A stretch of 60,029 nt of DNA from a virus: the UHGV virus genome UHGV-0110462. The stretch is one strand, 5' to 3'. The position numbers were made by a program, and so were the translations under genes. The notes beneath the pieces were generated by a model that was not told the DNA's origin, did not search any database, and saw nothing but the letters and a program-made list of their open reading frames with translations. How positions within the stretch are numbered: the stretch's first letter is position 1; each line of letters begins with the position of its first letter. Below are positions 1 to 60,029 of this stretch, piece after piece.

Positions 1-240
1 CCTCTTTTTGTTTTTGGAAATTTCAGAACGACTTAGCAAGCCGATTTTTCAATATTGATTTAAGGGGGGCCCCCTCTGGTCAGCGTGTCGAACATTTGTT
101 CCGAACATATGAATCTATTGGATAAATCTATATTTGTTCGATAAAGATCACTGTTTTCCATGGATTCCTGTTTAAAATCACTGCAAAGTCAATGATTTAT
201 TTTAACCATATGATTTTCCGTTCTCAAATCTTAAAAAATA

Positions 241-924
241 TCAATCGTTTTCCTCGATCTGTGGCGGTAAATCCTGTCCCAGCTGTGGCAATTGGTCAGC
301 GGTCAGCGGTCTCACCTCCACTTTCTCACGGCTAACGCCTGGAAGGTTCCACATATGGTGCCTGTTCAGTGATGGTAGCACCTTCATAGGATTGATACGT
401 TTATCTTGTAACATTGACTCCAGTGATTGTTCGTTATCGTCCATGATTTTCTTGCGCAAATCGAAATATTTTTTACTTAGTCTATTACTATTACCACCAC
501 TATTACTAGGATTATATTTACTGTTATATCTACTGTCTCTATCCCAGTTATATAGTGTTTGTTTATCTATCCCAGACATATCAGAGAACCCTTTAATATT
601 TACAACTTGGCAGTGTCTATTACAGATTCTCTTGTAAATTTCATAGGCATTCATGACTTTCTCATCGTCATATGTCCCGCCAATGCTGCCATTAATCCAG
701 AGCAGATTCCCGTTCTTCTCGAACAGTGTTATTCTGATCTCCTCGATTATGTCATTCCAGATTTGTGGTGGAATGTCTGATTCGTCAAGATCATCTCTCA
801 TGCAGTAATCAGCGATCACGTCATCGACTAAGGCTCTGAGGTTGACAGGATCGACTTCAACACTTTCAACACTGTTCACTGTCTCGACTTCTACTCTCTC
901 TGTTTTCTGTGCTCTCTTAGCCAT
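241..924 (-). CDS. hypothetical protein (acidic, unknown function); start refined to Met18 of the 241..975 ORF
   Basis: GGAGG 7 nt upstream of the ATG at 924 (minus strand). The longer 241..975 frame runs into the leader terminator. No recognisable motif. Confidence 0.5.
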   Translation of the reverse strand: MAKRAQKTERVEVETVNSVESVEVDPVNLRALVDDVIADYCMRDDLDESDIPPQIWNDIIEEIRITLFEKNGNLLWINGSIGGTYDDEKVMNAYEIYKRICNRHCQVVNIKGFSDMSGIDKQTLYNWDRDSRYNSKYNPSNSGGNSNRLSKKYFDLRKKIMDDNEQSLESMLQDKRINPMKVLPSLNRHHMWNLPGVSREKVEVRPLTADQLPQLGQDLPPQIEEND

Positions 925-956
925 TGTTTTCACCTCCATACTGTCAAATAATCTAT

Positions 957-1122
957 AAACAAAAAGCCTAGACACACCGAGATATTGAACAGCTCATTGT
1001 CTGTTATTTTCTCGATATGCCTAGGCTGACGATTCCTAGCTCTTTTCGATCCAGCTCCCATTCGGCTTTCACGGATTTCTTGTCGCTGATGCTATTATAA
1101 CACAGCGACAATCTGTTTGCAA
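957..1122 (-). promoter_or_regulatory. promoter + conserved 5' leader + intrinsic terminator (copy A of duplicated leader element)
   Basis: Minus strand: -35 TTGCAA (1117-1122), 17-nt spacer, TGn-extended -10 TATAAT (1094-1099). IR TGTCGCTG-N14-CAGCGACA brackets the -10. Conserved leader has a CTAGG/CCTAG stem (1021-1039) around loop AATCGTCAG. A long GU-containing hairpin plus U-tract (957-1026) lies just before the RBS of the 241..924 gene. Confidence 0.6.
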
Positions 1123-1758
1123 TAGTCTCGAGTAAATTAATTTTAATTTTTTATCAAGGCGTGTGCGTCCGTGTATGTGCATGCTCGGCTGTGCGCTTCG
1201 TGTCCGTGTTTTGATAATCAGGACAGACAATGCACTGTTCTGTTGGCTGTGGTTGTCTCTTCCTGGTGTTGTTCATTTCTTGTCTGATCGATTTATTTTT
1301 ACATCGATTTTGGGGAGGTACACAGTCGGTGTTTTCTCAAAACCCGACCTTTTTAAAACTATAGACTGAACGTAGTGAAGGATATAGTTTTGAAAAGTAA
1401 TATATATAATATTATAAATTATTTAGTAAGTCGATTATTAGGGCTGTATCCATTCTGTATCCAATCTGTATACAAATAGCATGATAGTTTGCACAGCGTA
1501 ACATTTGTGAAATCCCTGTTCGCCCTTGTGTTTACTGGCTTAATTGGCATTTGTTAAATATTTATCGTAACAATTTGTTAACAGTTTTGTAACCCTACTT
1601 GCCATATTAGTTTGAACTAACAAGTATTTCAAAAAAAATAGAGCATGAATGACCATTTCTTGCTCTTTTTGCTGTGATGTGTTATGATTTTTTTACTGGA
1701 GAGCGGTGGCAAGTTCCGCCCTCTCTTGTGTGTCTAAGTCGCTTTGTGCGTCTCTTTT

Positions 1759-2079
1759 TTAGTCGTTTTCCTTTGTCCTTGCTACTGTATCCAGAAGCTT
1801 GAGGATCTCTTCTTTTGTGTACGTTTCCTTTGTATCTGCATCAATCAGCAGTCGAATTTCATAGATCATCGCTGCTCTTGCGTCTTTTCTCTCTTTCTCG
1901 TTCATAACGTCCATGTTTTCTCCTTTCTCCGCTTGCCACGGCAACTCGTAAGTATCTCTTACAAGTATTATTGTATCACTTTGTAAAGTTATGTCAATGC
2001 TTTTAAAATAATTCTTGTTTTTTCTTTTCTTCGTCTTTTGTTTCTTCATATATAAGGATGTCTTTTGGCTGTAAATCAA
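1759..2079 (-). CDS. hypothetical protein
   Basis: ORF only; overlaps the 5' end of the XRE ORF in another frame, so the start is uncertain. Confidence 0.35.
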   Translation of the reverse strand: MIYSQKTSLYMKKQKTKKRKNKNYFKSIDITLQSDTIILVRDTYELPWQAEKGENMDVMNEKERKDARAAMIYEIRLLIDADTKETYTKEEILKLLDTVARTKEND

Positions 2080-2242
2080 GAATCATACAGATAGAATTTA
2101 ACGCCCCAAGTGTGATATTTGTTTCTTCGTTCTTAATCTTTCTTAACGTGTCTTGGCTTAATAATCCTGTCTTTTTTGCTTTGTATGTCGTGAATCCAGC
2201 TCTTTCCAGTGCATCCCCAACATTGAATTTGTATTTAAGCAT
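2003..2242 (-). CDS. XRE-family helix-turn-helix transcriptional regulator (Cro/CI-like)
   Basis: Typical HTH_XRE signature: LSQDTLRKIKNEETNITLGALNSICMILDLQP. Divergent from a + strand operon, with TTGACA-17-TATATT in the 2243-2477 intergenic region. Confidence 0.7.
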   Translation of the reverse strand: MLKYKFNVGDALERAGFTTYKAKKTGLLSQDTLRKIKNEETNITLGALNSICMILDLQPKDILIYEETKDEEKKKQELF

Positions 2243-2477
2243 TTGCTTTCCCTCCTTTTATATTAATAAGGATAATACAACACTCTTTACAAGTCAATAA
2301 AATATTATCAAAAAAAGTTATAAATGTGTTGACAGTAACTTTATAAAGTGATATATTATAACCATAGCAAAGAACAAAACAAAAAAGCCGACCGGAGCAG
2401 CTACCAACTAAACCCGATCGGCACCAATCAAAAAAAGAAAGGTAGCTTCATTATAACAGAAGCAAAGGTATTTTACA

Positions 2478-2870
2478 ATGAGTAAAGCAAGAATTGAGAA
2501 TGGAAAAATCTACAAAAGCAGAATGCCATTTTGTGAGGGAACAGACGTTTTTGAAATTGTCGAAAAGATTCCAGCAAATTATTTTGTTTGGAACATCGGC
2601 GAGAACATGGGGGCAGATGAATATATCCCACTTGCTGAAGATCTTCATCCGGAAGATAAAGACAACTATGAAATCAATCGATACACGCTCAAAGCCCTCA
2701 AATTAAGCGTTGAAGAGGTAAAACTGCTGAGACATGCCGCAAATTTTGGTATCGATAGCAAAGCAACAGCTGAGAAAGCTCTGAGAAGTAAACGCCGTGG
2801 ATATATGAGCGACAGAAAAAGAGCAGAAGCAGAAAAAACTATTGATATTTTCAAAAGTATTTCAGAGTAA
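2478..2870 (+). CDS. hypothetical protein
   Basis: First gene of the + strand operon divergent from the XRE regulator. Confidence 0.45.
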   Translation: MSKARIENGKIYKSRMPFCEGTDVFEIVEKIPANYFVWNIGENMGADEYIPLAEDLHPEDKDNYEINRYTLKALKLSVEEVKLLRHAANFGIDSKATAEKALRSKRRGYMSDRKRAEAEKTIDIFKSISE

Positions 2871-3113
2871 AGAGGTGTATATATATGATGTATTGGAAAG
2901 TAATAGTAACATGCCAAGCGAGCAAATACGAAGAGCCATTTGACAGAGAAATAGCGCAATTTATAAATTACGTCAATGCAGAGGATTTTATAAATTTAGT
3001 AATCCCAAAGGAAACAAGAAAACATTTTAGAATTGAGAAAATAGAACGCAAATAGACAGACTACACCGGGGAGCAATCCCCGGAAGTCTTGAGCAGATCA
3101 GGAGGACAATAGC

Positions 3114-3317
3114 ATGATTAGTATTGATATGTGGTACAAGAACAACCCAAAAGAAATAACCGGAATAGATTGGAGCTTTAGCGATTTAGATTGCGTTTAT
3201 CATGGCAATGTTTACAAGGACGGGAAAACAATCGGAGACTTTACAGCGGACACAATGCAGGAAGTACAAGAAGCGTTCCCACATTTAGCAGAAGCAATCG
3301 ACAAGGCATTAAACTAG
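3114..3317 (+). CDS. hypothetical small protein
   Basis: AGGAGG-like RBS (caggaggacaatagcATG); immediately precedes the FtsK-like gene. Confidence 0.45.
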   Translation: MISIDMWYKNNPKEITGIDWSFSDLDCVYHGNVYKDGKTIGDFTADTMQEVQEAFPHLAEAIDKALN

Positions 3318-3338
3318 AAAAACGGAGGACTTGAGAAA

Positions 3339-4100
3339 ATGAAAGCACAAAGAAATTGGATCACACCGGAGGGAAAGTATTTTATCGATTATGAGAACAT
3401 GATGGAGCAGCCACACTTGTTAGTGGCTGGAGCTACCGGATCAGGAAAATCGGTAGTAATTAATGGAATTATCACGACTGCACTGTTCGAAGCACCGTCG
3501 CAAGTACAGTTCATTCTTATCGACCCGAAAAGGGTGGAACTCGTAGACTATAGATATCTTCCGCATACGGTGTTCTATGCATCCGAACCGGCTGAGATGG
3601 TCAGAGGATTGCAGATGGCTATGAATACAATTGAAATGAGATATACACAGATGCAGAGAGCACACGAGAAGAAATACCAGGGAGCGCAGTTGTATGTGAT
3701 TATTGACGAATTAGCGGACTTAATGACAACGAATAAAAAACAAGTCATGCCACTGATTCAACGTATCGCACAAGTAGGACGTGCCGCCGGTGTTCATCTG
3801 ATCTGCGCGACTCAATGTCCGCTCGCAAAGGTAATTCCAACAGAAATCAAGGTCAACTTTGATGCCCGTGTGGGACTGCGTACAAGGTCAGCGCAGGACA
3901 GCAGAAATATACTAGGCTTTAACGGTTGCGAGGATTTACCGCGATACGGACAGGCATATTATATGAATCCTGATAGCGGAGTCAAAAAAATAGTTGTTCC
4001 GATGTATGACAAGTGCGAAACATGGCGTTTGATTAATCACTGGATGCAGCAGCGCCCACCGAAAAAGAAAGGATTCTTCGAAAGATTGTTTGGAATGTAA
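3339..4100 (+). CDS. FtsK/SpoIIIE-family DNA translocase ATPase domain protein
   Basis: Walker A VAGATGSGKSV and Walker B LYVIIDELAD. Family-typical sequence IDPKRVEL...LICATQCP. Confidence 0.8.
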   Translation: MKAQRNWITPEGKYFIDYENMMEQPHLLVAGATGSGKSVVINGIITTALFEAPSQVQFILIDPKRVELVDYRYLPHTVFYASEPAEMVRGLQMAMNTIEMRYTQMQRAHEKKYQGAQLYVIIDELADLMTTNKKQVMPLIQRIAQVGRAAGVHLICATQCPLAKVIPTEIKVNFDARVGLRTRSAQDSRNILGFNGCEDLPRYGQAYYMNPDSGVKKIVVPMYDKCETWRLINHWMQQRPPKKKGFFERLFGM

Positions 4101-4140
4101 AGAGAACCGGGAGAAATTCCCGGCTCTTTTTGTTTGCTTA
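4101..4140 (+). terminator. rho-independent terminator
   Basis: GAGAACCGGGAGAAATTCCCGGCTCTTTTTGTTTG: GC hairpin followed by T-tract, directly after the FtsK-like stop. Confidence 0.7.
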
Positions 4141-4252
4141 TTTTTGTATGACGCTCTATTTTGCTTTTTAAGACTGCTTTTATCGTTAGGCAAAGAAGTA
4201 TAGCTCAAGCTAATTAAAATCGATTCTAGGCGCATTCTGCGAAGTCACAGAA

Positions 4253-5014
4253 TCAAACTCCGAATTCTTTGTTGTTCTTTTTCTTCCACTCTTCCCGTTC
4301 TGCTTCTTTCTTCTTCTCTTCCTCGGTCATTTCAGAGCCGTTTCGCATTCTTTTGAAATGGTTCACGATGTCTGCTTTGTTTGACTCTTGTATATTCTTC
4401 CAGTAATTTTGACGGCGTTCTTCCTCCGCGGAAATCTTAGCAGCGTCTTCTGCTCTCTTCTTTGCAAGTTCTTCGTTTAATTCCTCAAGAGATTGAATTC
4501 CCTTTTCTTGTGGTTTGTTTTCCTGTTCCGGTTCTTCCAGCAGTTCCGGGTGGTCAACGTACTCTTTTACTTTTGCCAGCACTTCCCCGCCACAAGTGAG
4601 AAGAATTTCTCCTTGAATTACTGAATCAGTCAAGATTGATTCCCCATACTTTCTGACATAGTATTTCGCCTTGACGTCATTTACTTCTTTCATTTCCTGT
4701 TCATATACTGGATCAGGTTTTGACTCCGTGTAGCCCTCTTCCCATGGCATCACTTCAACTGCTGCCATCTGGTCGACCGCTTTCGTCTCTTTTTCGATCT
4801 GCGGAACGCTCTCTGTAGGCTCTAAAATCGGGGCTGTTGGCGTTTCAAGTGATTTAAGCATAGTTTCTACTGCTTCAACGATAAAAGCGTTTATGGTGTA
4901 GTCTAGGCTCTGTATTCGCTCTTTCGTTCCTTTCGGTAATCTAGCTTGCACAATATCAAACTTTGAGTTGTAACGGTTTTGTGCGTCTTTCTGGTATTTT
5001 TTCAATGGAATCAC
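4253..5014 (-). CDS. ribbon-helix-helix (RHH) N-terminal DNA-binding protein with long acidic/coiled-coil C-terminus
   Basis: N-terminus FDIVQARLPKGTKERIQSLDYTINAFIVEAVETM fits the beta-strand/helix/helix pattern of CopG/ParG/omega RHH proteins. Sits next to the iteron array. Confidence 0.45.
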   Translation of the reverse strand: MIPLKKYQKDAQNRYNSKFDIVQARLPKGTKERIQSLDYTINAFIVEAVETMLKSLETPTAPILEPTESVPQIEKETKAVDQMAAVEVMPWEEGYTESKPDPVYEQEMKEVNDVKAKYYVRKYGESILTDSVIQGEILLTCGGEVLAKVKEYVDHPELLEEPEQENKPQEKGIQSLEELNEELAKKRAEDAAKISAEEERRQNYWKNIQESNKADIVNHFKRMRNGSEMTEEEKKKEAEREEWKKKNNKEFGV

Positions 5015-5024
5015 TCCTTTTTAA

Positions 5025-5215
5025 ACGATATCTTTTATATATATAAATGATATATATCTTGCATATATAATAACATATATAAAAGCTATATATCAAGCTA
5101 TATATAAAAGGTATATATAAACACTATATATAAATACTATATATCTATCATATATATCTTTGCTATATATCATTACTATATATCTTTTATATATATCTTG
5201 CATATATAGTTTGCA
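5025..5215. repeat. array of about 14 tandem imperfect direct repeats (core CTATATAT, about 13-bp period); iteron-like
   Basis: Seen directly: ...gctatatatcaagctatatataaaaggtatatataaacactatatataaatactatatatctatcatatatatctttgctatatatcattactatatatc... Confidence 0.7.
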
Positions 5216-5338
5216 TCTAATTGTATTTATATAATGGTATTTAGATTTTTTCTCAAAAATTTCAAATTTCTTCCCTAAAACCGCGAACTTTACTCCGTTC
5301 TGAAAAAATGTTATGATAAAAAGAAAAGGAGTATTGGC

Positions 5339-5508
5339 ATGTACGAGGACATTTTAGAGTACCTGGACAAACGTCTCAAGGAAAATACTCGCGATATCGG
5401 ATCCGCGATCACTTCCAGGGATGTTGATGATATCCACAGATATGAGGGCAGAGAGCAGATGATTCTTGAAATCAAGCGGTTTATAAGGAAAAAGCAAGGG
5501 GAGAAATG
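5339..5508 (+). CDS. small hypothetical protein (56 aa)
   Basis: AAAGGAG RBS 7 nt upstream of the ATG. Followed by a hairpin terminator GGGGAGAAATGATCTCCCC. Below the 60-aa cutoff of the ORF track. Confidence 0.35.
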
Positions 5509-5523
5509 ATCTCCCCTCTTTGA

Positions 5524-5775
5524 TTATTTGCAGAAATTATTCAGCAATTCTTCTTTTAACTCCATCTTCCCGGCTCTAAAACCGAGCTTGAAAGCGTAGA
5601 TCAGTGCTTTTGTCTTCCCCATCTCCACTTTGTCGGCAATCGTAACCAATGGCAGCAGGTCTTCCGCAAAGTAATCTGTAACCACACTGTCGCTGATCGG
5701 GCGAATTTTCTCTTCGATATTATTCAGCGTGCTTCTCATATCGCTGACTTTTACTTTAAGCTTCCTTACTACCAT
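5524..5775 (-). CDS. hypothetical protein
   Basis: ORF translationally coupled downstream of the ORF6N gene. Confidence 0.4.
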   Translation of the reverse strand: MVVRKLKVKVSDMRSTLNNIEEKIRPISDSVVTDYFAEDLLPLVTIADKVEMGKTKALIYAFKLGFRAGKMELKEELLNNFCK

Positions 5776-6499
5776 TCTTTTTCTCCTCTCTATGTTCTAC
5801 CTTTAATTCGTAAAGGCCGTCAATCACGGTTTTTGCACGTTCAGCCATGTCAGGGAAGAAGTCAAATAAATCTAATTTGCTTTCAAGTCTCTTTCCTGTC
5901 CCCATAATATATCTGATTTCTGCTTCCTCAAGGTCGAATTTTTCTTCAATGTAAGGAAATATAAGCTCAAACAAAAATTTTTCTTCGACACCGTAGCTGC
6001 TACAAATAGCTGCTATTTTATATCTGTTTTTTCTGTAGAACGTCACTGGTTTAGGTGCCGGGATGCTAGATACTTTCATCCTCTGCGGAACTTCTGCAAT
6101 GTGGTTATTAGCCACATTGGAATCTTTTCTAGCTCTAAAATAAGTATTCACAAGTCTTCTCTGAACGCTCCACGACAATTCGTCTTTGAACGTCTTGACA
6201 GCCATCAGATATCCGCTCTCTGTCAACAAAACAACATCAAGATTAGGGTTGCCAGCACTCTTATCTGAATTCGGTACGTAATACGTACTGAACTCTGACA
6301 TCGTAACTGTAAAGTAATCTTCGCCCTTAATAAAATGTTCCTTATGACTGTTGAAGTTTCTCTTAGCTGTGCCAGACGGTCTCTGGTGAACTTCATCAAT
6401 GTCCTTGAAAGTAACTACTCTCTGTCCTTTGTATTCTCTGATCGGTAATACTATTTCACTTACTGCTAAATTCTCTTTTGCCATCTTCTTATCCTCCAT
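5756..6499 (-). CDS. ORF6N-domain phage antirepressor-like protein
   Basis: ORF6N-like N-terminus: GQRVVTFKDIDEVHQRPSGTAKRNFNSHKEHFIKGEDYF. Confidence 0.65.
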   Translation of the reverse strand: MEDKKMAKENLAVSEIVLPIREYKGQRVVTFKDIDEVHQRPSGTAKRNFNSHKEHFIKGEDYFTVTMSEFSTYYVPNSDKSAGNPNLDVVLLTESGYLMAVKTFKDELSWSVQRRLVNTYFRARKDSNVANNHIAEVPQRMKVSSIPAPKPVTFYRKNRYKIAAICSSYGVEEKFLFELIFPYIEEKFDLEEAEIRYIMGTGKRLESKLDLFDFFPDMAERAKTVIDGLYELKVEHREEKKNGSKEA

Positions 6500-6657
6500 A
6501 TCAAATTACACTGCTGCCTTTGCTCTTCCTATTCCATCAATCCTTTTGTGAAAATATAAATGGCTCTCAAGAATTTTGCGTTATCCATTTTATTCACCAT
6601 CTGTGCAATTCTTCGTCTGTACCATCTATTTTCTTCGCATCTATCAACGTCTTTCAC

Positions 6658-6849
6658 TTATTTTTCCCCCTTAGACATCATTATAAAATCATACTTTGCT
6701 GCGTACATTTTACAATATTCTGCAAGTTCGGCAAGACTGGTATAGCAGACAAGATTGTCCGCAATGTAATGGAGAATTGCTCTGTTGTCCTCTGGCTTCA
6801 TGATATTCACTTCTAAGTTAATTTCCTGCATAATAAAAACTCCTTTCAA
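6658..6849 (-). CDS. hypothetical small protein
   Basis: ORF only. Confidence 0.3.
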   Translation of the reverse strand: MKGVFIMQEINLEVNIMKPEDNRAILHYIADNLVCYTSLAELAEYCKMYAAKYDFIMMSKGEK

Positions 6850-6957
6850 TTAAAAAAATTGTTCTTGAAAGAAGTCCCCGTCTGCATTATAATATTTGCA
6901 GAAGGAAACTTCTAACTTGGTATGGAACATTGCATTGATTGGTAGTCGGGCAATGTT

Positions 6958-7155
6958 CTATTTTTTTGATGATTCTAAGGCTTTTTGGTAAACATTGTTT
7001 ATGCCCTCTCTTATCACTTCCGATTTTGAAAGATTGAGAGTTTCACAACAATATTCAAGCTTTATGCTGTCAAGAAGAGAAATTCTTATTTCCATTCTTT
7101 TTGTTTTTGGATCATCAGTTGGTCTTCCAGTTCTAGGACTCATATTTCTCACCAC
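6958..7155 (-). CDS. ribbon-helix-helix (CopG-like) DNA-binding protein
   Basis: KRMEIRISLLDSIKLEYCCETLNLSKSEVIREGI fits the RHH strand-helix-helix pattern. Confidence 0.45.
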   Translation of the reverse strand: MVRNMSPRTGRPTDDPKTKRMEIRISLLDSIKLEYCCETLNLSKSEVIREGINNVYQKALESSKK

Positions 7156-7249
7156 CTTTTATGTCCGTACATAAATAATAACTTATGTCCGTACAAATGT
7201 CAAGTATTAATTTCAAAATAATAGGGAAGCATCTGCTCCCCCATTAAAT

Positions 7250-7747
7250 TTACTTTGTTCTTTTTAATAGATAATTCCTATCCCAAACTAACACTCCAAG
7301 AATGTTAGCATATTTTACAGCTTCCCCTGAAAAGTATCCATTTGTTATTATTCCGGCATAATCAGCTTTGCAACGAATCTTTTTTGAATAAACATTGCGA
7401 ATATCTTCTTTGCTTATAAGCTTATTCGCTGGAATCTGCTTACAGTTTGCAACATATGAGTAACCTCTAGAAACAATACTTAGGTCTGTATTGTCTATCG
7501 ATTTCATGTTAAAATTGCGGAACCCTCCTGTCAAAAATACATCTGAACAAAATTTTTTAAATTCATTATAGCTAATAGAATCAAAATCTTTCATCTTTTT
7601 TACTCTAAAAACCGCGAAGATTTTTTTTAAAATAAAGTAACAGATGTAAATTACGATTGTAATTTTATAAATATCTGTAAGAGTTTCCCAAAAGCAACCA
7701 CTTATAGCGGAAATAAATAATATTACCCAAATCAATGCTATCACCAC
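7250..7747 (-). CDS. membrane-anchored restriction-endonuclease-fold (Mrr_cat-like, diverged) protein
   Basis: N-terminal TM helix. C-terminus ...YVANCKQ...AGIITNGYFSGEAVKYANILGVLVWD parallels Mrr_cat but is degenerate. Paralog of the upstream gene. Confidence 0.5.
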   Translation of the reverse strand: MVIALIWVILFISAISGCFWETLTDIYKITIVIYICYFILKKIFAVFRVKKMKDFDSISYNEFKKFCSDVFLTGGFRNFNMKSIDNTDLSIVSRGYSYVANCKQIPANKLISKEDIRNVYSKKIRCKADYAGIITNGYFSGEAVKYANILGVLVWDRNYLLKRTK

Positions 7748-7748
7748 C

Positions 7749-8405
7749 CTACAAAGTATTTTCTTCTATTAAACTTATTTCTTTAATAATTTTGAATACA
7801 TCATCCCTGTCAAATAAGATTATACCTGTCTTACTAGCAAGTTCTATAGCCGAATTTGTAAAATATCGATTTGTTATGACAGCTCCGTAATCGCAGTTGT
7901 AAAATTGCTTACCAGCAATAACTTCTTGAACAGCCCTATTTCCAACATTTCCAGAGAATCTTTTGCACTGAAAAGCATATTTGCATTTATTTTTATAAGC
8001 GATTACATCAACTCCCTGATCTCCACTACCTTTTGTAACTTCTACATTATAATATCCCATTTGTACTAATAAATGTCCGCAAAAATGCTCAAATTCATGA
8101 CCGTCCATTAAATCAATATTAGCTTGTGCTATTCTGATTCTTTTATTTTTAGCATTTTGTTTTTTATAATATTCGTTCCATGAATGGAATGGATAATACC
8201 ACCATGCAACAAATATTACAAAATATAATAATAGCCACCATCCTATAAGGAACCACCAAACAGCACTTCTTTTTCTAAATAATGCAAAAATTTTTTCTTG
8301 CTTATTTTCTTTTATTGGGTTATCAAGAGTTAATAACAATTCTCCACAATTAACACAAAACTTATTCGCATTATCATTGAAAGTTCCGCATTTATTACAG
8401 TACAT
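7749..8405 (-). CDS. zinc-ribbon + TM + Mrr_cat restriction endonuclease-domain protein
   Basis: N-terminus CNKCGTFNDNANKFCVNCG (zinc ribbon), then a W-rich TM segment. Mrr_cat motifs: EFEHFCGHLL...GDQGVDVIA...FQCKR...VQEV...GAVITNRYFT. Confidence 0.65.
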   Translation of the reverse strand: MYCNKCGTFNDNANKFCVNCGELLLTLDNPIKENKQEKIFALFRKRSAVWWFLIGWWLLLYFVIFVAWWYYPFHSWNEYYKKQNAKNKRIRIAQANIDLMDGHEFEHFCGHLLVQMGYYNVEVTKGSGDQGVDVIAYKNKCKYAFQCKRFSGNVGNRAVQEVIAGKQFYNCDYGAVITNRYFTNSAIELASKTGIILFDRDDVFKIIKEISLIEENTL

Positions 8406-8590
8406 TATTTTTCTTCCTCTTCACCATCAATGCCAGCAATACCATAATCCCCATTATCCGGCACAACTCTGCTCTTTCTATATCTCATTTCCATCCCACC
8501 AAGAAACGGAGTCTCACTTCCGTACTTCTTAGCCATTTTCTTGTTATGCTTCTCAACCTTTTTTTTGCCTAAAAATTCTTTCAATCCCAT
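8405..8590 (-). CDS. hypothetical small protein
   Basis: ORF only. Confidence 0.3.
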   Translation of the reverse strand: MGLKEFLGKKKVEKHNKKMAKKYGSETPFLGGMEMRYRKSRVVPDNGDYGIAGIDGEEEEK

Positions 8591-8696
8591 TTTCTTTCCC
8601 TCCGTGATAAAACAACAATTTGTTACCCTCTTATCTTACATAAAACTGCCAGCAGATAATTTCTACTGGCAGGAAAAATTTATATTTTTTCAATTG

Positions 8697-9266
8697 TTAC
8701 TGTACGATTTCATCAAGGTCAAGGCTGTATCCCATAACCTCTCCTACATCTGTACACTTTCCTCTTACTGTAATAGTGTCACCAGTTGAAAGAGTCTTCA
8801 CAGCGTTAATGATATCTTCATCTCCATTTGTGTAGCACTGAACTCCAGTAAGTGCAAAGTCATCATCTTCAGGAAGAATACTAATGTATGATGAGTCGCT
8901 ATCTATATTTGAAAGTTTTCCTGTAATTTCAAGATACTTGTCTTTGTACTCATCAGAAGCTGCTGCTGCATTCTTGTCAAGAGCATCCACCATGTCACCT
9001 ATAGAAACCTGTGTATACTCAATTGTTTCTTCCTGTTTAGCATCTGTGGCAGATTTACTGTTTGAATCACTCTTTGCTGTGGAATCGTCTGATCCACCAC
9101 CGCCCATAGCAGCTCCGATAATTCCAATCACTACAATTGCAATGATAATCCATTTCAGCTTGCCACCCTGTTTCTTTCTACAATTCGGACAAACCTTTGC
9201 TTTCTTTGGTATTTCTGACTGACAATGCTTGCAAATTTTTGTTCCTGTGTTTTTTGAGTTTCCCAT
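8697..9266 (-). CDS. zinc-ribbon membrane protein with extracytoplasmic domain
   Basis: CKHCQSEIPKKAKVCPNCRKKQ zinc ribbon. TM IIAIVVIGIIGAAMG, then a Gly/Ser linker and a C-terminal domain. Confidence 0.5.
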   Translation of the reverse strand: MGNSKNTGTKICKHCQSEIPKKAKVCPNCRKKQGGKLKWIIIAIVVIGIIGAAMGGGGSDDSTAKSDSNSKSATDAKQEETIEYTQVSIGDMVDALDKNAAAASDEYKDKYLEITGKLSNIDSDSSYISILPEDDDFALTGVQCYTNGDEDIINAVKTLSTGDTITVRGKCTDVGEVMGYSLDLDEIVQ

Positions 9267-9563
9267 AATCCTTTTTTCCTTTCTTTCGATATACTGTAAT
9301 TGTATTACATTCTTTTTAAAAACTCAATAGTTTGCATGAAAAAGCACGGATCAACCGTGCAATTTCCGTTACCAAAATATTATTCTTATAGTGTGGATTA
9401 TGCAGCCATGTCAAACAAATCTAAAATAAACTTTCTTCCAATGCTATCGATGACCTCATTTGAAATGACCCCATCTTTTTAAGATACCCAGTTGTTTACT
9501 CCATCTTTCAATCATTTAACAATCAAAGCTACTGTGTTTTACCGTAGCCCTATTTAAATCAAT

Positions 9564-10301
9564 CTATAAAGCAATGCTCATCTGTGAATTCTCGCTAGAA
9601 ATCAGATCATCAAGGAAAATTGGTGGATTGTAGCTCTCAACCATAGTAAGAACCTGTTCGCACTGGTTGCGCTTAATCGCCTTATAGGTTGGTACTCCAA
9701 ACTGTCTACGAACATCACGGTGCAAGTCCTGATACAGCTTCGTTCTCAGTGAGGAATTCTTATAAGCATTGCTGTTTTTACCGCCTAAAACCGCGACTCC
9801 TTTCTTCTTGACTGCTTCGGTGATTTTATCAATCTCAATTGCTAAGAGGGGCATGTCGTTCTTGAAGTCTTCCAGCTGTTTTTCTACAACATTTACTTTT
9901 TGTTCAACCTGTGTAACTCTTTTGTCAACTACAATTATCGCTTTTAATTCTGTAGACAAAGAATCAAGGTCAACAAATTCTCTTTTATTAAAATAGTTAT
10001 CAACCAGATAATCATATACTTCCCAAGCCTTATCTGTATTCAATGACTTTGCGTGAAGCAATGCTCCTTTTTCTGTCCAAAGGTATAATTTATTGAGATT
10101 GTTTGGCAAATCGTGATTTTCACGAAACGCCCTTAATTCATCTCCGGATAAACAAATGAAGTGTTTACCTTCAACATATCTATCTTTGTTATGGTTGAAG
10201 TTGTATGAAATTGTCTTGTTATCAGTTCCATACGCTTCTGCGATCTGCTGTGTTGTTAAAACTCTATTGTTGTTGTATTCTGTTACTTTTAAATCGTTCA
10301 T
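9564..10301 (-). CDS. ORF6N-domain phage antirepressor-like protein
   Basis: ORF6N signature: LTTQQIAEAYGTDNKTISYNFNHNKDRYVEGKHF. RBS AAGGAG upstream. Confidence 0.65.
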   Translation of the reverse strand: MNDLKVTEYNNNRVLTTQQIAEAYGTDNKTISYNFNHNKDRYVEGKHFICLSGDELRAFRENHDLPNNLNKLYLWTEKGALLHAKSLNTDKAWEVYDYLVDNYFNKREFVDLDSLSTELKAIIVVDKRVTQVEQKVNVVEKQLEDFKNDMPLLAIEIDKITEAVKKKGVAVLGGKNSNAYKNSSLRTKLYQDLHRDVRRQFGVPTYKAIKRNQCEQVLTMVESYNPPIFLDDLISSENSQMSIAL

Positions 10302-10574
10302 GCCAAAACATCTCCTTAATTCCTTGTTTAAATGTTAAACAGTTTGCAAGTTTCGAGTTCTCCGTAATTTATGCACATTCCCATTTTGGGAAAAGCCTTT
10401 AAATTCAAGTATTTTCTTTTACATTTAGCATATACATGGCAACTCTTATTTTTTTGTCAGAAATAGCAGAGCCTAACTCAATAGACTCTGCACCGTTCAA
10501 TTCGTAACCAGCCGCATCACTGGTCGGTATTCCGTTTTTCGTATCCAGCACCATCACCGGAGTATATGAGAGAA

Positions 10575-10741
10575 ATAAAAAAGCCTGAGTACGCTGAGAG
10601 TAAAGACAGTATTTTGTACTATCCTTTTTCTCAGTATACTCAGGCTGACGATTCCTGACCCTTGTTGATCTGAATCCCATTCGTTCTTCACATATTTCTC
10701 GTCGCTGATATTATTATAACACAAATGGAATTAATAAACAA
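10575..10741 (-). promoter_or_regulatory. promoter + conserved 5' leader + intrinsic terminator (copy B of duplicated leader element)
   Basis: Minus strand: -35 TTGTTT (10736-10741), 17-nt spacer, TGTG-extended -10 TATAAT (10713-10718). Conserved leader with TCAGG/CCTGA stem (10640-10658) around loop AATCGTCAG. Terminator hairpin plus U6 (10575-10646). Lies about 270 nt upstream of the ORF6N gene at 10301. Confidence 0.6.
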
Positions 10742-11060
10742 CACGAGCAAGCAAAATATTTTCAATCAAATCAGTCAATGAAATAATTTCTCTCGCATGG
10801 TCAGAAATGAAATTGCAAAGGCGTTCCTCTGTTTCTATAGGAAGAGAAATTCCGTAGGTCATACAAACAGCGTGAGTCAGCTCATGGGAAAGGACGCGGT
10901 CAAACATGGTATCTGAGAGACGATTAGACAGATAGATTGTATTGGTCATTCTGTCAGTAACTCCGAGCGTGTAAACACCGTCTGACCGTCTCAGCAGCTC
11001 ACTGGATGGATTTTCATATTGGACATGCCATAATTCATCATTGATATAGAAATTCATCAA
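10731..11060 (-). CDS. putative zinc metallopeptidase (HExxH; ImmA/IrrE- or SprT-like)
   Basis: VLSHELTHAVCMTYGI contains an HExxH motif. Confidence 0.5.
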   Translation of the reverse strand: MMNFYINDELWHVQYENPSSELLRRSDGVYTLGVTDRMTNTIYLSNRLSDTMFDRVLSHELTHAVCMTYGISLPIETEERLCNFISDHAREIISLTDLIENILLARVVY

Positions 11061-11101
11061 ATCACCTACTTAAAAAGGGAAGGCTTTCGCCCTCCCGTGA
11101 A

Positions 11102-11743
11102 TTACATCTTATTGATGAGAGTCGCAAGCTTTGATTTTGCAAGAGTTCTTTCTTCCGGCGTCATGTCAGAAATCAGATCAGTCACGTCTTTTCCAAGTTC
11201 TGTCATGTAAGATTCAAGTTCATGCATCTTCGTGTCCTTGTCCTTGTGTGCATCTCTTGCGTCTGTATAGCCACGGCGAGCCATATCATAGCGACTGGAT
11301 GATTTAGGCTCTGTGTAATACATTCTTCCGTGCTTGTCTCTGTCCATGTCACGATCAGTGTCCCAGTCACGATACATCTCAGGAGTCATGTGCCAATAAG
11401 GCGGCTCATTGTATCCTCTTCTCATTCCGTGACCTTTCGGAGCGAATCTGCCGGACTTATAACGGTATTCGTCATAATATCTCCGGGCATCCTCTTCACC
11501 GTACTGGTCTTTGAACATTTTCAGAAGATACTTCTTTTCCTCTTTTTCATCTTCCTCAGCTTCTTCCATAGCTTTTGAGATTCTTGCATGATATTCGGCA
11601 TCTGCAAGGTCTTTAATCATATCGATGACCTGTCCCATCTCACATGTATTAACGTTTTCAATACCGCTAGAAAGTTCAGAACAAGCGCACTCAGAAAGTT
11701 TTTCAATCAATTCATGGATATGTTTGATATGCATAATATTCAC
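11102..11743 (-). CDS. hypothetical charged protein
   Basis: ORF with strongly charged composition: EEAEEDEKEEKKY...RDMDRDKHGRMYY. Confidence 0.45.
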   Translation of the reverse strand: MNIMHIKHIHELIEKLSECACSELSSGIENVNTCEMGQVIDMIKDLADAEYHARISKAMEEAEEDEKEEKKYLLKMFKDQYGEEDARRYYDEYRYKSGRFAPKGHGMRRGYNEPPYWHMTPEMYRDWDTDRDMDRDKHGRMYYTEPKSSSRYDMARRGYTDARDAHKDKDTKMHELESYMTELGKDVTDLISDMTPEERTLAKSKLATLINKM

Positions 11744-11746
11744 CTC

Positions 11747-12169
11747 CTAAGCTTCACGAGTCACAACAAGGTTAGCGTTTGCCACGTTGATTGCCTGTGT
11801 ACTTGTGTTCTCAACAGCAATATTTACACAACATCCGGCCGGCACGTCAATATAGATACCAGAAGATACATTGTTATACTGGTCAACTGCTGCCGGAGTA
11901 CTAATCATCTGAGAAGAAAGAACAGGCTCTCCGCTGATTGCGATAGCCAGTGAGATTGCTCCAGCTGTTCCTCCGGTCGGTACTGCGATATTTGCTGAAA
12001 AATCAACAAAATAGCGCGCTCTACACTGATTTGTGATTCCTCTCAGAGTCACGATTCCAGAACCCTCACGATGTTTGATGCAGTTATTTCCTTGAACTGC
12101 CGTGTTTGTAAAGACAACATTTCCGTTCACTGCTACTTCTTGAGCAGAAACAGCTACATATTCAGCCAT
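11747..12169 (-). CDS. hypothetical protein, BclA C-terminal-domain-like (tentative)
   Basis: Ala/Val/Asn/Thr-rich beta-type sequence ...VNIAVENTSTQAINVANANLVVT, reminiscent of exosporium BclA CTD. Recalled from memory, not searched. Confidence 0.35.
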   Translation of the reverse strand: MAEYVAVSAQEVAVNGNVVFTNTAVQGNNCIKHREGSGIVTLRGITNQCRARYFVDFSANIAVPTGGTAGAISLAIAISGEPVLSSQMISTPAAVDQYNNVSSGIYIDVPAGCCVNIAVENTSTQAINVANANLVVTREA

Positions 12170-12264
12170 AGTATTTTACCTCCATAATTTAAGGGACAAA
12201 CCGTTTGAAGTCTGCCCCTTGTATTCGTAATACTGCTTATAGCAGACATAACATTTAAGTTAAG

Positions 12265-12489
12265 TTACTCATTCGTCTTGGAAAGAATCTCCAAGATTTG
12301 ATTTTGATTGGAAATTATCTTTTCGAGATACTCCCTGTCCTGTCTCTGCAAGGCTCTTAGCAAGTCATCATTAGACGTTTGCTTCTGATCTTGGTCGTAT
12401 CCAATCATCTGCAAGATAACGGAAAAGACGTTCAACATATCAAGAAAAGAGTAGTTTCCGTTTTGATTGTTGGTCATTAACAACCACAT
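12265..12489 (-). CDS. hypothetical small protein
   Basis: ORF only. Confidence 0.3.
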   Translation of the reverse strand: MWLLMTNNQNGNYSFLDMLNVFSVILQMIGYDQDQKQTSNDDLLRALQRQDREYLEKIISNQNQILEILSKTNE

Positions 12490-13256
12490 CCATTACCGCA
12501 TCCGTAATACACATTCGGGTTAGGTACCTGATATGCCGGGATTGGTGTCGGGTTTACAGCATTGATAATCTGATTTGTCTGAGCTGTCATTGCAGTAGTC
12601 AGAAGAGCATTTTGTCTATCCTGTGAAGCTGCAAGTCTCAGATCGTTGTTCTCAGCCTGTAATGTAGCGATCTTATCCTGGCAGAGGTAATCAAGGATTG
12701 CTCTTGTTCCAGCGTTCTGGCTCTCAATGATGTCACGAGTGTTTGTATTCATTGTGTTCTGCAAAGCGCATGTATCCTGTGCCATGTCAAATCTTACCTG
12801 AGAAATAGCTTCTCTGTTCTGGCAGCAACAATCGGCAAGCTGTGCCTGTAATGCATTCTGACCCTGCATCAGAGCAACATTTGTTGTGTTGAATCCCTGC
12901 TGTGTCTGGTATCCAAGATTGCAGATTGCGTTGTCAATTCCGTGGAATCCATTCATCAGAGCTGTATTCTGAGCGTAAAAGCCATCACACAATCCATTGT
13001 TGATTCCGTCCAGTTTTCCAACAATGTTCTGAGTATCGAATCCCCTCTGAATGTCAGCCTGTGTAGCTACTGTTGCTGCATAACCGCCACCATTTCCGAA
13101 TCCGTTACCAAATCCATTGTTTCCCCAGCCAAAAAGCAGTGCGAATACGACGATGATCCATAACCATCCCCCGTCTCCCCAACCAGCTCCATCAGCGTAA
13201 CCGCCTGTTGCTGGCATGACTGGCATTGTAAAAGGTGTGTTAGTTGAGTTAAACAT
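12477..13256 (-). CDS. Gly-rich / Cys-rich membrane protein of unknown function
   Basis: N-terminus GWGDGGWLWIIVVFALLFGWGNNGFGNGFGNGGG (TM plus Gly repeats). Q/N/A-rich body with CCCQN. C-terminus YYGCGNGCGC. Confidence 0.45.
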   Translation of the reverse strand: MFNSTNTPFTMPVMPATGGYADGAGWGDGGWLWIIVVFALLFGWGNNGFGNGFGNGGGYAATVATQADIQRGFDTQNIVGKLDGINNGLCDGFYAQNTALMNGFHGIDNAICNLGYQTQQGFNTTNVALMQGQNALQAQLADCCCQNREAISQVRFDMAQDTCALQNTMNTNTRDIIESQNAGTRAILDYLCQDKIATLQAENNDLRLAASQDRQNALLTTAMTAQTNQIINAVNPTPIPAYQVPNPNVYYGCGNGCGC

Positions 13257-13323
13257 ATTAGTTCCTCCTTAATTTTATTCATAAAGAGGTTTCTCGAGTT
13301 TCTGTGCACAAACCTCTAATATG

Positions 13324-13542
13324 CTATAATCCAAACTTACTTCTTATTTGATTCATAAGTTCATCAACATTTGTTCCTTGTTCTTTCCCAAGGTTCCTTG
13401 CCAACTGCTCTATTCCTTTCATGTCTCCTTTTTGAGCCATATCAAGAGCGTTCTTGGCCATGGGGTTGTTCATTACTTGATTATTCCCCATCATCTGTTT
13501 TAAAAACTGCTGAGGATTTCCGAAAAGGTTAATTGGGTTCAT
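13324..13542 (-). CDS. hypothetical small protein
   Basis: ORF only. Confidence 0.35.
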   Translation of the reverse strand: MNPINLFGNPQQFLKQMMGNNQVMNNPMAKNALDMAQKGDMKGIEQLARNLGKEQGTNVDELMNQIRSKFGL

Positions 13543-14042
13543 TCTCCGTCACCATCCTTTTTGACTGTAGACCGTGTTTTCGGTTTGCTGTTGCTCATAG
13601 AGTTTTCCAGTTCATCAAGCTTACGTCCAAGCTCGTCAAATCTCTTCATAAACGCTTCTGTCGCATCGTCAGATAGCCCTATTTTCATTTCTGATTGAGT
13701 AGACGGTAAATTGTCTGTCTGCTGATTTTGAACAGGCTTAAAGACGATTGTCTGAATAGTTCCGTTGGCAGTCCATGACTTCAAATAGATTTCTGACAAA
13801 TCATTTTTCGGAAACAGTGCATAAGGAGCGTTCATTGGAACGTCACTTGCCTGTATCGTTTCTTGACCATCAACAATGTGACCAATTAGTTGCGGTTGCT
13901 GAATCTGTTGAGGGACCTGTTGCATCTGATTGTAAGCAGGCTGTTGAGCTTGCATCTGTTGAACTGGTTGCTGATATGGAGTTCCGTACCTCTGCTGATT
14001 CTGCTGCAAGTACGGATTTCCAAAATATGGATTCTCGTACAT
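13539..14042 (-). CDS. Q/N/P/Y-rich low-complexity protein; start refined to Met29
   Basis: AGGAGG 8 nt upstream of the internal ATG (MYENPYFGNPYLQQNQQ...). Prion-like Q-rich N-terminal half. Confidence 0.5.
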   Translation of the reverse strand: MYENPYFGNPYLQQNQQRYGTPYQQPVQQMQAQQPAYNQMQQVPQQIQQPQLIGHIVDGQETIQASDVPMNAPYALFPKNDLSEIYLKSWTANGTIQTIVFKPVQNQQTDNLPSTQSEMKIGLSDDATEAFMKRFDELGRKLDELENSMSNSKPKTRSTVKKDGDGE

Positions 14043-14052
14043 GATAGACCTC

Positions 14053-14229
14053 CTATCTTTCACACACATCCTCAAGTATCTCTTCTCTTGAAGCGAACGG
14101 TTTATCAGTGTAGAATCTTCTGTCAATCACATCTTCTACGATATGAACAACCGTTGACTGATATTCAAGCGGGATGCCATTGAGACGATCATCACTGAAT
14201 ATCTGAACAAGTATCGCATCTGAAAACAT
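14053..14229 (-). CDS. small hypothetical acidic protein (58 aa)
   Basis: GGAGG RBS (ggaggcggtcaaATG). Translates to MFSDAILVQIFSDDRLNG... Not in the ORF track because under 60 aa. Confidence 0.35.
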   Translation of the reverse strand: MFSDAILVQIFSDDRLNGIPLEYQSTVVHIVEDVIDRRFYTDKPFASREEILEDVCER

Positions 14230-14329
14230 TTGACCGCCTCCTTATGGTTAAATTTTCGCATAAAAAAAGAGAAGCAAGTTTTCACTTTCTTCTCATATTT
14301 ATGTCATATAGTGGCTCTATTTTATTTAC

Positions 14330-14611
14330 TATTTTGCGTACACACTCTCGCTGTGTACCGTACACACTTTTTACACACTTTTGCTGTGTAAATTCGTGTA
14401 AATACGTGTAATTTTATGAAATTCAGTGTGTATGCCAAATTGCTTGAAACCCTTATAAACTCAGTGTTAGAACGGTGTTCCGTACAGATCATAAGGTGTC
14501 ACCTGATATACGTAATAAGTTTACAAAGTTTAGTACAAAATGCTCCAAAAATCCTTTATTTTAAGGCTTTTTCATGTTGACAAGTGTGTAACTTACACAC
14601 CATTTACACAC
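14330..14611. other. candidate prophage attL / integrase arm-site region
   Basis: TTACACAC/GTACACAC occurs 5 times directly (14340-14380 and 14585-14605). Its inverse GTGTAA occurs 3 times (14380-14410). Lies immediately distal to the integrase gene. Confidence 0.4.
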
Positions 14612-15802
14612 TTATGAAATTTTTTGTTTAAAATCCACGATATTATTTGGCGTATTATCTACCAGTTTTTCAATATCATTAAAAGATTTTTCTTTCGTAA
14701 CATGAGTGTATAAATCAAGAGTCATTTTAACACTTGCATGACCTAAATATGATTGAACAACTTTAGGATCGATTTCATGTTCAAAGCATCGAGTGGCAAA
14801 CGTATGCCTAAATGTATGTCCACTAAAATTTTTGAACAAATCATTGTTCGGTCGCAACAAATTTATTTCTCTTATAACTGCATGTATAGCATCTGCATAT
14901 ATCACTGAATTTATCGGAGTATTGTACTTTGTAGTGAATAAAAAATCATTCTGTTCTTTTGGTCTTTTGCTTGATACTATCGCTTTTTGTTGAATCTGTC
15001 TTTCAAGATATATTTTACAAACGCTGTTTATCGGAACTTTCCTATAACTCTGCTTTGTTTTTGGTTCTTCTAGGTGAAAAGTCTTTCTGGTATCTGTAAG
15101 ATACTTTTGGTACACTAACGTTTTGTTTACATCAATGAACCCATTTTCAAAATCGATATCTGATTCTGTCAACGCAAAAAGTTCTCCTGGTCTCATTCCA
15201 GTATTTACTGCAACATTAAACATATTATCATAAAATGTATTTTTGCAATATTCAAAGAAAATGTTCTGTTCTTCAAGAGTAAGAGATTTTGCTTTAGATT
15301 CCTTCTTGTCTATAACTTTGGTTCCTAAGACCGGGTTTTTTGAAATCAGATTATCTTCAAGAGCTCTAGCCATTAGATCTGATAATATGACTTTGATTTT
15401 ATTTTGCCTTTCATACCCATATCCATTTGTATGAGCCAATGTTATTATTCTTTGAATATCTGATTTAACCAAAGAATTTATGTTGCGATTTCCTATAAAA
15501 GGTGATATATTCTTATTGTATATGTGAGTGTATTCTCTAAGAGTATTAGGGCGTACACTCTTTTCTTTATATATCTTTATCCATTGATTAAACCAATTAT
15601 CCAATTTTACGGTTTCTCTTACACTTACAAATGTTTCATTTTCTGCAATTTTAACAGCAAGATCTTTTCTTAATTCAGATAACTTTTTTGAATATATTGT
15701 CTTTGAATTGCCAAACCTATCTTTATATCTTCCTTGATAGGTTCCGTTTTTTCTTTGAGTTATACCAACTCCTAGTTCTTTTCCTTTTAAATCCTTTCCC
15801 AT
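14612..15802 (-). CDS. int: tyrosine-type site-specific integrase
   Basis: C-terminal catalytic region RPGELFAL...HTFRHTFATRCFEHEIDPKVVQSYLGHASVKMTLDLYTHV carries the R...H-x-x-R...Y motifs. Confidence 0.9.
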   Translation of the reverse strand: MGKDLKGKELGVGITQRKNGTYQGRYKDRFGNSKTIYSKKLSELRKDLAVKIAENETFVSVRETVKLDNWFNQWIKIYKEKSVRPNTLREYTHIYNKNISPFIGNRNINSLVKSDIQRIITLAHTNGYGYERQNKIKVILSDLMARALEDNLISKNPVLGTKVIDKKESKAKSLTLEEQNIFFEYCKNTFYDNMFNVAVNTGMRPGELFALTESDIDFENGFIDVNKTLVYQKYLTDTRKTFHLEEPKTKQSYRKVPINSVCKIYLERQIQQKAIVSSKRPKEQNDFLFTTKYNTPINSVIYADAIHAVIREINLLRPNNDLFKNFSGHTFRHTFATRCFEHEIDPKVVQSYLGHASVKMTLDLYTHVTKEKSFNDIEKLVDNTPNNIVDFKQKIS

Positions 15803-15879
15803 TATTTTTTTGCTCCTTCCATTTACAAAAGAGCCACTATACAGCTACATATTACTATATAAAGGCTCATATTTCAATG

Positions 15880-16284
15880 TTAGACTTCAATCGTTTTTTC
15901 AATATACTTCTCAAATTCTTTTCTTTTAACTAATCTTTTACCTTTTCCAACGCAAAAAAGAAACGGGCATCCTGGTTCGTTCAGCATGGAACTTATCTTA
16001 TTAACACCAATGTTGCTATACTGCGAAGCTTCTTCCACTGTGAGCATTACCTTTTCCCATACAGGAATACTATTATCTTTCAATTTTACTACCTCCATCA
16101 CTTTGGACATTATACTTTTTACTCGTCTGTTTACGGTTGATTCTGAAACAGAAAGTTTTTCCGAAATTTCAATTATGCTTTTTCCTTTTGATAACATAAT
16201 AAAAATTCTCAATTCTTCATCGGTAAAGTTACATTCTTTTATGTAATAATTTATCTCGCTTTTTACACATTTACATAACTTCAT
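15880..16284 (-). CDS. excisionase-family DNA-binding protein with N-terminal LuxR/sigma70-r4-like HTH (start refined to MKLCKC)
   Basis: C-terminus MLTVEEASQYSNIGVNKISSMLNEPGCPFLFCVGKGKRLVKRKEFEKYIE matches the excisionase/HTH_17 pattern. N-terminus LSVSESTVNRRVKSI is HTH-like. RBS AGAGGGA present. Confidence 0.55.
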   Translation of the reverse strand: MKLCKCVKSEINYYIKECNFTDEELRIFIMLSKGKSIIEISEKLSVSESTVNRRVKSIMSKVMEVVKLKDNSIPVWEKVMLTVEEASQYSNIGVNKISSMLNEPGCPFLFCVGKGKRLVKRKEFEKYIEKTIEV

Positions 16285-16518
16285 ACGCGATCCCTCTTTC
16301 AAGGGAGTGGCTAAACCACTATGTCCCGGCTCAAATCCACTCCCATACGTTCTATTCATTCATGTGGCAACTCACTTAAATATTCTCCTTGTTTCTTCAC
16401 AAGGTTAGCTGCTTCATATGGTTTGGTTCTGAAACGTCTAACAGCTTTTACGCTAGGTGCGCTACTCGCAAGCTTTCCGTGTTTTATATCTCCACGAAAC
16501 TTCATTGATTTTGATCCT

Positions 16519-16785
16519 TTATTCATCTTCGTTTACCTCTTCTTTCAACCATTGTTCAAATCCAGTATGTCCCTTGTCGCACATATCTTGTACAAGACAT
16601 TCAGAGCAGACTCCGGCAATCTTGCAGAGTTCTCTTGACAGCTCCATGTCGGACATTGATCGGATTTTATCTCCGTTTGTCATAATAATCGCTCCTCTCA
16701 CAATTAATGCTTTTGCAAATTTGCTCTCACCTCTGCTGGGCATCTTCTTCTGTCTGTGCTTCTCTCCACTCTCCCAAATGTCCAA
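16519..16785 (-). CDS. hypothetical early protein
   Basis: ORF only; Cys-containing. Confidence 0.35.
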   Translation of the reverse strand: MDIWESGEKHRQKKMPSRGESKFAKALIVRGAIIMTNGDKIRSMSDMELSRELCKIAGVCSECLVQDMCDKGHTGFEQWLKEEVNEDE

Positions 16786-17002
16786 AACATTCTTTTTTAA
16801 ATTTTTCTAATACATCTATTAGGTTGTCTATTTCGTAAGAATCCTTAAATATTATCTCGATTATTTCAGGATTAGATGTGTCAATATCATTACAGTAGGG
16901 AAATGGTTTCATAAAACAATTAAATCTAGCATTTATACCTTTATGTGTTAATGATATTTGATTAACACTTTCTTTATTTCCAATAATCTTCATCTCTTCC
17001 AC
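16727..17002 (-). CDS. hypothetical early protein
   Basis: ORF only. Confidence 0.35.
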   Translation of the reverse strand: MEEMKIIGNKESVNQISLTHKGINARFNCFMKPFPYCNDIDTSNPEIIEIIFKDSYEIDNLIDVLEKFKKECFGHLGEWREAQTEEDAQQR

Positions 17003-17318
17003 CTCGTTTTACAATTTCAATGGCTTTATCTAATGCATGTACATCTGCATAATCACAGTTATTACAGTCGCCAAAATACTTGCAATCTTCGCATTCTTCA
17101 TCAGGACAAGAAACATGTGTTGATTCTTCCCTTAGTATTCCAAGTATTTCAATGACTTTCTCCACATCAAACGCTGTCGGCTGTTCTACAATCGTCGCTA
17201 TAAAATGCCTGTGTTCCGAAACATGGCAAAGCGCAGCGTTCCCGTTTCTATGCGTGTTATTTAGCATACTCTCTTCCACACATTCCAGAAGCTTATCTGC
17301 ATCAATTAGTCTGCTCAT
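16974..17318 (-). CDS. hypothetical Cys-rich protein
   Basis: CPDEECEDCKYFGDCNNCDY. Confidence 0.4.
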   Translation of the reverse strand: MSRLIDADKLLECVEESMLNNTHRNGNAALCHVSEHRHFIATIVEQPTAFDVEKVIEILGILREESTHVSCPDEECEDCKYFGDCNNCDYADVHALDKAIEIVKRGGRDEDYWK

Positions 17319-17352
17319 GTCATTCTCCTTTGTACCTCTTAGGCAGTGGCAT

Positions 17353-17727
17353 CTATGCTATTACTCCGTCCACTACATTATCATCATCGTCTGTCCACTT
17401 TCTCCCATCCCAGTAGGCACTAAACGGCTGTACAACACGTCTGCTCTGTACAATGTAACCATCAAAAGAATCGACATTTGGCTTCTTCGGAAGTCTCTCA
17501 CTCACTGGAATCCACTTCTGACTTTGCAGTGCAATAGCAATTTTCGCAAGTTCGATAGCATCAAGCCATTCTCCACATTTTTCTTTTTCCTCAAACTCCG
17601 CTAACTTCTCCATCGCTTCTGACAGCTTGTTCTTGTCCTTAATCACTGCTTTTCCACAGTGGTATGTTGTTAATCTATCTTTCATTCCATCACCTCTTCC
17701 AACAAGCCATTCACTACCAGTTCGCAC
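17353..17727 (-). CDS. hypothetical early protein
   Basis: ORF only. Confidence 0.4.
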   Translation of the reverse strand: MRTGSEWLVGRGDGMKDRLTTYHCGKAVIKDKNKLSEAMEKLAEFEEKEKCGEWLDAIELAKIAIALQSQKWIPVSERLPKKPNVDSFDGYIVQSRRVVQPFSAYWDGRKWTDDDDNVVDGVIA

Positions 17728-17928
17728 TCAATCTCGGTTGCTGTTCGCTTGTCGCTGTATCTGCAATTTGGATTCTTGTGGATTCGTGCATCTTTGATCG
17801 GCCATTCAGTTTCAGTAAAATGCTTACTGTCCACAAACATCACTCTGTGTCCGTTCTTCACGCAGAGATAGTAACTCTCTGCGCTTTTCGGAAGTCCTCG
17901 GCAAGGCTTGAATCCGAATCTTACAAAC

Positions 17929-18255
17929 TCACTTGCCTTTACTACTGGTTTTAGTCTCATTTCTGTTCCCTCTCTCATACTTGTTACACACTTCCGGATT
18001 ACAACCACGCTCGTTTCCGGTATGTATGATATAGTCGCAACCACTTCTTGCACCGGAAGCACGGTATTTACAAGTTCTGCACAAATGCCGGTCTCCGTTG
18101 AAGCATTTCTTTTCCCTCTCAGCTTTCTTAATCTTTCCACCGTATATTCCGACAGTTCCAGGATGGATTCCAGTCTCTTCCGAAATCTGCTTATATGTCT
18201 TTCCCTCTTTCATCATCTTTTTGATGATCGCTTTCTTTTCGCTTGGCTCTTTCAT
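17929..18255 (-). CDS. HTH-domain protein with Cys-rich C-terminus
   Basis: HTH-like KTYKQISEETGIHPGTV. Overlaps the alternative-frame ORF 17682..18140, and which frame is real is unresolved. Confidence 0.35.
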   Translation of the reverse strand: MKEPSEKKAIIKKMMKEGKTYKQISEETGIHPGTVGIYGGKIKKAEREKKCFNGDRHLCRTCKYRASGARSGCDYIIHTGNERGCNPEVCNKYERGNRNETKTSSKGK

Positions 18256-18269
18256 TTCTTCCTCGCTCT

Positions 18270-18668
18270 CTAAATCTCATCATCTGCTGGAAACCGGAAT
18301 AGATATTTGTCTGCAAGTTGATTTCTAACTTCTCCGGTAAAAGTTATTGATACACCTTCTAAATTATCAGCTGCTTTCTGAATCAAATGCTTATTGATTT
18401 CACACTGTGCATACTTTTCTCTGCACATTTCCATAGCTTTGATTGCTTTTTCTTCGGTGGAATATTTAGCTAAAATATAAACTCTATCTCCTTTGCCAAT
18501 GTCATTCCCTGGAAATGTTCCAACGATTGTTGCCATATTTCCTGAATACGGGGAAATTGCAATTAATTCATAAGGCGCATCCAGTAATCCGTTCTGACTA
18601 ATGATTCTCATAACTAACTCCACCTTTCGTATCCCATGCGCACATATCACAATCCTCAGGACATACAT
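18270..18668 (-). CDS. hypothetical early protein
   Basis: ORF only. Confidence 0.4.
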   Translation of the reverse strand: MYVLRIVICAHGIRKVELVMRIISQNGLLDAPYELIAISPYSGNMATIVGTFPGNDIGKGDRVYILAKYSTEEKAIKAMEMCREKYAQCEINKHLIQKAADNLEGVSITFTGEVRNQLADKYLFRFPADDEI

Positions 18669-18761
18669 TTGCCTTTATTGCTCTTTCGCACATCTCCATT
18701 TTCAATTTCCTATCATCCTCAATGTCCTTGATAAAACCGAGTTTCCTCAAGATTTTATGAA

Positions 18762-19067
18762 TCAGTGATTCTTTTCGCACTTTATTTCCCTCTTTCTTCT
18801 TGCCATGACCATGTTCTTTCCGCTTTTCTGCAATTCGCCATAAATCGAATCACATATTGCTGATATCCCACTGTTTCTCGACAGACTCTCAAAATAAATT
18901 GTATCCGTCTTTTCCCATGTCCTTGTTGGTGCGTGATAAAATCTTCCGTCTGCTGTCTCTACCATCGTCTGTTCCTCACATGCTGTAGGTGTGTAGAATT
19001 TCACACATATACCTAGTACACCTGATTCGTAACATCTGATTTTGTCACCGATATCAAACCTTCTCAT
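18762..19067 (-). CDS. hypothetical early protein
   Basis: ORF only. Confidence 0.35.
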   Translation of the reverse strand: MRRFDIGDKIRCYESGVLGICVKFYTPTACEEQTMVETADGRFYHAPTRTWEKTDTIYFESLSRNSGISAICDSIYGELQKSGKNMVMARRKREIKCEKNH

Positions 19068-19198
19068 TTTGCTCTTCCTCTGTGATACTTCACTTTATTG
19101 TTTTTGATTGCATCCCATACAATCTTTTTAAATTCTTCATCTGTAATCGCTATTACTTTCCCATGTTCCAATCTTCTTTCTTCAAACGTCAACTTGCT

Positions 19199-19747
19199 TC
19201 ACTCCTTTGTGATCATATCCAAAAATAACAATTCATCTCTCTTCAATGTAATGTCATAATCTTTCCACTTTTTCACAAGCTCTCTTATGTCAAATCCATG
19301 AGGAACTATAATTGCGTAACCATGTGGAGTTTTGTGTGATTCATAATTTTCTATTCCAGAATAAAAGTAAATATCTTCAATAAAATCATCTACCTTCTCT
19401 TCATCATCCACATCAAAATCGAATAACCATTTACTCTCATCACGGTTCTCTGCTTGCTGTGCAACCGAAGCTAATGTACGATTCAGCTTTGTCATACTTG
19501 GTTTATCTCTAAGCAATCTAATAATAAGCTCTTCTCTTATCTTTTCTTCATTACGAGAATTTACAGACCGATACAATCTTGTCTGTTCGCCTGGAACTCC
19601 ATCAGCTGCAAATTTATGAAATTCTTTGATTACTCTATCTTCATTTTCTTTGTATTCTAAGATAGTTTTTGCACGTTCTTTGAAATTAGGAACATCTTTG
19701 TTGTCTTTATTTCTTGAACGAATTAGATATACATATAAATCAGACAT
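19199..19747 (-). CDS. hypothetical early protein
   Basis: ORF only. Confidence 0.45.
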   Translation of the reverse strand: MSDLYVYLIRSRNKDNKDVPNFKERAKTILEYKENEDRVIKEFHKFAADGVPGEQTRLYRSVNSRNEEKIREELIIRLLRDKPSMTKLNRTLASVAQQAENRDESKWLFDFDVDDEEKVDDFIEDIYFYSGIENYESHKTPHGYAIIVPHGFDIRELVKKWKDYDITLKRDELLFLDMITKE

Positions 19748-19866
19748 TATTATTTACCTTTCTATTTAGTTAATCTCAAACCGCTTTAGTTTTTTGAACA
19801 GTTTTCTTTCTTGCAATCCCGACCCAATCTCCAACTTTCAATGTGTCTTTGTCTATCTCTTTTAAT

Positions 19867-20286
19867 TCAATGCGCAATCTTTATACCTCCAATAAAATCA
19901 AATATATCCATTTGCCCCTCAATGTTTTCATCTTCCATCCACCATAAAAAAGCATCGTTACCGTTTTTCCATCGGCACGGTAAACCTCTTGATTTTCTTT
20001 CTTTAACCATCCGGTCAAATGCATGGATATACAAATTTTTATATTTTGGGAAATCAGCAAATTCTTTGTATCTTTTCTTTCCAGCCATCGGACAACCTAT
20101 GCAACCAACACGATCATATCCGCACTGATACAGTTCGCAAGTCGAAATGTTTTCCGAATTTATGTATTCCCACACATCCGAGTCTTTTCCGCCGGAATAA
20201 GTACATACAAGTGGCTTACCGTAGTGGTATAAGCTCATATCTGATGCAGCCTGAATCCTTTTGATTGCTTTTTGTTCTAAATCCAT
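19867..20286 (-). CDS. PAPS-reductase family (PP-loop) protein, short form
   Basis: PP-loop motif CTYSGGKDSDV, plus CGYDRVGCIGCP. Confidence 0.55.
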   Translation of the reverse strand: MDLEQKAIKRIQAASDMSLYHYGKPLVCTYSGGKDSDVWEYINSENISTCELYQCGYDRVGCIGCPMAGKKRYKEFADFPKYKNLYIHAFDRMVKERKSRGLPCRWKNGNDAFLWWMEDENIEGQMDIFDFIGGIKIAH

Positions 20287-20346
20287 TCTTACTCAGAGCA
20301 AAGATATCTTTTCTGTGCGCACAAATCTCCTGCTCCTTTCTGTAAT

Positions 20347-20619
20347 TTACATAACTTCTAATAGTACGGTTTTAAGTTCCAAAGTACCATCCGCTTCTAT
20401 CCATGCGACAGCAAGAAAATCATTGTCGTAGGCACACGAAGAAAAACCATCTTCAAATCTAATCTCGAACTGTATTCCTTTTTCTTCCAATGCAGACTTA
20501 ATTTCTTCGTCCATTTCAAAATCATTTCCATTTTCATCTTCACGGTATCTCGAATAGTATTCGTTACTTTCTCGATAATACTTTTCAATAATTTCTTCTA
20601 TTAATTCTCTAATCATCAT
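20347..20619 (-). CDS. hypothetical protein
   Basis: ORF only. Confidence 0.35.
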   Translation of the reverse strand: MMIRELIEEIIEKYYRESNEYYSRYREDENGNDFEMDEEIKSALEEKGIQFEIRFEDGFSSCAYDNDFLAVAWIEADGTLELKTVLLEVM

Positions 20620-20834
20620 TTCACCTCATTTGCCACCTGGAATCCCATTCTTGCCACATTCTTCAAGTTATCCTTAATCAATGCTTTGTTCGGACTTCTG
20701 TGTGTATCAAGAAATTTCCACAGCTCTATCTGTTCACTTGGCATGTTTGCGAAATAATCAGCCGTGTACTCATACTCAGCTTTTGCGACTTTCAAACACT
20801 GAATCATGTAATCTATCTTTTCTCCTGTGTTCAT
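20616..20834 (-). CDS. hypothetical protein
   Basis: ORF only. Confidence 0.35.
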   Translation of the reverse strand: MNTGEKIDYMIQCLKVAKAEYEYTADYFANMPSEQIELWKFLDTHRSPNKALIKDNLKNVARMGFQVANEVK

Positions 20835-20836
20835 GA

Positions 20837-21463
20837 CTACTCCTTTACCTCAACAACTTTTCCGTCAACCATCGTGTACCATGTATCTTCTTTGATTGTT
20901 TCTCCGTCAACACGAACAATCACAGCATCTTTGAGTTCCCACATATCTTCTTTCCAGTAGTTTAATGATTCATTTCCTTTACACTCCCAGTCTGCAAGGA
21001 CAAGGAACGAGCCTTTCACGCCTTTTGCTTTTCCTTTATATCCCCAAGCCACAGCGACAGAGTTAGTGCTTTCTGCTGAGGATGCTCCTTTGTATCCTGT
21101 CGCTGAGGATGCTCCTTTGTAATCATAAGAATCCGCTTCTAGTTTTACTCTTTCTTTCGTATATTCAATAGCTGCTTCTACTAATCCTGCAATACTAAGT
21201 TTTTCACCAATTTTGATTTTTGTTGATGCAACTTTTGTATCGTCTGATTCTTTCGAAAGCTTTCCACTCTGTTCAACTTCATGATATACACTTTCCGAAG
21301 GACTGTAATAACTAAGACAATCCAACGGATATTCACAAGCATGGAATCCATTTTCACAAACTAATGCATTGCTTTCTTCATATTCTTTACCTTCCTCATA
21401 CTGAAAACCTCTGCAAGTCATATCTTTTTTGAATCCTTTGTATGATTTAATAACTTCACTCAT
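20837..21463 (-). CDS. hypothetical phage protein with internal YKGASSA repeat
   Basis: Tandem repeat DYKGASSATGYKGASSAE. Confidence 0.45.
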   Translation of the reverse strand: MSEVIKSYKGFKKDMTCRGFQYEEGKEYEESNALVCENGFHACEYPLDCLSYYSPSESVYHEVEQSGKLSKESDDTKVASTKIKIGEKLSIAGLVEAAIEYTKERVKLEADSYDYKGASSATGYKGASSAESTNSVAVAWGYKGKAKGVKGSFLVLADWECKGNESLNYWKEDMWELKDAVIVRVDGETIKEDTWYTMVDGKVVEVKE

Positions 21464-21468
21464 ATTCT

Positions 21469-21999
21469 CTATCCTTTCTCTTCAATCATTCCAACATTTC
21501 TGTTATCTGTAATTGCATTTCTGATAACTAAACTCATCTTACCGAACAGTGTTTCGTTTCTCACTTCTTCTCGGTAAGATCGCATAAAGTTTGAACTAGC
21601 TACCTGTTCATTGTAATTTTTGTCTATTGCCCATGTTCTTAACTGACTAGGGCTGCCAACTGCTTTCTGAACAAGCTTCGGAAGTTTCTCAAATTCTTCA
21701 TCAGCATAATACCCGCATCTTTTGAGTGCTTTGCTGACAAGCGACCACGCTTCTACTTCGTTCATCTGTTTTGGTTGAGTAATGAACTGAATCTTCTCCA
21801 TTAATTGTCCTGGGACTGGTGCAAAACCTTTTGTGTCTGATCTGATGTAAGCCATTAAAGCTTGTTCAACAACGCTGTATTCTTCTTCTTCGAATATCTT
21901 CTGCCACATATTGACGGTGTATTGCTTGTCTTGCACATCCCATTGAGGATACGTGGCTTGAATCATCATTATGATTTGAATTGTTTCATTTTTTGTCAT
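21469..21999 (-). CDS. putative replication accessory protein (G39P-like helicase loader, tentative)
   Basis: Position after the replisome organizer. N-terminus MTKNETIQIIMMIQATYPQW resembles SPP1 G39P-type loaders. Memory-based assignment. Confidence 0.35.
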   Translation of the reverse strand: MTKNETIQIIMMIQATYPQWDVQDKQYTVNMWQKIFEEEEYSVVEQALMAYIRSDTKGFAPVPGQLMEKIQFITQPKQMNEVEAWSLVSKALKRCGYYADEEFEKLPKLVQKAVGSPSQLRTWAIDKNYNEQVASSNFMRSYREEVRNETLFGKMSLVIRNAITDNRNVGMIEEKG

Positions 22000-22727
22000 G
22001 TCCGTAACTCACTCCATTCAGAAATCTTTCCATTGGCAGAATTTGCAGTAGATGAGCTCTGATTTAAGTAACTCTCAAATTTAGTCCCGAACAATGTCTC
22101 TGGTCTCAAAAACTTGCTCATGTTTGTCCCGTTCCAATCAGCGTATTTCTTGTCAATCACTGCCTTGAAATCATAAACAGTGAAATGTTCATTCAGCCTT
22201 GCTCTAATATGCTTCTGAGTGCTTTGAGTTTGATATCTGTATCTTGCTCCGGTTCTCATATTCAAGTACGATATGATTTCTTTGATTGACTCAATCTGAC
22301 TGCTTGTTTCATCAATTTGTGCGATTTCTCTATCAGATGTGATCTTTTCAGTTGCCGGGACGCATCTCTTATCCATCTGAGATTCATCAAGAGTGTAAGC
22401 CTTGTTCTTTTTCAACCCAAGCATCTTCTTTTCATCGATGCAGTCGGTTGGCTTATATCGGTCAGATTGAATGTAGTTATGCATTCTCCAATGCTTGATT
22501 ACGATAACACCACTTTCAAACGTCAGAATGAATCTCTTCATAATTAACAAGTCATAATCATTGTTTGAAGCACCACACATTCTCTGAATCTTCCGTGGAT
22601 TGCTGACAAATCCATCATCGTCAGCATTCATCGAAAGATGGAAGTAAAGCATCTGAGAGCTGCTAGGCATTCCCAAAAATTCATCTGATTCTGTGATTCT
22701 TTTCGTAAACATTATTCTCTCTCCCAA
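21996..22727 (-). CDS. phage replisome organizer (DnaD-like N-terminal domain + conserved phage C-terminus)
   Basis: Family-typical DDGFVSNPRKIQRMCG...LLIMKRFILTFESGVIVIKHW, with a C-terminal region. Sits upstream of SSB. Confidence 0.6.
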   Translation of the reverse strand: MGERIMFTKRITESDEFLGMPSSSQMLYFHLSMNADDDGFVSNPRKIQRMCGASNNDYDLLIMKRFILTFESGVIVIKHWRMHNYIQSDRYKPTDCIDEKKMLGLKKNKAYTLDESQMDKRCVPATEKITSDREIAQIDETSSQIESIKEIISYLNMRTGARYRYQTQSTQKHIRARLNEHFTVYDFKAVIDKKYADWNGTNMSKFLRPETLFGTKFESYLNQSSSTANSANGKISEWSELRT

Positions 22728-22728
22728 A

Positions 22729-23250
22729 TCAAACTCCCTCTGGCTTTAATTCTGCCTTTCTTTTTAAATATCTCTTTCTGTCATATTCTTTCTTGTGTTC
22801 CATGTGAGATTTTCTCCACTTTTTACATTTTTTCGTATTGCAATCAGTGTCATAAGAACTGGAATGATTCTTTTTAATCCTTTCCTTATTCTTCAGATAA
22901 TATTGTTTATTGTATTCAGAACGATCTCTTTTGACTGGATGTTCTTTCCTGTACAGCTTTTCTCTCTCTGCTCTGTATTCATTGTCCGTACCTTTATGAT
23001 ACTTTTCACCTGTTGACTCTTCGTAAAACTGATAGTCTCGATTATTAGTCTCTGACATATCGCTTGACGTAAGTTCGTCCCATATACAATCGGAATACGG
23101 ACAATTAAAACAATCTGGATGACAACACTTTTTCGGCTTATGAGAACGGGAGTTCATCTTCAACACCTTCAGGAATAGACATGAAATCGTCTCCGCTAGA
23201 ACCGTATGGTGATTTTCCAGCTTCTGCATTGCTAGCAGTGGAACTTTCAT
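22729..23250 (-). CDS. hypothetical Cys/Lys-rich protein
   Basis: CCHPDCFNCPYSDC with a basic C-terminus. Its 5' end overlaps the SSB gene in another frame, so the start is uncertain. Confidence 0.35.
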   Translation of the reverse strand: MKVPLLAMQKLENHHTVLAETISCLFLKVLKMNSRSHKPKKCCHPDCFNCPYSDCIWDELTSSDMSETNNRDYQFYEESTGEKYHKGTDNEYRAEREKLYRKEHPVKRDRSEYNKQYYLKNKERIKKNHSSSYDTDCNTKKCKKWRKSHMEHKKEYDRKRYLKRKAELKPEGV

Positions 23251-23575
23251 TACTCTCTGATTTACTCTGAGCTATTTCCTGTGACTCTACGATAATCTCT
23301 GTCGTAAAAACAGTCTGTCCATCTTTGTTCTTGTAACTTCCAGTCTGAATTCTTCCAGTAATCGCAACTCTCATTCCTTTTCGGAAATATTTTTCTGTGA
23401 ATTCTGCTGATTTCCCAAACACTGTACAATTTATAAAATCAACTGTAGGATCACCGTCTCTCTTCCATTTTCTTTCAACTGCCAGTGAAAACTTTGCTAC
23501 TGAAACACTTTCATTTTGTCCATATCTCACTTCCGGATCACGGACAAGTCTGCCAAGTAAACTTACATTGTTCAT
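23138..23575 (-). CDS. ssb: single-stranded DNA-binding protein
   Basis: OB-fold N-terminus GRLVRDPEVRYGQNESVSVAKFSLAV. Acidic tail ending DELPFS. Confidence 0.85.
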   Translation of the reverse strand: MNNVSLLGRLVRDPEVRYGQNESVSVAKFSLAVERKWKRDGDPTVDFINCTVFGKSAEFTEKYFRKGMRVAITGRIQTGSYKNKDGQTVFTTEIIVESQEIAQSKSESNESSTASNAEAGKSPYGSSGDDFMSIPEGVEDELPFS

Positions 23576-23973
23576 TCTTCTACCTCTGATATAACCATTT
23601 CAATTCTCGGATTCTGTCTGTCAACATCTGTATGAAACTCGCTGTCAAGTACGCAATCATATTTGTCAGAAGATAAGATTCCGCACTGCTGTAATGCATC
23701 AAGAGCAGATTTCTCCACTGCTGCATATACATTTCCCCTGTCGTGTTTCTTATTCTCAACATAGATATAATAGGTACATCTTATCGGAGTTTTCAGTTTT
23801 ACCCCTCTCATGCATTTGTAAAAAGCTTTCTTGCACTTATCATCATTCATGCTTTTGACAAAGTTTCTGTACTTCTTTGTTCTAGGATCATATTTTCTCC
23901 CGGCAAGTAACTCATTAAGTCCCCTTATCGGAAACTGACCGTTCTTGTTGTCTATAGTCACATGATATTCCAT
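23572..23973 (-). CDS. rusA: RusA-family Holliday junction resolvase
   Basis: KHDRGNVYAAVEKSALDALQQCGILSSDKYDCVLDSEF...RIEMVISEV parallels E. coli RusA [26 protein letters not shown]...LELTITEM. Confidence 0.6.
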   Translation of the reverse strand: MEYHVTIDNKNGQFPIRGLNELLAGRKYDPRTKKYRNFVKSMNDDKCKKAFYKCMRGVKLKTPIRCTYYIYVENKKHDRGNVYAAVEKSALDALQQCGILSSDKYDCVLDSEFHTDVDRQNPRIEMVISEVEE

Positions 23974-24827
23974 TACTTATCACCCTTTTTCTCGTTTTCT
24001 TCTTCCTCTTTCATTAACTCTGATATCTGACTTGCTGTCTTCGGCTGCTCGAACCAATCTGACACGGTTGTTTCTTTATGAATAAGACCGTTGTAAATTC
24101 CAGTATATTCAACCAGTTCATCAGAAGTCATGGTCTCAACTTTGTGGTTAAGGCGTTTCTCAATCATTTCCTGTGTCACGCCTTTCTTAGAAAAGTACGC
24201 AACCAGTGTTCTTACTCTGTCAGACAGTGGTAAGCTCTCTTCTCCCCTGAGAGTCTTCTTACACTCATTGATACAGTTTTCGATAAGGTCAGGTGGCAAA
24301 ATCGCAAGAATACGACTTCTGAGTCTTCTTGCTCCATCGTTTGCAGTCTTCTCATAGATGTCACGCTGAGATGTGAGCTTGTTATTCCCGTACCGTGTCT
24401 CTCTGATATGCTCAACAGTAAAGTTCTGACTGGAAATAGTGTTCGTTTCCAAATCCCAAGCGTAAGCCTGCATCTCAGACCGTCCCTCTTCGTGTGAAAG
24501 CTCTTTAATACCGTAATCCATGTTTCCGTAGCAGCGAGCAAGTTCTTCAGCGAATCTGATCGTAACTCCTGTGACAGTTTCTTTTCCTCTTGGATAAGAA
24601 TAGAATGCACTTTCGGCGAATCCTTTCCGCTGACACGCTTCAATCGCCTTGGTGTAAGATTGTGTGTAGTTTCTAGGAAACTGTTTCGCCAACAGAAGCT
24701 TTCCCTGTGCTTCTACCATGGCTCTGCTTGACTCAATAGCAACAGTTCCCTGATTTATTTTTGATGTATCAGCCATTGGAATTGTAGGTGTTCCTACCTG
24801 ATACTCTTTTACTTCATTGTTTGACAT
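23973..24827 (-). CDS. recT: RecT-family single-strand annealing recombinase
   Basis: Family-like core with RLRSRILAILPPDLIE. Paired with the upstream exonuclease. Confidence 0.75.
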   Translation of the reverse strand: MSNNEVKEYQVGTPTIPMADTSKINQGTVAIESSRAMVEAQGKLLLAKQFPRNYTQSYTKAIEACQRKGFAESAFYSYPRGKETVTGVTIRFAEELARCYGNMDYGIKELSHEEGRSEMQAYAWDLETNTISSQNFTVEHIRETRYGNNKLTSQRDIYEKTANDGARRLRSRILAILPPDLIENCINECKKTLRGEESLPLSDRVRTLVAYFSKKGVTQEMIEKRLNHKVETMTSDELVEYTGIYNGLIHKETTVSDWFEQPKTASQISELMKEEEENEKKGDK

Positions 24828-24841
24828 AGTTGTTTATCCTC

Positions 24842-25654
24842 CTATTCAAATTCTTTCTGTAACCATTTTGGCAATCCAAGACTCTGTACGTCCCCGGTTT
24901 CTCCCATGTATCCATACCAGTTGTCAGTAACCTTGCAGTTATGGTATATTTCCATCAAATCGTGGAACAAGTTCTTTCCCTCAATCATCATGTATTCATC
25001 GGCTTGAAGAATGTTGATCGCATACGGCGGTTTCTTTTCCTGTGCCACGAAAATGAATATCGCATCTTCACCAGTGTTCGCTTTGTACCCCTCGCAGTAC
25101 ATTCCGGCTTGCAGATCATATCCATATTTGATAGCCGTTGCTCTGAAAGCTTCTGTTTCTGCGTTGTCCGTGGTTTTATAGTCAACAAGGATGTGCTGAT
25201 TTCCAATAATGGTAATGTCATCCGGTCTGCACTTGCACTCTTCTCCTGTCTGTTCATCAGTCCAGAAAAATGACTTTTCATGTTCACCGGAAAAAAGTCT
25301 CTTTGCAAATTTATTAGAGTCAACTACTTCTGCCATGGCTTTTATTTTCTCCATGTCATCGGAAGAAACCACGTCTTTCCCATCATTTTCTTCCAACCAC
25401 TTCGCATATTCTTCTTTTCCGGCTTTAGTTCTCCTGTCTACATTCAGAGCAACAGCAAATTCACTGTCAAAATCATCACGCTCAAGAATATACTTGTGGC
25501 ACGCACTTCCAAATATGAGTGCTGCTGTTTTGTCTTCCTTGTTCTCCATTGACCATTTAAAATGAAGTGGAGACTTTGTAATCTTGAACAAGTCTGATTT
25601 ACTGATTGCCGGATGCGCTCTATATTCGCTTTGTGGAATTGATAATCCAGCCAT
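24842..25654 (-). CDS. YqaJ/lambda-exo-like PD-(D/E)xK recombination exonuclease
   Basis: CRPDDITIIGNQHILVDYKTT carries the PD-(D/E)xK motif. Exonuclease-RecT pair. Confidence 0.75.
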   Translation of the reverse strand: MAGLSIPQSEYRAHPAISKSDLFKITKSPLHFKWSMENKEDKTAALIFGSACHKYILERDDFDSEFAVALNVDRRTKAGKEEYAKWLEENDGKDVVSSDDMEKIKAMAEVVDSNKFAKRLFSGEHEKSFFWTDEQTGEECKCRPDDITIIGNQHILVDYKTTDNAETEAFRATAIKYGYDLQAGMYCEGYKANTGEDAIFIFVAQEKKPPYAINILQADEYMMIEGKNLFHDLMEIYHNCKVTDNWYGYMGETGDVQSLGLPKWLQKEFE

Positions 25655-25851
25655 CAGAATACCCCTCCCTCGTTTTCCTTATCTAATGGAATAGAACAAA
25701 TACTTGCGATTTTCTTTTTATCAATATAATTACTTGATTCTGATTCGATTTCAGCACTGATATGTTCTTTCAATACCATGAGTTCCGCTTCCTTTCTCAG
25801 CAATCCCATGAGCGTTTCCATTGGAATAGTTACTTTTATAATCTCGTTCAT
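25654..25851 (-). CDS. hypothetical small protein
   Basis: ORF only. Confidence 0.3.
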   Translation of the reverse strand: MNEIIKVTIPMETLMGLLRKEAELMVLKEHISAEIESESSNYIDKKKIASICSIPLDKENEGGVF

Positions 25852-26591
25852 ACAATCCTCCTATACTGATCGTTTAAACAATCCTCACATAACATTTCTC
25901 CCGATATGCAATAGAAGTAATCTCCATCATCGAGTTTGCATCCGCAACAAGTGCATTCTACATCAGGTTCTTCTTGTTCAAAGTTATCATCACATTTATA
26001 CAAATCGGATAAGCACTCCTTTCTCTTTGTCGATAATTGCTCTGTTTTTGCAATTCTTCCTTATTATATGTAAGTATGCAAAATCTTCTAATGCACACTC
26101 CCATTCTTCCGGTTTTAATCCATCAGCAGACACGATATCTGATTCTTCTTCGGTAAGTACTCTTGTTTTCATGGTTCATCTCCTAAATTTATCAATGCTC
26201 TTCGTCTTGTTCGTGTACTTATTGATAATCTTCAAGTAGAATTCTGTTTCCTCAAGAAGCATCCAGTCTTTGGCGTTCAGATAATGTGCTGCTACACACT
26301 TCTTTTGCCACAACGATAGTTTCTTTGGTTGTTTCATTTCTCCTCCTATGCTATTATTAAGTTGGTTTTATAGCCGAGTGCCAGAAGGTTGCCGCCTTTG
26401 TTATGGCACTCTTTTTAATATCCGCATATCGCCCATACCGCTGTCATAATCATTGGTAAAGCTACCGATATCACTCCTACAAGAAATGGTGTCAGGTCAT
26501 CGTCAGATTCATCTTCTTCCATCACTTGGAGTTCTCTTCGGATATCAATTACTTCAAGCTTCTTCCTTTTGATATCAATTACATCTAACAT

Positions 26592-26843
26592 TTATTTATC
26601 CTCATAGTTACGAGGAATCATGTCCTCTGTCAGTACGTAGAAATCGCTGAGGTACGCTCCGTCTTCCGTGATGCTTAAATCAGCAGCAACGTTGTTCTCG
26701 TTCATCAGCATGATTCTCAACGCGCACTCTTCTCCGATTGTTCCGTTGCCAACAGATAAGACCTTGAACCCTTTCAGTGCGTGAAGTTCTTCAGAATCTC
26801 CATTAATTCTCTTATCGACAATCTTTTTCTTCATTACTTTCAC
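26592..26843 (-). CDS. hypothetical small protein
   Basis: ORF only. Confidence 0.35.
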   Translation of the reverse strand: MKVMKKKIVDKRINGDSEELHALKGFKVLSVGNGTIGEECALRIMLMNENNVAADLSITEDGAYLSDFYVLTEDMIPRNYEDK

Positions 26844-26863
26844 CTCTCTTCGTCAGTACCCAC

Positions 26864-27613
26864 TCACGCTGCCTGCTCAATCACCGGAACATAACCATGT
26901 TTTTTCAATTCTTCGTAAAGAAATAGGCGACCTTTCTGTGTCCATTCAGTCTGCATTGCAACATCCGGTCTTCCATCAGTCCTTGTAATATCAATCGTCC
27001 GGCTGTGAACATATCCTTTATTTTGATATTTGGAATATAGAACCCATTGACCGCCAACCTTGTACTGAATTTTTAATTCCTTAAGAATTTGATTGAACTT
27101 TCTTCCGCTCATGCCATAGTCTTTTGCAATCTGAGTGATAGTTACCAATGACTTTGATTGAAGAATCTTATCTACATAATTTGCTTTCGGCTGTAATTCC
27201 GTTATAATCTTCTGTTGTTCAATAACCTGTTCTCCGAGAAATTTGCATTGAGCTTTCACAGACTCAATCGTTCTATCAGCCATCTTCAATGCCCTAGCCA
27301 TGATCTGCTCCGGTGTGTTCCAGGCTTTTTCCAAGTCCAAGAAATATTGTCTGATTTCTTTTCCCTCCGGTGTTCTCTGAATCATGCAAATTTGTTTCGC
27401 CATATCAACGGAAATGTTATATTCTGTTGAAGGTCTACCGCCTGTACTTTCAGACATTTTTGTCCAAAAGTCTTTTCCAACTTCAAAACCATAATCACAC
27501 ATTCTGTCTATCCACTTCTTAAATGGTGTTTCAATATGAAGTTGTTCATGCAAATCTCTTGCCGATACAGTTGGTTCCTCTGTTTCAAAATTGATTTTTA
27601 GTAATTCGTTCAT
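26864..27613 (-). CDS. phage antirepressor (Rha-like N-terminal domain + KilA-C/ORF6C-like C-terminus); start refined to MNELLKINF
   Basis: AGGAGAAAG RBS before the ATG at 27613. Rha-like N-terminus LLKINFETEEPTVSARDLHEQLHIETPFKKWIDRM. Confidence 0.65.
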   Translation of the reverse strand: MNELLKINFETEEPTVSARDLHEQLHIETPFKKWIDRMCDYGFEVGKDFWTKMSESTGGRPSTEYNISVDMAKQICMIQRTPEGKEIRQYFLDLEKAWNTPEQIMARALKMADRTIESVKAQCKFLGEQVIEQQKIITELQPKANYVDKILQSKSLVTITQIAKDYGMSGRKFNQILKELKIQYKVGGQWVLYSKYQNKGYVHSRTIDITRTDGRPDVAMQTEWTQKGRLFLYEELKKHGYVPVIEQAA

Positions 27614-27845
27614 CTTTCTCCTTTCTGTTGTGATATAATTCATACATCTGATAAATGGAGTTACAGAAATATTGGCTTCGTTACTGCAAGAAACGAAAAG
27701 GCGAATCCCAACATGATATTCATAAGTAGTCCAGCGATTCTCCAACCATGTTCACTTCTTCCGTGCCAGTATGAAATTACGCAAAAAATAGTATTCATAA
27801 TCCATATTGGCACGATGTTTAGAATATTCATACTATCTCCTTTCT

Positions 27846-28076
27846 TTAAAGTTCAGAATCTTGAACTTTCATCGTAAAAAAATAGTCATGAATATCGCTT
27901 TCTGATAAATTCAAAGCTTCAATCGCTCTGCAAATCTCATCCTGTCTCCACATGACATTTCCGTTTAGTTTCAGCGATAATGTGCGTTCTGAGCACTGCA
28001 TAGCCTTTGCGAACTCAGTCTGACTTCCGTATTTTTCTACGATTTTTCCTCTTAGTTTGCTGTAATCAAATGACAT
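27846..28076 (-). CDS. Cro-like XRE-family HTH regulator
   Basis: HTH QTEFAKAMQCSERTLSLKLNG. Divergent from the repressor gene. Confidence 0.65.
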   Translation of the reverse strand: MSFDYSKLRGKIVEKYGSQTEFAKAMQCSERTLSLKLNGNVMWRQDEICRAIEALNLSESDIHDYFFTMKVQDSEL

Positions 28077-28195
28077 CTTTTTGTCTCCTTTCTAGTTCAA
28101 TATCTTGAACTTCTTAAATCATATCATTGCAATTTCAATATGTCAATACTTTTGTTCAACTTTTTTAACTTTTTAGTTTTACGTATTGAACTTTT
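27848..28195. promoter_or_regulatory. CI/Cro operator sites (palindromes built on GTTCAA/TTGAAC)
   Basis: Three palindromes: AAGTTCAgaatcTTGAACTT (27850-27869), GTTCAAtatcTTGAAC (28096-28111), TTGAACttttGTTCAA (28176-28191). One further half-site between them. Confidence 0.55.
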
Positions 28196-28240
28196 GTTCA
28201 AATAGTGTTATATTATTTATCGGAAAGGAGGTGTTACAAA

Positions 28241-28638
28241 TGAAAATAAGCAGTTCTTCTATTAGATTAAAAGAAATAATGGAAAAACAAAATTTAAAGC
28301 AAATTGATATACTGAATAAAACATTGCCATTTTGCGAAAAATATAACGTAAAAATGAACAAGTCTAATATAAGTCAATATGTTTCCGGCAAAGTTGAGCC
28401 GAGTCAAGATAAAATTATGGTATTATCAATGGCTCTTGGAGTAAGTGAAGGATGGCTGATGGGATTTGATGATGGTGAAACAAAAGAGTATTCAGAAGGT
28501 AAAGCTAAGGTTTCAAAAGAAATCGCTGAAGAAGATTTTGAATTTTATAACAAATTCTCTTTATTGAATAAAGAGGAACAAGAAATAATTATGAATTTAA
28601 TAAATTATATGCTATCGCATAAAAAGAGCGAGGACTAA
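28241..28638 (+). CDS. CI-like XRE-family repressor (no peptidase domain)
   Basis: RBS GGAAAGGAGG upstream. HTH LKQIDILNKTLPFCEKYNVKMNKSNISQYVSG. Confidence 0.6.
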
Positions 28639-28806
28639 CCCCACTCTTCTAAAAAAAGTTTAACGAATGTGTGCAGGTACTCTATTGTGCCTGCACTTTC
28701 TATTTTAACGATCATTTCTATTAGTTGCAATCTCAGTCTCTCTTTCTCATCCATACAAATCACCCCTGACCTATCTATAAGAGAAACGAATAACGATTAT
28801 TAAGAA

Positions 28807-29010
28807 TTAATCATTAATAAATTTGAAAATATCACTTGCAAGATTGTCAGCGCTGGTGTAAGATGCAAGAGGAAATCGATCAAATTGGTCTGACTTTGAT
28901 TCTGGGACAATCGTTCCAATGTAGGAAGACAACTGTCTCATGTACTCAATTTCACCAATAATCGGTCTCACCGATAATAAGTATGCAATAGTGTTTAAAA
29001 ATTCTTTCAT
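28807..29010 (-). CDS. hypothetical small protein
   Basis: ORF only. Confidence 0.3.
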   Translation of the reverse strand: MKEFLNTIAYLLSVRPIIGEIEYMRQLSSYIGTIVPESKSDQFDRFPLASYTSADNLASDIFKFIND

Positions 29011-29211
29011 GTGTTTGTCCTCCTTTTTTAAAATTTGTTTTTATTATAGCGGAAACGGAGGAAAAATTACTTATTAAATTTTTTATAATTATGCATTAAT
29101 TTTTTTGTTTGCATCCGTGAAAAATAGACGTAAAATATTATGTCTTTATTTTTTAAAATTTGAAACACAATTTTTTGGTTGCGAAATGGCAAAAGGGAGG
29201 TAAAATTTTTT

Positions 29212-29829
29212 ATGTCATCTGAGATTGAAAGAGCACAGAATTTCGGTAACATGCTTGCTAAATCAAGAACAGATGCCGGAAAAACAAGAAAACAAATGGC
29301 TCAAGCTCTCGGAAAGTCAGTCACTACAATTCAGAACTGGGAATCCGGAATAGGTGAGCCTGGTTACAGAACATTAGAAAAGTGGTTCTCGGTGCTAGGA
29401 TTAAACATGGAAAAGTACATTCTCAGCTACCGATACCCTGATAAATTCTTGACTGTTGACAATACAGAAATTGAAAAGATGGTTGACTGTATTCATGCTT
29501 ACATAAACACAAGCTACACTGAGCGTGATATTCGCCAAATGGCTTACTGTATGTTCGGAGACACTGGTTCCTCATGGCACGAGCAATTAAATATGCTGAC
29601 AGCTAACAATCACTGCTCTATGCGGTCGAGAGTTAATATCTGTCAAGCTGTTTACGACAACTTCCTTATGGAAAAAGCAAGAGGAGAACTTGTCAATGAA
29701 GATAATATAATGCCTGACCTTGCTTCTTTAAATATCGCTTTGCAAAGAGGTCGTGAAGCTGCATGTGAAAACAAAAACGGTTACACAATGACTGGTCAAA
29801 CAAGAAAGAATAACGATAAAAAGAAATAA
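29212..29829 (+). CDS. XRE-family HTH protein with C-terminal domain of unknown function
   Basis: RBS AAAGGGAGG. HTH RKQMAQALGKSVTTIQNWESG. C-terminal domain of about 120 aa. Confidence 0.5.
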   Translation: MSSEIERAQNFGNMLAKSRTDAGKTRKQMAQALGKSVTTIQNWESGIGEPGYRTLEKWFSVLGLNMEKYILSYRYPDKFLTVDNTEIEKMVDCIHAYINTSYTERDIRQMAYCMFGDTGSSWHEQLNMLTANNHCSMRSRVNICQAVYDNFLMEKARGELVNEDNIMPDLASLNIALQRGREAACENKNGYTMTGQTRKNNDKKK

Positions 29830-29831
29830 AA

Positions 29832-29872
29832 AGAACCCGGGAATTTCACCCGGGATTTTTGTTTTTTTGGAA
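29832..29872. terminator. bidirectional rho-independent terminator
   Basis: AAAGAACCCGGGAATTTCACCCGGGATTTTTGTTTTTTT. Lies between convergent genes. Confidence 0.7.
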
Positions 29873-29883
29873 CAGTTGCAGTC

Positions 29884-30963
29884 TTACTCAATCCAAGCCT
29901 GAAACTTGTCAATGAATCTGTATTTGTCTCCGGCGAATCCGTCCATGCCACTTGCTTTCAGTGTATCGACCTGATCTGCGTAGAAGTTCTTGTTGTTCTG
30001 TACAGAAACTCTGTAGTGGACCATCTTGTACTTATATCCATCCGGTGTGATATAGTACAGATCGATAGCAAGAATCTCTGAACCATCTCCGAGGATCCCA
30101 TTGACCTTGTCATTCAGATTGTAGCTGTTGCCGAATGTAAGGTATGGCAGCCAACCATTCTTTCTTGTGTATACTCGACAGCGGATGCTTCCCTTGCTTA
30201 CCTTTATGGCAAGCCACTTGATTGGAACATCATCTCCTTTGCCAGCCCAGTCCGCTTTGTTCGTTACTGCCGGCCACCACTTAGTTGTATAAGCCTGATA
30301 TGTGATATTGACCTGTCCTAAGTCTTTCTTCTCTACCGGCTTAGATGGTGCTGACGGTGTTACTGGTGTAGCACTGCCACCGAACTCCATGTAGCAATGG
30401 TTGACGTCTACTCTTCCGTTGACACCATCCACCTGTCCATCGGAAGAATACTGCCAAATTGCGTACTGACCTTTATAAGTATCCTCAGGAAGATTCTTGT
30501 ATCTTGCCATCCATTCAATATACTTGCCACGTACACTTCCAAGATGGTTGTTGAACCAACTAAGTGAAGCGTAGATTCCAGGAGTATATCCAGCTGCTTT
30601 AAGTCCTTCGCAGACGATTTCACAGCATCTAGGAGCATAGTTCTGCGTTCCCGGCTCTTCCACATCAATGAAGATAGGTAACTGGAAGGTGTGACCTTTG
30701 ATCAGTCTCAGGATATGGTCAAGCTCGCTCTCTGCCTGTCTGTCACAAGTAGCATAGCTATACAGATAGACTCCCACAGGAATTCCAAGTCTTTCACACT
30801 CAGCAAGGTTACGGATCCACTGCTTATCATCCTGTGATGCAATGTTATCTCCATATCCACATCTAAGGATAGCTCCGGCACAACCGGATGCTTTCACCTT
30901 TTCCCAATTAATCACTCCATTATGATAGCTAACATCAATGATTAACTTACTCATACCGGCCAC
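29884..30963 (-). CDS. endolysin: GH25 muramidase with C-terminal cell-wall-binding region
   Basis: GH25 N-terminus IDVSYHNGVINWEKVKASGCAGAILRCGYG...FIDVEE. GTG start. Confidence 0.8.
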   Translation of the reverse strand: MAGMSKLIIDVSYHNGVINWEKVKASGCAGAILRCGYGDNIASQDDKQWIRNLAECERLGIPVGVYLYSYATCDRQAESELDHILRLIKGHTFQLPIFIDVEEPGTQNYAPRCCEIVCEGLKAAGYTPGIYASLSWFNNHLGSVRGKYIEWMARYKNLPEDTYKGQYAIWQYSSDGQVDGVNGRVDVNHCYMEFGGSATPVTPSAPSKPVEKKDLGQVNITYQAYTTKWWPAVTNKADWAGKGDDVPIKWLAIKVSKGSIRCRVYTRKNGWLPYLTFGNSYNLNDKVNGILGDGSEILAIDLYYITPDGYKYKMVHYRVSVQNNKNFYADQVDTLKASGMDGFAGDKYRFIDKFQAWIE

Positions 30964-31128
30964 CTTCTTTCAGTTCTGCTTTCTTCTGCTCGATCTCCGC
31001 TGCGTGTTCCTCTGCAAACTTCTGCATAACTTCAAGTGATGTCCCCTCGTTATCGGAAATCTCCTTTGCGGATAATCCGTAGGCGAAACTCTTAATGACT
31101 TCTTTAATTGTCTGTTCTGTCATGATTA
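30964..31128 (-). CDS. small hypothetical protein (54 aa, non-membrane)
   Basis: Translates to MTEQTIKEVIKSFAYGLSAKEISDNEG... Directly abuts the endolysin start. Below the ORF-track cutoff. Confidence 0.3.
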
Positions 31129-31482
31129 TTCTCCCTTCTGTTTCAGATGTAACTCGTCAATTTCCTGTTTCATTATTGTTTTGAGTATAAAAATAAGACC
31201 TTTCGGTCTTGCTCTGATTTCCATGTATTTACCTCTTAGCCGCTTAATTCCATCGTTCTCGACTCGATTTCATTAGTGATTTCATGCAGTAATTCAATCA
31301 ATTCCGAGATTGTCATGTTCCCTAATTCCATTACTTTTCCAGTGCCTCACGGATTGCCTCAAGGTCATCCACCGTAAGTGCTGGATAATCTGCCGCAATA
31401 TCCTCAAAAGACTCTCCGTTTTTAAGACGGATTTTAAATGCTCTTACCATGATTTTCAATTTAAGTGTGTTCAATGTTTTCA

Positions 31483-31809
31483 TTATGCTTCTCCTCCGAT
31501 CAAATCAGCCATCATTAAGATGATATCGTCTGTAGTTGCTTCTAATGTATCGATACGTTCTGTATCCGTCATAACCTCATTCTCATAGTTAAGGTACTTA
31601 CCTGGGTTAGCTTTTACATCGTCCAAATCGAGAGTGCCGGTAGGCTCTGAGATTTCCCTGTAATCATATTCATGATAGGTCTGCTCCTCTTCCTGTCCTT
31701 CAGGAATCTCTGTCACGATGTTCTCATTCAGACAGATATAGACATAATCCGTTCCATTAATCTGCCTAACAGTAACACTCTCTTGTGCAGTGTCGAATCT
31801 TGCTTTCAT
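31483..31809 (-). CDS. hypothetical acidic phage protein
   Basis: ORF downstream of the RT; acidic composition, so unlike Avd. Confidence 0.4.
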   Translation of the reverse strand: MKARFDTAQESVTVRQINGTDYVYICLNENIVTEIPEGQEEEQTYHEYDYREISEPTGTLDLDDVKANPGKYLNYENEVMTDTERIDTLEATTDDIILMMADLIGGEA

Positions 31810-33046
31810 GTGATATCACTTCCTTACATATTTGAATCGTTTTGTTTGCGTTGTATCTTCTTTTTATATTGTAGCTGTCCGTGTGGTCTAAGATGCCTTT
31901 GTATGACATGCACTTCCTTGCAAGCCATACTGGAATCTTCTGCCTCTGCTTTACAATAGATTGTGCTTTCTTGTACGACCGCCTCACTCTTAAGAAAACT
32001 CTTCTTCTAATTGTGATATGCTGTCTGTATATGCGGACACCCATAATATCAATAAAATGACCATCATCTTTGCGTTTTGCGGCCGTTGTATATACCGTCC
32101 AACTGTCTTTGATTTCCAATCCCTTTTCGTCCGCTTTCTGAATAATCAGCCTCATAGCCTTGTGAATGTCTTTTGCATTCGTGCCGAGAATCAAAATATC
32201 ATCCATAAAGAAAAGCTGATGTTTCACAAGATTAATTCTTTCTGTTGTTCCATTTCTTTTCTTTCTGATGCGATACATATTCTCCGCTATTTCATGGTAG
32301 ATTTGAGATAAAAATAAATTGCAAAGATACTGGCTTAAATACGAACCAATACTCAGTCCAGTGTCGAATGTCATGATTAACATTTCTATCAACTCAAGTA
32401 GTGGTTCATTCTTAATGTATTTCCGTAGAAATTCCATTAACTTGTTTCTATCAATCGATGGATAACATTTACTGACGTCACATTGACCAGCGTATCTGAT
32501 ATTTTTATTTCTCATCCATCGTTTTATTGCTTTGATACCGCAGGATTGACCTCTGCCTTTCAGTGCTGCACATTGGTATTCTCCAATTCGCTTTAAGACG
32601 TCTTTCATAGCTTCTACTGCGATATAATCGTAGATTTGCTGTTTAATGTTCTGAATTCCGATTCTTCGCACTTTCTGACTGGAAGCATCAATCTTTTCTT
32701 TGTACCATATTGGTTGAAAGTGAATATTGCCTTGGATGATTTCTTCACGTACTCCGTCAACCACTGTTTCAACCATCGGTTTCATTCCGTTTAATCCGAA
32801 CTCATTGAACATTCCTTTAATAGTGTCTGTCGAAAGTCCAGTGTATTCAGAAAACATTGTCAATGAATCTCTTCTTTTGTATTTCTTTTTAAGGCATTTG
32901 TATACTGCCTTTTGAATCAATTTTCTATCTGTTATATCGACCGTTTTGCAATACGTCTTCATCGATTGTCTTTTTAAGGGCGTTCGGTTTGTACTACTAA
33001 CCCCGACAGATAGGCGAACCCTATCCGTCCTTACTCCTTTCGTCAA
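31766..33046 (-). CDS. diversity-generating retroelement reverse transcriptase
   Basis: RT motifs 3, 4 (IGxxxSQ) and 5 present; full motif strings are given in the DGR finding (31766-35083). TTG start in the track; an internal ATG at 32962 is possible. Confidence 0.85.
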   Translation of the reverse strand: MTKGVRTDRVRLSVGVSSTNRTPLKRQSMKTYCKTVDITDRKLIQKAVYKCLKKKYKRRDSLTMFSEYTGLSTDTIKGMFNEFGLNGMKPMVETVVDGVREEIIQGNIHFQPIWYKEKIDASSQKVRRIGIQNIKQQIYDYIAVEAMKDVLKRIGEYQCAALKGRGQSCGIKAIKRWMRNKNIRYAGQCDVSKCYPSIDRNKLMEFLRKYIKNEPLLELIEMLIMTFDTGLSIGSYLSQYLCNLFLSQIYHEIAENMYRIRKKRNGTTERINLVKHQLFFMDDILILGTNAKDIHKAMRLIIQKADEKGLEIKDSWTVYTTAAKRKDDGHFIDIMGVRIYRQHITIRRRVFLRVRRSYKKAQSIVKQRQKIPVWLARKCMSYKGILDHTDSYNIKRRYNANKTIQICKEVISHESKIRHCTRECYC

Positions 33047-33171
33047 AAAATAAAAGTTTCAGTAGGTCTATAAAAAGTATTTCGGGCATCTGCCCAAGAG
33101 TCTTTGCAGACTACACTCTTTGCAAGTGCGAAATACGACGCAAGGATTTTATATTTAGAAATTAACAATTT

Positions 33172-33277
33172 CAGCCGAGGTAATTCCAGTTCGTCCTGTC
33201 AAGCCTGTTCCTGCAATTCACGTACACTGAGCCAGCATTCGACCCATTCCTGAGATTACCGCGTGCGCCGTAAGTCC
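33172..33277 (-). repeat. DGR template repeat (TR)
   Basis: Intergenic 106-bp copy of the target gene 3' end. Carries A at all but one of the mismatch positions (7 AAT/AAC codons). Confidence 0.8.
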
Positions 33278-33349
33278 TTATATTTTAGTCGGTCGTATTA
33301 GGGGAGAACCCCTCTTTCCTAGAGGAAATTCACCCCCGGCGACCTCTTC

Positions 33350-35083
33350 TTAATCGCAGCCGAGGGCATTCCAGGACGTCCCGCCAAGCCCGCCCCTGCA
33401 ATACACGTACACCGAGCCAGCAGCCGACCCACCCCAGAGACAACCGCGTCCAAGGTCTTCTCGAGTTCCAGATGTACTCTTACCGCCAGCGTAACATCTA
33501 TCACCCCAACCTTGAGAGTCGCTCTTTCCGATGGCTTTAGCGAACCATGAACAAGTTTCCATATCCACTCCGATATCACCAACCCACCAGTCATTTCCAT
33601 CGTTGCTAGGCATATTCCCAATCAGTTTATATGTGCTCTTGATTGTTGCTTCATCCTTTACGTGCTTCACGCCTCTAGGAGCAATATACATGTCCTTACT
33701 GTAATCTTCCTTAAATACCATGACCGAATCTGAATATACGATATATCCACCTACTGAACTTTCAATTCCCATGACACGGAATGGATGTTTACCATCTGTG
33801 TTCGAACTCATTGAACCATCGTGTTTTCCAATAACCTTATCGGTCGAACCGCTCCACCAATGCATAGTTGACAGCATAATCTGTGCATTCAGAGTATCAC
33901 TCAATGCTACTGGTGTTGTTGCGAATCCACCTTCGATATCCAAGTACACAGCCTTGTTATTTTCATCGAGCGTTTCAATTCTAAGGACTTTCACATCATT
34001 AGCGTATCTGTGGATTGTTCCACCTCCACGGTCGTTATTAACCGTATTATCAGTATTTTTTGAGCCATAACCTACAGAAACGTAAGAGCCGACAAGAATC
34101 TTCGAAGCCTGCGCATTCGTAAGAGGAAAGTAGATTTCTTTTGTATCTCGCTGAATGGATGCCGGAAACTGATAGTTGTAATCAGTTGTGCCTTTGAAGA
34201 TTTTCTGTTCATTCTTCGTAGCATACTTAATCACTTCGTACAGAATGACATACATATTTCTTTCTTTTCCAGCGCCCCAACAGCCTTTTCCTTTTCTCTG
34301 ATAATTGTCAATCATGTTGTTGTAACATTGATTTCTAGCTGGTTTAGAACCGCTGAATGACCTAAGAAGTCCATCCGTGCCAAGTCCACTGACATACTTG
34401 CTATGAATCACATAGGAAGCGTAAGTTCCATCTTCTTTTCTAGCCGTTTCCCACGGAATTAATCCGTAATTATCATTCGGAGTGTCGGATAATGTCCAAA
34501 CCTGTTTGCCATCTTTCTCAATAGCCGACCAGTACGGAGTCATTGCAATAACACCAACGTCAACAGATCCATCATTCTTATAACCATTTCCCCATCCCTC
34601 GATTGCTGTAGGAACTTTGCGTCCGTAATCATCTGTCACGTAGTTGCAGTTAAACCAGTTAAAAATTCCAATACCCTCATAGTCATCTCTGCCCTCTACG
34701 GTGTCTGTTGATGGTTCACATACCATGTTCGCATTAGCAAGAGTCTTAACACCGTCAGAGGTTGGGTTTGTTTCTGTCAGATACATTTCTGTCTGATATA
34801 CTTTTCCATTTCTCATTGACCCGAAGAATGCCTCAAGGATTCTCTCATCAATGGTATCTGTTACATGCTTTACATTCACCATCTCTTCCTTTAGTTTATC
34901 CACATTCTCTTCCAGCACTGTATAATCCTCTGGGATGCTCTCAAGTGTCTTATTTCCTTTGGCTTCAATCTGTTTGATTAATTCTTCTGTACTCTCTTCT
35001 GCTATGGCATTCATTACTCCGGTATAACTTGTTCCGCCTTCATTTTTTACTCTTAGTTTAGATTTCTTTATGAATACACTCAT
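33350..35083 (-). CDS. DGR target: tail fibre / receptor-binding protein with diversified C-terminus
   Basis: 577 aa, C-terminus ...GRGCLWGGSAAGSVYVYCRGGLGGTSWNALGCD encoded by the VR. Sits in the tail module. Confidence 0.7.
   Translation of the reverse strand: MSVFIKKSKLRVKNEGGTSYTGVMNAIAEESTEELIKQIEAKGNKTLESIPEDYTVLEENVDKLKEEMVNVKHVTDTIDERILEAFFGSMRNGKVYQTEMYLTETNPTSDGVKTLANANMVCEPSTDTVEGRDDYEGIGIFNWFNCNYVTDDYGRKVPTAIEGWGNGYKNDGSVDVGVIAMTPYWSAIEKDGKQVWTLSDTPNDNYGLIPWETARKEDGTYASYVIHSKYVSGLGTDGLLRSFSGSKPARNQCYNNMIDNYQRKGKGCWGAGKERNMYVILYEVIKYATKNEQKIFKGTTDYNYQFPASIQRDTKEIYFPLTNAQASKILVGSYVSVGYGSKNTDNTVNNDRGGGTIHRYANDVKVLRIETLDENNKAVYLDIEGGFATTPVALSDTLNAQIMLSTMHWWSGSTDKVIGKHDGSMSSNTDGKHPFRVMGIESSVGGYIVYSDSVMVFKEDYSKDMYIAPRGVKHVKDEATIKSTYKLIGNMPSNDGNDWWVGDIGVDMETCSWFAKAIGKSDSQGWGDRCYAGGKSTSGTREDLGRGCLWGGSAAGSVYVYCRGGLGGTSWNALGCD
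33357..33460 (-). repeat. DGR variable repeat (VR) at the 3' end of the target gene
   Basis: Hand alignment to the TR shows 18 mismatches, 17 at TR adenines; per-codon list in the DGR finding. 3' end CTCGGCTG is identical to the TR. Confidence 0.8.
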
Positions 35084-35133
35084 GTGTGATTTCTCCTTTC
35101 TGCGGTTGGTTTACTAAAATGTTCTTTAGTTAA

Positions 35134-36660
35134 TTAGTTGATACTCTGTAAAGACTTTAAGAATCCACTAATACATTCAGCTATTCTTTTGCCCCCAACA
35201 GATGTAGGATGAAAAAATGTATCATTTTCATTTTTAACAAATGAGGAAATATTATTTTCGTTCCATCCAACTAAACTATTCAAATCAACGCAAGGAACAT
35301 GATTGTTTCCGCAAGCATTTAAAGTAGCTCTTGCGAAATCTCTGGTTGTATTTCCGTTAGAATTTTTCAATCCATCAGCACTACCCTTTTTATTAAAAAA
35401 GGCTTCACCATTACTGTTTTTGACTGGCGTTTGTGTCATAAAAACAATTCTTTTTGTTGGATATTTAACTAATAATTTTTTTATAAGTGTATTTAAACCG
35501 CCATAGAACGTTCCAGTAAAAGTCTGCGCATCAGTGTTAATATCCGCTTCCGTTCCGACCGTTCTATCTTGTGCCCAATCATTTGTTCCCCCCATAACAA
35601 GCATAACATCAAAGTCTTCCGTGATTTCGGCAAGACATTCATCTGTAGCCATTGCCATCAAACGTCTTCCTCCAACACCATGATTATAATATTTTGAAAA
35701 TCCCAATTCTCGTTGTACGTAATCTTGCCATGTCTGTTGAGCGGTAATGCTATCTCCATAGGTGCATAATATTTTACCAAAATAAGGTTTTTCTAAATCA
35801 GATTTTAAAATTTTAATTTTTGTTCCACCAACAGAAAAATCAATATTTGAGATATCTTTGTCTGTTACATCATAAATATAAATATCAACCGTATATGATG
35901 CATTCTCAGTAGTTGAATATATAGAAAATCCTCTAATATCTGATTGCGCAGTATATGGCATTACTGATGTTTCAGACTTTCCAACTCCAAGACCTTGTAT
36001 TTTTCCTATTGATCCCTGAAACGCATATGAAAAAGCATTGGCATATGCTGTTATATTGGCGCTACTACCATTTTTGAATTTCATTACAACAATATATTTT
36101 TTACCATTTTCAAACAGAGATGTATTTATAAAGGCTTTGTATTGTCCCTTCGTAGCATTTATTGATGTTATTGTATTACCATTTAAAGTTATATTGCTTG
36201 ATGTACCCTCCGAAGTAAATGTCAATGTATTTATTTTATCTTTAAATACAATATAATCAATATCTTCTAAATCTTCCTTGAGAGAATTAAATTCCCCCAT
36301 ATCCGGCACTTCTACCTCATCATCTTCATCTGAAATCCATACATTATTGTTCGGGTCTGTTGGCTGTTCTTTCTGACGGACAACAAGATTCTCCCTTAGT
36401 TTTCTTACCTGTCCTCTCATGGCGTCTCCGATGTTTTTATGGACTTCTCCATCTACATCCGTTCTTCCATCTGTAAGTTCTTCATTTAGTGAACTGATTT
36501 TTTCTTTGTTTTTTGTAATCTGCGCCAACTCTTCTTCCGAAATTCCTCCTAAATCCCCATCAGACGGAGCAGGAGGAATCAGGGTTTTCTTTTCGATTTC
36601 ACCCGTGTCTTTGTTCTTTACATTTAAAAATGCAGCTTTTCCAATATCACTCGTTGCCAT
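35134..36660 (-). CDS. tail-associated SGNH/GDSL hydrolase (esterase) domain protein
   Basis: C-terminal SGNH blocks ILCTYGDSITAQQTW...GGRRLM...VMGGTNDW. N-terminal beta-rich domain. Confidence 0.65.
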   Translation of the reverse strand: MATSDIGKAAFLNVKNKDTGEIEKKTLIPPAPSDGDLGGISEEELAQITKNKEKISSLNEELTDGRTDVDGEVHKNIGDAMRGQVRKLRENLVVRQKEQPTDPNNNVWISDEDDEVEVPDMGEFNSLKEDLEDIDYIVFKDKINTLTFTSEGTSSNITLNGNTITSINATKGQYKAFINTSLFENGKKYIVVMKFKNGSSANITAYANAFSYAFQGSIGKIQGLGVGKSETSVMPYTAQSDIRGFSIYSTTENASYTVDIYIYDVTDKDISNIDFSVGGTKIKILKSDLEKPYFGKILCTYGDSITAQQTWQDYVQRELGFSKYYNHGVGGRRLMAMATDECLAEITEDFDVMLVMGGTNDWAQDRTVGTEADINTDAQTFTGTFYGGLNTLIKKLLVKYPTKRIVFMTQTPVKNSNGEAFFNKKGSADGLKNSNGNTTRDFARATLNACGNNHVPCVDLNSLVGWNENNISSFVKNENDTFFHPTSVGGKRIAECISGFLKSLQSIN

Positions 36661-36671
36661 GTCGTACCTCC

Positions 36672-36839
36672 TTACTCAATCGTGATTCCTCTTGTCTCTG
36701 GGTTGTATGTTGCTGTTCCTGCGGTAACTGGATTTTCTTTTAGATACTCATTAACAGCTGTTGTCACTTGTTCTTGAGTGACAGGATTCTTTATTTTTTC
36801 ATTGACAATCGCCAATACATCTTCTGCTTTCAATGCCAT
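36672..36839 (-). CDS. small tail-module protein (55 aa)
   Basis: RBS GGATGGAGAATT-ATG. C-terminus NPETRGITIE, followed by TAAGGAGG-ATG of the next gene. Confidence 0.35.
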   Translation of the reverse strand: MALKAEDVLAIVNEKIKNPVTQEQVTTAVNEYLKENPVTAGTATYNPETRGITIE

Positions 36840-36851
36840 AATTCTCCATCC

Positions 36852-37427
36852 TTAAATAATAGATATGCCACGGGTTGACGGGTCGAATTCCAGTTTCACA
36901 GCTACTTTGGAATCGTAGGTGTTCAATAGCTGCTCAATTAAATCCTTGTTCTTTTCCGCGATCTGCTGAGTAGTTTCCAATCCCTCAAGGACTTCTCCCT
37001 CAGCCCATGTTGTGTTCCACTCTGTCGTAAGAGTACCGTCTGAGTTTGACTTTTTGGCGCAGACAGAGAAGTGGATTCCGTCTGTATATTTCGTTACATT
37101 TCGGCCAAGAACCCAAGAGAATGTGATGTAGTCTCCGCTTGTCACAACATCTTGTACAATGTAGGAGTCTCCCTCTTCATCTGCTTGATTCGGACTTTTG
37201 TAGTTGATGTAAATATTCATGGTCGCAAGATTGATGTTGTTTCCAACGATTTTCGGACACTTAAAATACTTTCTTTCAGCCTTTTCATCTGACTGCACAC
37301 CGAAAAGTCTCTCTGAATCAGGAACATTAATCGTCCTTGTCTCCGGGTCAATCATCAGAATGTCATTGACTGGCTTTACAAGCTCCTGTTCTGCCAGTGC
37401 TACAGCTAATGCCTCTTGCTCTGTCAC
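36852..37427 (-). CDS. phage tail/baseplate-associated protein
   Basis: Tail-module ORF. Carries DPETRTINVP and C-terminal PSTRGISII motifs. Confidence 0.45.
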   Translation of the reverse strand: MTEQEALAVALAEQELVKPVNDILMIDPETRTINVPDSERLFGVQSDEKAERKYFKCPKIVGNNINLATMNIYINYKSPNQADEEGDSYIVQDVVTSGDYITFSWVLGRNVTKYTDGIHFSVCAKKSNSDGTLTTEWNTTWAEGEVLEGLETTQQIAEKNKDLIEQLLNTYDSKVAVKLEFDPSTRGISII

Positions 37428-37735
37428 TGATCCACCTCCGTTCTGTTCGTGGTGAGTTTTCTTCCATCAGATACGCCTATAACCCTTACTTTGAATGAGA
37501 TGCTTTCAAGAACTTTTGACGGGATTTCGCACTCGTTGCCGATAATCGGTCTGAACTCTTCTACTTTGTCCCATGCATCATTGAAAACAGCTACCTTTGC
37601 GTATCCGTTCCAATCAGAGGAAAAAGAAAACTGTGCTTTCAAATATCCCGTTGTCCCTCTTGCGATATCACTAAAATCACAGTTCTTTGCTTTCTCTATC
37701 CTCTGCTCTTTTACGTTGAATTTTAATGTTCTCAT
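37424..37735 (-). CDS. hypothetical tail-module protein
   Basis: ORF in the tail module. Confidence 0.4.
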   Translation of the reverse strand: MRTLKFNVKEQRIEKAKNCDFSDIARGTTGYLKAQFSFSSDWNGYAKVAVFNDAWDKVEEFRPIIGNECEIPSKVLESISFKVRVIGVSDGRKLTTNRTEVDQ

Positions 37736-37739
37736 AACA

Positions 37740-38234
37740 TCACTCCCTCGATGTCATAAAGACTTCAGACACATTAATTCCTGTTCCAACTGGAATATCT
37801 CCGCCGAATGGAGTGATACTAACTTGTCCGCTGGTTGTGATTTTGAAAATAAAACCGAGTGTATCAGTGATGTAGATCCTGCGGAATACTCCGAACAGAG
37901 GCGCTGGCGTCACAGTAAACGGTTTATATTCAGTTCCGTTTGTAAGTTTTGATGTCGTATTGCTAGAAATTCTAAACCATGTTACAGCTCCTGCTTCCGC
38001 AACGTCACAAGTTAGATAGCTACCCTCGACAGTTCTTGTTTTAGGCACTATAACAGAGTTAATAGTTTCCCTTTCTTCATTAACTTCTTTTGCTCCATAT
38101 GGGCTACCTTCTTGAGAGTACTCAGTAACATCAGTGAAAGAAACTGTATTGTCACTGTTGTTCGTCATTTTATATTTCTTATTTCCAGTTGTGTCTTTCA
38201 ATACGCTGTCCTTAAAATCAGTTCTTAATGCCAT
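37740..38234 (-). CDS. hypothetical tail-module protein
   Basis: ORF in the tail module. Confidence 0.45.
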   Translation of the reverse strand: MALRTDFKDSVLKDTTGNKKYKMTNNSDNTVSFTDVTEYSQEGSPYGAKEVNEERETINSVIVPKTRTVEGSYLTCDVAEAGAVTWFRISSNTTSKLTNGTEYKPFTVTPAPLFGVFRRIYITDTLGFIFKITTSGQVSITPFGGDIPVGTGINVSEVFMTSRE

Positions 38235-38245
38235 AAAGATACCTC

Positions 38246-38686
38246 CTATAACTTCATTCCAAGCTTGATATCACCGAGCTTGTTCTTGTTTTTCTTGATG
38301 CTGTTCAAACCATTGTAGTAATCAACAGTCATCTGTTCATATCTGTTCATATCCTCGTGAGTAGGTGTACTTTGGTTTGGATACCAACTCTTCATATCCG
38401 AAAAATCATACTTAACAAATCCATACGTTCTATCGTGTAAAAGTTTTAAGTTTAATTCGATATTATTAAATTCATCTGCATATGGAAAATCTGAATACGT
38501 CTTATCATCTCCCATATCTTCATACTGAAATTCAGGAAATAACTCAAAAGACAAGTCGATCAGATATTGTATGTTGTTCTTGATTCTGTTGTAGTCAGTA
38601 TGAGTAAAAAATGAGTTTCCTGTCCACTTCGTGTATGGCTTTGAAAATGATGCCATACTATCACCTCCTAGTTTCAAGTGTTCCAC
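38246..38686 (-). CDS. hypothetical tail-module protein
   Basis: ORF in the tail module. Confidence 0.4.
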   Translation of the reverse strand: MEHLKLGGDSMASFSKPYTKWTGNSFFTHTDYNRIKNNIQYLIDLSFELFPEFQYEDMGDDKTYSDFPYADEFNNIELNLKLLHDRTYGFVKYDFSDMKSWYPNQSTPTHEDMNRYEQMTVDYYNGLNSIKKNKNKLGDIKLGMKL

Positions 38687-40922
38687 TTACAGTTCCGTCA
38701 TATGTCATCGACACGCTTTCCGCTACCGTCTTAACCATTTCTCCGTCACGATTTTCTTGATAGATTGTGTCTCCTGCATCAAGTGCCGGTTCTCCACGGT
38801 AATCGATAGAGTAATCAATGCCTGGATTGTAATAATCAGCTACCCATTTGCAGACTTTATCACAGAGTTCCTTATCCGAAATCAGCGGATTGCTCCAATC
38901 TTTTTCAACACCGTAATTGCTGATTTCCGCAACGGAATAAGCGTTTGACTGATTGAATTTTTTACCGTTAACGATGACTCGGACCTTCTTTCCTCTGTCA
39001 TTTCCGCTAAGTTTAAGTTCAACAAAGTATGCTCCACTGTCCGAAATCTCAACACTTTGACCGTCTGCTTGGTTCTCAATGGAAGCCGTATAAGAATGAT
39101 GCGGTTCGTCAAATGTATACAGAAGAACTTCATTCGTCCACTCAACATCTTCGCTAACTATTTCTTCAAATGTATCGGATTTTGAATAGACAGTTCTGAC
39201 ATTCTTTAACCGCTTGATATTCTCCGGCTTACTCATAGTCGGACTGGAATACATGTCATCTCTTTCAATCGTGTAATCAATGTTTTCTCCAAGTTCCATA
39301 TAATCAACAACAAGTCGCACATTGCTTGTATTGATTTTTTCAACCTCAAACACCATTCTGTCAAATGTACTGAATTGATGCTTAGTAGTCCAAATATTTA
39401 TTTTACCATCGTATGTAACCTCTCCGTCTGAAAAACCAATTGTCTCCACAAGTTTATCATTTAGAAAAGTTTTTACGCTCATGTTTTTAGGGAAATTGTG
39501 ATAAACCTTAATTTTTAATCCATTACTCTTTCTTGGAACTTCGAATCTCTTAATTATCTGAGGATTTGTGTCGAAGCCTCCAGGGCTTTTGTATAAATCA
39601 TTACTTACAAAACCAACATCATCCCTTACCCCACTTCTCGGCAAGAAAGGAGGTCTGTCTTTTAATGTCCATCTAAAATTTTCATAAGTTGCGTACCTTC
39701 TCTTTGCACTATCAACGTTTACATTTGATACATCTGAAAAATAAGTTGTCTTAGTAGAAGTTGTTTCTGCATCCGGGTCAAATGCCGACTTGATACAGAT
39801 TTTTCCATATCTATCCACAGTCAAAACGCATCTTCCTGCATTAGCAATAATTTGCAATGCTTCTTTGTGCGACACTAATGGAATAGGGTTTCTGACCTCT
39901 ACTGACTTTAAGTATTTGTCAATAAAAAACTTGTCTTGAGGAATCGAATAAGTACCGATTGCATCAGCAATTACATAATTTGCCAAAGCATACAGTGTAA
40001 TTCCTTTTGCGTGCCAGTCTCCACGGTAATAGTCACCATCACCGAACTGTTGAAGAACGTCTACGGCTTTAATGCTCGCTTCTTCGTCACTGGCTGACCA
40101 CTCACTCAGCTTTAATGTATGCAACAAAATCCACTCTGTTGTTCCATCATCAAGGTCATATCCCATCTGAACAACTACATCCTGTCCTGTCCTTAGATAA
40201 TTGATAATTGATTCCTTATTGTCGTAATCGAATTTCTTATCGTTATTATCAAGAGTAAGCGTGAAGTTAATCTCAGGCAAGTCCTCATTGATCTGCGACA
40301 TCGTAGAAGCCGATTCTGCGTTGATTATGTCATTATCTGTAAAAACTACCGCATTGCCAAATAAAATGCTCTCAATACGCACACGATTGTTTGTAGCGGA
40401 CATTTCAGCGACTTTTATCTCAAGAAAAGTTGTGTTATCGAATCTATCATCTGTCGTAAAGTTCAAGCTGCTGTTTGAATAGCTCTTTGATGTTCCGTCA
40501 GATGTAATTATGCTAAATTTGCTAGGATAATTCCCGGCAAACTTTATAGTTAATCCGGCAATGTCAACATTCTCTTGAAATGTCATTTTCACCGAGAAAC
40601 TGCTCAAAAACAGATCCTTCGATACGATTCCAACAGGTTCATACTGAGATGCTGCATCCGGGAGAAATCTCATGGATCCATCTAGCAGCCAAAAATTATT
40701 CTCATATGTTGCATATTGACTTTGAACTTCTTTCTGTTCAAACACTCCATCAAAATCAGAAAATCCGGCATACTGGCTTTGATCACTCAGCAATGCCTGA
40801 CTCTGTGCTGTATCATTTATAACGCCGAGTGTTACTTTCATGTGAGAAGCATTTCTCAGCGGATTTTTCATTGATTCTCTATATGCATCTGATACTTCGT
40901 ACATCCTACCACCCCGCATCAA
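38661..40922 (-). CDS. large phage tail protein (tip / Tal-like)
   Basis: 753 aa, directly downstream of the tape measure and a small tail gene. Confidence 0.55.
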   Translation of the reverse strand: MMRGGRMYEVSDAYRESMKNPLRNASHMKVTLGVINDTAQSQALLSDQSQYAGFSDFDGVFEQKEVQSQYATYENNFWLLDGSMRFLPDAASQYEPVGIVSKDLFLSSFSVKMTFQENVDIAGLTIKFAGNYPSKFSIITSDGTSKSYSNSSLNFTTDDRFDNTTFLEIKVAEMSATNNRVRIESILFGNAVVFTDNDIINAESASTMSQINEDLPEINFTLTLDNNDKKFDYDNKESIINYLRTGQDVVVQMGYDLDDGTTEWILLHTLKLSEWSASDEEASIKAVDVLQQFGDGDYYRGDWHAKGITLYALANYVIADAIGTYSIPQDKFFIDKYLKSVEVRNPIPLVSHKEALQIIANAGRCVLTVDRYGKICIKSAFDPDAETTSTKTTYFSDVSNVNVDSAKRRYATYENFRWTLKDRPPFLPRSGVRDDVGFVSNDLYKSPGGFDTNPQIIKRFEVPRKSNGLKIKVYHNFPKNMSVKTFLNDKLVETIGFSDGEVTYDGKINIWTTKHQFSTFDRMVFEVEKINTSNVRLVVDYMELGENIDYTIERDDMYSSPTMSKPENIKRLKNVRTVYSKSDTFEEIVSEDVEWTNEVLLYTFDEPHHSYTASIENQADGQSVEISDSGAYFVELKLSGNDRGKKVRVIVNGKKFNQSNAYSVAEISNYGVEKDWSNPLISDKELCDKVCKWVADYYNPGIDYSIDYRGEPALDAGDTIYQENRDGEMVKTVAESVSMTYDGTVSGTLETRR

Positions 40923-41295
40923 TCAGATTCATTTTACAGTTGATATACGCAAGAGGACGGCCGGATGAGTCTATCTTGAACACATCTGCCGTCCTGTCTC
41001 CGCAATACATTGTTAATGTACGCCACTTATTATTTACCATATCCCAAAATCGAACACTACTAAAGAAATTCTTATCAAACTCTTGTAGCATTGTTGACCA
41101 AGTTTCCGCATCTAAGTACGGCCACTCCAATGAATCTATCTTATAGTTATCACGACTGATTTTCTGTCCGACTACTTTATTTGCCGCATTTCTAGCAGCA
41201 TTTGTAGCAGTCGTAACTTGAAAATTCGGATAATATTTCGGTGCCGGATATTGATGACCATTTACAATGATGAAATCACTCAATTTAATTGACAT
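40906..41295 (-). CDS. phage tail component (distal tail, tentative)
   Basis: Position immediately after the tape measure. Confidence 0.45.
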   Translation of the reverse strand: MSIKLSDFIIVNGHQYPAPKYYPNFQVTTATNAARNAANKVVGQKISRDNYKIDSLEWPYLDAETWSTMLQEFDKNFFSSVRFWDMVNNKWRTLTMYCGDRTADVFKIDSSGRPLAYINCKMNLIDAGW

Positions 41296-41308
41296 ATCCT
41301 AGCACCTC

Positions 41309-44300
41309 CTATGTTGTACTGAAACTGTATCCAGAGTTTCTGCTTCCCCTTGACAGTTCTTTATTTACTTTCTTGCTGTTCATCATCAGTGATGTATTCT
41401 TTCTAAGAAGTCTCTCATTTTGCTCGATAAGCTTCTGTAAAAGTCTTTCTGTATTTTTATTCGCTTCTGCAACTCCGTTGGATACTCCGGTCACAATCTG
41501 ATTGTTGTTAGCAACCACATTTCTATTTCCCATTCTTCCAACGTATTCCGGTGCTTTCTCATTCGCCACAAACAGCTCGCCATTCTGAGGAAATCCACCT
41601 ACAGAATATTTCCCGACCACATCAGACAGCTTGAATGTACCGATACCGTTTGCGTATCCTTTGTATCCACGGGCAGTCCATCCAGCGTACAGGCTTCCGT
41701 ATCTTTTGACTGTGTAATTGATAGCAGCGATCATGTTTGACAGTGGATCGTATATGTTTGTGTTGAATCCAGCCATCGCATTTGCACGGAATGTCGGGTC
41801 AATTACCTGCATCAGTCCTTTTGACGGAATACCTCTGATTGCGTTGATATCCCAGTTGTTGATAGCGTTCGGATTTCCACCCGACTCATGCATCATCTGA
41901 GTTAGCAAGGCATTCAGATTGGATTCACTGAACTGATTTGTCAGTAAAAGAGCTTGTTTCGCAAGTCCTCTCCACTGCTCCACTCCGGCAGATGGTTTGT
42001 AATCAACAGCACCGAAACTGTCAAAGAATCCTTTAATTTTGGAAACTGCTGTTTCAAACAGTGAATTAACTGCCGTCTTCGCAATTGTGATTCCAGGCTC
42101 AAGCGCTCCTGTCAAATCTGTGAATTTATCAATTGCCGCTTTAAGAAGCTTCTTCGGGTCTTTGATGTAACTGAAAATGTTACTTGCAATATCGTTGATT
42201 TTGTCTGCTGTACTTCCAAAGAAATTACCGATTCCAGATTTATACTTCTTCACGCCAGTAATTCCCATCAATGCTGCTGTTTGACCAGCTGGCATTACCT
42301 TTGTACCTTTTGGCATCGGCAGAACCACATTTCTTCCTGTCGGAATTACAGTCTGTCCATTCGGATACTGAACAAGTTCTCTGTAGGTATTTCCCGGCTG
42401 GTCATTGACAACGCCAAAGGAATCTCTCGCGACTCCGTTTGTACCGCTTGCGTAGTTATCAATTTCAGAGACTTTAATCAGATCGCCGTCTCCACCTAAT
42501 TTTTTGTAAACCCAGTTCACAGCCTTAGCGATTGCTTTTACCGCTCCTAAAACAGGTGATTTTATCCAACTTGCTACATTATCGAAGTACCCACCAATCT
42601 TGTCAAAAATTGAAGTAATTCCGTTGTAGGCAGACTTAAAAATATCCTTGAACCACTGACCAATCGGCTCAATATTTGACTTGATATCCTCACGTTTTTG
42701 ACCGAACCAAGAACCGATATTTGAAAATGCTGCATTTGTCAATGAACGTGCGCTTCTGAACTTCGTTCCAAACCAAGAACTTATGCTCTTCATTCCATTT
42801 TGAATGTCTGTATTCTTAGCTGAGAACCATTTTCCAACATCTGAAAATGCATTTGTTACACCGTCTCTAGCAGCTTGAAATTTTTTCGAAAACCACTGAG
42901 CAATTGGTGAGAAAATCGCTGTAATTGTTCCGAAAAGCAATTGGAATAAAGATGAAATATATTGCTTAAATCCAAGCGCAATATCTTCTACTCCTTTCCA
43001 AGCCTTTCCCCAATCTCCAGTAAATACACCTGTCACAAATGTAATTAAACCTTGGATTATCTCTATCGCTCCACTCACCATTCCGGTAATAGTAGAAACA
43101 ACTTGTGCTATTCTTTTTATTATTATGGAAAGCACTGCTCCGATTGCTTTTACTGCGGCAATCATTGTTGATTCGAACAGCTCTTTCGCTCCACTTGATT
43201 CATATAAATCGTAAATAGAATTAAACAGTTCTTTTAGATTCTCCCAAAGCGGTTTAAATCCGTTATCCCAAATTTCTTTTTTCGCATAAGAAAAAGCACT
43301 TCCAATTTCACCAACAGCATTTTTTACAGCATCTCTGAATCCCTCAGAAGTTTTCCACAAGTCCATGAGTTCAGCAGCTAAAATTGTAATTCCGGCAACA
43401 ATCAATAAAGTTGTTGGAGATAATGTAATAAGAGATTTAAAGTTTAACTTTCCTGCTACTTCCTTTATTTTATTGAATTTTTCTGCCATTCCATCTAATT
43501 TTGGAAGAATTTCAGCTATTTTCTTTGTGATTTCACCTGTTGCTCCGATTCCAATAACGGATGCAAGTATTCCTGTATTTTCACCACCGTCAGAAGCAAA
43601 CTTGAAAGCATTCTTTATTCCATCAATAATCTGTGATCCAAGTTCTTTCCAATTGGCATTCTGAATAAATGTTCTAATTGACTCTATTACAAGAGCAACC
43701 ATTCTTCCGATGGATTCTCCGATTGTTCCAATATTGATTGAGTCCAGTGCGCCGTTAAAGGCATTAGCCAACGCCATTCCAATGTCTTCACCTTTAAGCT
43801 CTCTCAGTACACCGACAAGAGTGTTCCAAGAAATCATAAAATACGCTCCAAGAGTGTATCCTATAGTTCCCCAGTCAATGTTTTGAATTCCTGTTGAAAT
43901 AGCTGTTCCGATTCCAGTTCCAAGATTCGTCCAGTTAAATCCTGTAATCAAAAGCTGTGCAGTATTGAACACCGTATTCACTCCGGCAGCAACAGTAGCT
44001 CCCATTAACGGCCATTCAATATTGTCAACAAGGCTATTCATTGTTGTGGTAAAAGCATTGCAGAAATAAGTTATCTTTTCCCCATGCTTATTCCAGTCAA
44101 ATATGTCATATAATTTCTGCATTCCGGCATTTACGCCATCTGCCATGATTGAGCCTAGAGAAGTCCAATCTTGAGCTCTGAACGCTTCTCTGAGCCGTTT
44201 AGCATAATCAGAAATAGCTTTAGTCGGTTCAGTTGTCTCAAACATTTCAGAAACATCTGGTCCCGTATAAGCACCGGAACTTCCGTCAGAGCCACCACTT

Positions 44301-45532
44301 GAGCTTGATGTTGTCGGCTGGATCACATTTAGTTCATCAATTCCAAGAGTATAGTTCTCAAGGTCTTTTGCGGCTTTTGCCGCATCACTTCCAGCTTTTT
44401 TAGCGCTACTTCCAGTGGATGTGAGTGTTTTTCCGTAGTCTTTCCATGCTTTCTTTGCTTGAACCACTGCTGTTTTTCCAGTCAATACAGCCATGAACTG
44501 TGCGACCTTATTCATTGCATTGGCGAGCATATCAATAAATGCTGAAATATACGGTCCGACTACATTGATAATCGGAGCAAAAGCCGCCGCCCATGCATTC
44601 TTCAAATACAGAAGAGATGTGACAATACCAGAAATACTCTTATTGTAATCAGAACTGTATTGAACAAGGTTGTTTGAACCTTCCTTGATTGCATTGTTTA
44701 TTGCGCTTAATGCTGAAAATACAGTAGAAAATACAAGTGACATTCCAAGCATTCTTCCCATCGACATTTGACCACCAGATTTGTTTGTTCTGGTAATCAA
44801 ATTCTTGAGATCTTTTGCCTTAGAGACTACGCCACTAACTGTTTTCCCCATCTTCCCAAACGTATTGGAAAGAGATTTTGAAACTTTCTGAGTGCCGGAA
44901 AGAATCTTTGAAAGCTTAGACGCTTCTTTTGCTTCTTCAGCAATTCCTTTGTCTTTGTCTGGAACAATTTTTGAAATTTTTTGTTCCGTTTTAGGTTCGC
45001 TTAGACTAATAGGAGATAAACTGCGAACTCCTCTAATCTCATTCAAAAGATTCTTATACTGCTGAGCCTTTTGAATCTGTTTTTCCCAAGCATCACCGGA
45101 GATAAAAGAAGTCCCTTTTCTTTCCATGGTGTCGTTAATGCCTTGCATCGTGTTTTTAAGCTTTTTGGAAATATTTTCTTGCATTTTCGCAAGTTCTTTT
45201 ACTCCAAGGTCATTTACTTTAAAATCAACCATAAGTTTGGAATTTTTATACTTTTCCAGAAGCTCATCATATGACTTTGCGGCTTTTTTCACCTTTTTAT
45301 CGTCAACATCAATCTTGACTTTTTTCTTCCCGATTGAATCTGCTTTATCAGCGATATCATCAAGGTCTTTTTCCAAGCTTTTTGTAGAATCAAAGCTGAA
45401 ATCTTTCCCCATAACAGTGGATAGTCCTTGCTTTACTTCTTTTATTTTTGCAATTAATTTGTCGAGTTCCGCATTTGCTGACTTAGCCGACGCTTCAACT
45501 TTTACCTCAAGAGAGTCAACCTCTGTTCCCAT
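41309..45532 (-). CDS. tail tape measure protein with C-terminal lytic transglycosylase domain
   Basis: 1407 aa with repetitive alpha-helical composition. C-terminal SLT-like MMHESGGNPNAINNWDINAIRGIPSKGLMQV. Confidence 0.85.
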   Translation of the reverse strand: MGTEVDSLEVKVEASAKSANAELDKLIAKIKEVKQGLSTVMGKDFSFDSTKSLEKDLDDIADKADSIGKKKVKIDVDDKKVKKAAKSYDELLEKYKNSKLMVDFKVNDLGVKELAKMQENISKKLKNTMQGINDTMERKGTSFISGDAWEKQIQKAQQYKNLLNEIRGVRSLSPISLSEPKTEQKISKIVPDKDKGIAEEAKEASKLSKILSGTQKVSKSLSNTFGKMGKTVSGVVSKAKDLKNLITRTNKSGGQMSMGRMLGMSLVFSTVFSALSAINNAIKEGSNNLVQYSSDYNKSISGIVTSLLYLKNAWAAAFAPIINVVGPYISAFIDMLANAMNKVAQFMAVLTGKTAVVQAKKAWKDYGKTLTSTGSSAKKAGSDAAKAAKDLENYTLGIDELNVIQPTTSSSSGGSDGSSGAYTGPDVSEMFETTEPTKAISDYAKRLREAFRAQDWTSLGSIMADGVNAGMQKLYDIFDWNKHGEKITYFCNAFTTTMNSLVDNIEWPLMGATVAAGVNTVFNTAQLLITGFNWTNLGTGIGTAISTGIQNIDWGTIGYTLGAYFMISWNTLVGVLRELKGEDIGMALANAFNGALDSINIGTIGESIGRMVALVIESIRTFIQNANWKELGSQIIDGIKNAFKFASDGGENTGILASVIGIGATGEITKKIAEILPKLDGMAEKFNKIKEVAGKLNFKSLITLSPTTLLIVAGITILAAELMDLWKTSEGFRDAVKNAVGEIGSAFSYAKKEIWDNGFKPLWENLKELFNSIYDLYESSGAKELFESTMIAAVKAIGAVLSIIIKRIAQVVSTITGMVSGAIEIIQGLITFVTGVFTGDWGKAWKGVEDIALGFKQYISSLFQLLFGTITAIFSPIAQWFSKKFQAARDGVTNAFSDVGKWFSAKNTDIQNGMKSISSWFGTKFRSARSLTNAAFSNIGSWFGQKREDIKSNIEPIGQWFKDIFKSAYNGITSIFDKIGGYFDNVASWIKSPVLGAVKAIAKAVNWVYKKLGGDGDLIKVSEIDNYASGTNGVARDSFGVVNDQPGNTYRELVQYPNGQTVIPTGRNVVLPMPKGTKVMPAGQTAALMGITGVKKYKSGIGNFFGSTADKINDIASNIFSYIKDPKKLLKAAIDKFTDLTGALEPGITIAKTAVNSLFETAVSKIKGFFDSFGAVDYKPSAGVEQWRGLAKQALLLTNQFSESNLNALLTQMMHESGGNPNAINNWDINAIRGIPSKGLMQVIDPTFRANAMAGFNTNIYDPLSNMIAAINYTVKRYGSLYAGWTARGYKGYANGIGTFKLSDVVGKYSVGGFPQNGELFVANEKAPEYVGRMGNRNVVANNNQIVTGVSNGVAEANKNTERLLQKLIEQNERLLRKNTSLMMNSKKVNKELSRGSRNSGYSFSTT

Positions 45533-45577
45533 GTTTTCACCACCTTTTTACAAAAAATAAAGGATGGTGAACCCATC

Positions 45578-45895
45578 CTAATTTATCGATGTCTCCGGCA
45601 ATCCTCTTGCCCTGTCTGCTGCAATCCAAGCATCCATTTTTCTGATTTCCTCTTCCATCTCACGAAGTTCACGTTCTTCATCAGTCATTCGCGATTCTTC
45701 AATTAATGTTTTCAGAATCGGTTTCTTCAGATACTTTTCTTCTTTGACAAAGCACGTATTGATTGCACTGATAAGATATTGCCCTGACATCCAATTCATA
45801 TAATCAATATCAAGGAGTTGTTCTTCGTATCCGGCAGATACCGCTTTCAGAATTCTAGGATTCATGCTCCAAAATTCTGTCCAGCCAACTCCCAT
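45578..45895 (-). CDS. tail assembly chaperone, frameshift-extension part (tentative)
   Basis: Position between major tail and tape measure, in a different frame from the upstream chaperone ORF. Confidence 0.4.
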   Translation of the reverse strand: MGVGWTEFWSMNPRILKAVSAGYEEQLLDIDYMNWMSGQYLISAINTCFVKEEKYLKKPILKTLIEESRMTDEERELREMEEEIRKMDAWIAADRARGLPETSIN

Positions 45896-45954
45896 TTTTT
45901 TTGCTTGCGGATACCATTCACAGGTGAAAAACTCACGCTGAGAACGGTACGATC

Positions 45955-46308
45955 TTACTTCGCTGCTGTTGTTTTTCTGCCGCCAGTTTTCTTCTTCTCC
46001 TGATTCTTTGTAGCTTCCGCTTCCGCTCTCTTGTTGAGGTTGCGAAAAAAATCAGACTGTTCCATTTCTTCTTGCATTACTTTGGTTGCATCATCCATTG
46101 TGCCACCATTCAGAATATGCTCTTGAATCTCAAGTCCGGCATCTGCACGTCTTTTTCCCATGCACAGCGCAATATATCCTCTAACCATGCTCATCGGTTT
46201 CTCTTCCATGGACTCAACTGATACGCCCATGTCCTCAAGGTCGCAAACAAGGTTAAAGTCAAAAGGTTTCCCTGAATATTCTTTTCCATTAATTTCAAAT
46301 GTTTTCAT
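45955..46308 (-). CDS. tail assembly chaperone
   Basis: Position. Acidic with a Lys-rich end. Confidence 0.45.
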   Translation of the reverse strand: MKTFEINGKEYSGKPFDFNLVCDLEDMGVSVESMEEKPMSMVRGYIALCMGKRRADAGLEIQEHILNGGTMDDATKVMQEEMEQSDFFRNLNKRAEAEATKNQEKKKTGGRKTTAAK

Positions 46309-46445
46309 GTCTTTGTATTCCTTCCCGTAATTTTTATATGGGAAGGGCGCCCCTAAGAGCGCCCGTTCCTGTTGTTATTCTGTAATGTCAGCGTAATCAA
46401 ATTTTACGTTCCGAGTATTTGCTGACATGTCTTGCTCGGAACGCG

Positions 46446-46940
46446 TCACCCCTTTGTTACTGTAAATGTGCCGTTTCCAGCGTCAACGATTGTATACTCG
46501 TCTGTCACTTTCTTTGCGACAGTGTTCTGAATGATGGTTGCTGTCATCTCACAGATTTCATCGACACCACCAACGTCTGACGGAGTAGCGGATACCTGTG
46601 CAACGTATGCATATTTCGCAACGCCACCGATACCGTCTGTTCCATATAACTGGAAGATAGCAACTCTTTTCTTCTCAAGTTTTCCAATATTGTCCAGATA
46701 CTCTTTTTCAAGGTTTCCTGTCACCTCTTTTGCATCAGACTGTTTAATACCCATCTCAAATGTCTGTGCATCATCTTCCATAGTTGTTGATTCAACTGTG
46801 TTTGGTGCAGACACAGGAGCTGGCATTGATTTTGCTTTCAGAAGCAGTTTGTAACTTCCGGCAAAATCAACTGTTGACAAATCCGTACCGTCATCAAGTT
46901 CTTTGTAAATAGCTCTTACTTTATAACTGGTTGAAGCCAT
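46446..46940 (-). CDS. major tail protein
   Basis: 164-aa ORF upstream of the chaperones. Followed by a structured GC hairpin region. Confidence 0.55.
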   Translation of the reverse strand: MASTSYKVRAIYKELDDGTDLSTVDFAGSYKLLLKAKSMPAPVSAPNTVESTTMEDDAQTFEMGIKQSDAKEVTGNLEKEYLDNIGKLEKKRVAIFQLYGTDGIGGVAKYAYVAQVSATPSDVGGVDEICEMTATIIQNTVAKKVTDEYTIVDAGNGTFTVTKG

Positions 46941-46989
46941 TTTTTACCTCCATTTCTGCCATCTAGGCAATAAAAAAGAGCCTTTCGGC

Positions 46990-47409
46990 TCAGTGTAACG
47001 CATCTATATTTCCGAGAGTTCGTCTGACTCTCATTACACATCGGTAATATTCGTCTCCGTCACTCTCTTCGGGAAATGAATTAATTTCAAACCCCATATT
47101 TTTGTATACCAAGGCAACCTCTTTCAAAACCGCCTTGGCTTCTTTAATGCTTTTATCTGTACTTACTTCTACTTGCATGGAATACAAGATTCCGCTGATA
47201 TCTTCACCGTCCAAAGTGCGTGCTTTTTCTGCACCAGGCAATTCACGAATGTACACTGTTGGATATTTTACGGTCACGCCTTTAGGTTTTGAAGTAGTCG
47301 TGAAACGAATGTTCGGATACTTACTTTTCAGCTTATCTCCTACTTTCTTCTGAACAATAGAGAAGATGTGTGTTTCTAAGTCGAAAACCCATGAATTATC
47401 CACTTCCAA
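46990..47409 (-). CDS. head-tail joining / tail completion protein (tentative)
   Basis: Position. Confidence 0.4.
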   Translation of the reverse strand: MEVDNSWVFDLETHIFSIVQKKVGDKLKSKYPNIRFTTTSKPKGVTVKYPTVYIRELPGAEKARTLDGEDISGILYSMQVEVSTDKSIKEAKAVLKEVALVYKNMGFEINSFPEESDGDEYYRCVMRVRRTLGNIDALH

Positions 47410-47935
47410 ACACCTCCTTCGCTACTTCTGAAACGGATTTAATCATCTCAAGGCTTGCATTGTACATCGGCATAGTTGCTTTGATACCGTAAGAATGATG
47501 CCATTTTCCATCATCACCAAAGTAGTACCAGCCGTTCGGATCAGCCGCATGAGTCTGTCCCGGATAACTGCCAACACCGAATCCAAGCTCTCCGGCTTTT
47601 GGGTTTGGGATGCTGTTGTAACGAACACCAGCTCCGAATTCTATAGCGAACAGAAGATTGAATGGTTCTCTTCCTTCTGGATACTTTACTTCACCAGTGG
47701 CAAGCAGTACCGCTTTGCATCCCATCTCTTCTTCTGTCTTATCACTTTTCAGAGTCACTGTTTTTCCGAGCGGAGATTCTGTCAGCTTTTCAACTGCGAC
47801 AGTCTGTCCTCTCTCAATCAATTTTTCACAGAACAAGCTTAACTTTGAATCAAGCGATTTCTGGTAAGCTTCAATCTGTTTGATTGCTTCATCAATGCTC
47901 TTTTGTGATAATCCGAAACTGATTTTTGTGCTCAT
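47396..47935 (-). CDS. head-tail joining protein (tentative)
   Basis: Position. Confidence 0.4.
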   Translation of the reverse strand: MSTKISFGLSQKSIDEAIKQIEAYQKSLDSKLSLFCEKLIERGQTVAVEKLTESPLGKTVTLKSDKTEEEMGCKAVLLATGEVKYPEGREPFNLLFAIEFGAGVRYNSIPNPKAGELGFGVGSYPGQTHAADPNGWYYFGDDGKWHHSYGIKATMPMYNASLEMIKSVSEVAKEVFGSG

Positions 47936-47937
47936 TC

Positions 47938-48384
47938 TTATCCCTCTTTAATCAATCGTTGAAGCAAGAATGTATCTTCGTGCATAGCTTCATCGTTAAC
48001 ATCTTTAACAACGTAATCTGCGGAGTTTTCATCCACGTTTGACATATTTATTTGGTCTTTGTATTTAATGGCTGAATTGCGCCAAATACGCGCTCCTTTT
48101 ACCAATGGAAGAGTTCCTTTTGCACAGACAATCGTTGCCTTGTCAGATGAATCATCAATGCCAAACGCCCGAATAAATGTATCGGTCAATGTAGAATTGA
48201 TATTCGCTCTGAATAACTTAGGATCCGTGTAGTGTGGTTCAGTCTCTCCTGACTCAACAGGGATTTGTTCTCCATCGACTTCGATGTACTTCACATTTCC
48301 ATCATCATCAGTCATATATACCGGAGACGTACCATCTTGCAAAGAGTAGTACATTTTCTGCTTATTTCTGTTCAGTGTCCTCAC
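47938..48384 (-). CDS. head-tail joining protein (tentative)
   Basis: Position. Confidence 0.4.
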   Translation of the reverse strand: MRTLNRNKQKMYYSLQDGTSPVYMTDDDGNVKYIEVDGEQIPVESGETEPHYTDPKLFRANINSTLTDTFIRAFGIDDSSDKATIVCAKGTLPLVKGARIWRNSAIKYKDQINMSNVDENSADYVVKDVNDEAMHEDTFLLQRLIKEG

Positions 48385-48655
48385 TTACGGTCACCTTCTT
48401 TACTTGCTTCTGAATCTGATTTACACCAGTACTTGCAAGTCCGGATACAATTCCTACTGCAATTGCATCAAGAACGTCTGTTGCTGGAAAGTTAGGAATT
48501 ACATACATTCCAACAACTCCGAGAATTCCTCCGGCCACACCAACAATCACAGGGATATAATTATCTTTTACTTTCGGACACAGCTTTGCTCCGAGTCCAA
48601 CAAGATAAGTAATAACCACGATCGCCAATACGGTTTCCATTGAAAAAATATCCAT
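48362..48655 (-). CDS. holin (LL-H / phi-LC3-like family)
   Basis: Two TM segments. GIVSGLASTGVNQIQKQVKK resembles the LL-H holin family. Confidence 0.55.
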   Translation of the reverse strand: MDIFSMETVLAIVVITYLVGLGAKLCPKVKDNYIPVIVGVAGGILGVVGMYVIPNFPATDVLDAIAVGIVSGLASTGVNQIQKQVKKVTVSEDTEQK

Positions 48656-48969
48656 TATTCTTCACCACCATTCATTCTTTTTTCCAGTGCATCAATTCTG
48701 TGATGTGCACTCTTTACACCGTCTTCCAGTTTGATTATTCTTCCATTGTGAGAATCAAGCTTATCTTTCATATGAGAAATCTCACTTTTGATGTCCTCAC
48801 TCAAAGAAGCGATGTTATCAAGTTTCATATTGATTTTTGTGTTCTGCCTAACTCTTTCTTCGATATCTTTCGTGTCCGAACGTTTATTGTTCTTCAAACC
48901 GAAGAAAATGGAAAAAGCAACTGACACCACACTTATAATGATTGCTGTCGATATTTCAATAGTCATCAA
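48655..48969 (-). CDS. N-terminal TM + coiled-coil protein (XhlA-like holin partner, tentative)
   Basis: TM IIISVVSVAFSIFFGL, then a heptad coiled coil. Translationally coupled to the holin. Confidence 0.4.
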   Translation of the reverse strand: MMTIEISTAIIISVVSVAFSIFFGLKNNKRSDTKDIEERVRQNTKINMKLDNIASLSEDIKSEISHMKDKLDSHNGRIIKLEDGVKSAHHRIDALEKRMNGGEE

Positions 48970-49074
48970 TCATTTACCTGCCTTTTTCTTATTTCCATTA
49001 GCTGCCCACCACCAAATTAGCTAATACCCTGCGAACATATTGCCGACATCAGCAAAATGATCACGCACAATCTT

Positions 49075-49413
49075 CTATAAAAAATGAACATACGGAAGCA
49101 CGTCATTAAATATCGAACTTGAAACATAAGCATTTTCATAAGAACGACTGATTGAATTTTCACTATGGCTTGTCTCTCCCTCAGCTCCCTCTTTTGCTTT
49201 TAGGTCAACCACAGCCATAGCGATTGTATTCAAATGCTTTTCCATGTCAGATTCTATCTTCGCATCCGTAAAAGACGGAGGATAGTTTCTGCACTGCTTA
49301 AATTTCTCAGTTACGAATCCGATTAACAGTTTTGATGGTTTTTCATCGGCAAGCTCTGGAATATCAGACAAGTATTCTACTGATTTCTCATAGATTCTGT
49401 CTTCAATTGCCAT
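49075..49413 (-). CDS. head-tail connector / head completion protein (tentative)
   Basis: Position downstream of the capsid gene. Confidence 0.4.
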   Translation of the reverse strand: MAIEDRIYEKSVEYLSDIPELADEKPSKLLIGFVTEKFKQCRNYPPSFTDAKIESDMEKHLNTIAMAVVDLKAKEGAEGETSHSENSISRSYENAYVSSSIFNDVLPYVHFL

Positions 49414-49429
49414 AGCTGCACCTCACAAT

Positions 49430-49681
49430 CTACAGATTGAACTTTGTAATAAAGTATTCTTTCAAATCTTGCCCAGTCATATCGTCAACATTTAATACTT
49501 CATGTTCTCTTGCCAATTCTTTCAAATCAGCAGTGCTCATTCTGTTGATGTCTGTTTTCTTATACTTAAACTCTACCGGTATTTGCATTTTCTCAGAATA
49601 CCGCCCCGGAGTTCCTTCCGGGACTTCTTCTCCTGCTTTGTACCACTTGCCGTTCATTTTGATAATGTTCTTCGCAAGCAT
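49430..49681 (-). CDS. hypothetical head-module protein
   Basis: ORF downstream of the capsid gene. Confidence 0.35.
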   Translation of the reverse strand: MLAKNIIKMNGKWYKAGEEVPEGTPGRYSEKMQIPVEFKYKKTDINRMSTADLKELAREHEVLNVDDMTGQDLKEYFITKFNL

Positions 49682-49692
49682 CCGATCACCTC

Positions 49693-50781
49693 TTACGCTA
49701 CTTTCATAACAACAACGCTGTTCATTCCCTCAAATGATGGAAGACCAATCATGGATACTACGCAATGAGTATTGATTGGATGCTCTGTTGCATATGTATA
49801 GACAGAAATACCAGTTTCAACAAGTTGCAGATTTCCTCCGGCAAGGTCTCCGCTTCTCTCTTCCGGTGTTCTTCCGAATACATAGTCTCCAAGATATACT
49901 CCTGCTGACTGACAAGAGATAATGTTTGTTGGGATGAAATACTGTGTTGTTCCAGATTCATCAACATACATCTTGTCATATACCTCGATTTCAATTCCGT
50001 ACTCTCTCAGATAAGAAAGAACATCTGCCTGTCTTACTCTGATACCGCCGTTGTAAGCAGTAATTCCAAGTACCTGCTTCTTTGTGTCTTCTGCTTTCAG
50101 AATCATCTCAAATGTCTCTGTATTCATAGAGAATCTTGTCAGAGAATATCCTGTCTTCTTTGCGAAATCACGTCTTGTGTCGATCAAGTCTTGAAGTGGT
50201 GTTGCTGTTGCCGGAACATTCCACTTATCAGATGTACCTTGAATTTCAACGAAGTGATCTGCCTTGTGCTTTGCTCCATTGTCTGTTGTGTAATCAATTG
50301 TGTATGTCTTGTCTTTGATTTTAACAGTAACTTTCGGAACACCGTCTGACGGAGCAAGTAGCTGCCAAATCTGTCTCTCAGGAACTACCATCGCTCCTTG
50401 AATCAGATTCATAGGTTTCTTGCTGATCTGTCTGAGTACTTGATTTGCAAGATTTGAGTTTTCAGCAGACTGATAGTTCGCATACTGCTGCTCCTCTTTT
50501 TCTGTTACCATGTAGGACTCTCTGTAGAACGGCATTTCGTTCTGGATATCCTGGAATCCACCAACATCTCTTAATTCTGCCTGTGCATCAAAGTTGGATG
50601 CTTTCAGAGAGATTGGCTGAGAATTTTCACCAAGGATATATCTCATTTCCAGTGAATCCTGTTTTGTTGTTCCAAATTTCTGTCTTCCAAGATACGGTGG
50701 AAGCGCAAGAGACGCTTTGTAGTTATCCCACATAACTCCAAGACTTCTCGCTGTAAATGCTTGACTTAATGGTAATGCCAT
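49693..50781 (-). CDS. major capsid protein (lambda gpE-like family)
   Basis: 362 aa. Follows the decoration-like and scaffold-like genes, giving a lambda-like B-scaffold-D-E order. Confidence 0.75.
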   Translation of the reverse strand: MALPLSQAFTARSLGVMWDNYKASLALPPYLGRQKFGTTKQDSLEMRYILGENSQPISLKASNFDAQAELRDVGGFQDIQNEMPFYRESYMVTEKEEQQYANYQSAENSNLANQVLRQISKKPMNLIQGAMVVPERQIWQLLAPSDGVPKVTVKIKDKTYTIDYTTDNGAKHKADHFVEIQGTSDKWNVPATATPLQDLIDTRRDFAKKTGYSLTRFSMNTETFEMILKAEDTKKQVLGITAYNGGIRVRQADVLSYLREYGIEIEVYDKMYVDESGTTQYFIPTNIISCQSAGVYLGDYVFGRTPEERSGDLAGGNLQLVETGISVYTYATEHPINTHCVVSMIGLPSFEGMNSVVVMKVA

Positions 50782-50800
50782 GTCTGTTATTCCTCCTTAA

Positions 50801-51145
50801 TTAGCCTTCTGCAATCTTTGGTGCTCCGTAAAAAGTAACTCTCGGAGTTGCTTTTCTTGCTGCATCTGCAATTGAAAGACCTGTTACTTTTTCCCAATCA
50901 ATCGTTCCCTGATATACATATGTTCCCGGTGCATCTCCCTGTGTAACATCAACGTCCTCAAGAAGATATCCAAGGCATTCAGCATCATTGGACGGATACG
51001 GTGTTCCAGCTTTTACAATTTTCATTCCGTTGTTATCTGCCGCAGATACCATCGACTGCTGTACTACACAAGCAGCTCCCTCATACGGGAAGAACTTCAG
51101 AATTCCTTTACCTTGTGTAAAATCTCTTACAATTGGTTTACCCAT
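50801..51145 (-). CDS. head decoration protein (lambda gpD-like, tentative)
   Basis: 114 aa, immediately upstream of the capsid gene. Confidence 0.5.
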   Translation of the reverse strand: MGKPIVRDFTQGKGILKFFPYEGAACVVQQSMVSAADNNGMKIVKAGTPYPSNDAECLGYLLEDVDVTQGDAPGTYVYQGTIDWEKVTGLSIADAARKATPRVTFYGAPKIAEG

Positions 51146-51159
51146 TGCTTAATTCCTCC

Positions 51160-51750
51160 TTATTTCAAAACGTAGTAGTCTTTTACAGACTGCTCACTCT
51201 GTTTGTTGCCGAAAACAATAGATTCTGCATTTTTCACATCTTCCGGCTTATCATCTTGTTTTCCACCGCCCGGATTTCCACCGCCCGGATTAATTGAACC
51301 GTTAGCGATTTCCTGTTCTTTCGCCTGCGCGGCGGCTGTTTCTTTATCGGCGATAATCTGTGACATGGAATCAATGGCTGTCTTTGCAAGATCGTAATTG
51401 TCTTGAAAACCAGCAAGAACATTCTCTGCCTGTTCACCCGTCAGTCCTTTTTCAGCAGCATAAGCACGAATATCTTTCTTGATATTCTCTTTCTGCAATG
51501 CATCAATCTGTTTTCTCAGCTTCTCAATCTCGTCATCGTTCTGTGGTGCCTGATTTTGGTTCGGCTGTGGATTTGGAGCTGGTGCCGGTGTAGGCTGTGG
51601 CTGTGGTTCCGGCTTTGGTGCTGGATTTGGGTTCGGTGCCGGAGCTGGTCTGTTATTATGAAACTGATTCAAATAATTAGTGACCTGTGCATCTGTCGGA
51701 TCTTCAATTCCTAACGCAACCAAATTTTGTTTTGCTTCTTCTCTTGTCAT
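51160..51750 (-). CDS. scaffolding protein
   Basis: Pro-rich linker PAPAPNPNPAPKPEPQPQP, then helical region EIEKLRKQIDALQKENIKK. Lies between portal and capsid genes. Confidence 0.5.
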   Translation of the reverse strand: MTREEAKQNLVALGIEDPTDAQVTNYLNQFHNNRPAPAPNPNPAPKPEPQPQPTPAPAPNPQPNQNQAPQNDDEIEKLRKQIDALQKENIKKDIRAYAAEKGLTGEQAENVLAGFQDNYDLAKTAIDSMSQIIADKETAAAQAKEQEIANGSINPGGGNPGGGKQDDKPEDVKNAESIVFGNKQSEQSVKDYYVLK

Positions 51751-51886
51751 AGTTATTACCTCCGTGATCTACATTTGATTTCGCTGTTCTATCAGCATGG
51801 ATTTTTTCTTTTTCCATTTGACGCATGGATGCAAATTTATATAGAAAAAGCCAACCACTGATTTCTCAATGACTGGCTCGTTTCTA

Positions 51887-52129
51887 CTATCCTAATTTCT
51901 GCCAACTCTTTGTCTCAGAGTTGAATTTGTATAATTCCGATGTGTCTAACATCAAACAGGAACTTCCTGCATCTACATAAGTCGGGAGCTTATCAACATC
52001 TTTTGACTGAGCTTCATAGCTTCTAACATTTCCCGATGCTTCGGTACAAACAATGCTCCCCATATCCGGCACATCTGTTCCCGGAGGATACGTCTGTCCG
52101 TCTTGTTTTACTGTGTAATCATATGTCAT
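51887..52129 (-). CDS. hypothetical protein
   Basis: ORF coupled to the portal stop. Confidence 0.35.
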   Translation of the reverse strand: MTYDYTVKQDGQTYPPGTDVPDMGSIVCTEASGNVRSYEAQSKDVDKLPTYVDAGSSCLMLDTSELYKFNSETKSWQKLG

Positions 52130-53607
52130 TCTTCTACCTCCGGCGTTTTGTTGCCATTTGAATTCTGATTGTTCCCCGGTTCTTGATTCTGATTAGCATT
52201 ATCATCAATTTGATTTTGCTTATTTTCATCATCAGATGTCTTGTAAAGTACATCCAAATAAGGCTTGGACAGAATGTAAGCTTTTTCACTATCCGGGAAT
52301 AATGTGCTAAGCTCATATGCAAGTTTCGGATGAGTGCCGTCTTTCAACAGGTAGTCCAGAAACTGTGCCTTTACTAGCATATTATCCATAGGGCTGTGAT
52401 TAATAATCACTTCAAACTGGCTCGTATCAATAGGACATTCATTTTTTCCTTTTCTTACACGAATAATATTCAAGATAACTTCATTCAGTCTTTGTTCTGA
52501 CTCTTGAATAATCGGGTCTTTCAGTTTTCCTCTCGTCTTAGCCATATCCCATCCGTTACGGAGTTGTACCGCCCCTTGAGTGTCACCTCCTGTGTTTCCC
52601 TCAAGTTTAGGAATGGCAAGAATCTGTAAGATATTATCCAGCAAGTCTTGTTTTGCAACCTGTGACTGAGTTTGATTTAGCTCCTGTGTCATAATATCAA
52701 CATCAGCCTTATTGTCAGTACCATTGTTTGATTTGACAACAAGAGCGCCCTCCATTTTCATCTGTTGGAATGTCTCATGGTCAACTGTACAGTTTACAAA
52801 TTTTACCCAAGCACTAACAAACTGTTCAATGCTGTCCATTCTGTTTGACTGCATATTGTTAATTGCATCAAACATGGATGCTACAAGCTCAATATCAGAA
52901 ATTCTTTCAAAATTATTTGGGTATTCAACAATAGGGATTCCACCAAACGCATGTACACCCCATTGTTCAACTTTCCCGTCTTTGATAATGCATTGGTGCG
53001 TTTTCGTGTGGCATGACTTATACCATTCACCATTCAAGTCCTTGAATTCCTGAACAGAAACAAGCGGTTCTTCCGTAATAGATGAATAAATGATATAGGT
53101 ATTCATCGGAGTTGGAACTGTAATTCTGAACGGCATTTTTTCTCCAGGTTTTTCAAACTGAGCAGCTAAAAAAGCTGTTCCAGTTGCCGACTGCCACTCA
53201 CCAGCTCTGATATTTCTAGCATGTTTATGAGCGCGTCTCAAATAATTATTGAACACGTCAACATATTCGCTGATATTTTCCTTTACAATGCTCACGCACT
53301 GCAACGGTTCTCCATAGGACTGGCCAACTTTGAACTGAACTGCTTCATAAGCGTGATTTTCTACTACTTTGTTTACCACATCATCTCTTATCGTCTTTGT
53401 ACGATACAGAATCGGTTGATCTCCTTTGTAGTAGTCCCACAAGTATTTAGTAACTTGTTTGTTAAAGTAAAAGATTCCAAGTGTTTCCCCTACAACTTCC
53501 AAAATATTGCTTTGATCAACCTCTTCGACATTCGCATATGCAATTTTTCTTCCGTATTTGCCTTTTACAAGGTCTTGTAGAGTATTCTTGTTCATTGACT
53601 TCTTCAC
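52126..53607 (-). CDS. portal protein
   Basis: 493 aa, directly downstream of the terminase region. Acidic Q/N-rich C-terminus. Confidence 0.75.
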   Translation of the reverse strand: MKKSMNKNTLQDLVKGKYGRKIAYANVEEVDQSNILEVVGETLGIFYFNKQVTKYLWDYYKGDQPILYRTKTIRDDVVNKVVENHAYEAVQFKVGQSYGEPLQCVSIVKENISEYVDVFNNYLRRAHKHARNIRAGEWQSATGTAFLAAQFEKPGEKMPFRITVPTPMNTYIIYSSITEEPLVSVQEFKDLNGEWYKSCHTKTHQCIIKDGKVEQWGVHAFGGIPIVEYPNNFERISDIELVASMFDAINNMQSNRMDSIEQFVSAWVKFVNCTVDHETFQQMKMEGALVVKSNNGTDNKADVDIMTQELNQTQSQVAKQDLLDNILQILAIPKLEGNTGGDTQGAVQLRNGWDMAKTRGKLKDPIIQESEQRLNEVILNIIRVRKGKNECPIDTSQFEVIINHSPMDNMLVKAQFLDYLLKDGTHPKLAYELSTLFPDSEKAYILSKPYLDVLYKTSDDENKQNQIDDNANQNQEPGNNQNSNGNKTPEVEE

Positions 53608-53608
53608 C

Positions 53609-53842
53609 TTAAATCAAAAAAGTCATTCCGCTACTGCAATTTCTAATTGGCAGCGACTTCCTGACTGTTTCTCCCGTTGCTACTTTGAAAATAATCTTTT
53701 TGTTACACTTCTTGCATCGACATACTTTGTCGATTTTTCCTTTTCCGTCATAAGTGCCAACTTTCCTGTTGCACTTCGGACAATAGATTGTTTGTTCTTT
53801 TACCATGTTTTTCACCAATAAAAAATGCACCTGGTTCGTCAT
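53609..53842 (-). CDS. zinc-ribbon small protein
   Basis: CPKCN...CRCKKCN. Confidence 0.4.
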   Translation of the reverse strand: MTNQVHFLLVKNMVKEQTIYCPKCNRKVGTYDGKGKIDKVCRCKKCNKKIIFKVATGETVRKSLPIRNCSSGMTFLI

Positions 53843-53981
53843 TCCAAGTGCATCTTTGAAAAAGGATTATGAGAATTATTATGTATCCTCAAGTTGTATT
53901 TCTTCGATTATTATTATATCACGTCAAGTATTTGGAAAAATAGTGAAAAGATGTGAAATTATATGAAATTATGTGAAGTGA

Positions 53982-54404
53982 TTACAGATAATAAGAGCCG
54001 AAAAGCTTCTCAAACTCTTGTAATGCTCTACCGTGAATTGACATGGCATTTCTGAAAGTGCATCCCATTTCCACACTAATAACATTCCAATCTTTGCATA
54101 ATACATATCTGTTGTATAAGATTCTGTACTGATTTGCATTTGGAATCATTTCAATCTGTTGAGCAATTTCTTTCTTTTTTTGCAGTGACCGTTCAACAGA
54201 ATCCGCAAGCTCTACTTCTGCATCCGCAATTTTAGAAACAAGACTTCCCATTTTGTCAGGTTCTCCGCTGCTCTGAACATTAACCTCTTTTGGAGACACA
54301 GAAATAGAACAAGCCATATCTCTCAACTGATTAATTTCTTCCATTTTGTTCTTGATTCTGAAATTTAACTTTGAAATCTGTCCTAAATATGTTTTTGTAT
54401 CCAT
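53982..54404 (-). CDS. hypothetical protein, possible sigma-70 region-4/ArpU-like regulator or small terminase
   Basis: C-terminus RILYNRYVLCKDWNVISVEMGCTFRNAMSIHGRALQEF is HTH-like. Lies downstream of terL, so it is not in a classical terS position. Confidence 0.35.
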   Translation of the reverse strand: MDTKTYLGQISKLNFRIKNKMEEINQLRDMACSISVSPKEVNVQSSGEPDKMGSLVSKIADAEVELADSVERSLQKKKEIAQQIEMIPNANQYRILYNRYVLCKDWNVISVEMGCTFRNAMSIHGRALQEFEKLFGSYYL

Positions 54405-56149
54405 TATCTATAACCTCCTCTAAACGGATTGTGTACCGCTTCGACTCTTGGTGGTTCCCATGTTCCTTCAATGAAATATGCAAGCGACGCAAGGCAATCA
54501 GGAGCGTCTTCATGCTTATTTTTACCCTTAATGGTAAAAGAGTACAGATTCCTCATAAAGTTCCTATATTCTTGATTTCTGAACCCAGTATCGCGAAAAT
54601 AAAATTCACGTATAGAACCGGCTTTGTCCCAAATTCTCTGACTTTTTCTCATTGATGTAGGTGCATACTGAGAAACAAGAGTTACCTTATGTCCTTTTTC
54701 TCTCAGTATTTCGTCCACTTCATCTTTGTAGCCCTCTCCACCTTGGTTTGATTCAAAATACACACTTCCTATGTTGTGATCAATAATCATATTCACAACT
54801 TTTGGCTTTGTGATTTTCTTTTCTGAATTATCAAAAATGACATCATCAATGTATATGGACCCATCTTCGTACATGTAAGCCACAGCAAATGCCAAGTAGT
54901 CTTCACCTCCGAGAGCCACATCACATGCAGCGCAAATTCTATATGGTTCTTGAGCTGGGAGCACTCCATTGTAGAATCTCATGTGTTCTTGATTAAATAC
55001 AGCTCCGTCTCTTTCAATAGGTTCCTGCTGGCACTGTGCATACCATCCGGCCATATCATCGTTTTCTTCAAATTTTGCACGTTTGATCCTATAGAATTTT
55101 GTTGAAAATCCAACTCCATAGTCATAATCAAAGTTACTTTCATCTGTAACTGGATCAAGTGCTGGAATCTTCAAAATATCATACCTGATATCTTTTGCCT
55201 CTGGATTGTTCTCTAAGAAATCCAATCTGTCCATGTAGATATCTTTCAGACTCCAAATTGTACCGTTGTAGATTATTTTGCATTTCTCTTTCTTACGGGT
55301 CATTACGTTGTTGTCAAAGATAGTCTGCTTTCTTTTGAGAACATCTGGGTTTAAAACATCCTGAATACCCTCGATAATGTCATCAACAATTAGCCATCCA
55401 TACGCATCGTATTCGCCGTTAAGTCCGGATGTAAGTCCTTTTCCTGAAAGAGATTTATATTTTTTCTTTCTTCCTAAATCAACCTTATTGTTTTTCAAGT
55501 CAGTATCTTTGATAATTCCTTTTGGGAACACCTCTTTAAAACAATAAGTCGGGTCGGTCCATATTTCCATAACTCCATCAAGGAACGCACTTCCAAGTCC
55601 CTCTTTGTATGTTACGTACAAATTGCTCGCTTCCATATCTCTAGCGCATTTCCATGAAGTCGCAAGCGTAAGTTCTTGGCTTTTACCAACACGAGCAGGC
55701 ATATGAACAAACAGTTCATCTAATAAATCGTCTTCAAGCGTCTGAATCTTGTCAGTTACCAATTTCAGTGTTTTTCTTCTAGGCTCGTAGAATCTGTCTC
55801 TTCGTTTTCTGTTTTTTTCCACATACAGCATATAGCTGTCAAGAATTTCCGGTGCTTCTATTTTCAAAATCTTATAATACTGATTAATCAAGTCAAACTC
55901 TGTCTTATTCTGCTGAGCATAATCTTCAAGCCACGCAAAATCCCCACCGTTTGTCTGTTTTTTTATGATTTGATTAACAATCTGCTTTGCTCTATCAGAA
56001 ACTTGCAATCCGTACTTTATGTCTTTCTCTTGCTCAAATGCAGTCTGAACCGCAAGGATGTACGCATCAAGCACCTGTTCATCAATCCCCTTACGCTCTA
56101 TGTAGTTTTCATACCCTTTTACGGTTTTAATCAAATAATCGCTCGCCAT
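54404..56149 (-). CDS. terL: terminase large subunit
   Basis: ATPase motifs VHMPARVGKS and WLIVDDIIEG. Nuclease-domain motif KNKHEDAPDCLASLAYFI. Confidence 0.85.
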   Translation of the reverse strand: MASDYLIKTVKGYENYIERKGIDEQVLDAYILAVQTAFEQEKDIKYGLQVSDRAKQIVNQIIKKQTNGGDFAWLEDYAQQNKTEFDLINQYYKILKIEAPEILDSYMLYVEKNRKRRDRFYEPRRKTLKLVTDKIQTLEDDLLDELFVHMPARVGKSQELTLATSWKCARDMEASNLYVTYKEGLGSAFLDGVMEIWTDPTYCFKEVFPKGIIKDTDLKNNKVDLGRKKKYKSLSGKGLTSGLNGEYDAYGWLIVDDIIEGIQDVLNPDVLKRKQTIFDNNVMTRKKEKCKIIYNGTIWSLKDIYMDRLDFLENNPEAKDIRYDILKIPALDPVTDESNFDYDYGVGFSTKFYRIKRAKFEENDDMAGWYAQCQQEPIERDGAVFNQEHMRFYNGVLPAQEPYRICAACDVALGGEDYLAFAVAYMYEDGSIYIDDVIFDNSEKKITKPKVVNMIIDHNIGSVYFESNQGGEGYKDEVDEILREKGHKVTLVSQYAPTSMRKSQRIWDKAGSIREFYFRDTGFRNQEYRNFMRNLYSFTIKGKNKHEDAPDCLASLAYFIEGTWEPPRVEAVHNPFRGGYR

Positions 56150-56345
56150 AACGCAAAAAAGTGCCCCCTAACTCTTAAAATAAAAAAGTTAAGGAGCGCT
56201 CCCCTGTTCCCTGTCCGCATCCGGGCATGAGCTTCTGTATTTACTTTAATTTTCTCCAATTTGCAATTCATCAACCGGGTCTTTTCCGATCAAACTGTAA
56301 ATTCCACAAACCGCACTACCACAATATGCAGTAAATTCTATTTTG

Positions 56346-56576
56346 TCATCTACAATGCTTTTTCCCTTTATCATCAAGACACCATCCCCCACCATACCAT
56401 ATTCCCTCGTATTTAAGCTCACCTGAAACGCTTTGTCCGGTCTTTTTTATATAACAGATGTTCATTTCATCACCTTTTCTTTGTGACTTGTAATCTTCGC
56501 CCCGTCTTTTGTCGGTCGGATTGTCACTGTATAACCGGAATTCGCCACCAAACTGGCAATATCTTCCATTTTGCAA
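56346..56576 (-). CDS. hypothetical small protein
   Basis: ORF only. Confidence 0.3.
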   Translation of the reverse strand: MQNGRYCQFGGEFRLYSDNPTDKRRGEDYKSQRKGDEMNICYIKKTGQSVSGELKYEGIWYGGGWCLDDKGKKHCR

Positions 56577-56629
56577 GTAATCACGCGTTTTACTTCATTT
56601 TTTCTCATTTCATCGTTCATTTTAATCAC

Positions 56630-56872
56630 CTAAAACAGACAAATATGCTTAAATCCATGCTCAATGTCGTTTTCTTCAAAGAATCTATTTGCATCCTGTC
56701 TGTCATTGACCTTTTCAAGACATTTCTTCGCTTTTTCAATGCGATCTAAAAGAATTTTTGCTTCTTCTTCAACTTCTCTCAATGATCCTGCTGATTTTTC
56801 TTTCCACTTTTCAATATTCATAACTATTTCTTCCTTTCGAACAGTTCTTCCGGCAGTGGTTCTCCCATCCAA
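56630..56872 (-). CDS. hypothetical small coiled-coil protein
   Basis: ORF only. Confidence 0.3.
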   Translation of the reverse strand: MDGRTTAGRTVRKEEIVMNIEKWKEKSAGSLREVEEEAKILLDRIEKAKKCLEKVNDRQDANRFFEENDIEHGFKHICLF

Positions 56873-57015
56873 ACCATTCTTAGATATTTGCGGAATGTCG
56901 GAGTACAGACACCCATTTTCTTTGCCGCTTCATCCATTGTAATTTTATGGCTGCAATAATCATTAATTGCTTCAACAAACTTTTCTCTGTCAAGCACCTT
57001 AATTTTTCTCCCCAT
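56824..57015 (-). CDS. small HTH protein (possible terminase small subunit N-terminal-like)
   Basis: MDEAAKKMGVCTPTFRKYL is HTH-like. Confidence 0.35.
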   Translation of the reverse strand: MGRKIKVLDREKFVEAINDYCSHKITMDEAAKKMGVCTPTFRKYLRMVWMGEPLPEELFERKK

Positions 57016-57057
57016 CGGAACCCTCCTTTCTTCTTTTCACATTTTCAATTATTTCAA

Positions 57058-57129
57058 ACAAGCGTAACTGGAATCGAACCAGTACATCAGAAGTCAAAGT
57101 CCTGTGCTCTACCTTTAAGCTATACGCCC
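57058..57129 (-). tRNA. tRNA-Gln(UUG)-like
   Basis: Hand-folded. D-arm GCTT/GAGC. Anticodon arm CAGGA-CTTTGAC-TTCTG, anticodon UUG. T-arm ACTGG-TTCGATT-CCAGT. Acceptor needs two G-U pairs at positions 1-2. Confidence 0.55.
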
Positions 57130-57288
57130 TTAGCTGCAAGAAATTTACCTCGAAAGCCGTAAGGAATCCTTGCACTGCTACGGTTCTTTATAATATTGGA
57201 GTTTATTATATGATCGATAAACCACGTCTTTTATTAACAAAACGTTAGTTTCCGAGCTTCAGCGAACTCCGCAGCTAAAACACTGAAT

Positions 57289-57348
57289 TGCCGTGGTCGG
57301 ATTCGAACCGACACATTTCACACGTTCTACCAATTGAACTACACGGCA
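57289..57348 (-). tRNA. truncated tRNA-like element (acceptor, D-arm and T-arm present; anticodon arm missing)
   Basis: GCCGTGT-A-GTTCAATTGGTAGAAC-GTGTGAAATGT-GTCGGTTCGAATCCGAC-CACGGCA. Only 11 nt lie between the D- and T-arms. Confidence 0.45.
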
Positions 57349-57406
57349 AACCGAAAGGAAAAAATCTTATGAAAGGATGACTCTCCAAGTTCACCACGCT
57401 TGGAGA

Positions 57407-57480
57407 AGCTACCGCCCGGATTCGAACCGGGACCCTGCTGATTCGTAATCAACTGCTCTATCCATTTGAGCTATGATAGC
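57407..57480 (-). tRNA. tRNA-Arg(ACG)
   Basis: Hand-folded. D-arm GCTC-AAATGGATA-GAGC. Anticodon loop TTACGAA. T-arm CCCGG-TTCGAAT-CCGGG. No encoded CCA. Confidence 0.6.
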
Positions 57481-57613
57481 ATTTCACGGTTTTTGAAATC
57501 TTTTAATCACTTTAAACTTATGGGAATCAAAACTAATCTAAAGGAAAATGGCATATTTACTGCACATAGGGCGCGTACATGATGGGTGTTTCTGAGAACC
57601 GTGAAACTCAGAA

Positions 57614-57696
57614 CGCCGCATGGAGGATTCGAACCTCCAAGTCGTTTCCGACCGAATGCCTAGCAAGCATCTCCAATGCCTTTATGGGAATGCGGC
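57614..57696 (-). tRNA. tRNA-Ser(GCU), type II with long variable arm
   Basis: Acceptor GCCGCAT/ATGCGGC. Anticodon arm GATGC-TTGCTAG-GCATT. Variable hairpin GTCGGAAACGAC. T-arm GGAGG-TTCGAAT-CCTCC. Confidence 0.6.
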
Positions 57697-58006
57697 TTGT
57701 CAGCGGTGCGTTTTTACTGAACTGTCACCACTCATAAAACAGGTTCCGTGATTTTTCATGTGTATACCCATTACTGCGCTCACGTTCGGCTACAGCCTAT
57801 CACTGCCAGTTCTCCGCAAAGATACTGGGTTGAGTTTCACATCATACGTCAGATTAACAATCAACAACGATATTCTGACGGAACCGATTTCAGAATCGGC
57901 TAAACCTACCGGGACTTGTGACGTCCCTTTATTCAGCTTTCCGCTAGTAGGTGGAGAATCGTCACATGGACGAATATATGAAACCAAGTATTAGTAAATG
58001 TCTTAA

Positions 58007-58255
58007 TTATTTTTTTGGCGTGGAAATCGCAAATCCCAGAAATCCAACAAAAATGATTACCGCCATAACAATCACTGAGAGAAATGCTTTTACGATTGTT
58101 GTCCAAATAATCGCTGCTGTAATTTGCCCTGCATCCAAAGCAATACAAGCTGTCAAAATTGATTTAAACAAAAGCAAATAACCTCCGAAATAAAGTCCTC
58201 CTGCAACTCCGGCAATGAGAAATGCAATTGCCAAAATCCATCTTAATTTCTTCAT
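58007..58255 (-). CDS. small integral membrane protein
   Basis: Three predicted TM segments, e.g. ILAIAFLIAGVAGGLYFGGYLLLF. Confidence 0.4.
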   Translation of the reverse strand: MKKLRWILAIAFLIAGVAGGLYFGGYLLLFKSILTACIALDAGQITAAIIWTTIVKAFLSVIVMAVIIFVGFLGFAISTPKK

Positions 58256-58270
58256 CTTCTATTCCTCCGT

Positions 58271-58555
58271 TTACAGTCTATTGTTAAGTTCCATCTGATT
58301 CATTTTCTTGGAGAACAGTTTAAGCTCATATGCCGTTAGTCCTACACACGTATTTCCTATCTTTTTCTGATCCGTTAAATTAGCATCGTATGACTGCAAT
58401 ATATACTCCCCAGATTTTTTATGTCCAATAAATACGATTTGAGTATAATTGTATTCCATACTTTTTCGTCCATATTGAGCATGCCCTCTGTTTTCTTCTA
58501 ACTTTACGAATCCGATATCCGCTAATTTTTCATCTACTGTTTTAAAAAACTTCAT
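58271..58555 (-). CDS. hypothetical protein
   Basis: ORF only. Confidence 0.35.
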   Translation of the reverse strand: MKFFKTVDEKLADIGFVKLEENRGHAQYGRKSMEYNYTQIVFIGHKKSGEYILQSYDANLTDQKKIGNTCVGLTAYELKLFSKKMNQMELNNRL

Positions 58556-58696
58556 GTCTCCTACTCCTCATAAATAATATCCAGTCCGTAAGCAAACGCT
58601 GCATCATAGCATAAACCAGCATCCTCATTGGTCCCACATTGAATTTCGTCTGTGTCATATACTTTCATTTCATCACTCTCCTAAATCAACAGCAAT

Positions 58697-58972
58697 TTAC
58701 TCTTTTCTCTTCTCCCTGTGCTTCATCTGACAAGAAATCATTTGCACCACATTCATTCTTTCTTGTCTGATTCCGTGTCCCTGTTTGAAAAGCTCACATT
58801 CAAGAATCTCTCCGCAGTGAACACATTCATCGTTAATTTCTTTCCCGGCAATTTTCATTTCATTCCTCCCCGGAAATACGTTTCGTGATTCTCTCAGCGA
58901 TATCAGATGTATTTTCACCGACCTCCGGTACCTCATGCAGTGCAGATTCAACAGATGACACAAACGCATCAT
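58697..58972 (-). CDS. hypothetical protein
   Basis: ORF; overlaps 58860..59099 in another frame. Confidence 0.3.
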   Translation of the reverse strand: MMRLCHLLNLHCMRYRRSVKIHLISLRESRNVFPGRNEMKIAGKEINDECVHCGEILECELFKQGHGIRQERMNVVQMISCQMKHREKRKE

Positions 58973-59049
58973 AGAATTCTCCGTGCTTCATCAGCTCGCT
59001 TTTGACAACTTCACATGATGTCTGAAGAATCTGTTCCTTGAACCCGATA

Positions 59050-59421
59050 TCATTCATACGAATCGCCCCGGAAGCTTCTTTCTCCAGCGTACAGATCAAC
59101 CAGAACTCTAATTGCTGTCTTCAAGTCCTCATTGTCTAATTCGAGATATACGTTCTTCTCTTCTGCAATCTCGATTTCACGAATGAGGTCTGATCTGTCG
59201 CAATCCTCATATGGGTCAAACGAGAATGGAAGTGTTTCATCCTCAAGAGATTCTATATCTTCTCCGAATGCATCTGCATCGATTTCCTGTCCGGCAAATT
59301 CCATCGAACAGTCTCTAAACTCAAGAACAAGTCCGCACTCTTCGCACCACTGACTTGCCAAACACAGCATCTCTTTCAGTTCCTGTTTACTCAATCCTTT
59401 TAAATCTTTCTTTGTAATCAT
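59050..59421 (-). CDS. hypothetical acidic protein
   Basis: ORF only. Confidence 0.35.
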   Translation of the reverse strand: MITKKDLKGLSKQELKEMLCLASQWCEECGLVLEFRDCSMEFAGQEIDADAFGEDIESLEDETLPFSFDPYEDCDRSDLIREIEIAEEKNVYLELDNEDLKTAIRVLVDLYAGERSFRGDSYE

Positions 59422-59736
59422 TTTCCTGATATCACCTTTCCGCAGCTCTTACACCGCCAATAATGTTTTGTCTTAAAACTTCCGTCTTCCTGTCGAACAA
59501 GGTCTGAATGGTCATGCACTGTATGATCGTGTCGACAGAACAGGCGTTGAATAATTTTCAGCATGTTGTCCGCCCCTATTCAATTCTCAAAATGTACTTG
59601 ATATCTTTTCCATTGATAATTGCTACTGTCTCTTCATCCTTTTCAAAGACAATCAAGCTGTCTTCTATGATCTTCATCGAATCCGCTGTGATCGTCATCG
59701 TTACTCTCTCTTGAGCTATCTCGTATCTGTGCATAA

Positions 59737-60021
59737 TCAGTTTCTCCTGTTTGTTTTCCGCCTCATTGGCAAACCGTGGTATTTTCGATAGTTATTTGAA
59801 CCGAATAGCAATTCCCAAGCGAATGTGCTTCTAACGAGTGATTCATCAAACTCAAACGCGATATCTAGTCCGCCATCGTTGTTCATATGTGTTGTGATTT
59901 CTGCATCATCCACAAGTTTTTCAGAAAGATCATGAATCCAATCATCTATAATCGTCATTCTTCTAACAATTCCGTCAGACGTTATAAAGACCTGTCCGAG
60001 ATTTTCATCTTTTTCACCCAT
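59737..60021 (-). CDS. hypothetical protein
   Basis: ORF only. Confidence 0.3.
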   Translation of the reverse strand: MGEKDENLGQVFITSDGIVRRMTIIDDWIHDLSEKLVDDAEITTHMNNDGGLDIAFEFDESLVRSTFAWELLFGSNNYRKYHGLPMRRKTNRRN

Positions 60022-60029
60022 CGCATACA

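Follow-up and report, generated by a model that had tools for sequence, protein, structure and literature searches.

A duplicated promoter-leader-terminator module that looks like a transcription attenuator in the genome of a gut phage

The phage sequence UHGV-0110462 (60,029 nt, analysed as a whole and referred to here as the window), whose host group is gut bacteria of the Lachnospiraceae, carries on its minus strand two copies of a module in which a promoter is followed by a short leader and a long-stem terminator. Leader and terminator form competing hairpins that covary, the copies keep their positions in related genomes, and the same design recurs in diverged phages. By its looks the module is an on/off switch of a well-known kind (transcription attenuation or antitermination) that has apparently not been described before, since the Rfam scan suggested in the first-pass annotation returned no match to the leader modules. 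Tentatively, and with a confidence slightly short of even, we read each copy as a cis-acting attenuator that is off by default and would be opened by a factor stabilising one of its hairpins, SL2.

Two copies of one module

Both minus-strand copies lie where the first-pass annotation had placed them (957-1122 and 10575-10741):

1122..957, minus strand, module copy A: promoter, leader and terminator
1117..1122, minus strand, -35 hexamer of copy A, TTGCAA, invariant in 25/25 type-A variants
1094..1102, minus strand, extended -10 of copy A, TGtTATAAT, with the TGn motif kept in variants (TGCTATAAT)
10741..10575, minus strand, module copy B: promoter, leader and terminator
10736..10741, minus strand, -35 hexamer of copy B, TTGTTT, overlapping the 3' end of the IrrE/ImmA-like gene 11060..10731
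10713..10721, minus strand, extended -10 of copy B, TGtTATAAT

A repeat search of the window returned the copies as a 98-nt direct repeat, 78% identical and 9619 nt apart, the 13-mer GGAATCGTCAGCC has two exact occurrences in the 60 kb, and a covariance model of the 84-nt leader gave two window hits (112 and 108.6 bits), the next best scoring 19.6 bits. Identity between the copies is 64/84 in the leader and 19/32 in the promoter region, here mainly in the extended -10, and the sequences flanking the modules are unrelated. The shared extended -10, the 76% identical leader and the 17-bp terminator thus bear out the earlier description of a promoter-leader-terminator unit. Fold z-scores were -4.0 for copy A and -7.2 for copy B.

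The spacer between -35 and -10 is 17 nt long in both copies, and transcription of copy A is predicted to start at about A1090-A1087. Among the 25 type-A variants the -35 hexamer and TGnTATAAT are invariant and the spacer between them is hypervariable. This pattern marks a real promoter, predicted to be strong and of sigma-A type, and no operator is conserved with it. A perfect 8-bp inverted repeat previously pointed out as operator-like, TGTCGCTG-N14-CAGCGACA (1110..1103 / 1088..1081), does bracket the -10 of copy A in the window, but its upstream half falls in the hypervariable spacer, has one to several mismatches in other type-A variants and is not conserved in copy B. Together with the near identity of the first 16 transcribed nucleotides in A and B (+1..+16, ATCAGCGACRAGAAAT), this repeat could suggest a plain duplicated promoter, with a repressor bound to either element and a terminator of no regulatory role. 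We consider this very unlikely, as it leaves unexplained both the conservation that reaches 65 nt into the transcript and the compensatory changes in two competing helices.

Competing hairpins in the leader

The structural elements of the leader are the following:

1049..1076, minus strand, candidate SL1 of copy A, AUCCG/UGGAU, with an 18-nt loop containing conserved GUGAA..CGAAUGGGA
10668..10695, minus strand, candidate SL1 of copy B, AUAUG/CAGAU, with one A-G mismatch
1021..1039, minus strand, SL2 of copy A (candidate antiterminator), CUAGG - AAUCGUCAG - CCUAG
10640..10658, minus strand, SL2 of copy B (candidate antiterminator), UCAGG - AAUCGUCAG - CCUGA
966..1026, minus strand, terminator hairpin of copy A, a 17-bp lower stem plus a small upper stem; U-tract 965..957
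10583..10645, minus strand, terminator hairpin of copy B; U-tract 10582..10575
1060..1058, minus strand, start codon of the short upstream ORF (uORF) in copy A
10680..10678, minus strand, start codon of the uORF in copy B

SL2 consists of five base pairs closing an invariant 9-nt loop, and the terminator 5' arm begins with the 3' strand of SL2, making SL2 and terminator mutually exclusive. Two SL2 pairs differ at both positions between types A and B, and the terminator 3' arm has changed along with them, so that three strands covary; RNAalifold chooses SL2 whenever that 3' arm is absent. The covarying stem around an identical loop, overlapping the terminator, is therefore as originally described, with compensatory changes in both helices. 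The search for further homologues proposed at that stage found a remote third version, type C, in another phage (L068), with the same design and different stem sequences (ACAGA-UUUCGCCAG-UCUGU, overlapping an 18-bp terminator) and with SL2 again compensated. With type C included, 3/5 SL2 pairs are compensated and 97% of cells are paired, figures that reflect very few independent covariation events because there are only three lineages (A, B and C). The outermost SL2 pair is broken in the type-B variant L004, and a possible outer helix in the GATCA type-A variants. SL1 is 91.8% paired, with one compensated pair (C-G to U-A), two one-sided consistent micro-variants and one mismatch in type B, and is tentatively regarded as a real stem-loop.

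On the minus strand, no other U-tract-associated hairpin anywhere in the window is as strong as the terminators of copies A and B (-31.6 and -36.0 kcal/mol). Their alignment comprises 17 pairs, with 97.6% of cells paired, as against 20-50% in slid controls, and four pairs compensated on both sides. Only 33 nt, holding no conserved promoter, separate terminator A from the start codon of the next gene, gene X. In pLS20, terminators whose stems exceed about 14 bp are resistant to RNA-polymerase-borne processive antitermination (PMC10325885), and by inference from this a 17-bp stem would more readily be overcome by tying up its 5' arm. As a separate observation, which speaks against an attenuator, SL2 has only 5 bp, whereas the terminator with which it competes reaches -32 to -36 kcal/mol.

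In both copies the uORF starts at the same ATGGGA and runs into the terminator, and its first 13 codons are similar in A and B, as could be expected of leader-peptide attenuation, in which a ribosome translating the uORF would melt the terminator. This seems to us scarcely credible: in natural variants the ATG has become ACG (L008 copy A) or ATA (L030/L111), no Shine-Dalgarno precedes the uORF though genes of this genome use GGAGG, only 2/6 changed codons are synonymous, length and C-terminus are not conserved, and type C has no equivalent ATG in register. The loss of the ATG in variants and the missing Shine-Dalgarno favour an RNA element over a conserved peptide, a preference already expressed from the window alone.

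A leader acting without a factor, as an ON-riboswitch or similar sensor, would stabilise SL2 by binding a small molecule, an ion or a tRNA through SL1, SL2 and possibly a pseudoknot pairing the 5' tail (GACRA) with the SL2 loop (UCGUC). The architecture is that of an ON-switch, with the 3' helix of an aptamer overlapping the terminator 5' arm and with invariant loops on covarying stems; one compensatory change (A-U to G-C in type C) supports the pseudoknot, and the occurrence of type C alone in L068, whose late operon uses an unrelated leader, suggests that no phage-specific partner is needed. We nevertheless judge such a sensor improbable. Apart from the negative Rfam result, an A-C mismatch interrupts the pseudoknot in two of the three types, the loop triplets CGU/CAG/AGC match phage tRNAs in a way not peculiar to this leader type, and the leader family is very narrow (three types, all within one phage group), sister phages carrying unrelated leaders at analogous positions, unlike metabolite riboswitches.

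Genomic positions and recurrence of the design

The genes that follow the two copies are:

241..924, minus strand, gene X (227 aa), possibly a small terminase, first gene after copy A; RBS GGAGG 937..933
9564..10301, minus strand, ORF6N/ORF6C antirepressor-type gene, first gene of the variable island 3' of copy B

Copy A precedes gene X, tRNAs, terL and portal, and gene X is a core gene that heads the late region throughout the phage family. Copy B stands at the end of the conserved p140-p213-IrrE-like block, where the variable island starts. Both downstream genes had been called island genes, which holds for the ORF6N gene but not for gene 924..241, since this is the conserved first gene of the late operon. 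Genomes carry exactly two copies: copy A is present in 19/19 protein-anchored relatives and copy B, 7.4-9.9 kb upstream, in every relative whose sequence reaches the IrrE-like gene. In diverged Lachnospiraceae phages, most gene X homologues (42-57% identity) have in the same place a module with a consensus promoter, an 80-250-nt leader and a long-stem terminator; these leaders fall into at least five unrelated sequence families, none matching Rfam. Rha/antirepressor-type island genes also carry promoter-leader-terminator modules.

Each unit, with its strong, constitutive-looking promoter, its efficient terminator and 65 nt of 5' sequence conserved between paralogues, could instead be one of two small-RNA genes whose ~130-nt transcripts act in trans, downstream expression coming from leaky read-through only. 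This is quite improbable, given that no complementary target above chance length was found in the phage genome, that gene X has no other promoter and that the competing SL2 pairing is maintained; moreover, the unrelated leaders of sister phages still end in terminators directly before the gene X homologue, which indicates control in cis.

A serious, if somewhat unlikely, rival is a processive antitermination site (nut/put/qut-like), at which leader RNA or promoter-proximal DNA would load a factor or itself modify the polymerase, after which the polymerase would no longer stop at the leader terminator or at any later terminator in the island or the ~30-kb late operon. Such a site would correspond to nutL/nutR or putL/putR: the two copies lie just 3' of promoters and head two long transcription units, and the ~65-nt leader holds two stem-loops with conserved loops. 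The pairing of a constitutive promoter with a nearby terminator mirrors lambda PR'-tR'. Terminator-like hairpins also occur inside the late operon directly before essential genes, one of them before terL with no room for a promoter (56197..56163) and others at 51879..51848, 46991..46978 and 45579..45561, as well as in the island (10491..10466, 8672..8646 and 5518..5496). Those of the late operon would stay unexplained by a purely local switch; they may, however, be partial terminators setting stoichiometry. In addition, leader family G2 combines a conserved 5' hairpin with three different terminator modules, which a terminator-independent mechanism fits better. Against processivity, a modified polymerase needs no three-way covariation of SL2 5' strand, terminator 5' arm and 3' arm, no Q-, N- or NusG-like protein was found among the 56 scanned, and at least one Gram-positive processive system works poorly against long stems (PMC10325885).

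Proposed switch and known systems

Under the default-off attenuator that we favour, the strong sigma-A-type promoter would start an RNA whose first ~65 nt fold into SL1 and SL2. By default the far more stable terminator would form and transcription would end as a ~130-nt leader RNA, the downstream genes, with no promoter of their own, staying off. A trans-acting factor, most probably a protein produced at an earlier stage of infection or induction, would recognise the conserved 5' tail and the loops and hold SL2 closed, so that the terminator could not nucleate. Copy A would gate the late packaging/morphogenesis operon, and copy B the variable accessory island starting with the antirepressor. 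We infer that termination is regulated, by stabilisation of SL2 and through a protein effector; Pfam and PHROG revealed no antiterminator or RNA-binding family among 56 window proteins, which include those just upstream of both copies and two false-frame ORFs on the opposite strand. Because one leader is common to both copies, they would respond to the same signal and, if this is true, expression of late genes and antirepressor would be coupled.

In phages P1 (c4 RNA/icd-ant) and P22 (sar RNA/ant) a temperate-phage antirepressor is likewise held off at the RNA level, including by premature termination, but the RNAs responsible act in trans or are antisense, and the present genome showed neither an antisense partner nor a complementary site. 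Lambda PR'-qut-tR' (6S RNA) and Q similarly combine a strong constitutive late promoter with an efficient intrinsic terminator within ~130-200 nt, a short RNA as default product and late genes that need antitermination (here proposed), and the gene just upstream abuts the promoter, as at copy B. Unlike in the Q system, a Q-family protein was not found here, it is the transcribed leader that is conserved and not the stretch between -35 and -10, the competing hairpin, which Q does not need, covaries with the terminator, and the module occurs twice per genome. HK022 putL/putR and lambda nutL/nutR also come as two related copies per genome just 3' of promoters heading two units, put being a short two-stem-loop RNA and nut a hairpin-containing RNA, both like our leader; however, put and nut sites share no sequence with the terminators that they suppress, and neither a boxA-like element nor an N-like protein was identified here.

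The conjugation-operon leader of pLS20 holds a zipper-type attenuator, cATT, and the processive antitermination system conAn (bioRxiv 10.1101/2025.11.24.689506; PMC8191782; PMC10325885). It too belongs to a Gram-positive mobile element in which a strong promoter heads a long operon, the leader attenuator has mutually exclusive structures, leader sequence is poorly conserved between relatives and terminators are long-stemmed, but it measures 456 nt against ~130 nt here and uses an extended zipper stem instead of a small hairpin as antiterminator, and gene X has no detectable homologue on plasmids. Finally, RAT sites of the BglG/SacY/LicT type and other protein-stabilised antiterminators differ in sequence and in serving catabolic operons rather than phage late genes, and the phage yielded no CAT/PRD, ANTAR or other known RNA-binding antiterminator domain; as in our modules, a small hairpin whose loop is conserved extends into the 5' arm of a far stronger terminator, termination is the default (here proposed), and read-through would follow once a factor binds the hairpin.

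Two copies of the module and the genes they precede

The first-pass annotation had reported two minus-strand copies of a promoter-leader-terminator element, and both were confirmed by reading the two regions on the minus strand and aligning them. Copy A (1122..957) and copy B (10741..10575) appear in a repeat search of the window as a 98-nt direct repeat, 78% identical and spaced 9619 nt; they share 64 of the 84 leader positions and their flanks align as unrelated sequence. The window contains the 13-mer GGAATCGTCAGCC at two positions only, and a covariance model of the 84-nt leader scored 112 bits and 108.6 bits for the two copies and below 20 bits for the rest of the window. Candidates for a third copy were discarded: the GACAAGAAAT motif is also present at 1284..1275, 22154..22145 and 58729..58738, always lacking promoter and terminator, and a model match at 58785..58708 (19.6 bits) falls inside a coding region.

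Components of the two modules
1090..1007, minus strand: 84-nt leader of copy A
Promoter A, minus strand: -35 TTGCAA, 17-nt spacer, TGtTATAAT
Promoter B, minus strand: -35 TTGTTT, 17-nt spacer, TGtTATAAT
1026..966, minus strand: terminator A, hairpin and U-tract, -31.6 kcal/mol
10645..10583, minus strand: terminator B, hairpin and U-tract, -36.0 kcal/mol

Across the entire 60-kb window, no other U-tract-associated hairpin on the minus strand is as strong as these two terminators; the fold z-scores are -4.0 and -7.2. Only 33 nt, variable in sequence and with an RBS as their sole content, separate terminator A from gene X, the first gene after copy A. The generic anatomy of an intrinsic-terminator attenuator was found, i.e. 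promoter, leader and a very strong hairpin with its U-tract directly upstream of genes that have no other promoter, none intervening.

Among the sequence variants of the module (type A and type B, after the two copies) the -35 hexamer and TGnTATAAT are invariant and the type-A spacer is hypervariable (GATTGTCGC, GATTTTCGT, GGAATCCTG, GATCTTAGC and others), which is the signature of a real promoter in which the spacer sequence is unimportant. The operator-like inverted repeat previously noticed at this promoter, TGTCGCTG-N14-CAGCGACA, did not withstand the comparison: its upstream half is perfect in the window copy A only, carries one to several mismatches in other type-A variants and is missing from copy B. 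The promoter is thereby a strong one devoid of a conserved operator, and a plain operator is unlikely to explain the element. The earlier preference for an RNA element over an encoded peptide was borne out. The ATG of the short uORF is lost in some variants (ACG in locus L008, ATA in L030/L111) and no Shine-Dalgarno sequence precedes it, making a leader-peptide attenuator very unlikely.

The window corresponds to a circularly permuted phage genome of ~60 kb with genes mostly on the minus strand, position 1 being joined to 60029 in related contigs. The gene order that follows copy A indicates that this copy heads the late region.

Genes around the two modules
924..241: gene X, first downstream of copy A, followed by small ORFs
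57.0-57.7 kb: tRNA cluster, downstream of copy A
56149..54404: terL, downstream of copy A
53607..52126: portal gene, downstream of copy A, with the major capsid gene after it
30963..29884: endolysin gene, downstream of copy A
11060..10731: small IrrE/ImmA-like HExxH gene, stop codon overlapped by the copy B -35
11743..11102: gene for a 213-aa protein, upstream of the IrrE-like gene

The IrrE-like gene is the last of a block (140-aa protein, 213-aa protein, IrrE-like protein) that is syntenic throughout the phage family. Between copies B and A lies an accessory island with two ORF6N antirepressor-type genes, two Mrr-type nucleases, an FtsK-like ATPase and an XRE regulator, and its content varies among close relatives. 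Since gene X is core, the description of both copies as heading island genes has to be amended: copy A heads a core gene and only copy B heads the variable island.

Other features of this genome deserve mention. Between the copy B terminator and the antirepressor gene lies a noncoding segment of ~130 nt (10565..10437, minus strand) that includes, besides two hairpins, a terminator-like stem (10491..10466). In sister phages of group G1, which have an unrelated upstream leader, this segment is 88-91% identical. It gave no Rfam match and a fold z-score of just -1.9, and may be a conserved RNA or 5' UTR element in its own right. An intergenic gap of the island harbours an AT-rich repeat array (5028..5234, ~13-nt period, TATATATC-type) that looks like iterons. 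A GC-rich palindrome, GGGGGCCCCCC (76..63, minus strand), follows gene X, embedded in the otherwise AT-rich 240-nt noncoding stretch that separates this gene from the next ORF (60021..59737). Immediately preceding the late promoter, a long stretch of noncoding DNA carries short direct repeats (GGATACAGA-type; 1475..1442, minus strand), with TAGATTTAGATTAAGATT-type or GTATAGGTTAGG-type direct repeats at the equivalent positions in sister phages; these may be packaging (cos/pac) recognition repeats. Among tRNA-Gln(UUG), tRNA-Arg(ACG) and tRNA-Ser(GCU), a 61-nt tRNA-like sequence missing most of the anticodon arm (57288..57348, minus strand) scored 52 bits as Rfam tRNA and was not called by ARAGORN. 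A Tn916-type tyrosine integrase gene adjoins one for a 159-aa fusion of a GerE/sigma-70-region-4-like HTH with Tn916-Xis (16359..14612, minus strand), in the middle of a minus-strand gene block away from the CI-like repressor (29179..29829).

Competing hairpins in the leader RNA

Two stem-loops, SL1 and SL2, were recognised in the leader, SL2 being a candidate antiterminator hairpin that has 5 nt in common with the terminator 5' arm. Helix support was counted in an alignment of 17 variants, with slid-partner controls for the terminator and SL2.

Helix support among the 17 variants: number of pairs; share of cells paired; pairs with changes on both sides
Terminator helix: 17; 97.6%; 4
SL2 (5 bp) with a possible outer helix of 4 bp: 9; 92.8%; 3
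SL1 (AUCCG/UGGAU, 18-nt loop with GUGAA..CGAAUGGGA): 5; 91.8%; 1

SL2 arms in copy A
1039..1035 with 1025..1021, minus strand: SL2 arms, matching the terminator 3' part at 970..966

A further 4 terminator pairs vary on one side only and type B has an A-C mismatch, the controls for this helix being 20-50% paired with at most one pair changed on both sides; those for SL2 and its outer helix were 12-56% paired, with 0 such pairs. SL1, which shows in addition two one-sided consistent micro-variants and one type-B mismatch, is a tentative structure. The 9-nt SL2 loop, AAUCGUCAG, is invariant in types A and B, and the changes in SL2 coincide in position with changes in both arms of the terminator, the covariation thus being three-way. 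RNAalifold picks SL2 when the terminator 3' arm is omitted. The first-pass annotation had described stem arms that covary and compete with the terminator, and both helices are indeed kept by compensatory changes.

Copies A and B represent essentially one evolutionary comparison, and an independent lineage was therefore sought. A remote third version, type C, was retrieved from one viral contig only, that of the sister phage L068, as a weak covariance-model match (22.5 bits; E 0.047 over 0.8 Mb and 0.0077 over 0.13 Mb).

Type C module
3263..3414 of L068, plus strand: promoter TTGTTT-17-TGATACAAT, leader with 5' CAAGAA followed by GAUUGGGA, SL2 and terminator

Its SL2 (ACAGA/UCUGU, 5 bp) closes a 9-nt loop, UUUCGCCAG, and its 18-bp terminator has a 5' arm that starts, as in A and B, at the last loop nucleotide and continues with the SL2 3' strand. 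With all three types in the alignment, both partners have changed in 3 of the 5 SL2 pairs, and the share of paired cells is 97%; this alignment was fitted to the model and so favours the SL2 count, the pairs being nonetheless plain by eye. A pseudoknot between the 5' tail (GACRA) and the SL2 loop (UCGUC) is also possible; one compensatory change (A-U to G-C) speaks for it, although two of the three types have A-C as the central pair.

Proposed pseudoknot in copy A
1084..1080 with 1032..1028, minus strand

Type C precedes a Rha-family regulator gene and the late-operon leader of L068 belongs to a different family; as type B precedes an ORF6N/ORF6C antirepressor gene, both island copies stand before antirepressor-type genes.

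The leader contains a weaker rival hairpin with an invariant loop, whose complementarity to the terminator 5' arm is kept in three lineages, and this pattern argues for a mutually exclusive antiterminator structure maintained by selection in these three lineages in all. The simplest reading of this clear anatomy is a default-off attenuator, a regulation that we infer from sequence and from covariation on three lineages. Termination would be the default, leaving the downstream genes off, and a factor binding to the conserved loops or the 5' tail would hold SL2 closed and so open the attenuator, with the logic of RAT/BglG-type and similar protein-dependent antiterminators.

A search for such a factor among the window proteins found none. 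The IrrE/ImmA-like protein encoded next to promoter B is ~100% identical within the group of the window and 32-59% identical in all other leader groups; it was rejected as the regulator, being HExxH peptidase-like and no obvious antiterminator. The upstream 213-, 140- and 259-aa proteins matched no informative families, and Pfam and PHROG revealed no antiterminator or RNA-binding family among the 56 window proteins (two of them opposite-strand false-frame ORFs). With regard to RNA partners, the triplets CGU, CAG and AGC in or beside the SL2 loop (CGUCAGC; 1034..1024 and 10653..10643) correspond, as codons, to Arg-ACG, Gln-UUG and Ser-GCU, the three tRNAs of the phage. Sister phages that carry unrelated leaders have these tRNAs as well, and the correspondence is probably a coincidence. 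Antisense or trans partners within the window amounted to chance 9-11-mers at most; a stand-alone sRNA is also unlikely.

Relatives of the element and turnover of leader sequences

Two pattern scans of viral contigs, one of metagenome contigs and one search anchored on the gene X protein gathered 42 distinct 200-nt variants from >60 contigs, 25 of type A and 17 of type B, with no others. The three pattern scans yielded just near-identical type A and type B copies and no diverged members, a looser scan gave mostly chance hits among the matches listed, and the metagenome matches with a source in the record title came from human-gut assemblies. The gene X-anchored sampling is unbiased with respect to the element: type A was present in 19 of 19 loci so found, and type B in every one of them reaching the IrrE-like gene, 7.4-9.9 kb upstream. 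Hosts of the wider family are Lachnospiraceae MAGs. BLAST matched neither the element to isolated phages nor gene X to phages and plasmids, and tblastn of 72,556 plasmids found no gene X homologue. The Rfam scan proposed at first pass was run at gathering and permissive thresholds and assigned no family to either copy: in Rfam 15 tRNAs alone reach the gathering score in the window, and permissive scans of both copies gave chance-level eukaryotic matches at most. Analogous leaders at seven related loci likewise have no Rfam family.

At most loci, gene X homologues (42-57% identity) are preceded by a consensus promoter, an 80-250-nt leader and a long-stem terminator 0-60 nt from the RBS. At least five unrelated sequence families can be distinguished among these leaders, none of them detected by the leader covariance model, and one large group has no terminator. 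In family G3 (L071/L073/L079/L092/L097/L100/L107) a hairpin ~120 nt upstream of the gene X homologue has a covarying stem and a conserved loop, GAUGCGCCCGGAG, complementary to a downstream GGGCGC, which gives a pseudoknot or alternative folds involving the terminator; this leader looks like a structured riboregulator absent from Rfam. Sister group G1 has a different promoter, short leader and terminator at the position equivalent to copy B, and the Rha homologue of another phage follows yet another such module. The diverged phages carry no second copy of their own gene X leader within +-10 kb, and thus the duplication is confined to this phage group.

Known RNAs were also encountered in related phages: ROOL, RAGATH-27 and int-alpA RNAs in the variable region from gene X to terL, and, encoded further upstream on the other strand, type II hammerhead and pistol ribozymes (L044 15229..15803; L075 15289..15372; L085 17657..17738; L092 8289..8358; L070 7287..7356; L075 7820..7885). 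None of these five was found in the window. A suppressor tRNA with anticodon UUA (L070 12458..12529) hints at stop-codon recoding in part of the phage family.

In family G2 (L047/L049/L057/L105) the promoter, a 5' hairpin (AAGCUC-AUACGA-GAGCUU) and the linear motif UACACGAUUAAG are conserved and joined to three different downstream hairpin/terminator modules. A conserved 5' element with swapped terminators favours a processive nut/put/Q-like antitermination site, the main rival to the attenuator, as do the presence of one copy at the head of each of two long units and the several internal terminator-like hairpins lying directly before essential late genes, e.g. 56197..56163 just before terL. 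On the other hand, terminator stems of more than ~14 bp resist RNA-polymerase-borne processive antitermination in pLS20 (PMC10325885), which suggests that sequestration of the 5' arm would be an easier way past a 17-bp terminator than modification of the polymerase. Local attenuation and processive antitermination are compatible, not exclusive. A riboswitch-like sensor requiring no factor is possible too; type C occurs by itself in a phage with an unrelated late leader, which favours such a sensor, but the distribution is narrow and leader sequences turn over between sister phages, which argues against one. We consider it rather improbable that these diverse, fast-evolving structured leaders, which head late operons and antirepressor cassettes in a large family of human-gut Lachnospiraceae phages and comprise at least six unrelated families with one architecture, act independently of any phage protein, as put-like RNAs that bind the polymerase or as ON-riboswitches for a host signal. 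Were this so, an RNA sensor would directly gate the lytic late programme and antirepressor expression, and the element of the window, in which the 5' tail may form a pseudoknot with the SL2 loop, would be the first such case open to experiment.

Comparison with known antitermination systems

The element is a terminator/antiterminator leader within a recurrent, sequence-diverse design of gut Lachnospiraceae phages, of which we found no description in the searched literature. The tests run assigned it to no named family: neither an Rfam family, nor a protein of the Q, PRD or ANTAR kind, nor a uORF that could be translated was found. Uncultured Lachnospiraceae phages are abundant in the human gut and, to our knowledge, their late-gene control is essentially uncharacterised. 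At ~130 nt, with clear mutational predictions and natural leader/terminator swaps in sister phages, the module offers a practical entry to the responsible factor, as well as to the annotation of similar modules missed by current RNA-family libraries.

Read as a default-off attenuator, the element has among its closest functional analogues lambda PR'-tR' with Q. No Q family (PF06530, PF03589, PF06323) was identified by Pfam in the 56 window proteins, among them every protein encoded upstream of copies A and B, an unrelated Q analogue being possible; the -35/-10 spacer differs between A and B and among type-A variants, which speaks against a Q-binding DNA element (QBE) placed as in lambda. HK022 put and lambda nut are close functional analogues with two copies per genome; in put, two stem-loops act in cis and independently of phage proteins to produce a termination-resistant polymerase, and a two-stem-loop leader would be plausible here. 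The pLS20 conjugation-operon leader attenuator with its conAn system (bioRxiv 10.1101/2025.11.24.689506; PMC8191782) is another close functional analogue; such zipper attenuators of Gram-positive conjugative plasmids come with a ConAn1-like protein and, after the leader attenuator, a conAn2 RNA. Gene X has no homologue in the 72,556 plasmids searched. The RAT of BglG/SacY is similar in architecture but unrelated in sequence, and no PRD/CAT domain occurs among the scanned proteins; ANTAR leaders combine tandem hairpins with hexanucleotide loops (A1, G4), whereas the loops here are of 18 and 9 nt and the scanned proteins have no ANTAR domain.

Copy B has a further analogue in P1 and P22, where ant is controlled at the RNA level. 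The paradigms of late-gene control in Gram-positive phages are RinA/ArpU-type transcriptional activators; the module suggests a different arrangement, in which the promoter would be constitutive and the decision taken at the leader terminator, and the same switch copied before the antirepressor island suggests that morphogenesis and antirepressor expression are tied to one signal.

Follow-up and report, generated by a model that had tools for sequence, protein, structure and literature searches.

We have found that a temperate phage of Mediterraneibacter faecis carries a self-contained accessory operon (moron) of three genes, s61-mrrA-mrrB, which is low in GC and occupies a variable slot in the phage genome. 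Our working interpretation, held tentatively and rated a little short of an even chance, is that the three products form a complex by which the prophage protects its lysogen: a nuclease for defence or exclusion that works on the inner side of the membrane. The window analysed here, 60,029 bp in length, is the complete circular genome of this phage, a temperate siphovirus of about 60 kb whose host was assigned from the flanking metA and AI-2E transporter genes.

A three-gene accessory operon in a variable slot

All genes of the region lie on the minus strand, and no plus-strand ORF across it has any support. A pattern scan placed a terminator-like hairpin on either side of the cassette. The first (8646..8672, minus strand; an 11-bp stem and then a T run) closes the Sie-like gene upstream and sets the 5' limit of the cassette, and the second (7223..7241, minus strand) ends the operon. 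Between them are s61 (8405..8590, minus strand, 61 aa), mrrA (7749..8405, minus strand, 218 aa) and mrrB (7250..7735, minus strand, 161 aa). The TAA stop of s61 overlaps the ATG of mrrA (TAATG). The TTG start of mrrB at 7735, which is the one selected by gene callers, lies 13 nt past the mrrA stop, with a Shine-Dalgarno sequence (GGTGGTGA) within the gap; a GTG at 7747 is an alternative start. An earlier reading made from the sequence only had described mrrA and mrrB as a translationally coupled tandem pair. The two genes are indeed tightly linked and have a Shine-Dalgarno sequence between them, but they do not overlap, and s61 had been missed as the third gene of the operon.

The leader of the operon (8591..8638, minus strand) is conserved upstream of the s61 ATG and contains a -10-like TAAGAT at 8638..8633, a palindrome (AACAAATTGTT) at 8624..8614 and a Shine-Dalgarno sequence, GGAGGG, at 8603..8598. 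Alignment of five lineage variants showed that the stretch from TAAGAT to the ATG is near-invariant, with two variable positions. At this place a complete promoter, TTGAGT-16-TGGTAAGAT, is seen in three of the variants (L003, L009 and L021), whereas in the 60,029-bp phage the Sie terminator stands where the -35 would be and no -35 is recognisable. From these motifs we predict that the leader functions as a promoter. In our interpretation the operon would be expressed in the lysogen, and the absence of a recognisable -35 counts against this. An Rfam scan of positions 6000-10000 returned no match.

The cassette has a GC content of 31%, compared to 39% genome-wide, and its distribution is patchy. 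The trio is present in two relatives at 95% identity or more and absent from seven, and it was found at three of the 65 loci of the phage family. Where the Mrr operon is missing, its slot is taken by a ZnR-TM-OB or ZnR-TM-DUF4352-like protein or by a lone TM-Mrr_cat protein, so that the cassette shows variable presence in a recombination hotspot common to other exclusion or defence genes. Megablast of the region against GenBank phages gave trivial matches only, and a search of the genome contigs with MrrA gave only zinc-ribbon look-alikes. All three genes are under purifying selection, with dN/dS values of 0.45 for s61, 0.14 for mrrA and 0.23 for mrrB. The view of mrrA and mrrB as one module is upheld in so far as the two genes are kept together as a unit down to 73% identity for MrrA and 60% for MrrB; the pairing is, however, limited to this lineage. 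We rejected the idea that the tandem arrangement represents a widespread system, since a set of 1.84 billion clustered proteins contains a single representative of MrrB; a second Mrr gene was seen at only one of the 78 other phage loci that have a gene of the MrrA type.

Low GC content, presence or absence among near-identical phages, a slot shared with Sie-like genes, and homologues in unrelated phages lying by integrase or ImmA-type genes together fit a defence or exclusion moron. The same position could also suit a nuclease that serves the lytic cycle of the phage itself, by degrading the host chromosome, scavenging nucleotides or removing competitor DNA during replication: the operon runs in the direction of the long leftward phage transcription, it sits among antirepressor genes that act at induction, and in the 60,029-bp phage it has no -35 of its own. 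On the other hand, the cassette is dispensable, its homologues elsewhere are found in lysogeny modules by integrase or repressor genes and not in replication or lysis modules, and a membrane anchor would hinder access to the nucleoid. We consider a lytic role distinctly unlikely.

MrrA, its degenerate paralog MrrB, and s61

MrrA matches the Pfam family Mrr_cat (PF04471) over residues 98-206 with an E-value of 3.9e-30 and a score of 104.8 bits, against a gathering cutoff of 21. Its layout comprises a zinc ribbon (residues 1-25), a Trp-rich membrane anchor (47-72, a hydrophobic stretch that holds six Trp), a basic stalk helix (73-99) and an Mrr_cat nuclease domain of the PD-(D/E)XK type (100-217). 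The ribbon cysteines are present (C3-x2-C6...C17-x2-C20), and the matches to zinc-ribbon profiles at residues 2-24 are below threshold. The nuclease domain contains the motifs GDQGVDVIA, FQCKR and VITNRYFT, and its active site (E106/D129/D133/Q146-C-K148) is intact; E106, D133 and Q146-C-K148 are invariant among 33 homologues. The AF2 model (pLDDT 90.8) has a restriction-endonuclease-like alpha/beta fold, for which the best PDB matches in Foldseek were AspBHI, AF1548 and MspJI. A sequence search of the PDB with the single protein found nothing, and a profile search was needed. The zinc ribbon, Trp-rich transmembrane segment and Mrr_cat core that had been read from the letters of this gene are thus borne out, and both MrrA and MrrB score above the Pfam gathering cutoff. 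We predict that MrrA is a catalytically competent DNA endonuclease of the Mrr family.

MrrA shares its catalytic fold and the D...Q-x-K variant of the active site with E. coli Mrr and the Type IV enzymes MspJI and AspBHI. A modification-dependent enzyme of this kind would cut only incoming DNA that is methylated or otherwise modified, and such a role is suggested by the nearest solved folds, the catalytic domains of AspBHI and MspJI, as well as by Mrr itself, which gives the family its name. The known enzymes, however, are soluble and have N-terminal DNA-binding domains that read the modification. Searches of MrrA with Pfam and NCBIfam revealed no Mrr_N winged helix, SRA-like or other modification-reading domain; the zinc ribbon and the anchor alone precede the nuclease, and the structural likeness is limited to the generic catalytic core. 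A Type IV activity for MrrA is accordingly, in our judgement, highly improbable.

The product of the next gene had been described as a shorter membrane paralog with a degenerate Mrr_cat core, and our comparisons agree with this. MrrB matches Mrr_cat with an E-value of 1.7e-7 (31.8 bits, cutoff 21), aligns to MrrA by BLASTP at 24% identity (E=6e-11) and by hhalign with a probability of 98.6%, and has N-terminal hydrophobic segments that form its membrane anchor. Its AF2 model (pLDDT 85.8) has the same fold as MrrA. By these profile and alignment scores, MrrB is a true but divergent paralog of MrrA, and it is restricted to the present phage lineage. Residues that are invariant in the family have been lost: MrrB has K at position 106, D at 133 and N-C-K at 146-148, and lacks the glycine-rich loop GSGDQG as well as Q160/E161. 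The full catalytic constellation of a helix Glu, a beta-strand Asp and (Q/E)-x-K is therefore incomplete in MrrB, and we conclude that it is probably a non-catalytic or auxiliary partner. MrrB may still be active, since D133 and K148 are kept and relatives have D-C-K at 146-148. We rejected the possibility that mrrB is a decaying pseudogene, because its dN/dS is 0.23 at a dS of ~1.2 and its frame is intact in all variants.

s61 is a soluble protein with a Lys-rich N-terminal half and has no family match in Pfam, PHROGs, NCBIfam or PADLOC. Its gene lies directly upstream of mrrA at all 12 Mrr-bearing loci of the lineage with sequence that reaches the upstream side, and nowhere else among 100 loci; its 21 clusters all fall within the present phage family. 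At two loci (L182 and L186) s61 precedes a single Mrr_cat gene of 190 aa, with mrrB absent. s61 evolves faster than MrrA. We rejected a role as an acidic DNA mimic because the charge of its C-terminal tail varies: some variants have an acidic tail, whereas that of L186 is basic. s61 may be a regulator, an inhibitor or an assembly factor of the nuclease.

This gene order raises the possibility of an abortive-infection or toxin-antitoxin type of module, in which a toxic MrrA would be held in check by an antitoxin-like s61, by MrrB or by both, and infection or loss of the prophage would release it; cellular and phage DNA would then be degraded, with death of the cell or stabilization of the prophage as the outcome. 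A small gene upstream of an effector and overlapping its start is the classic order of type II toxin-antitoxin operons, the constant coupling of s61 to a membrane Mrr nuclease, even without MrrB, and its higher dN/dS point the same way, and Mrr_cat domains serve as effectors in the abortive-type systems Lamassu and Avs. Yet s61 has no DNA-binding or known antitoxin domain, the acidity of its tail is not conserved, most phage homologues of MrrA are single genes with no obvious small partner, and a simple toxin needs no membrane tether. We regard such a module as unlikely, though worth keeping in mind.

Membrane topology and proposed function

Membrane anchoring is a common trait of the wider family, with transmembrane segments in more than half of 120 homologues, and in many homologues an FtsK-gamma DNA-binding domain intervenes between the transmembrane hairpin and the nuclease. 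The last transmembrane segment has its K/R-rich flank on the side of the Mrr domain in 56 of 63 homologues (4.1 versus 0.8 K/R), a bias that places the nuclease in the cytoplasm. In MrrA itself, K/R residues are found on both flanks of the anchor, so the nuclease could face outward and break down DNA outside the cell, or on its way in, at the outer face, in the manner of the competence and entry nucleases of Gram-positive bacteria. Consistent with this orientation, AF2 draws a single straight helix through residues 48-99, so that the membrane would separate the zinc ribbon from the nuclease, and three K/R just before the anchor favour an N-in topology. The charge bias of the family as a whole, however, sets the Mrr domain inside, and the Mrr domain of MrrB follows a strongly basic flank. 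Moreover, in ZnR-2TM relatives the ribbon lies on the same side as the nuclease, and the MrrA anchor, a single segment of 25 aa, aligns as a collapsed version of their TM1 and TM2. An outward-facing nuclease thus appears very unlikely; the Mrr domain of MrrA is probably cytoplasmic, with MrrA on its own being ambiguous as to orientation.

We propose that MrrA is held at the cytoplasmic face of the membrane as an Mrr-family PD-(D/E)XK endonuclease. Membrane-anchored MrrB, now without the helix glutamate and the Gly-rich loop, would associate with it as a non-catalytic or auxiliary subunit, and s61, translated together with MrrA, would be their small soluble partner. Such a complex could cut foreign DNA at the point of entry into the cell and thereby shield the lysogen and its prophage, while tethering to the membrane would keep the nuclease off the chromosome. 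A defence phenotype of the cassette is predicted on this model.

By analogy, the cassette can be said to resemble Epona in architecture and SNIPE in logic. Epona is a single-cassette system from the chromosomal integron of Vibrio cholerae that joins Mrr_cat to a 2-TM 'holin' domain and acts against phages in E. coli (bioRxiv 10.1101/2024.07.02.601686). Compared by its description and Pfam domain, it shares with MrrA an Mrr_cat domain fused to a short membrane-spanning module and carried on a mobile cassette. Epona is, however, one gene in a Gram-negative integron, whereas the present operon belongs to a Firmicute prophage and has s61 and a degenerate paralog besides its ZnR-anchored nuclease. 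In SNIPE (PD-lambda-1), a nuclease bound to the membrane cleaves DNA while it is being injected (Saxton et al., Nature 2026, PMC13190303). The logic that MrrA would have in common with it is that of a nuclease held constitutively at the membrane, with an N-terminal region that varies, a catalytic domain in the cytoplasm (probably so in MrrA) and sequestration at the membrane against self-cleavage; without its TM, SNIPE turns toxic (PMC13190303). The two are non-homologous: SNIPE is a single gene with a GIY-YIG nuclease and a required DUF4041, and neither domain has a Pfam match in the Mrr module.

PADLOC profiles for ZorD and PDC-S02 matched MrrA over the nuclease domain only. Four PDC-S02 profiles were matched, the best at 2.5e-17, but only profile positions 181-307 of 334 align, corresponding to the C-terminal nuclease domain, so that MrrA is not a full-length PDC-S02, itself an unvalidated single-gene candidate. 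The one representative of PDC-S02 for which a test is reported did not protect E. coli B against T4, T5 or T7. The suggestion that the region is a defence or exclusion candidate is strengthened by the accessory, low-GC nature of the cassette and its Sie-like slot, and tempered by this negative result.

Gut phages commonly encode a membrane-anchored Mrr_cat protein as a single gene, typically next to an integrase or repressor gene, and 279 matches to the MrrA nuclease subfamily were found in IMG/VR. The Mrr_cat homologues at L023, L026 and L065 each adjoin an integrase or ImmA-like gene. In Roseburia phage Jekyll, a 'putative restriction endonuclease' in the lysogeny module is 59% identical to MrrA over the nuclease domain and has the same ZnR + TM + Mrr_cat layout. 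Unlike the present operon, these genes of gut temperate phages are single, usually with two full TM helices, and have neither s61 nor MrrB. Two Mrr_cat domains are fused within a single membrane protein in eight of the 149 representatives, and six of these eight combine a canonical domain with one that lacks E106, a parallel that speaks for MrrB as a partner subunit. We rejected an ancient 'B-type' lineage that would unite MrrB with these degenerate domains, since MrrB scores no closer to them than to canonical domains; the degenerations are thus independent.

A bolder form of the proposal would make MrrA and MrrB an obligate active/inactive heterodimer at the inner membrane face, gated by s61 and cutting injected phage DNA: an independently arisen PD-(D/E)XK counterpart of SNIPE in Gram-positive prophages, with the pairing of a canonical and a degenerate Mrr_cat domain, as two genes or fused, as the functional core of widespread gut-phage exclusion nucleases. 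We find this stronger version doubtful. The cassette brings no new principle. If these proteins are entry-point nucleases, the principle of SNIPE, namely that location distinguishes self from non-self, would extend to another nuclease fold, to Gram-positive hosts and to competition between phages in the gut. Temperate phages of human-gut Clostridia carry membrane-anchored Mrr_cat nucleases in abundance, usually in the lysogeny module. The three-gene version is naturally dissected, with the catalytic subunit, the degenerate subunit and the small partner each encoded by a gene of its own. Sister phages that have s61 with one nuclease only, or no cassette at all, provide ready-made controls.

Neighbouring genes outside the cassette

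The Mrr pair had been placed downstream of a CopG-like RHH gene, which does not hold: because all genes are on the minus strand, the RHH gene (6958..7203 including its promoter, minus strand; reading from ATG 7143 or GTG 7155 to 6958) lies downstream of the pair, behind the hairpin at 7241..7223. It has a promoter-like TTGACA-17-TATTAT of its own at 7203..7175, beside which two 13-nt direct repeats (TGTACGGACATAA) occupy 7195..7183 and 7171..7159. The CopG-like identity is a tentative one: the product matches PHROG 876 ('transcriptional repressor') at 1.7e-15 and NCBIfam RHH families faintly, but has no Pfam match. The gene heads a unit consisting of RHH, orf63 and an antirepressor (5756..6499), and it is kept in five of the seven sister phages without Mrr genes, which argues that it belongs to the RHH-antirepressor backbone and is not a regulator of the pair. 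Its downstream position behind a terminator, with its own promoter and operators, led us to reject that role as well.

In the immI region of phage P22, the RHH repressors Arc and Mnt control ant. The neighbouring RHH gene, though not the Mrr module, recalls this arrangement in having a small RHH-type repressor, a promoter overlapping repeated operators and then an antirepressor gene; it differs in that the antirepressor is ORF6N-type, the RHH assignment is weak and the unit lies outside the module.

On the other side of the cassette, the zinc-ribbon membrane protein that had been noted upstream (8697..9266, minus strand) was confirmed. It is composed of a zinc ribbon, a TM segment and an extracellular tRNA_anti-like OB-fold, with a tRNA_anti-like match at 4.8e-17 and a match to the PHROG 'superinfection exclusion Sie-like' at 4.8e-18. 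Its gene constitutes a separate cassette, which moves independently of the Mrr operon among phage variants.

A three-gene Mrr operon on the minus strand

Every gene of this finding is carried by the minus strand. In the direction of transcription, a Sie-like zinc-ribbon/TM/tRNA_anti-like membrane protein (9266..8697; PHROG 'superinfection exclusion Sie-like', 4.8e-18) and a strong terminator-like hairpin (8672..8646) are followed by a 61-aa ORF (s61, 8590..8405), the intact Mrr_cat protein MrrA (8405..7749), its divergent paralog MrrB (7735 or 7747..7250) and a second terminator-like hairpin (7241..7223). Beyond it lie a promoter-like site, TTGACA-17-TATTAT (7203..7175), bracketed by the two copies of a perfect 13-nt direct repeat (7195..7183 and 7171..7159), and a small RHH-type gene (7143/7155..6958). 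The stop codon of s61 and the start codon of MrrA share bases (TAATG). With the start codon chosen in public gene calls, 13 nt separate the MrrA stop from MrrB, and this spacer contains GGTGGTGA. Neither an Rfam family nor a credible plus-strand gene was found in the region. The sequence-only reading, which described tandem Mrr_cat paralogs downstream of an RHH regulator, was largely right, but it missed s61 and misread the gene order, as all genes are on the minus strand and the RHH gene lies 3' of the pair. The zinc-ribbon membrane protein it had marked was borne out by a Pfam tRNA_anti-like match (4.8e-17). We conclude that this module is an accessory phage operon of three genes (s61–mrrA–mrrB) for a membrane-tethered Mrr nuclease.

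MrrA matched the Mrr_cat profile at 3.9e-30 and holds all residues that are invariant in an alignment of 33 homologues (E106, D129, D133, Q146-C147-K148, N156, Q160, E161 and N179), as well as the nearly invariant T178, which confirms the conserved core first noticed by eye. The AlphaFold2 model (pLDDT 90.8) consists of a zinc ribbon, a single long helix (residues 48-99) and an alpha/beta core. Among solved structures, the fold comes closest to AF1548 and to the AspBHI and MspJI catalytic domains; AF1548 was also found, together with the Mrr-type nuclease of LlaBIII, by profile search of PDB sequences.

The nuclease subfamily of MrrA is large, with over 136 clusters of proteins and, in IMG/VR, 279 matches. 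Its members are mostly membrane-anchored, usually by two N-terminal TM helices; some begin with a zinc ribbon, and in some an FtsK-gamma winged helix separates the TMs from the nuclease. Since the nuclease-facing flank of the last TM is the K/R-rich one in 56 of 63 anchored proteins (4.1 vs 0.8 residues), the nuclease domain of the family is predicted to be cytoplasmic. MrrA is an outlier, because K/R residues flank its 25-aa Trp/Tyr-rich segment on both sides. Aligned with relatives having a zinc ribbon and two TMs, this segment resembles TM1 and TM2 fused with loss of the external loop, which would fit a re-entrant anchor with ribbon and nuclease both in the cytoplasm. AlphaFold2, in contrast, draws the anchor as one straight helix. 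We tentatively infer that the MrrA nuclease faces the cytoplasm.

MrrB, a degraded but maintained paralog

A match to Mrr_cat (1.7e-7), an hhalign probability of 98.6% against MrrA, 24% identity to it, and the same predicted fold and best PDB matches as MrrA show that MrrB is a real paralog, as had been proposed. Its core was also described as degenerate and possibly inactive. Indeed, position 106 is Lys in all five known variants, and the GSGDQG loop and Q160/E161 are gone; D/E at 133, K148 and T178-N179 are retained, however, and position 146, which is N in the window, is D in relatives. Because some core residues are lost and others kept, MrrB is degraded yet not obviously dead. Against the most distant variant, dN/dS was 0.23 for MrrB, 0.14 for MrrA and 0.45 for s61, and the value for MrrB rules out a pseudogene. 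In the two-segment form of MrrB, and equally in the one-segment form of a sister phage (L009), the flank ahead of the nuclease-fold domain is strongly basic.

Within the lineage, each MrrA-bearing contig has MrrB immediately 3' (13/13 loci), and s61 lies immediately 5' of MrrA wherever the contig extends that far upstream. The pair is retained down to 73% (MrrA) and 57-60% (MrrB) identity. The idea that the two genes are conserved as a unit holds inside this lineage but not outside it, where just one of 78 other phage loci with an MrrA-type nuclease has a second Mrr gene (L066), both copies being canonical. At 90% identity MrrB forms five clusters; at 50% it has just one representative in a set of 1.84 billion proteins, and the match after it is a generic Mrr_cat protein (5e-20). 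The more constant partner is s61, with 21 clusters; the sister phages L182 and L186 have it ahead of one 190-aa Mrr_cat protein that is multi-TM and fully canonical, and they have no MrrB.

Two Mrr_cat domains in one membrane protein were seen in 8 of the 149 representatives from the MrrB profile search. In six of them (P0126, P0127, P0145, P0209, P0213 and P0268) a canonical domain is joined to one in which I, K, T or H replaces E106, with further losses in some; we found no earlier description of such a canonical-plus-degenerate protein. This Rosetta-stone pattern suggests that active and degenerate Mrr_cat domains work together. The design has arisen repeatedly, since no specific kinship was found between MrrB and the degenerate fused domains.

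Genomic setting and possible roles

Among family loci with enough downstream sequence, an Mrr gene of any kind occurs in only 3 of 65. Elsewhere among the relatives this slot is taken by the Sie-like zinc-ribbon–TM–OB protein, a zinc-ribbon–TM protein with a DUF4352-like ectodomain (L113), or a small zinc-ribbon–TM protein together with one multi-TM Mrr_cat gene (L178). The GC content of the trio is 31.2%, vs 38.6% for the genome. The Sie-like gene changes place independently of the trio: it lies upstream in the window but downstream in both L003 and L009, and L006 lacks it. In an unrelated group, the Jekyll-like Roseburia phages (L036, L037, L042, L043, L048 and L050, ~5512-7205), a zinc-ribbon–TM2–Mrr_cat gene is directly followed at its 3' side by a Sie-like homologue, a tRNA_anti-like membrane protein; this is a second, independent co-occurrence.

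When the phage family was scanned with a 213-aa protein (11102..11743) as anchor, relatives of at least 95% identity had the trio in two loci (L102, L108) and lacked it in seven (L104-107, L109, L110, L112). Five of these seven read Sie-like–RHH–orf63–antirepressor; no RHH match was seen in L105 and L109. Together with its promoter and operators, the RHH gene is therefore assigned to a backbone unit ahead of the ORF6N antirepressor and not, as previously thought, to the Mrr module. The RHH fold itself is tentative. The unit (5756..7203), with its near-consensus promoter and two 13-nt direct-repeat putative operators, recalls Arc-ant of P22 immI. The phage has three antirepressor-type genes (26864..27745, 9564..10301 and 5756..6499). 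A near-consensus plus-strand site, TTGAAA-17-TATAAT (6865..6893, 11/12 matches), points antisense into the RHH gene; it may serve as a convergent promoter in regulation, or the AT-rich DNA may have produced it by chance.

Unrelated phages carry their Mrr_cat gene in a lysogeny module or at a prophage end: Xre–'toxin' gene–Mrr–integrase in Roseburia phage Jekyll, ImmA-like peptidase–Mrr–serine recombinase in L026, next to a tyrosine integrase in L065 and L023, and between a zinc-ribbon–bPH membrane protein and the endolysin in L064. In the prophage form of the window, the operon lies ~6 kb from attL. Defence or exclusion is the best-supported reading of the operon's putative role; a TA/Abi-like role and a service in the lytic cycle are both possible alternatives.

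A PADLOC comparison returned ZorD (2.8e-21), PDC-S02 (2.5e-17) and LmuA, but these profiles match the nuclease domain only. Of the three, PDC-S02 is a still unvalidated candidate system, and one of its representatives gave no protection against T4, T5 or T7. The nearest validated architecture is Epona, an Mrr_cat plus two-TM module from a Vibrio integron cassette that is active in E. coli (bioRxiv 10.1101/2024.07.02.601686). The nearest mechanistic precedent, without homology, is SNIPE, a membrane-bound cytoplasmic GIY-YIG nuclease that cuts DNA during injection and becomes toxic on TM removal (PMC13190303). Type IV enzymes share nothing with the Mrr proteins beyond the catalytic core.

Phage genome and host

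At 100% identity, an ENA contig (L002) continues past position 1 of the window straight into 60029, and the 60,156-bp source contig exceeds 60,029 bp by an assembler overlap of 127 bp. The window, at 60,029 bp, therefore covers the complete, circularly permuted genome of a temperate phage. Its genes include those for terminase, structural and lysis proteins, repressors and a Tn916-type integrase with Xis; three tRNA genes (Gln-TTG, Arg-ACG and Ser-GCT, 57059..57696) lie upstream of those for terminase. In L003 (2090-3010), which shows the integrated form, the phage adjoins the metA 3' end and overlaps it by ~50 nt; the junction, at ~14518, and attP (~14518..14611) are just past the integrase. 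The host is Mediterraneibacter faecis, a Lachnospiraceae species, because the flanking metA protein exactly matches that of M. faecis and the AI-2E transporter clusters with its proteins. In sister L009 (2319-3662) a large serine recombinase takes the position of the window's tyrosine integrase and Xis (14612..16359), so the integration module has been swapped.

The family is abundant in human-gut viromes (344 IMG/VR matches to the 213-aa anchor, mostly contigs of 57-62 kb). The first genes inside attL (10405..14300) form a family-wide conserved run of unusual proteins, all without Pfam assignment, including a Gln-rich protein (195 aa), a Gly/Cys-rich one with one TM (259 aa; PHROG 16490, function unknown), a 140-aa beta-rich surface-domain look-alike, a charged protein (213 aa) and a small one of HExxH/ImmA-like type. 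Finally, a stand-alone 253-aa FtsK/SpoIIIE-type ATPase (3339..4100, plus strand; PHROG 1358, 2.2e-66) opposes the strand of nearly all other genes and is kept in all relatives.

Follow-up and report, generated by a model that had tools for sequence, protein, structure and literature searches.

The 60,029-nt stretch of viral DNA analyzed here (the window; UHGV-0110462) carries on its minus strand what we hold, with high confidence, to be a genuine and complete minimal diversity-generating retroelement (DGR): a target gene that ends in the repeat VR, the repeat TR, and a reverse transcriptase (RT), with no accessory gene. The cassette spans ∼3.3 kb from target gene to RT, and 85 nt separate the VR stop codon from the start of TR. 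Its identification draws on the RT family signature, adenine-specific TR/VR differences, the fold of the target, VR diversity in near-identical relatives, and RNA covariation. The initial annotation had proposed a DGR diversifying a prophage tail fiber from four sequence observations, all of which are present, with small corrections; each refutation test that we ran (mismatch bias, RT motif and catalytic aspartates, VR variation) favored the DGR reading. The term prophage fared less well: genome content is temperate-phage-like (integrase, repressors, and a terminase-to-lysin module), but the window yielded neither attachment-site repeats nor clear host flanks. We take the phage to be temperate, with a host among gut Firmicutes (Eubacteriales or Lachnospiraceae-like), and the DGR lies within its tail module.

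A repeat search recovered TR and VR as one ungapped 98-nt direct repeat (33167-33264 and 33352-33449; offset, 185) with 80% identity, and past 33264 and 33449 the two copies are unrelated in sequence. VR proper (33357..33449, minus strand; 93 nt) forms codons 545-575 of the target; TR (33172..33264, minus strand) is intergenic, contains 24 A, and has, in the VR frame, seven AAY codons and a TGA opposite the VR TGC. Two copies of ∼105 bp had been annotated: both exist, but their homology covers 93-98 nt, and the 5′ limits given for them (33277 and 33460) lie too far out by ∼12 nt. The TR translation, reported as ending in LGC, really ends in NYLG followed by a stop (TGA). The gapless alignment over 33172-33264 has 18 mismatches, 17 at TR adenines and one, the sole non-adenine mismatch, at a T (T to G at 33182/33367). 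Recomputation thus matched exactly the earlier alignment by hand, and the codon changes and seven AAT/AAC codons listed with it were all confirmed. With A making up 24 of the 93 TR bases, this bias has a hypergeometric P of 3.3e-12; over the full 98 nt, 19 of 20 mismatches fall at TR adenines (P ∼1e-12). VR is correspondingly A-poor (7 A versus 24 in TR). The additional VRs for which the initial annotation had suggested a search were not found: the window has no further VR-like copy of TR.

The RT ORF (31766..33046, minus strand), annotated from the start as bearing DGR motifs, indeed holds QCDVSKCYPSID, GLSIGSYLSQYLCNLFLSQ, and QLFFMDDILILG and matches Pfam RVT_1 (7e-15) and phrog_1423 (3e-57). 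The ORF is open upstream to 33046; translation probably begins at the ATG at 32962, giving a protein of 398 aa (31766..32962, minus strand), because every homologue begins MK(T/R)YCK there and because 32963-33046 is constrained as RNA helices, not as codons. Homologues occur at 75 related viral loci, and IGSYLSQ or IGSCLSQ is found in 115 of 115 full-length homologues; the window RT has IGSYLSQ together with FMDD. In motif 4, [I/V/L]GxxxSQ is the DGR RT signature, whereas group II intron and retroviral RTs have QGxxxSP (PMC7826257). DGR RTs also have a catalytic YxDD. The best solved relative is 8ub7_A (E 9e-8), taken as Bordetella bRT from its length and its D138/Y213-D216 numbering. The RT has kept its catalytic aspartates, which align with bRT D138, D215, and D216, with D138 and YMDD opposite CDVSK and FMDD. 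Judged by its signature motif, catalytic aspartates, and bRT as best solved relative, the RT belongs to the DGR class.

We give almost no credence to the alternative that this RT is of group II intron, retron, or defense type and that the 98-nt repeat arose simply by duplication and divergence of the 3′ end of the gene. The best NCBIfam match is admittedly a group II intron RT/maturase, with faint matches to Drt3a and Drt5, but all lie far under their cutoffs (51 bits versus 300 for the maturase), the motif is IGxxxSQ rather than QGxxxSP, and Rfam contains no intron or retron RNA matching the cassette, searched to E values of up to 10. Moreover, the target folds like solved DGR variable proteins, and the adenine-specific mismatches (P ∼1e-12) recur in ∼60 independent cassettes; it is this adenine bias that refutes the intron, retron, or defense reading.

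The target gene (33350..35083, minus strand) encodes a 577-aa receptor-binding or tail-fiber-like protein with VR at its C terminus. Its last ∼300 aa constitute a conserved module ending in VR, and its relatives are modular tail-fiber proteins of up to ∼1400 aa. The C-type-lectin-like C terminus expected by the initial annotation was borne out, in that this region folds like TaqVP and Mtd, two DGR variable proteins of solved structure; PMC6328139 describes variable proteins of this type as having a C-type-lectin fold. DGR variable repeats usually sit C-terminally on a C-type-lectin or Ig scaffold, a pattern that this target fits. Sequence similarity to TaqVP (PDB 5VF4) is marginal (E 0.09), and while TaqVP, from a Thermus aquaticus DGR, is a bacterial non-phage protein, the window target is a module ending a modular tail-fiber protein. 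Its position and fold suggest that the target is a tail fiber.

Related gut-phage cassettes (∼60) show the same adenine-only TR/VR pattern, typically with 13 to 23 mismatches that fall wholly or almost wholly at A. Among 31 cassettes whose TRs are at least 93% identical, there are 10 TRs but 27 distinct VRs; the family therefore diversifies. In a comparison between related contigs, covering these 31 cassettes, VR entropy was 1.56 bits where TR has A and 0.195 at the remaining sites, versus a TR entropy of ∼0.1. All 24 TR-A positions vary, with VR bases of G (213), T (208), A (186), and C (113). VR polymorphism at A-derived positions, as anticipated earlier, is what near-identical relatives display: their VRs differ only at A-templated sites. 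The window TR also shows a nucleotide-level match of 90% to that of an unrelated 176-kb phage, MT835469.1.

Whether the window copy still homes can be weighed against the same relatives. It could be a frozen relic, with an RT or RNA that has ceased to support homing and VR differences that are historical, a reading we consider unlikely. The window VR is one static sequence in which within-population variation is invisible, one mismatch lies outside the TR adenines, and some relatives have decayed: L106 has lost TR and most of its RT while retaining an A-poor VR, and six contigs (L030 and L033 to L037) carry a single identical VR with a 9-nt insertion relative to TR. Against this, the window RT has an intact ORF that keeps its catalytic residues and signature motif, and every RNA helix described below (spacer, bracketing duplex, and post-VR element) is intact in the window copy. 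Furthermore, L001 and L038 have TRs 100% identical to the window TR but VRs that differ from its VR at numerous A positions, which implies recent turnover in this sublineage. This copy of the DGR is probably active.

The IMH-like 3′ end of VR (33350..33366, minus strand) consists of G+C-rich CCCTCGGCTGCG followed by ATTAA. As reported initially, the 3′ ends of the repeats are identical, CTCGGCTG being the same at 33172-33179 and 33357-33364. An IMH/IMH*-like feature is present: CCTCGGCTG is common to TR and VR, and the next two bases differ. At these, VR has CG (33355-33356) in every relative, whatever the TR counterpart carries (AA, AG, TA, or AT), and this invariance marks the 3′ limit of information transfer. 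The minimum free energy fold places a hairpin, GAAAUU-GUU-AAUUUC (33158..33172, minus strand), exactly here: it begins with the final base that TR and VR have in common, and two A within it (33170-33171) are never transferred to VR. The hairpin is weak (−1.5 kcal/mol), and each clade has one at the TR 3′ boundary, its sequence differing by clade. Its likeness to the BPP-1 TR:Sp duplex makes it a candidate for self-priming, as a template:primer duplex; the analogy is loose, since the window hairpin is local (3-nt loop) and lies 13 to 25 nt from the putative stop duplex, compared with 2 nt in BPP-1.

That second, long-range duplex brackets TR: its 5′ strand, UACGGCGCA (33264..33272, minus strand), pairs with its 3′ strand, UGCGUCGUA (33134..33142, minus strand), which is followed by UUUC and then by the first spacer hairpin. 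Relatives have four different complementary versions of it at the same fixed positions. In its order of duplex then stem-loop, it resembles the BPP-1 "cPRT stop" and may act as a stop likewise. Between TR and RT lies a structured spacer RNA (32978..33129, minus strand) with five hairpins supported by covariation: HP1 (33113-33129), HP2 (33099-33112), HP3 (33083-33096), HP4 (33005-33029), and HP5 (32978-33004), all on the minus strand. Its 30 pairs are 89.5% paired, and cells changed on both sides number 137, versus 48.5 ± 6.6 in shuffles and 11 to 36 in slid controls. The frequency of G-U pairs points to the sense-strand RNA as the strand that folds.

Past the VR lies a further structured element of 73 nt (33283..33355, minus strand) with three helices on that strand: P1 (GGTCG/CGACC; 33340-33344/33291-33295), P2 (TTTCC/GGAAA; 33324-33328/33315-33319), and P3 (GGGG/CCCC; 33309-33312/33301-33304). 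An invariant GGGTGAAT (33328-33335, minus strand) follows the P1 strand. A covariance model of the element (R1) gave one match per locus in 44 sources, always just past the VR stop codon; 97.3% of cells are paired, and both sides have changed in 60, versus 13.5 ± 2.9 in shuffles and 7 to 17 in slid controls. Where genes part VR from TR, the element remains with VR. It has no match in Rfam. The two GC hairpins annotated earlier at this site were right as to the presence of structure, but covariation backs helices other than the second of them (AGAGG/CCTCT). The canonical phage DGR target hairpin has a 7- to 10-bp G+C stem and a 4-nt GRNA loop, 4 to 34 bp from VR (Guo 2011). The structure here occupies 5 to 65 nt past the stop codon and departs from the canonical hairpin in that P3 is a 4- to 5-bp G+C stem with a UUCU, AUCG, or CUCU loop and P2 is A+U-rich.

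Avd proteins are basic, four-helix-bundle proteins of ∼110 to 130 aa encoded beside TR, and they are poorly conserved. The cassette has no such ORF, and no Avd-type match (23S_rRNA_IVP/Avd) appeared among the 65 small ORFs of the window in Pfam, for the best 25 of 98 families (a single-ORF match would be weaker than E 3.2e-4), or in NCBIfam, to a limit of E ∼1e-3. Neither was an Avd seen in those related cassettes whose ORFs were listed, or in a PDB search with the RT N terminus. The initial annotation was therefore right that no basic Avd-like ORF lies between target and TR, but not in calling the layout unusual: 29% of 372 cataloged DGRs lack accessory genes (Architecture A, core TR-RT), an entire RT lineage is avd-less, and avd is missing in 26% of cataloged DGRs (Wu 2018; PMC5758913). 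Since avd is not universal among DGRs, its absence does not bar membership.

An acidic ORF (31483..31809, minus strand; 108 aa, pI 4.1) overlaps the 3′ end of the RT by 44 nt. It has no match in Pfam, PHROG, NCBIfam, or PDB. All relatives examined show it overlapping the end of the RT, and in the phage collection it occurs only beside an RT homologue; RT-less loci that have it retain RT 3′ remnants. This ORF is a conserved neighbor and not an Avd, and it is a possible exception to the accessory-free layout. The acidic CH1 accessory of Wu 2018 (160 to 169 aa, Bacteroides; PMC5758913) has no detectable relation to it. Its conservation, together with the fact that the window covers just 60 kb, speaks for a reading in which the DGR depends on an Avd or equivalent encoded beyond the window, by the host, or as a small ORF too divergent to recognize, such as this one. 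We regard that reading as improbable, because the conserved ORF is acidic whereas the mean Avd pI is 9.5 (PMC5758913), because the 65 small ORFs gave no Avd-type match among the Pfam and NCBIfam matches listed, and because Wu et al., in a profile search of whole genomes with avd-less DGRs, found no distant avd (PMC5758913). In addition, a sister clade has an RNase H gene, not a four-helix-bundle gene, where BPP-1 has avd.

From its gene map and the negative family searches, the cassette is consistent with avd-less Architecture A, having no avd, HRDC, MSL, or CH1 gene; the lack of Avd agrees also with the avd-less Lineage 3, to which the RT may belong. Like Architecture A1 (target-TR-RT), it consists of core TR-RT without avd, HRDC, or MSL, and it shares with other avd-less DGRs their Firmicutes, gut, and phage links and a C-type-lectin-class target with a C-terminal VR (Wu 2018; PMC5758913). 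It is thus an additional member of a class already described. The prototype, Bordetella phage BPP-1 (mtd-avd-TR-brt), resembles it in its RT motifs (IGxxxSQ and YMDD type), adenine-only TR-to-VR differences, AAY codons in TR, a G+C-rich shared 3′ end, and an upstream:downstream RNA duplex flanking TR followed by a structured spacer. It differs in having avd, in a bRT that is 70 aa shorter and only locally similar, and in what follows VR, where BPP-1 has a G+C stem of 8 bp capped by a GAAA loop and the window a three-helix structure with an invariant GGGTGAAT. BPP-1 RNA contains a TR:Sp duplex and an avd:Sp "cPRT stop"; the paper reporting its structure surveyed only Avd-containing DGRs, and neither it nor Wu 2018 (PMC5758913) describes the RNA architecture of avd-less elements.

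The sister clade comprises uncultured 130- to 177-kb gut phages (e.g., MT835469.1; loci L047 to L058) whose RTs are 47 to 50% identical to that of the window. The two have in common the target module, TR core (90% nt), post-VR element, spacer RNA, and acidic ORF. Between VR and TR, the sister clade carries an RNase H gene (Pfam PF00075, 1e-12), in some cases along with another gene; no RNase H homologue occurs in the window. This gene, the TR-bracketing duplex, the boundary hairpin, the five spacer hairpins, and the 73-nt post-VR element are the details new here.

We propose that the sense transcript of TR and its ∼210-nt spacer would fold so that 33264-33272 pairs with 33134-33142 around TR, with the RT bound by the spacer hairpins. 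The RT would copy TR into cDNA from the hairpin at 33158-33172, misincorporate opposite adenines, and halt at the bracketing duplex; the cDNA would then replace VR, guided by the G+C-rich 3′ end that both repeats share and, probably, by the post-VR element. As many as 24 positions templated by A, in 18 codons, would be randomized on the ligand-binding face of the C-type-lectin-fold tip, and the changed tip may alter host-receptor specificity. Priming at that hairpin, a stop at the duplex, a guiding part for the post-VR element, independence from Avd, and activity of this particular copy are put forward as predictions. A stronger proposal, which we offer only tentatively and think doubtful, is that this widespread gut-phage lineage homes without any Avd-like protein, the tasks divided in BPP-1 between bRT-Avd and RNA falling to the RT and a self-organizing RNA (a hairpin for local priming right at the mutagenesis boundary, a stop duplex around TR, and the five hairpins of the spacer); that the 73-nt three-helix element with its invariant GGGTGAAT is a target-site determinant of a new kind, standing in for the canonical G+C hairpin; and that the sister clade recruited an RNase H accessory.

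DGRs have been well documented on gut-phage tail fibers, and cassettes free of accessory genes have already been cataloged; the element is expected biology and opens no new question. Present DGR-based directed-evolution tools carry Avd, and a two-part TR-RT with a portable target signal would suit such tools. To our knowledge, BPP-1, which needs Avd for catalysis, is the only mechanistic and structural DGR model, and we know of no study of the avd-less mechanism. The value of the window cassette is that of a clean and very compact avd-less example, whose bracketing duplex, boundary hairpin, and post-VR element are mutable predictions for how an RT of this family may function free of Avd.

The DGR (diversity-generating retroelement) called in the initial annotation was borne out by adenine bias, RT signature, target fold, and diversity of the variable repeat across relatives: the cassette is a real DGR. 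It has three features, all on the minus strand: a 577-amino-acid ORF (33350-35083), an intergenic stretch, and a reverse transcriptase (RT) ORF (31766-33046). A repeat search yielded a single significant direct repeat (33167-33264 versus 33352-33449; offset 185, no gaps, 80% identity), which contains the template repeat (TR, 33172-33264) and, at the 3' end of the target gene, the variable repeat (VR, 33357-33449). Base-by-base tabulation over 33172-33264 found 18 mismatches, 17 at a TR A and one at a TR T (33182), reproducing the bias reported initially (P = 3.3e-12, hypergeometric; A = 24 of 93 TR bases); the codon changes listed with it were all correct. Positions 33170-33171 add two more A-to-C/G differences from TR to VR. 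The TR contains 24 A's and the VR 7; translated in the frame of the VR, the TR shows seven AAT/AAC codons and terminates in TGA. Homology ends at 33264/33449, so that the 5' repeat limits first assigned extended ~12 nt too far. The search for additional remote VRs that had been suggested, run on both strands with the TR and with A treated as N, located none elsewhere in the window.

RT translation probably starts at ATG 32962 (31766-32962; 398 amino acids), because homologues open with MK(T/R)YCK there and because the upstream "codons" vary by compensatory RNA-helix changes. The protein matches Pfam RVT_1 (7e-15) and PHROG 1423, "reverse transcriptase" (3e-57); its NCBIfam matches, which include Drt3a, Drt5, and group II RT/maturase (51 bits versus a 300-bit cutoff), all fall far below cutoff. 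The closest solved structure is chain 8ub7_A (E = 9e-8), which we identified as bRT, the RT of the prototype DGR of Bordetella phage BPP-1, by its length of 328 amino acids and by D138 and Y213-M-D-D216 at the active-site positions of the bRT literature; in the window RT, CDVSK and FMDD are their aligned counterparts. The motif IGSYLSQ conforms to the DGR signature [I/V/L]GxxxSQ, as opposed to QGxxxSP of group II intron and retroviral RTs, and the first residue of the signature (I181 in bRT) promotes adenine mutagenesis (PMC7826257). All 115 of the 115 full-length RT homologues retrieved keep IGS[YC]LSQ and [FY]xDD. With IGSYLSQ and FMDD present and the bRT active-site Asp residues aligned, assignment of the RT to the DGR type holds. 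Weaker RT relatives in deposited genomes include those of Faecalibacterium phage FP_Epona, Butyrivibrio phage Arawn, Bacteroides phages, and archaeal virus ANMV-1, among others.

We retrieved 75 IMG/VR loci whose RT is 46 to 97% identical to that of the window. In ~60 of these, a TR just 5' of the RT has a VR as counterpart, with typically 13 to 23 mismatches, which fall entirely or almost entirely on TR adenines; the VR-encoded peptides are all different and share the scaffold GG.L..GS.AG...V.C...L.....W..LGCD. The window plus 30 cassettes with a TR ≥93% identical to its own comprise 10 distinct TRs and 27 distinct VRs. Across these 31 cassettes, VR entropy is 1.56 bits at the 24 TR-A positions and 0.195 bits elsewhere, compared to ~0.1 bits for the TR, and TR adenines are read in the VR as G (n = 213), T (n = 208), A (n = 186), or C (n = 113). 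Two loci (L001 and L038) have TRs identical to that of the window but different VRs. The VR polymorphism at A-derived positions that had been looked for was thus seen in relatives; it is the mark that mutagenic homing leaves in a population, here observed between samples and not inside a single sample.

Six contigs (L030 and L033-L037) contain one identical VR (about 5508-5616) into which 9 nt (3 codons, "ADW") absent from their TR are inserted; the insertion interrupts the alignment of the two repeats, and the offset is 194 versus 184-185. This VR may no longer be fully rewritable, or one phage may have been sampled repeatedly. Another locus, L106:1268-3321, is a DGR deletion derivative: its target homologue has an A-poor, VR-like end (7 A's in 100 nt), next to which come ~10 nt from the start of the element that lies 3' of the window VR (AGGTCGTCC) and, directly after these, the final ~40 nt of the RT gene and the acidic ORF that in the window overlaps the RT end. 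With the TR and most of the RT lost, the VR of this locus is "frozen."

The sole PHROG match of the target, 17147, has no known function, and searches of Pfam (E up to 10), NCBIfam, and PDB, the last with a profile from close relatives, yielded nothing useful; of the sequence searches, only a deep profile reached a solved DGR variable protein, weakly (TaqVP of Thermus aquaticus; PDB 5VF4). Exhaustive searching with the C-terminal 300 residues found 488 representative proteins of 300 to 1,400 amino acids, in which this module is nearly always C-terminal. A full-length model based on a shallow alignment (30 sequences at ≥75% identity) had a pLDDT of 29; the model of the C-terminal 300 amino acids, based on 125 diverse representatives, had a pLDDT of 96.1 and a pTM of 0.90. 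According to this model, the target is a modular phage fiber whose tip has the fold of solved DGR variable proteins, described as C-type lectin in the literature (PMC6328139), as had been anticipated for the C terminus; we infer a receptor-binding role.

The gene order is tape-measure, tail genes, GDSL "tail fiber" gene, target, RT, holin-like region, and GH25 lysin. Directly upstream of the target, the GDSL gene (35134-36660, minus strand) encodes 508 amino acids, the C-terminal part of which is a GDSL/SGNH esterase domain (Pfam, 6e-14); its PHROG match is "tail fiber protein." This suggests a deacetylase-type, receptor-modifying fiber beside the diversified one. The window (38.6% G+C) carries an integrase, repressors, replication genes, a terminase-to-tail module, and a lysin. 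Its nearest genome matches are a Eubacteriales MAG (RT, 85%) and a Mediterraneibacter faecis protein (target, 85%); a scan of a genome collection found only two relatives, the Eubacteriales MAG and a Butyricicoccus MAG. No attachment-site repeat >12 nt was found from the integrase end to the tRNA cluster. That cluster (57059-57696, minus strand), just past the terminase gene, contains tRNAs for Gln, Arg, and Ser by ARAGORN, as well as a fourth tRNA-like match by Rfam only (57288-57348; 52 bits); the cluster may be phage encoded or may mark a host junction. At the DNA level, nothing in the cassette except the TR matched deposited phages. In the record of the 176-kb phage MT835469.1, the sole megablast match to the cassette was that of 33180-33260 (to 100201-100281; 90% over 81 nt). 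The TR is far more conserved than the genes flanking it, whose products are ~50% identical.

Only 85 nt separate the VR stop codon from the TR, too little for a gene. No Avd-type family (the accessory protein of other DGRs) was among the matches listed for 65 small window ORFs (single-ORF hits down to E = 3.2e-4 for Pfam and E of ~1e-3 for NCBIfam), nor did the RT N terminus or the neighboring acidic ORF have an Avd-like PDB match. The initial annotation was therefore right that no Avd lies between target and TR, but its description of this layout as unusual does not stand: in the survey of Wu et al. (2018; PMC5758913), avd is present in 74% of 372 DGRs, the accessory-free Architecture A makes up 29%, Lineage 3 is avd-less, and a profile search for distant avd genes found none. 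The cassette joins this accessory-free class, already catalogued.

A sister clade of 130- to 177-kb gut phages (RT 47 to 50% identical) carries an RNase H gene (150 to 169 amino acids; Pfam PF00075, 6e-12 to 1e-12) in the interval separating VR from TR, the place of avd in BPP-1. It is present in at least 17 loci: L048:5150-5659, L047:4068-4520, and 15 or more among L049-L058, L062, L065, L070, and L072-L074. We found no RNase H homologue in the window and no description in the literature of RNase H as a DGR accessory; in DGR RTs themselves, Wu et al. (2018; PMC5758913) found no RNase H domains.

The acidic ORF (31483-31809, minus strand; 108 amino acids, pI 4.1) has a 44-nt overlap with the end of the RT gene, and its position 3' of the RT is conserved in relatives as distant as the large-phage clade; it has no family or PDB match. 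Among deposited phages a single one carries it, and there the RT is present too. The RT-less loci that have it (L090 and L106) retain RT 3' remnants; this makes them deletion derivatives, which say nothing independent about its role. Eleven unrelated phage contigs (L107-L117) match it only in the C-terminal ~23 residues (ATTDDIILMMADLIGG). Its conservation may reflect a DGR role or simple synteny.

Directly 3' of the shared CTCGGCTG, every VR has CG, whereas TRs have AA, AG, TA, or AT; because the TR adenines there are never transferred, this position marks the 3' transfer limit (IMH versus IMH*). At this limit the TR transcript can fold into a small hairpin (33158-33172; GAAAUU-GUU-AAUUUC); each clade has a hairpin at this position, with a sequence of its own. 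A duplex brackets the TR: UACGGCGCA at the 5' homology limit (33264-33272) is complementary to UGCGUCGUA ~30 nt beyond the TR (33134-33142), and at these fixed positions relatives have GGUAGAGCA/UGCUCUAUC, UACACUAC/GUAGUGUA, and UGUGUUAC/GUAACACA. The remaining spacer (32978-33129) forms five hairpins (30 pairs; 89.5% paired), with 137 doubly changed cells versus 48.5 ± 6.6 in shuffles and 11 to 36 in slid controls; abundant G-U pairs argue that the sense-strand RNA folds, rather than DNA or antisense RNA. Rfam found no match in the cassette, whether at gathering thresholds or with E relaxed to 10. A promoter/terminator scan was uninformative except for the third hairpin (33083-33096, minus strand; UGGGCAGAUGCCCG, then conserved AAAUACUUUUUAUAGACC), flagged as terminator-like; this hairpin could give the DGR RNA a discrete 3' end ahead of the RT coding sequence, or it could act as an attenuator of RT expression. 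In BPP-1 cryo-EM structures, spacer and TR 3' end pair to form the template:primer duplex, and the spacer also pairs with TR-upstream sequence (the "cPRT stop"), after which comes a stem-loop. The arrangement in the window is the same in outline, and by this analogy its elements may serve in priming and stop; the published survey of such RNA elements covers Avd-containing DGRs only.

Beyond the stop codon lies a 73-nt element (33283-33355) of three helices, P1, P2, and P3, with GGGUGAAU invariant between P1 and P2. A covariance model built from 16 sequences found exactly one copy per locus, always directly 3' of the VR, in 44 sources including the Butyricicoccus MAG. In the model-fitted alignment, which leans towards structure, 97.3% of cells pair, 60 are doubly changed (versus 13.5 ± 2.9 in shuffles and 7 to 17 in slid controls), and P2, in which four pairs covary, is 100% paired. 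P1 and P2 account for the region of the second hairpin proposed initially (AGAGG/CCTCT), which lacks covariation support. In the clade with genes between VR and TR, the element remains beside the VR, making it a candidate target-site determinant, as DNA or RNA. It is unlike the canonical DGR hairpin (7- to 10-bp G+C stem, GRNA loop). We rejected a long-range pairing of P1 with TR-upstream sequence in split cassettes, since ACGGTC there aligns with GGACT of compact cassettes and not with the P1 3' strand.

The DGR is very probably functional as a family and probably so in the window copy. What it adds to the accessory-free class is a mapped RNA architecture and a noncanonical post-VR element, which offer hypotheses for the workings of Avd-independent homing.
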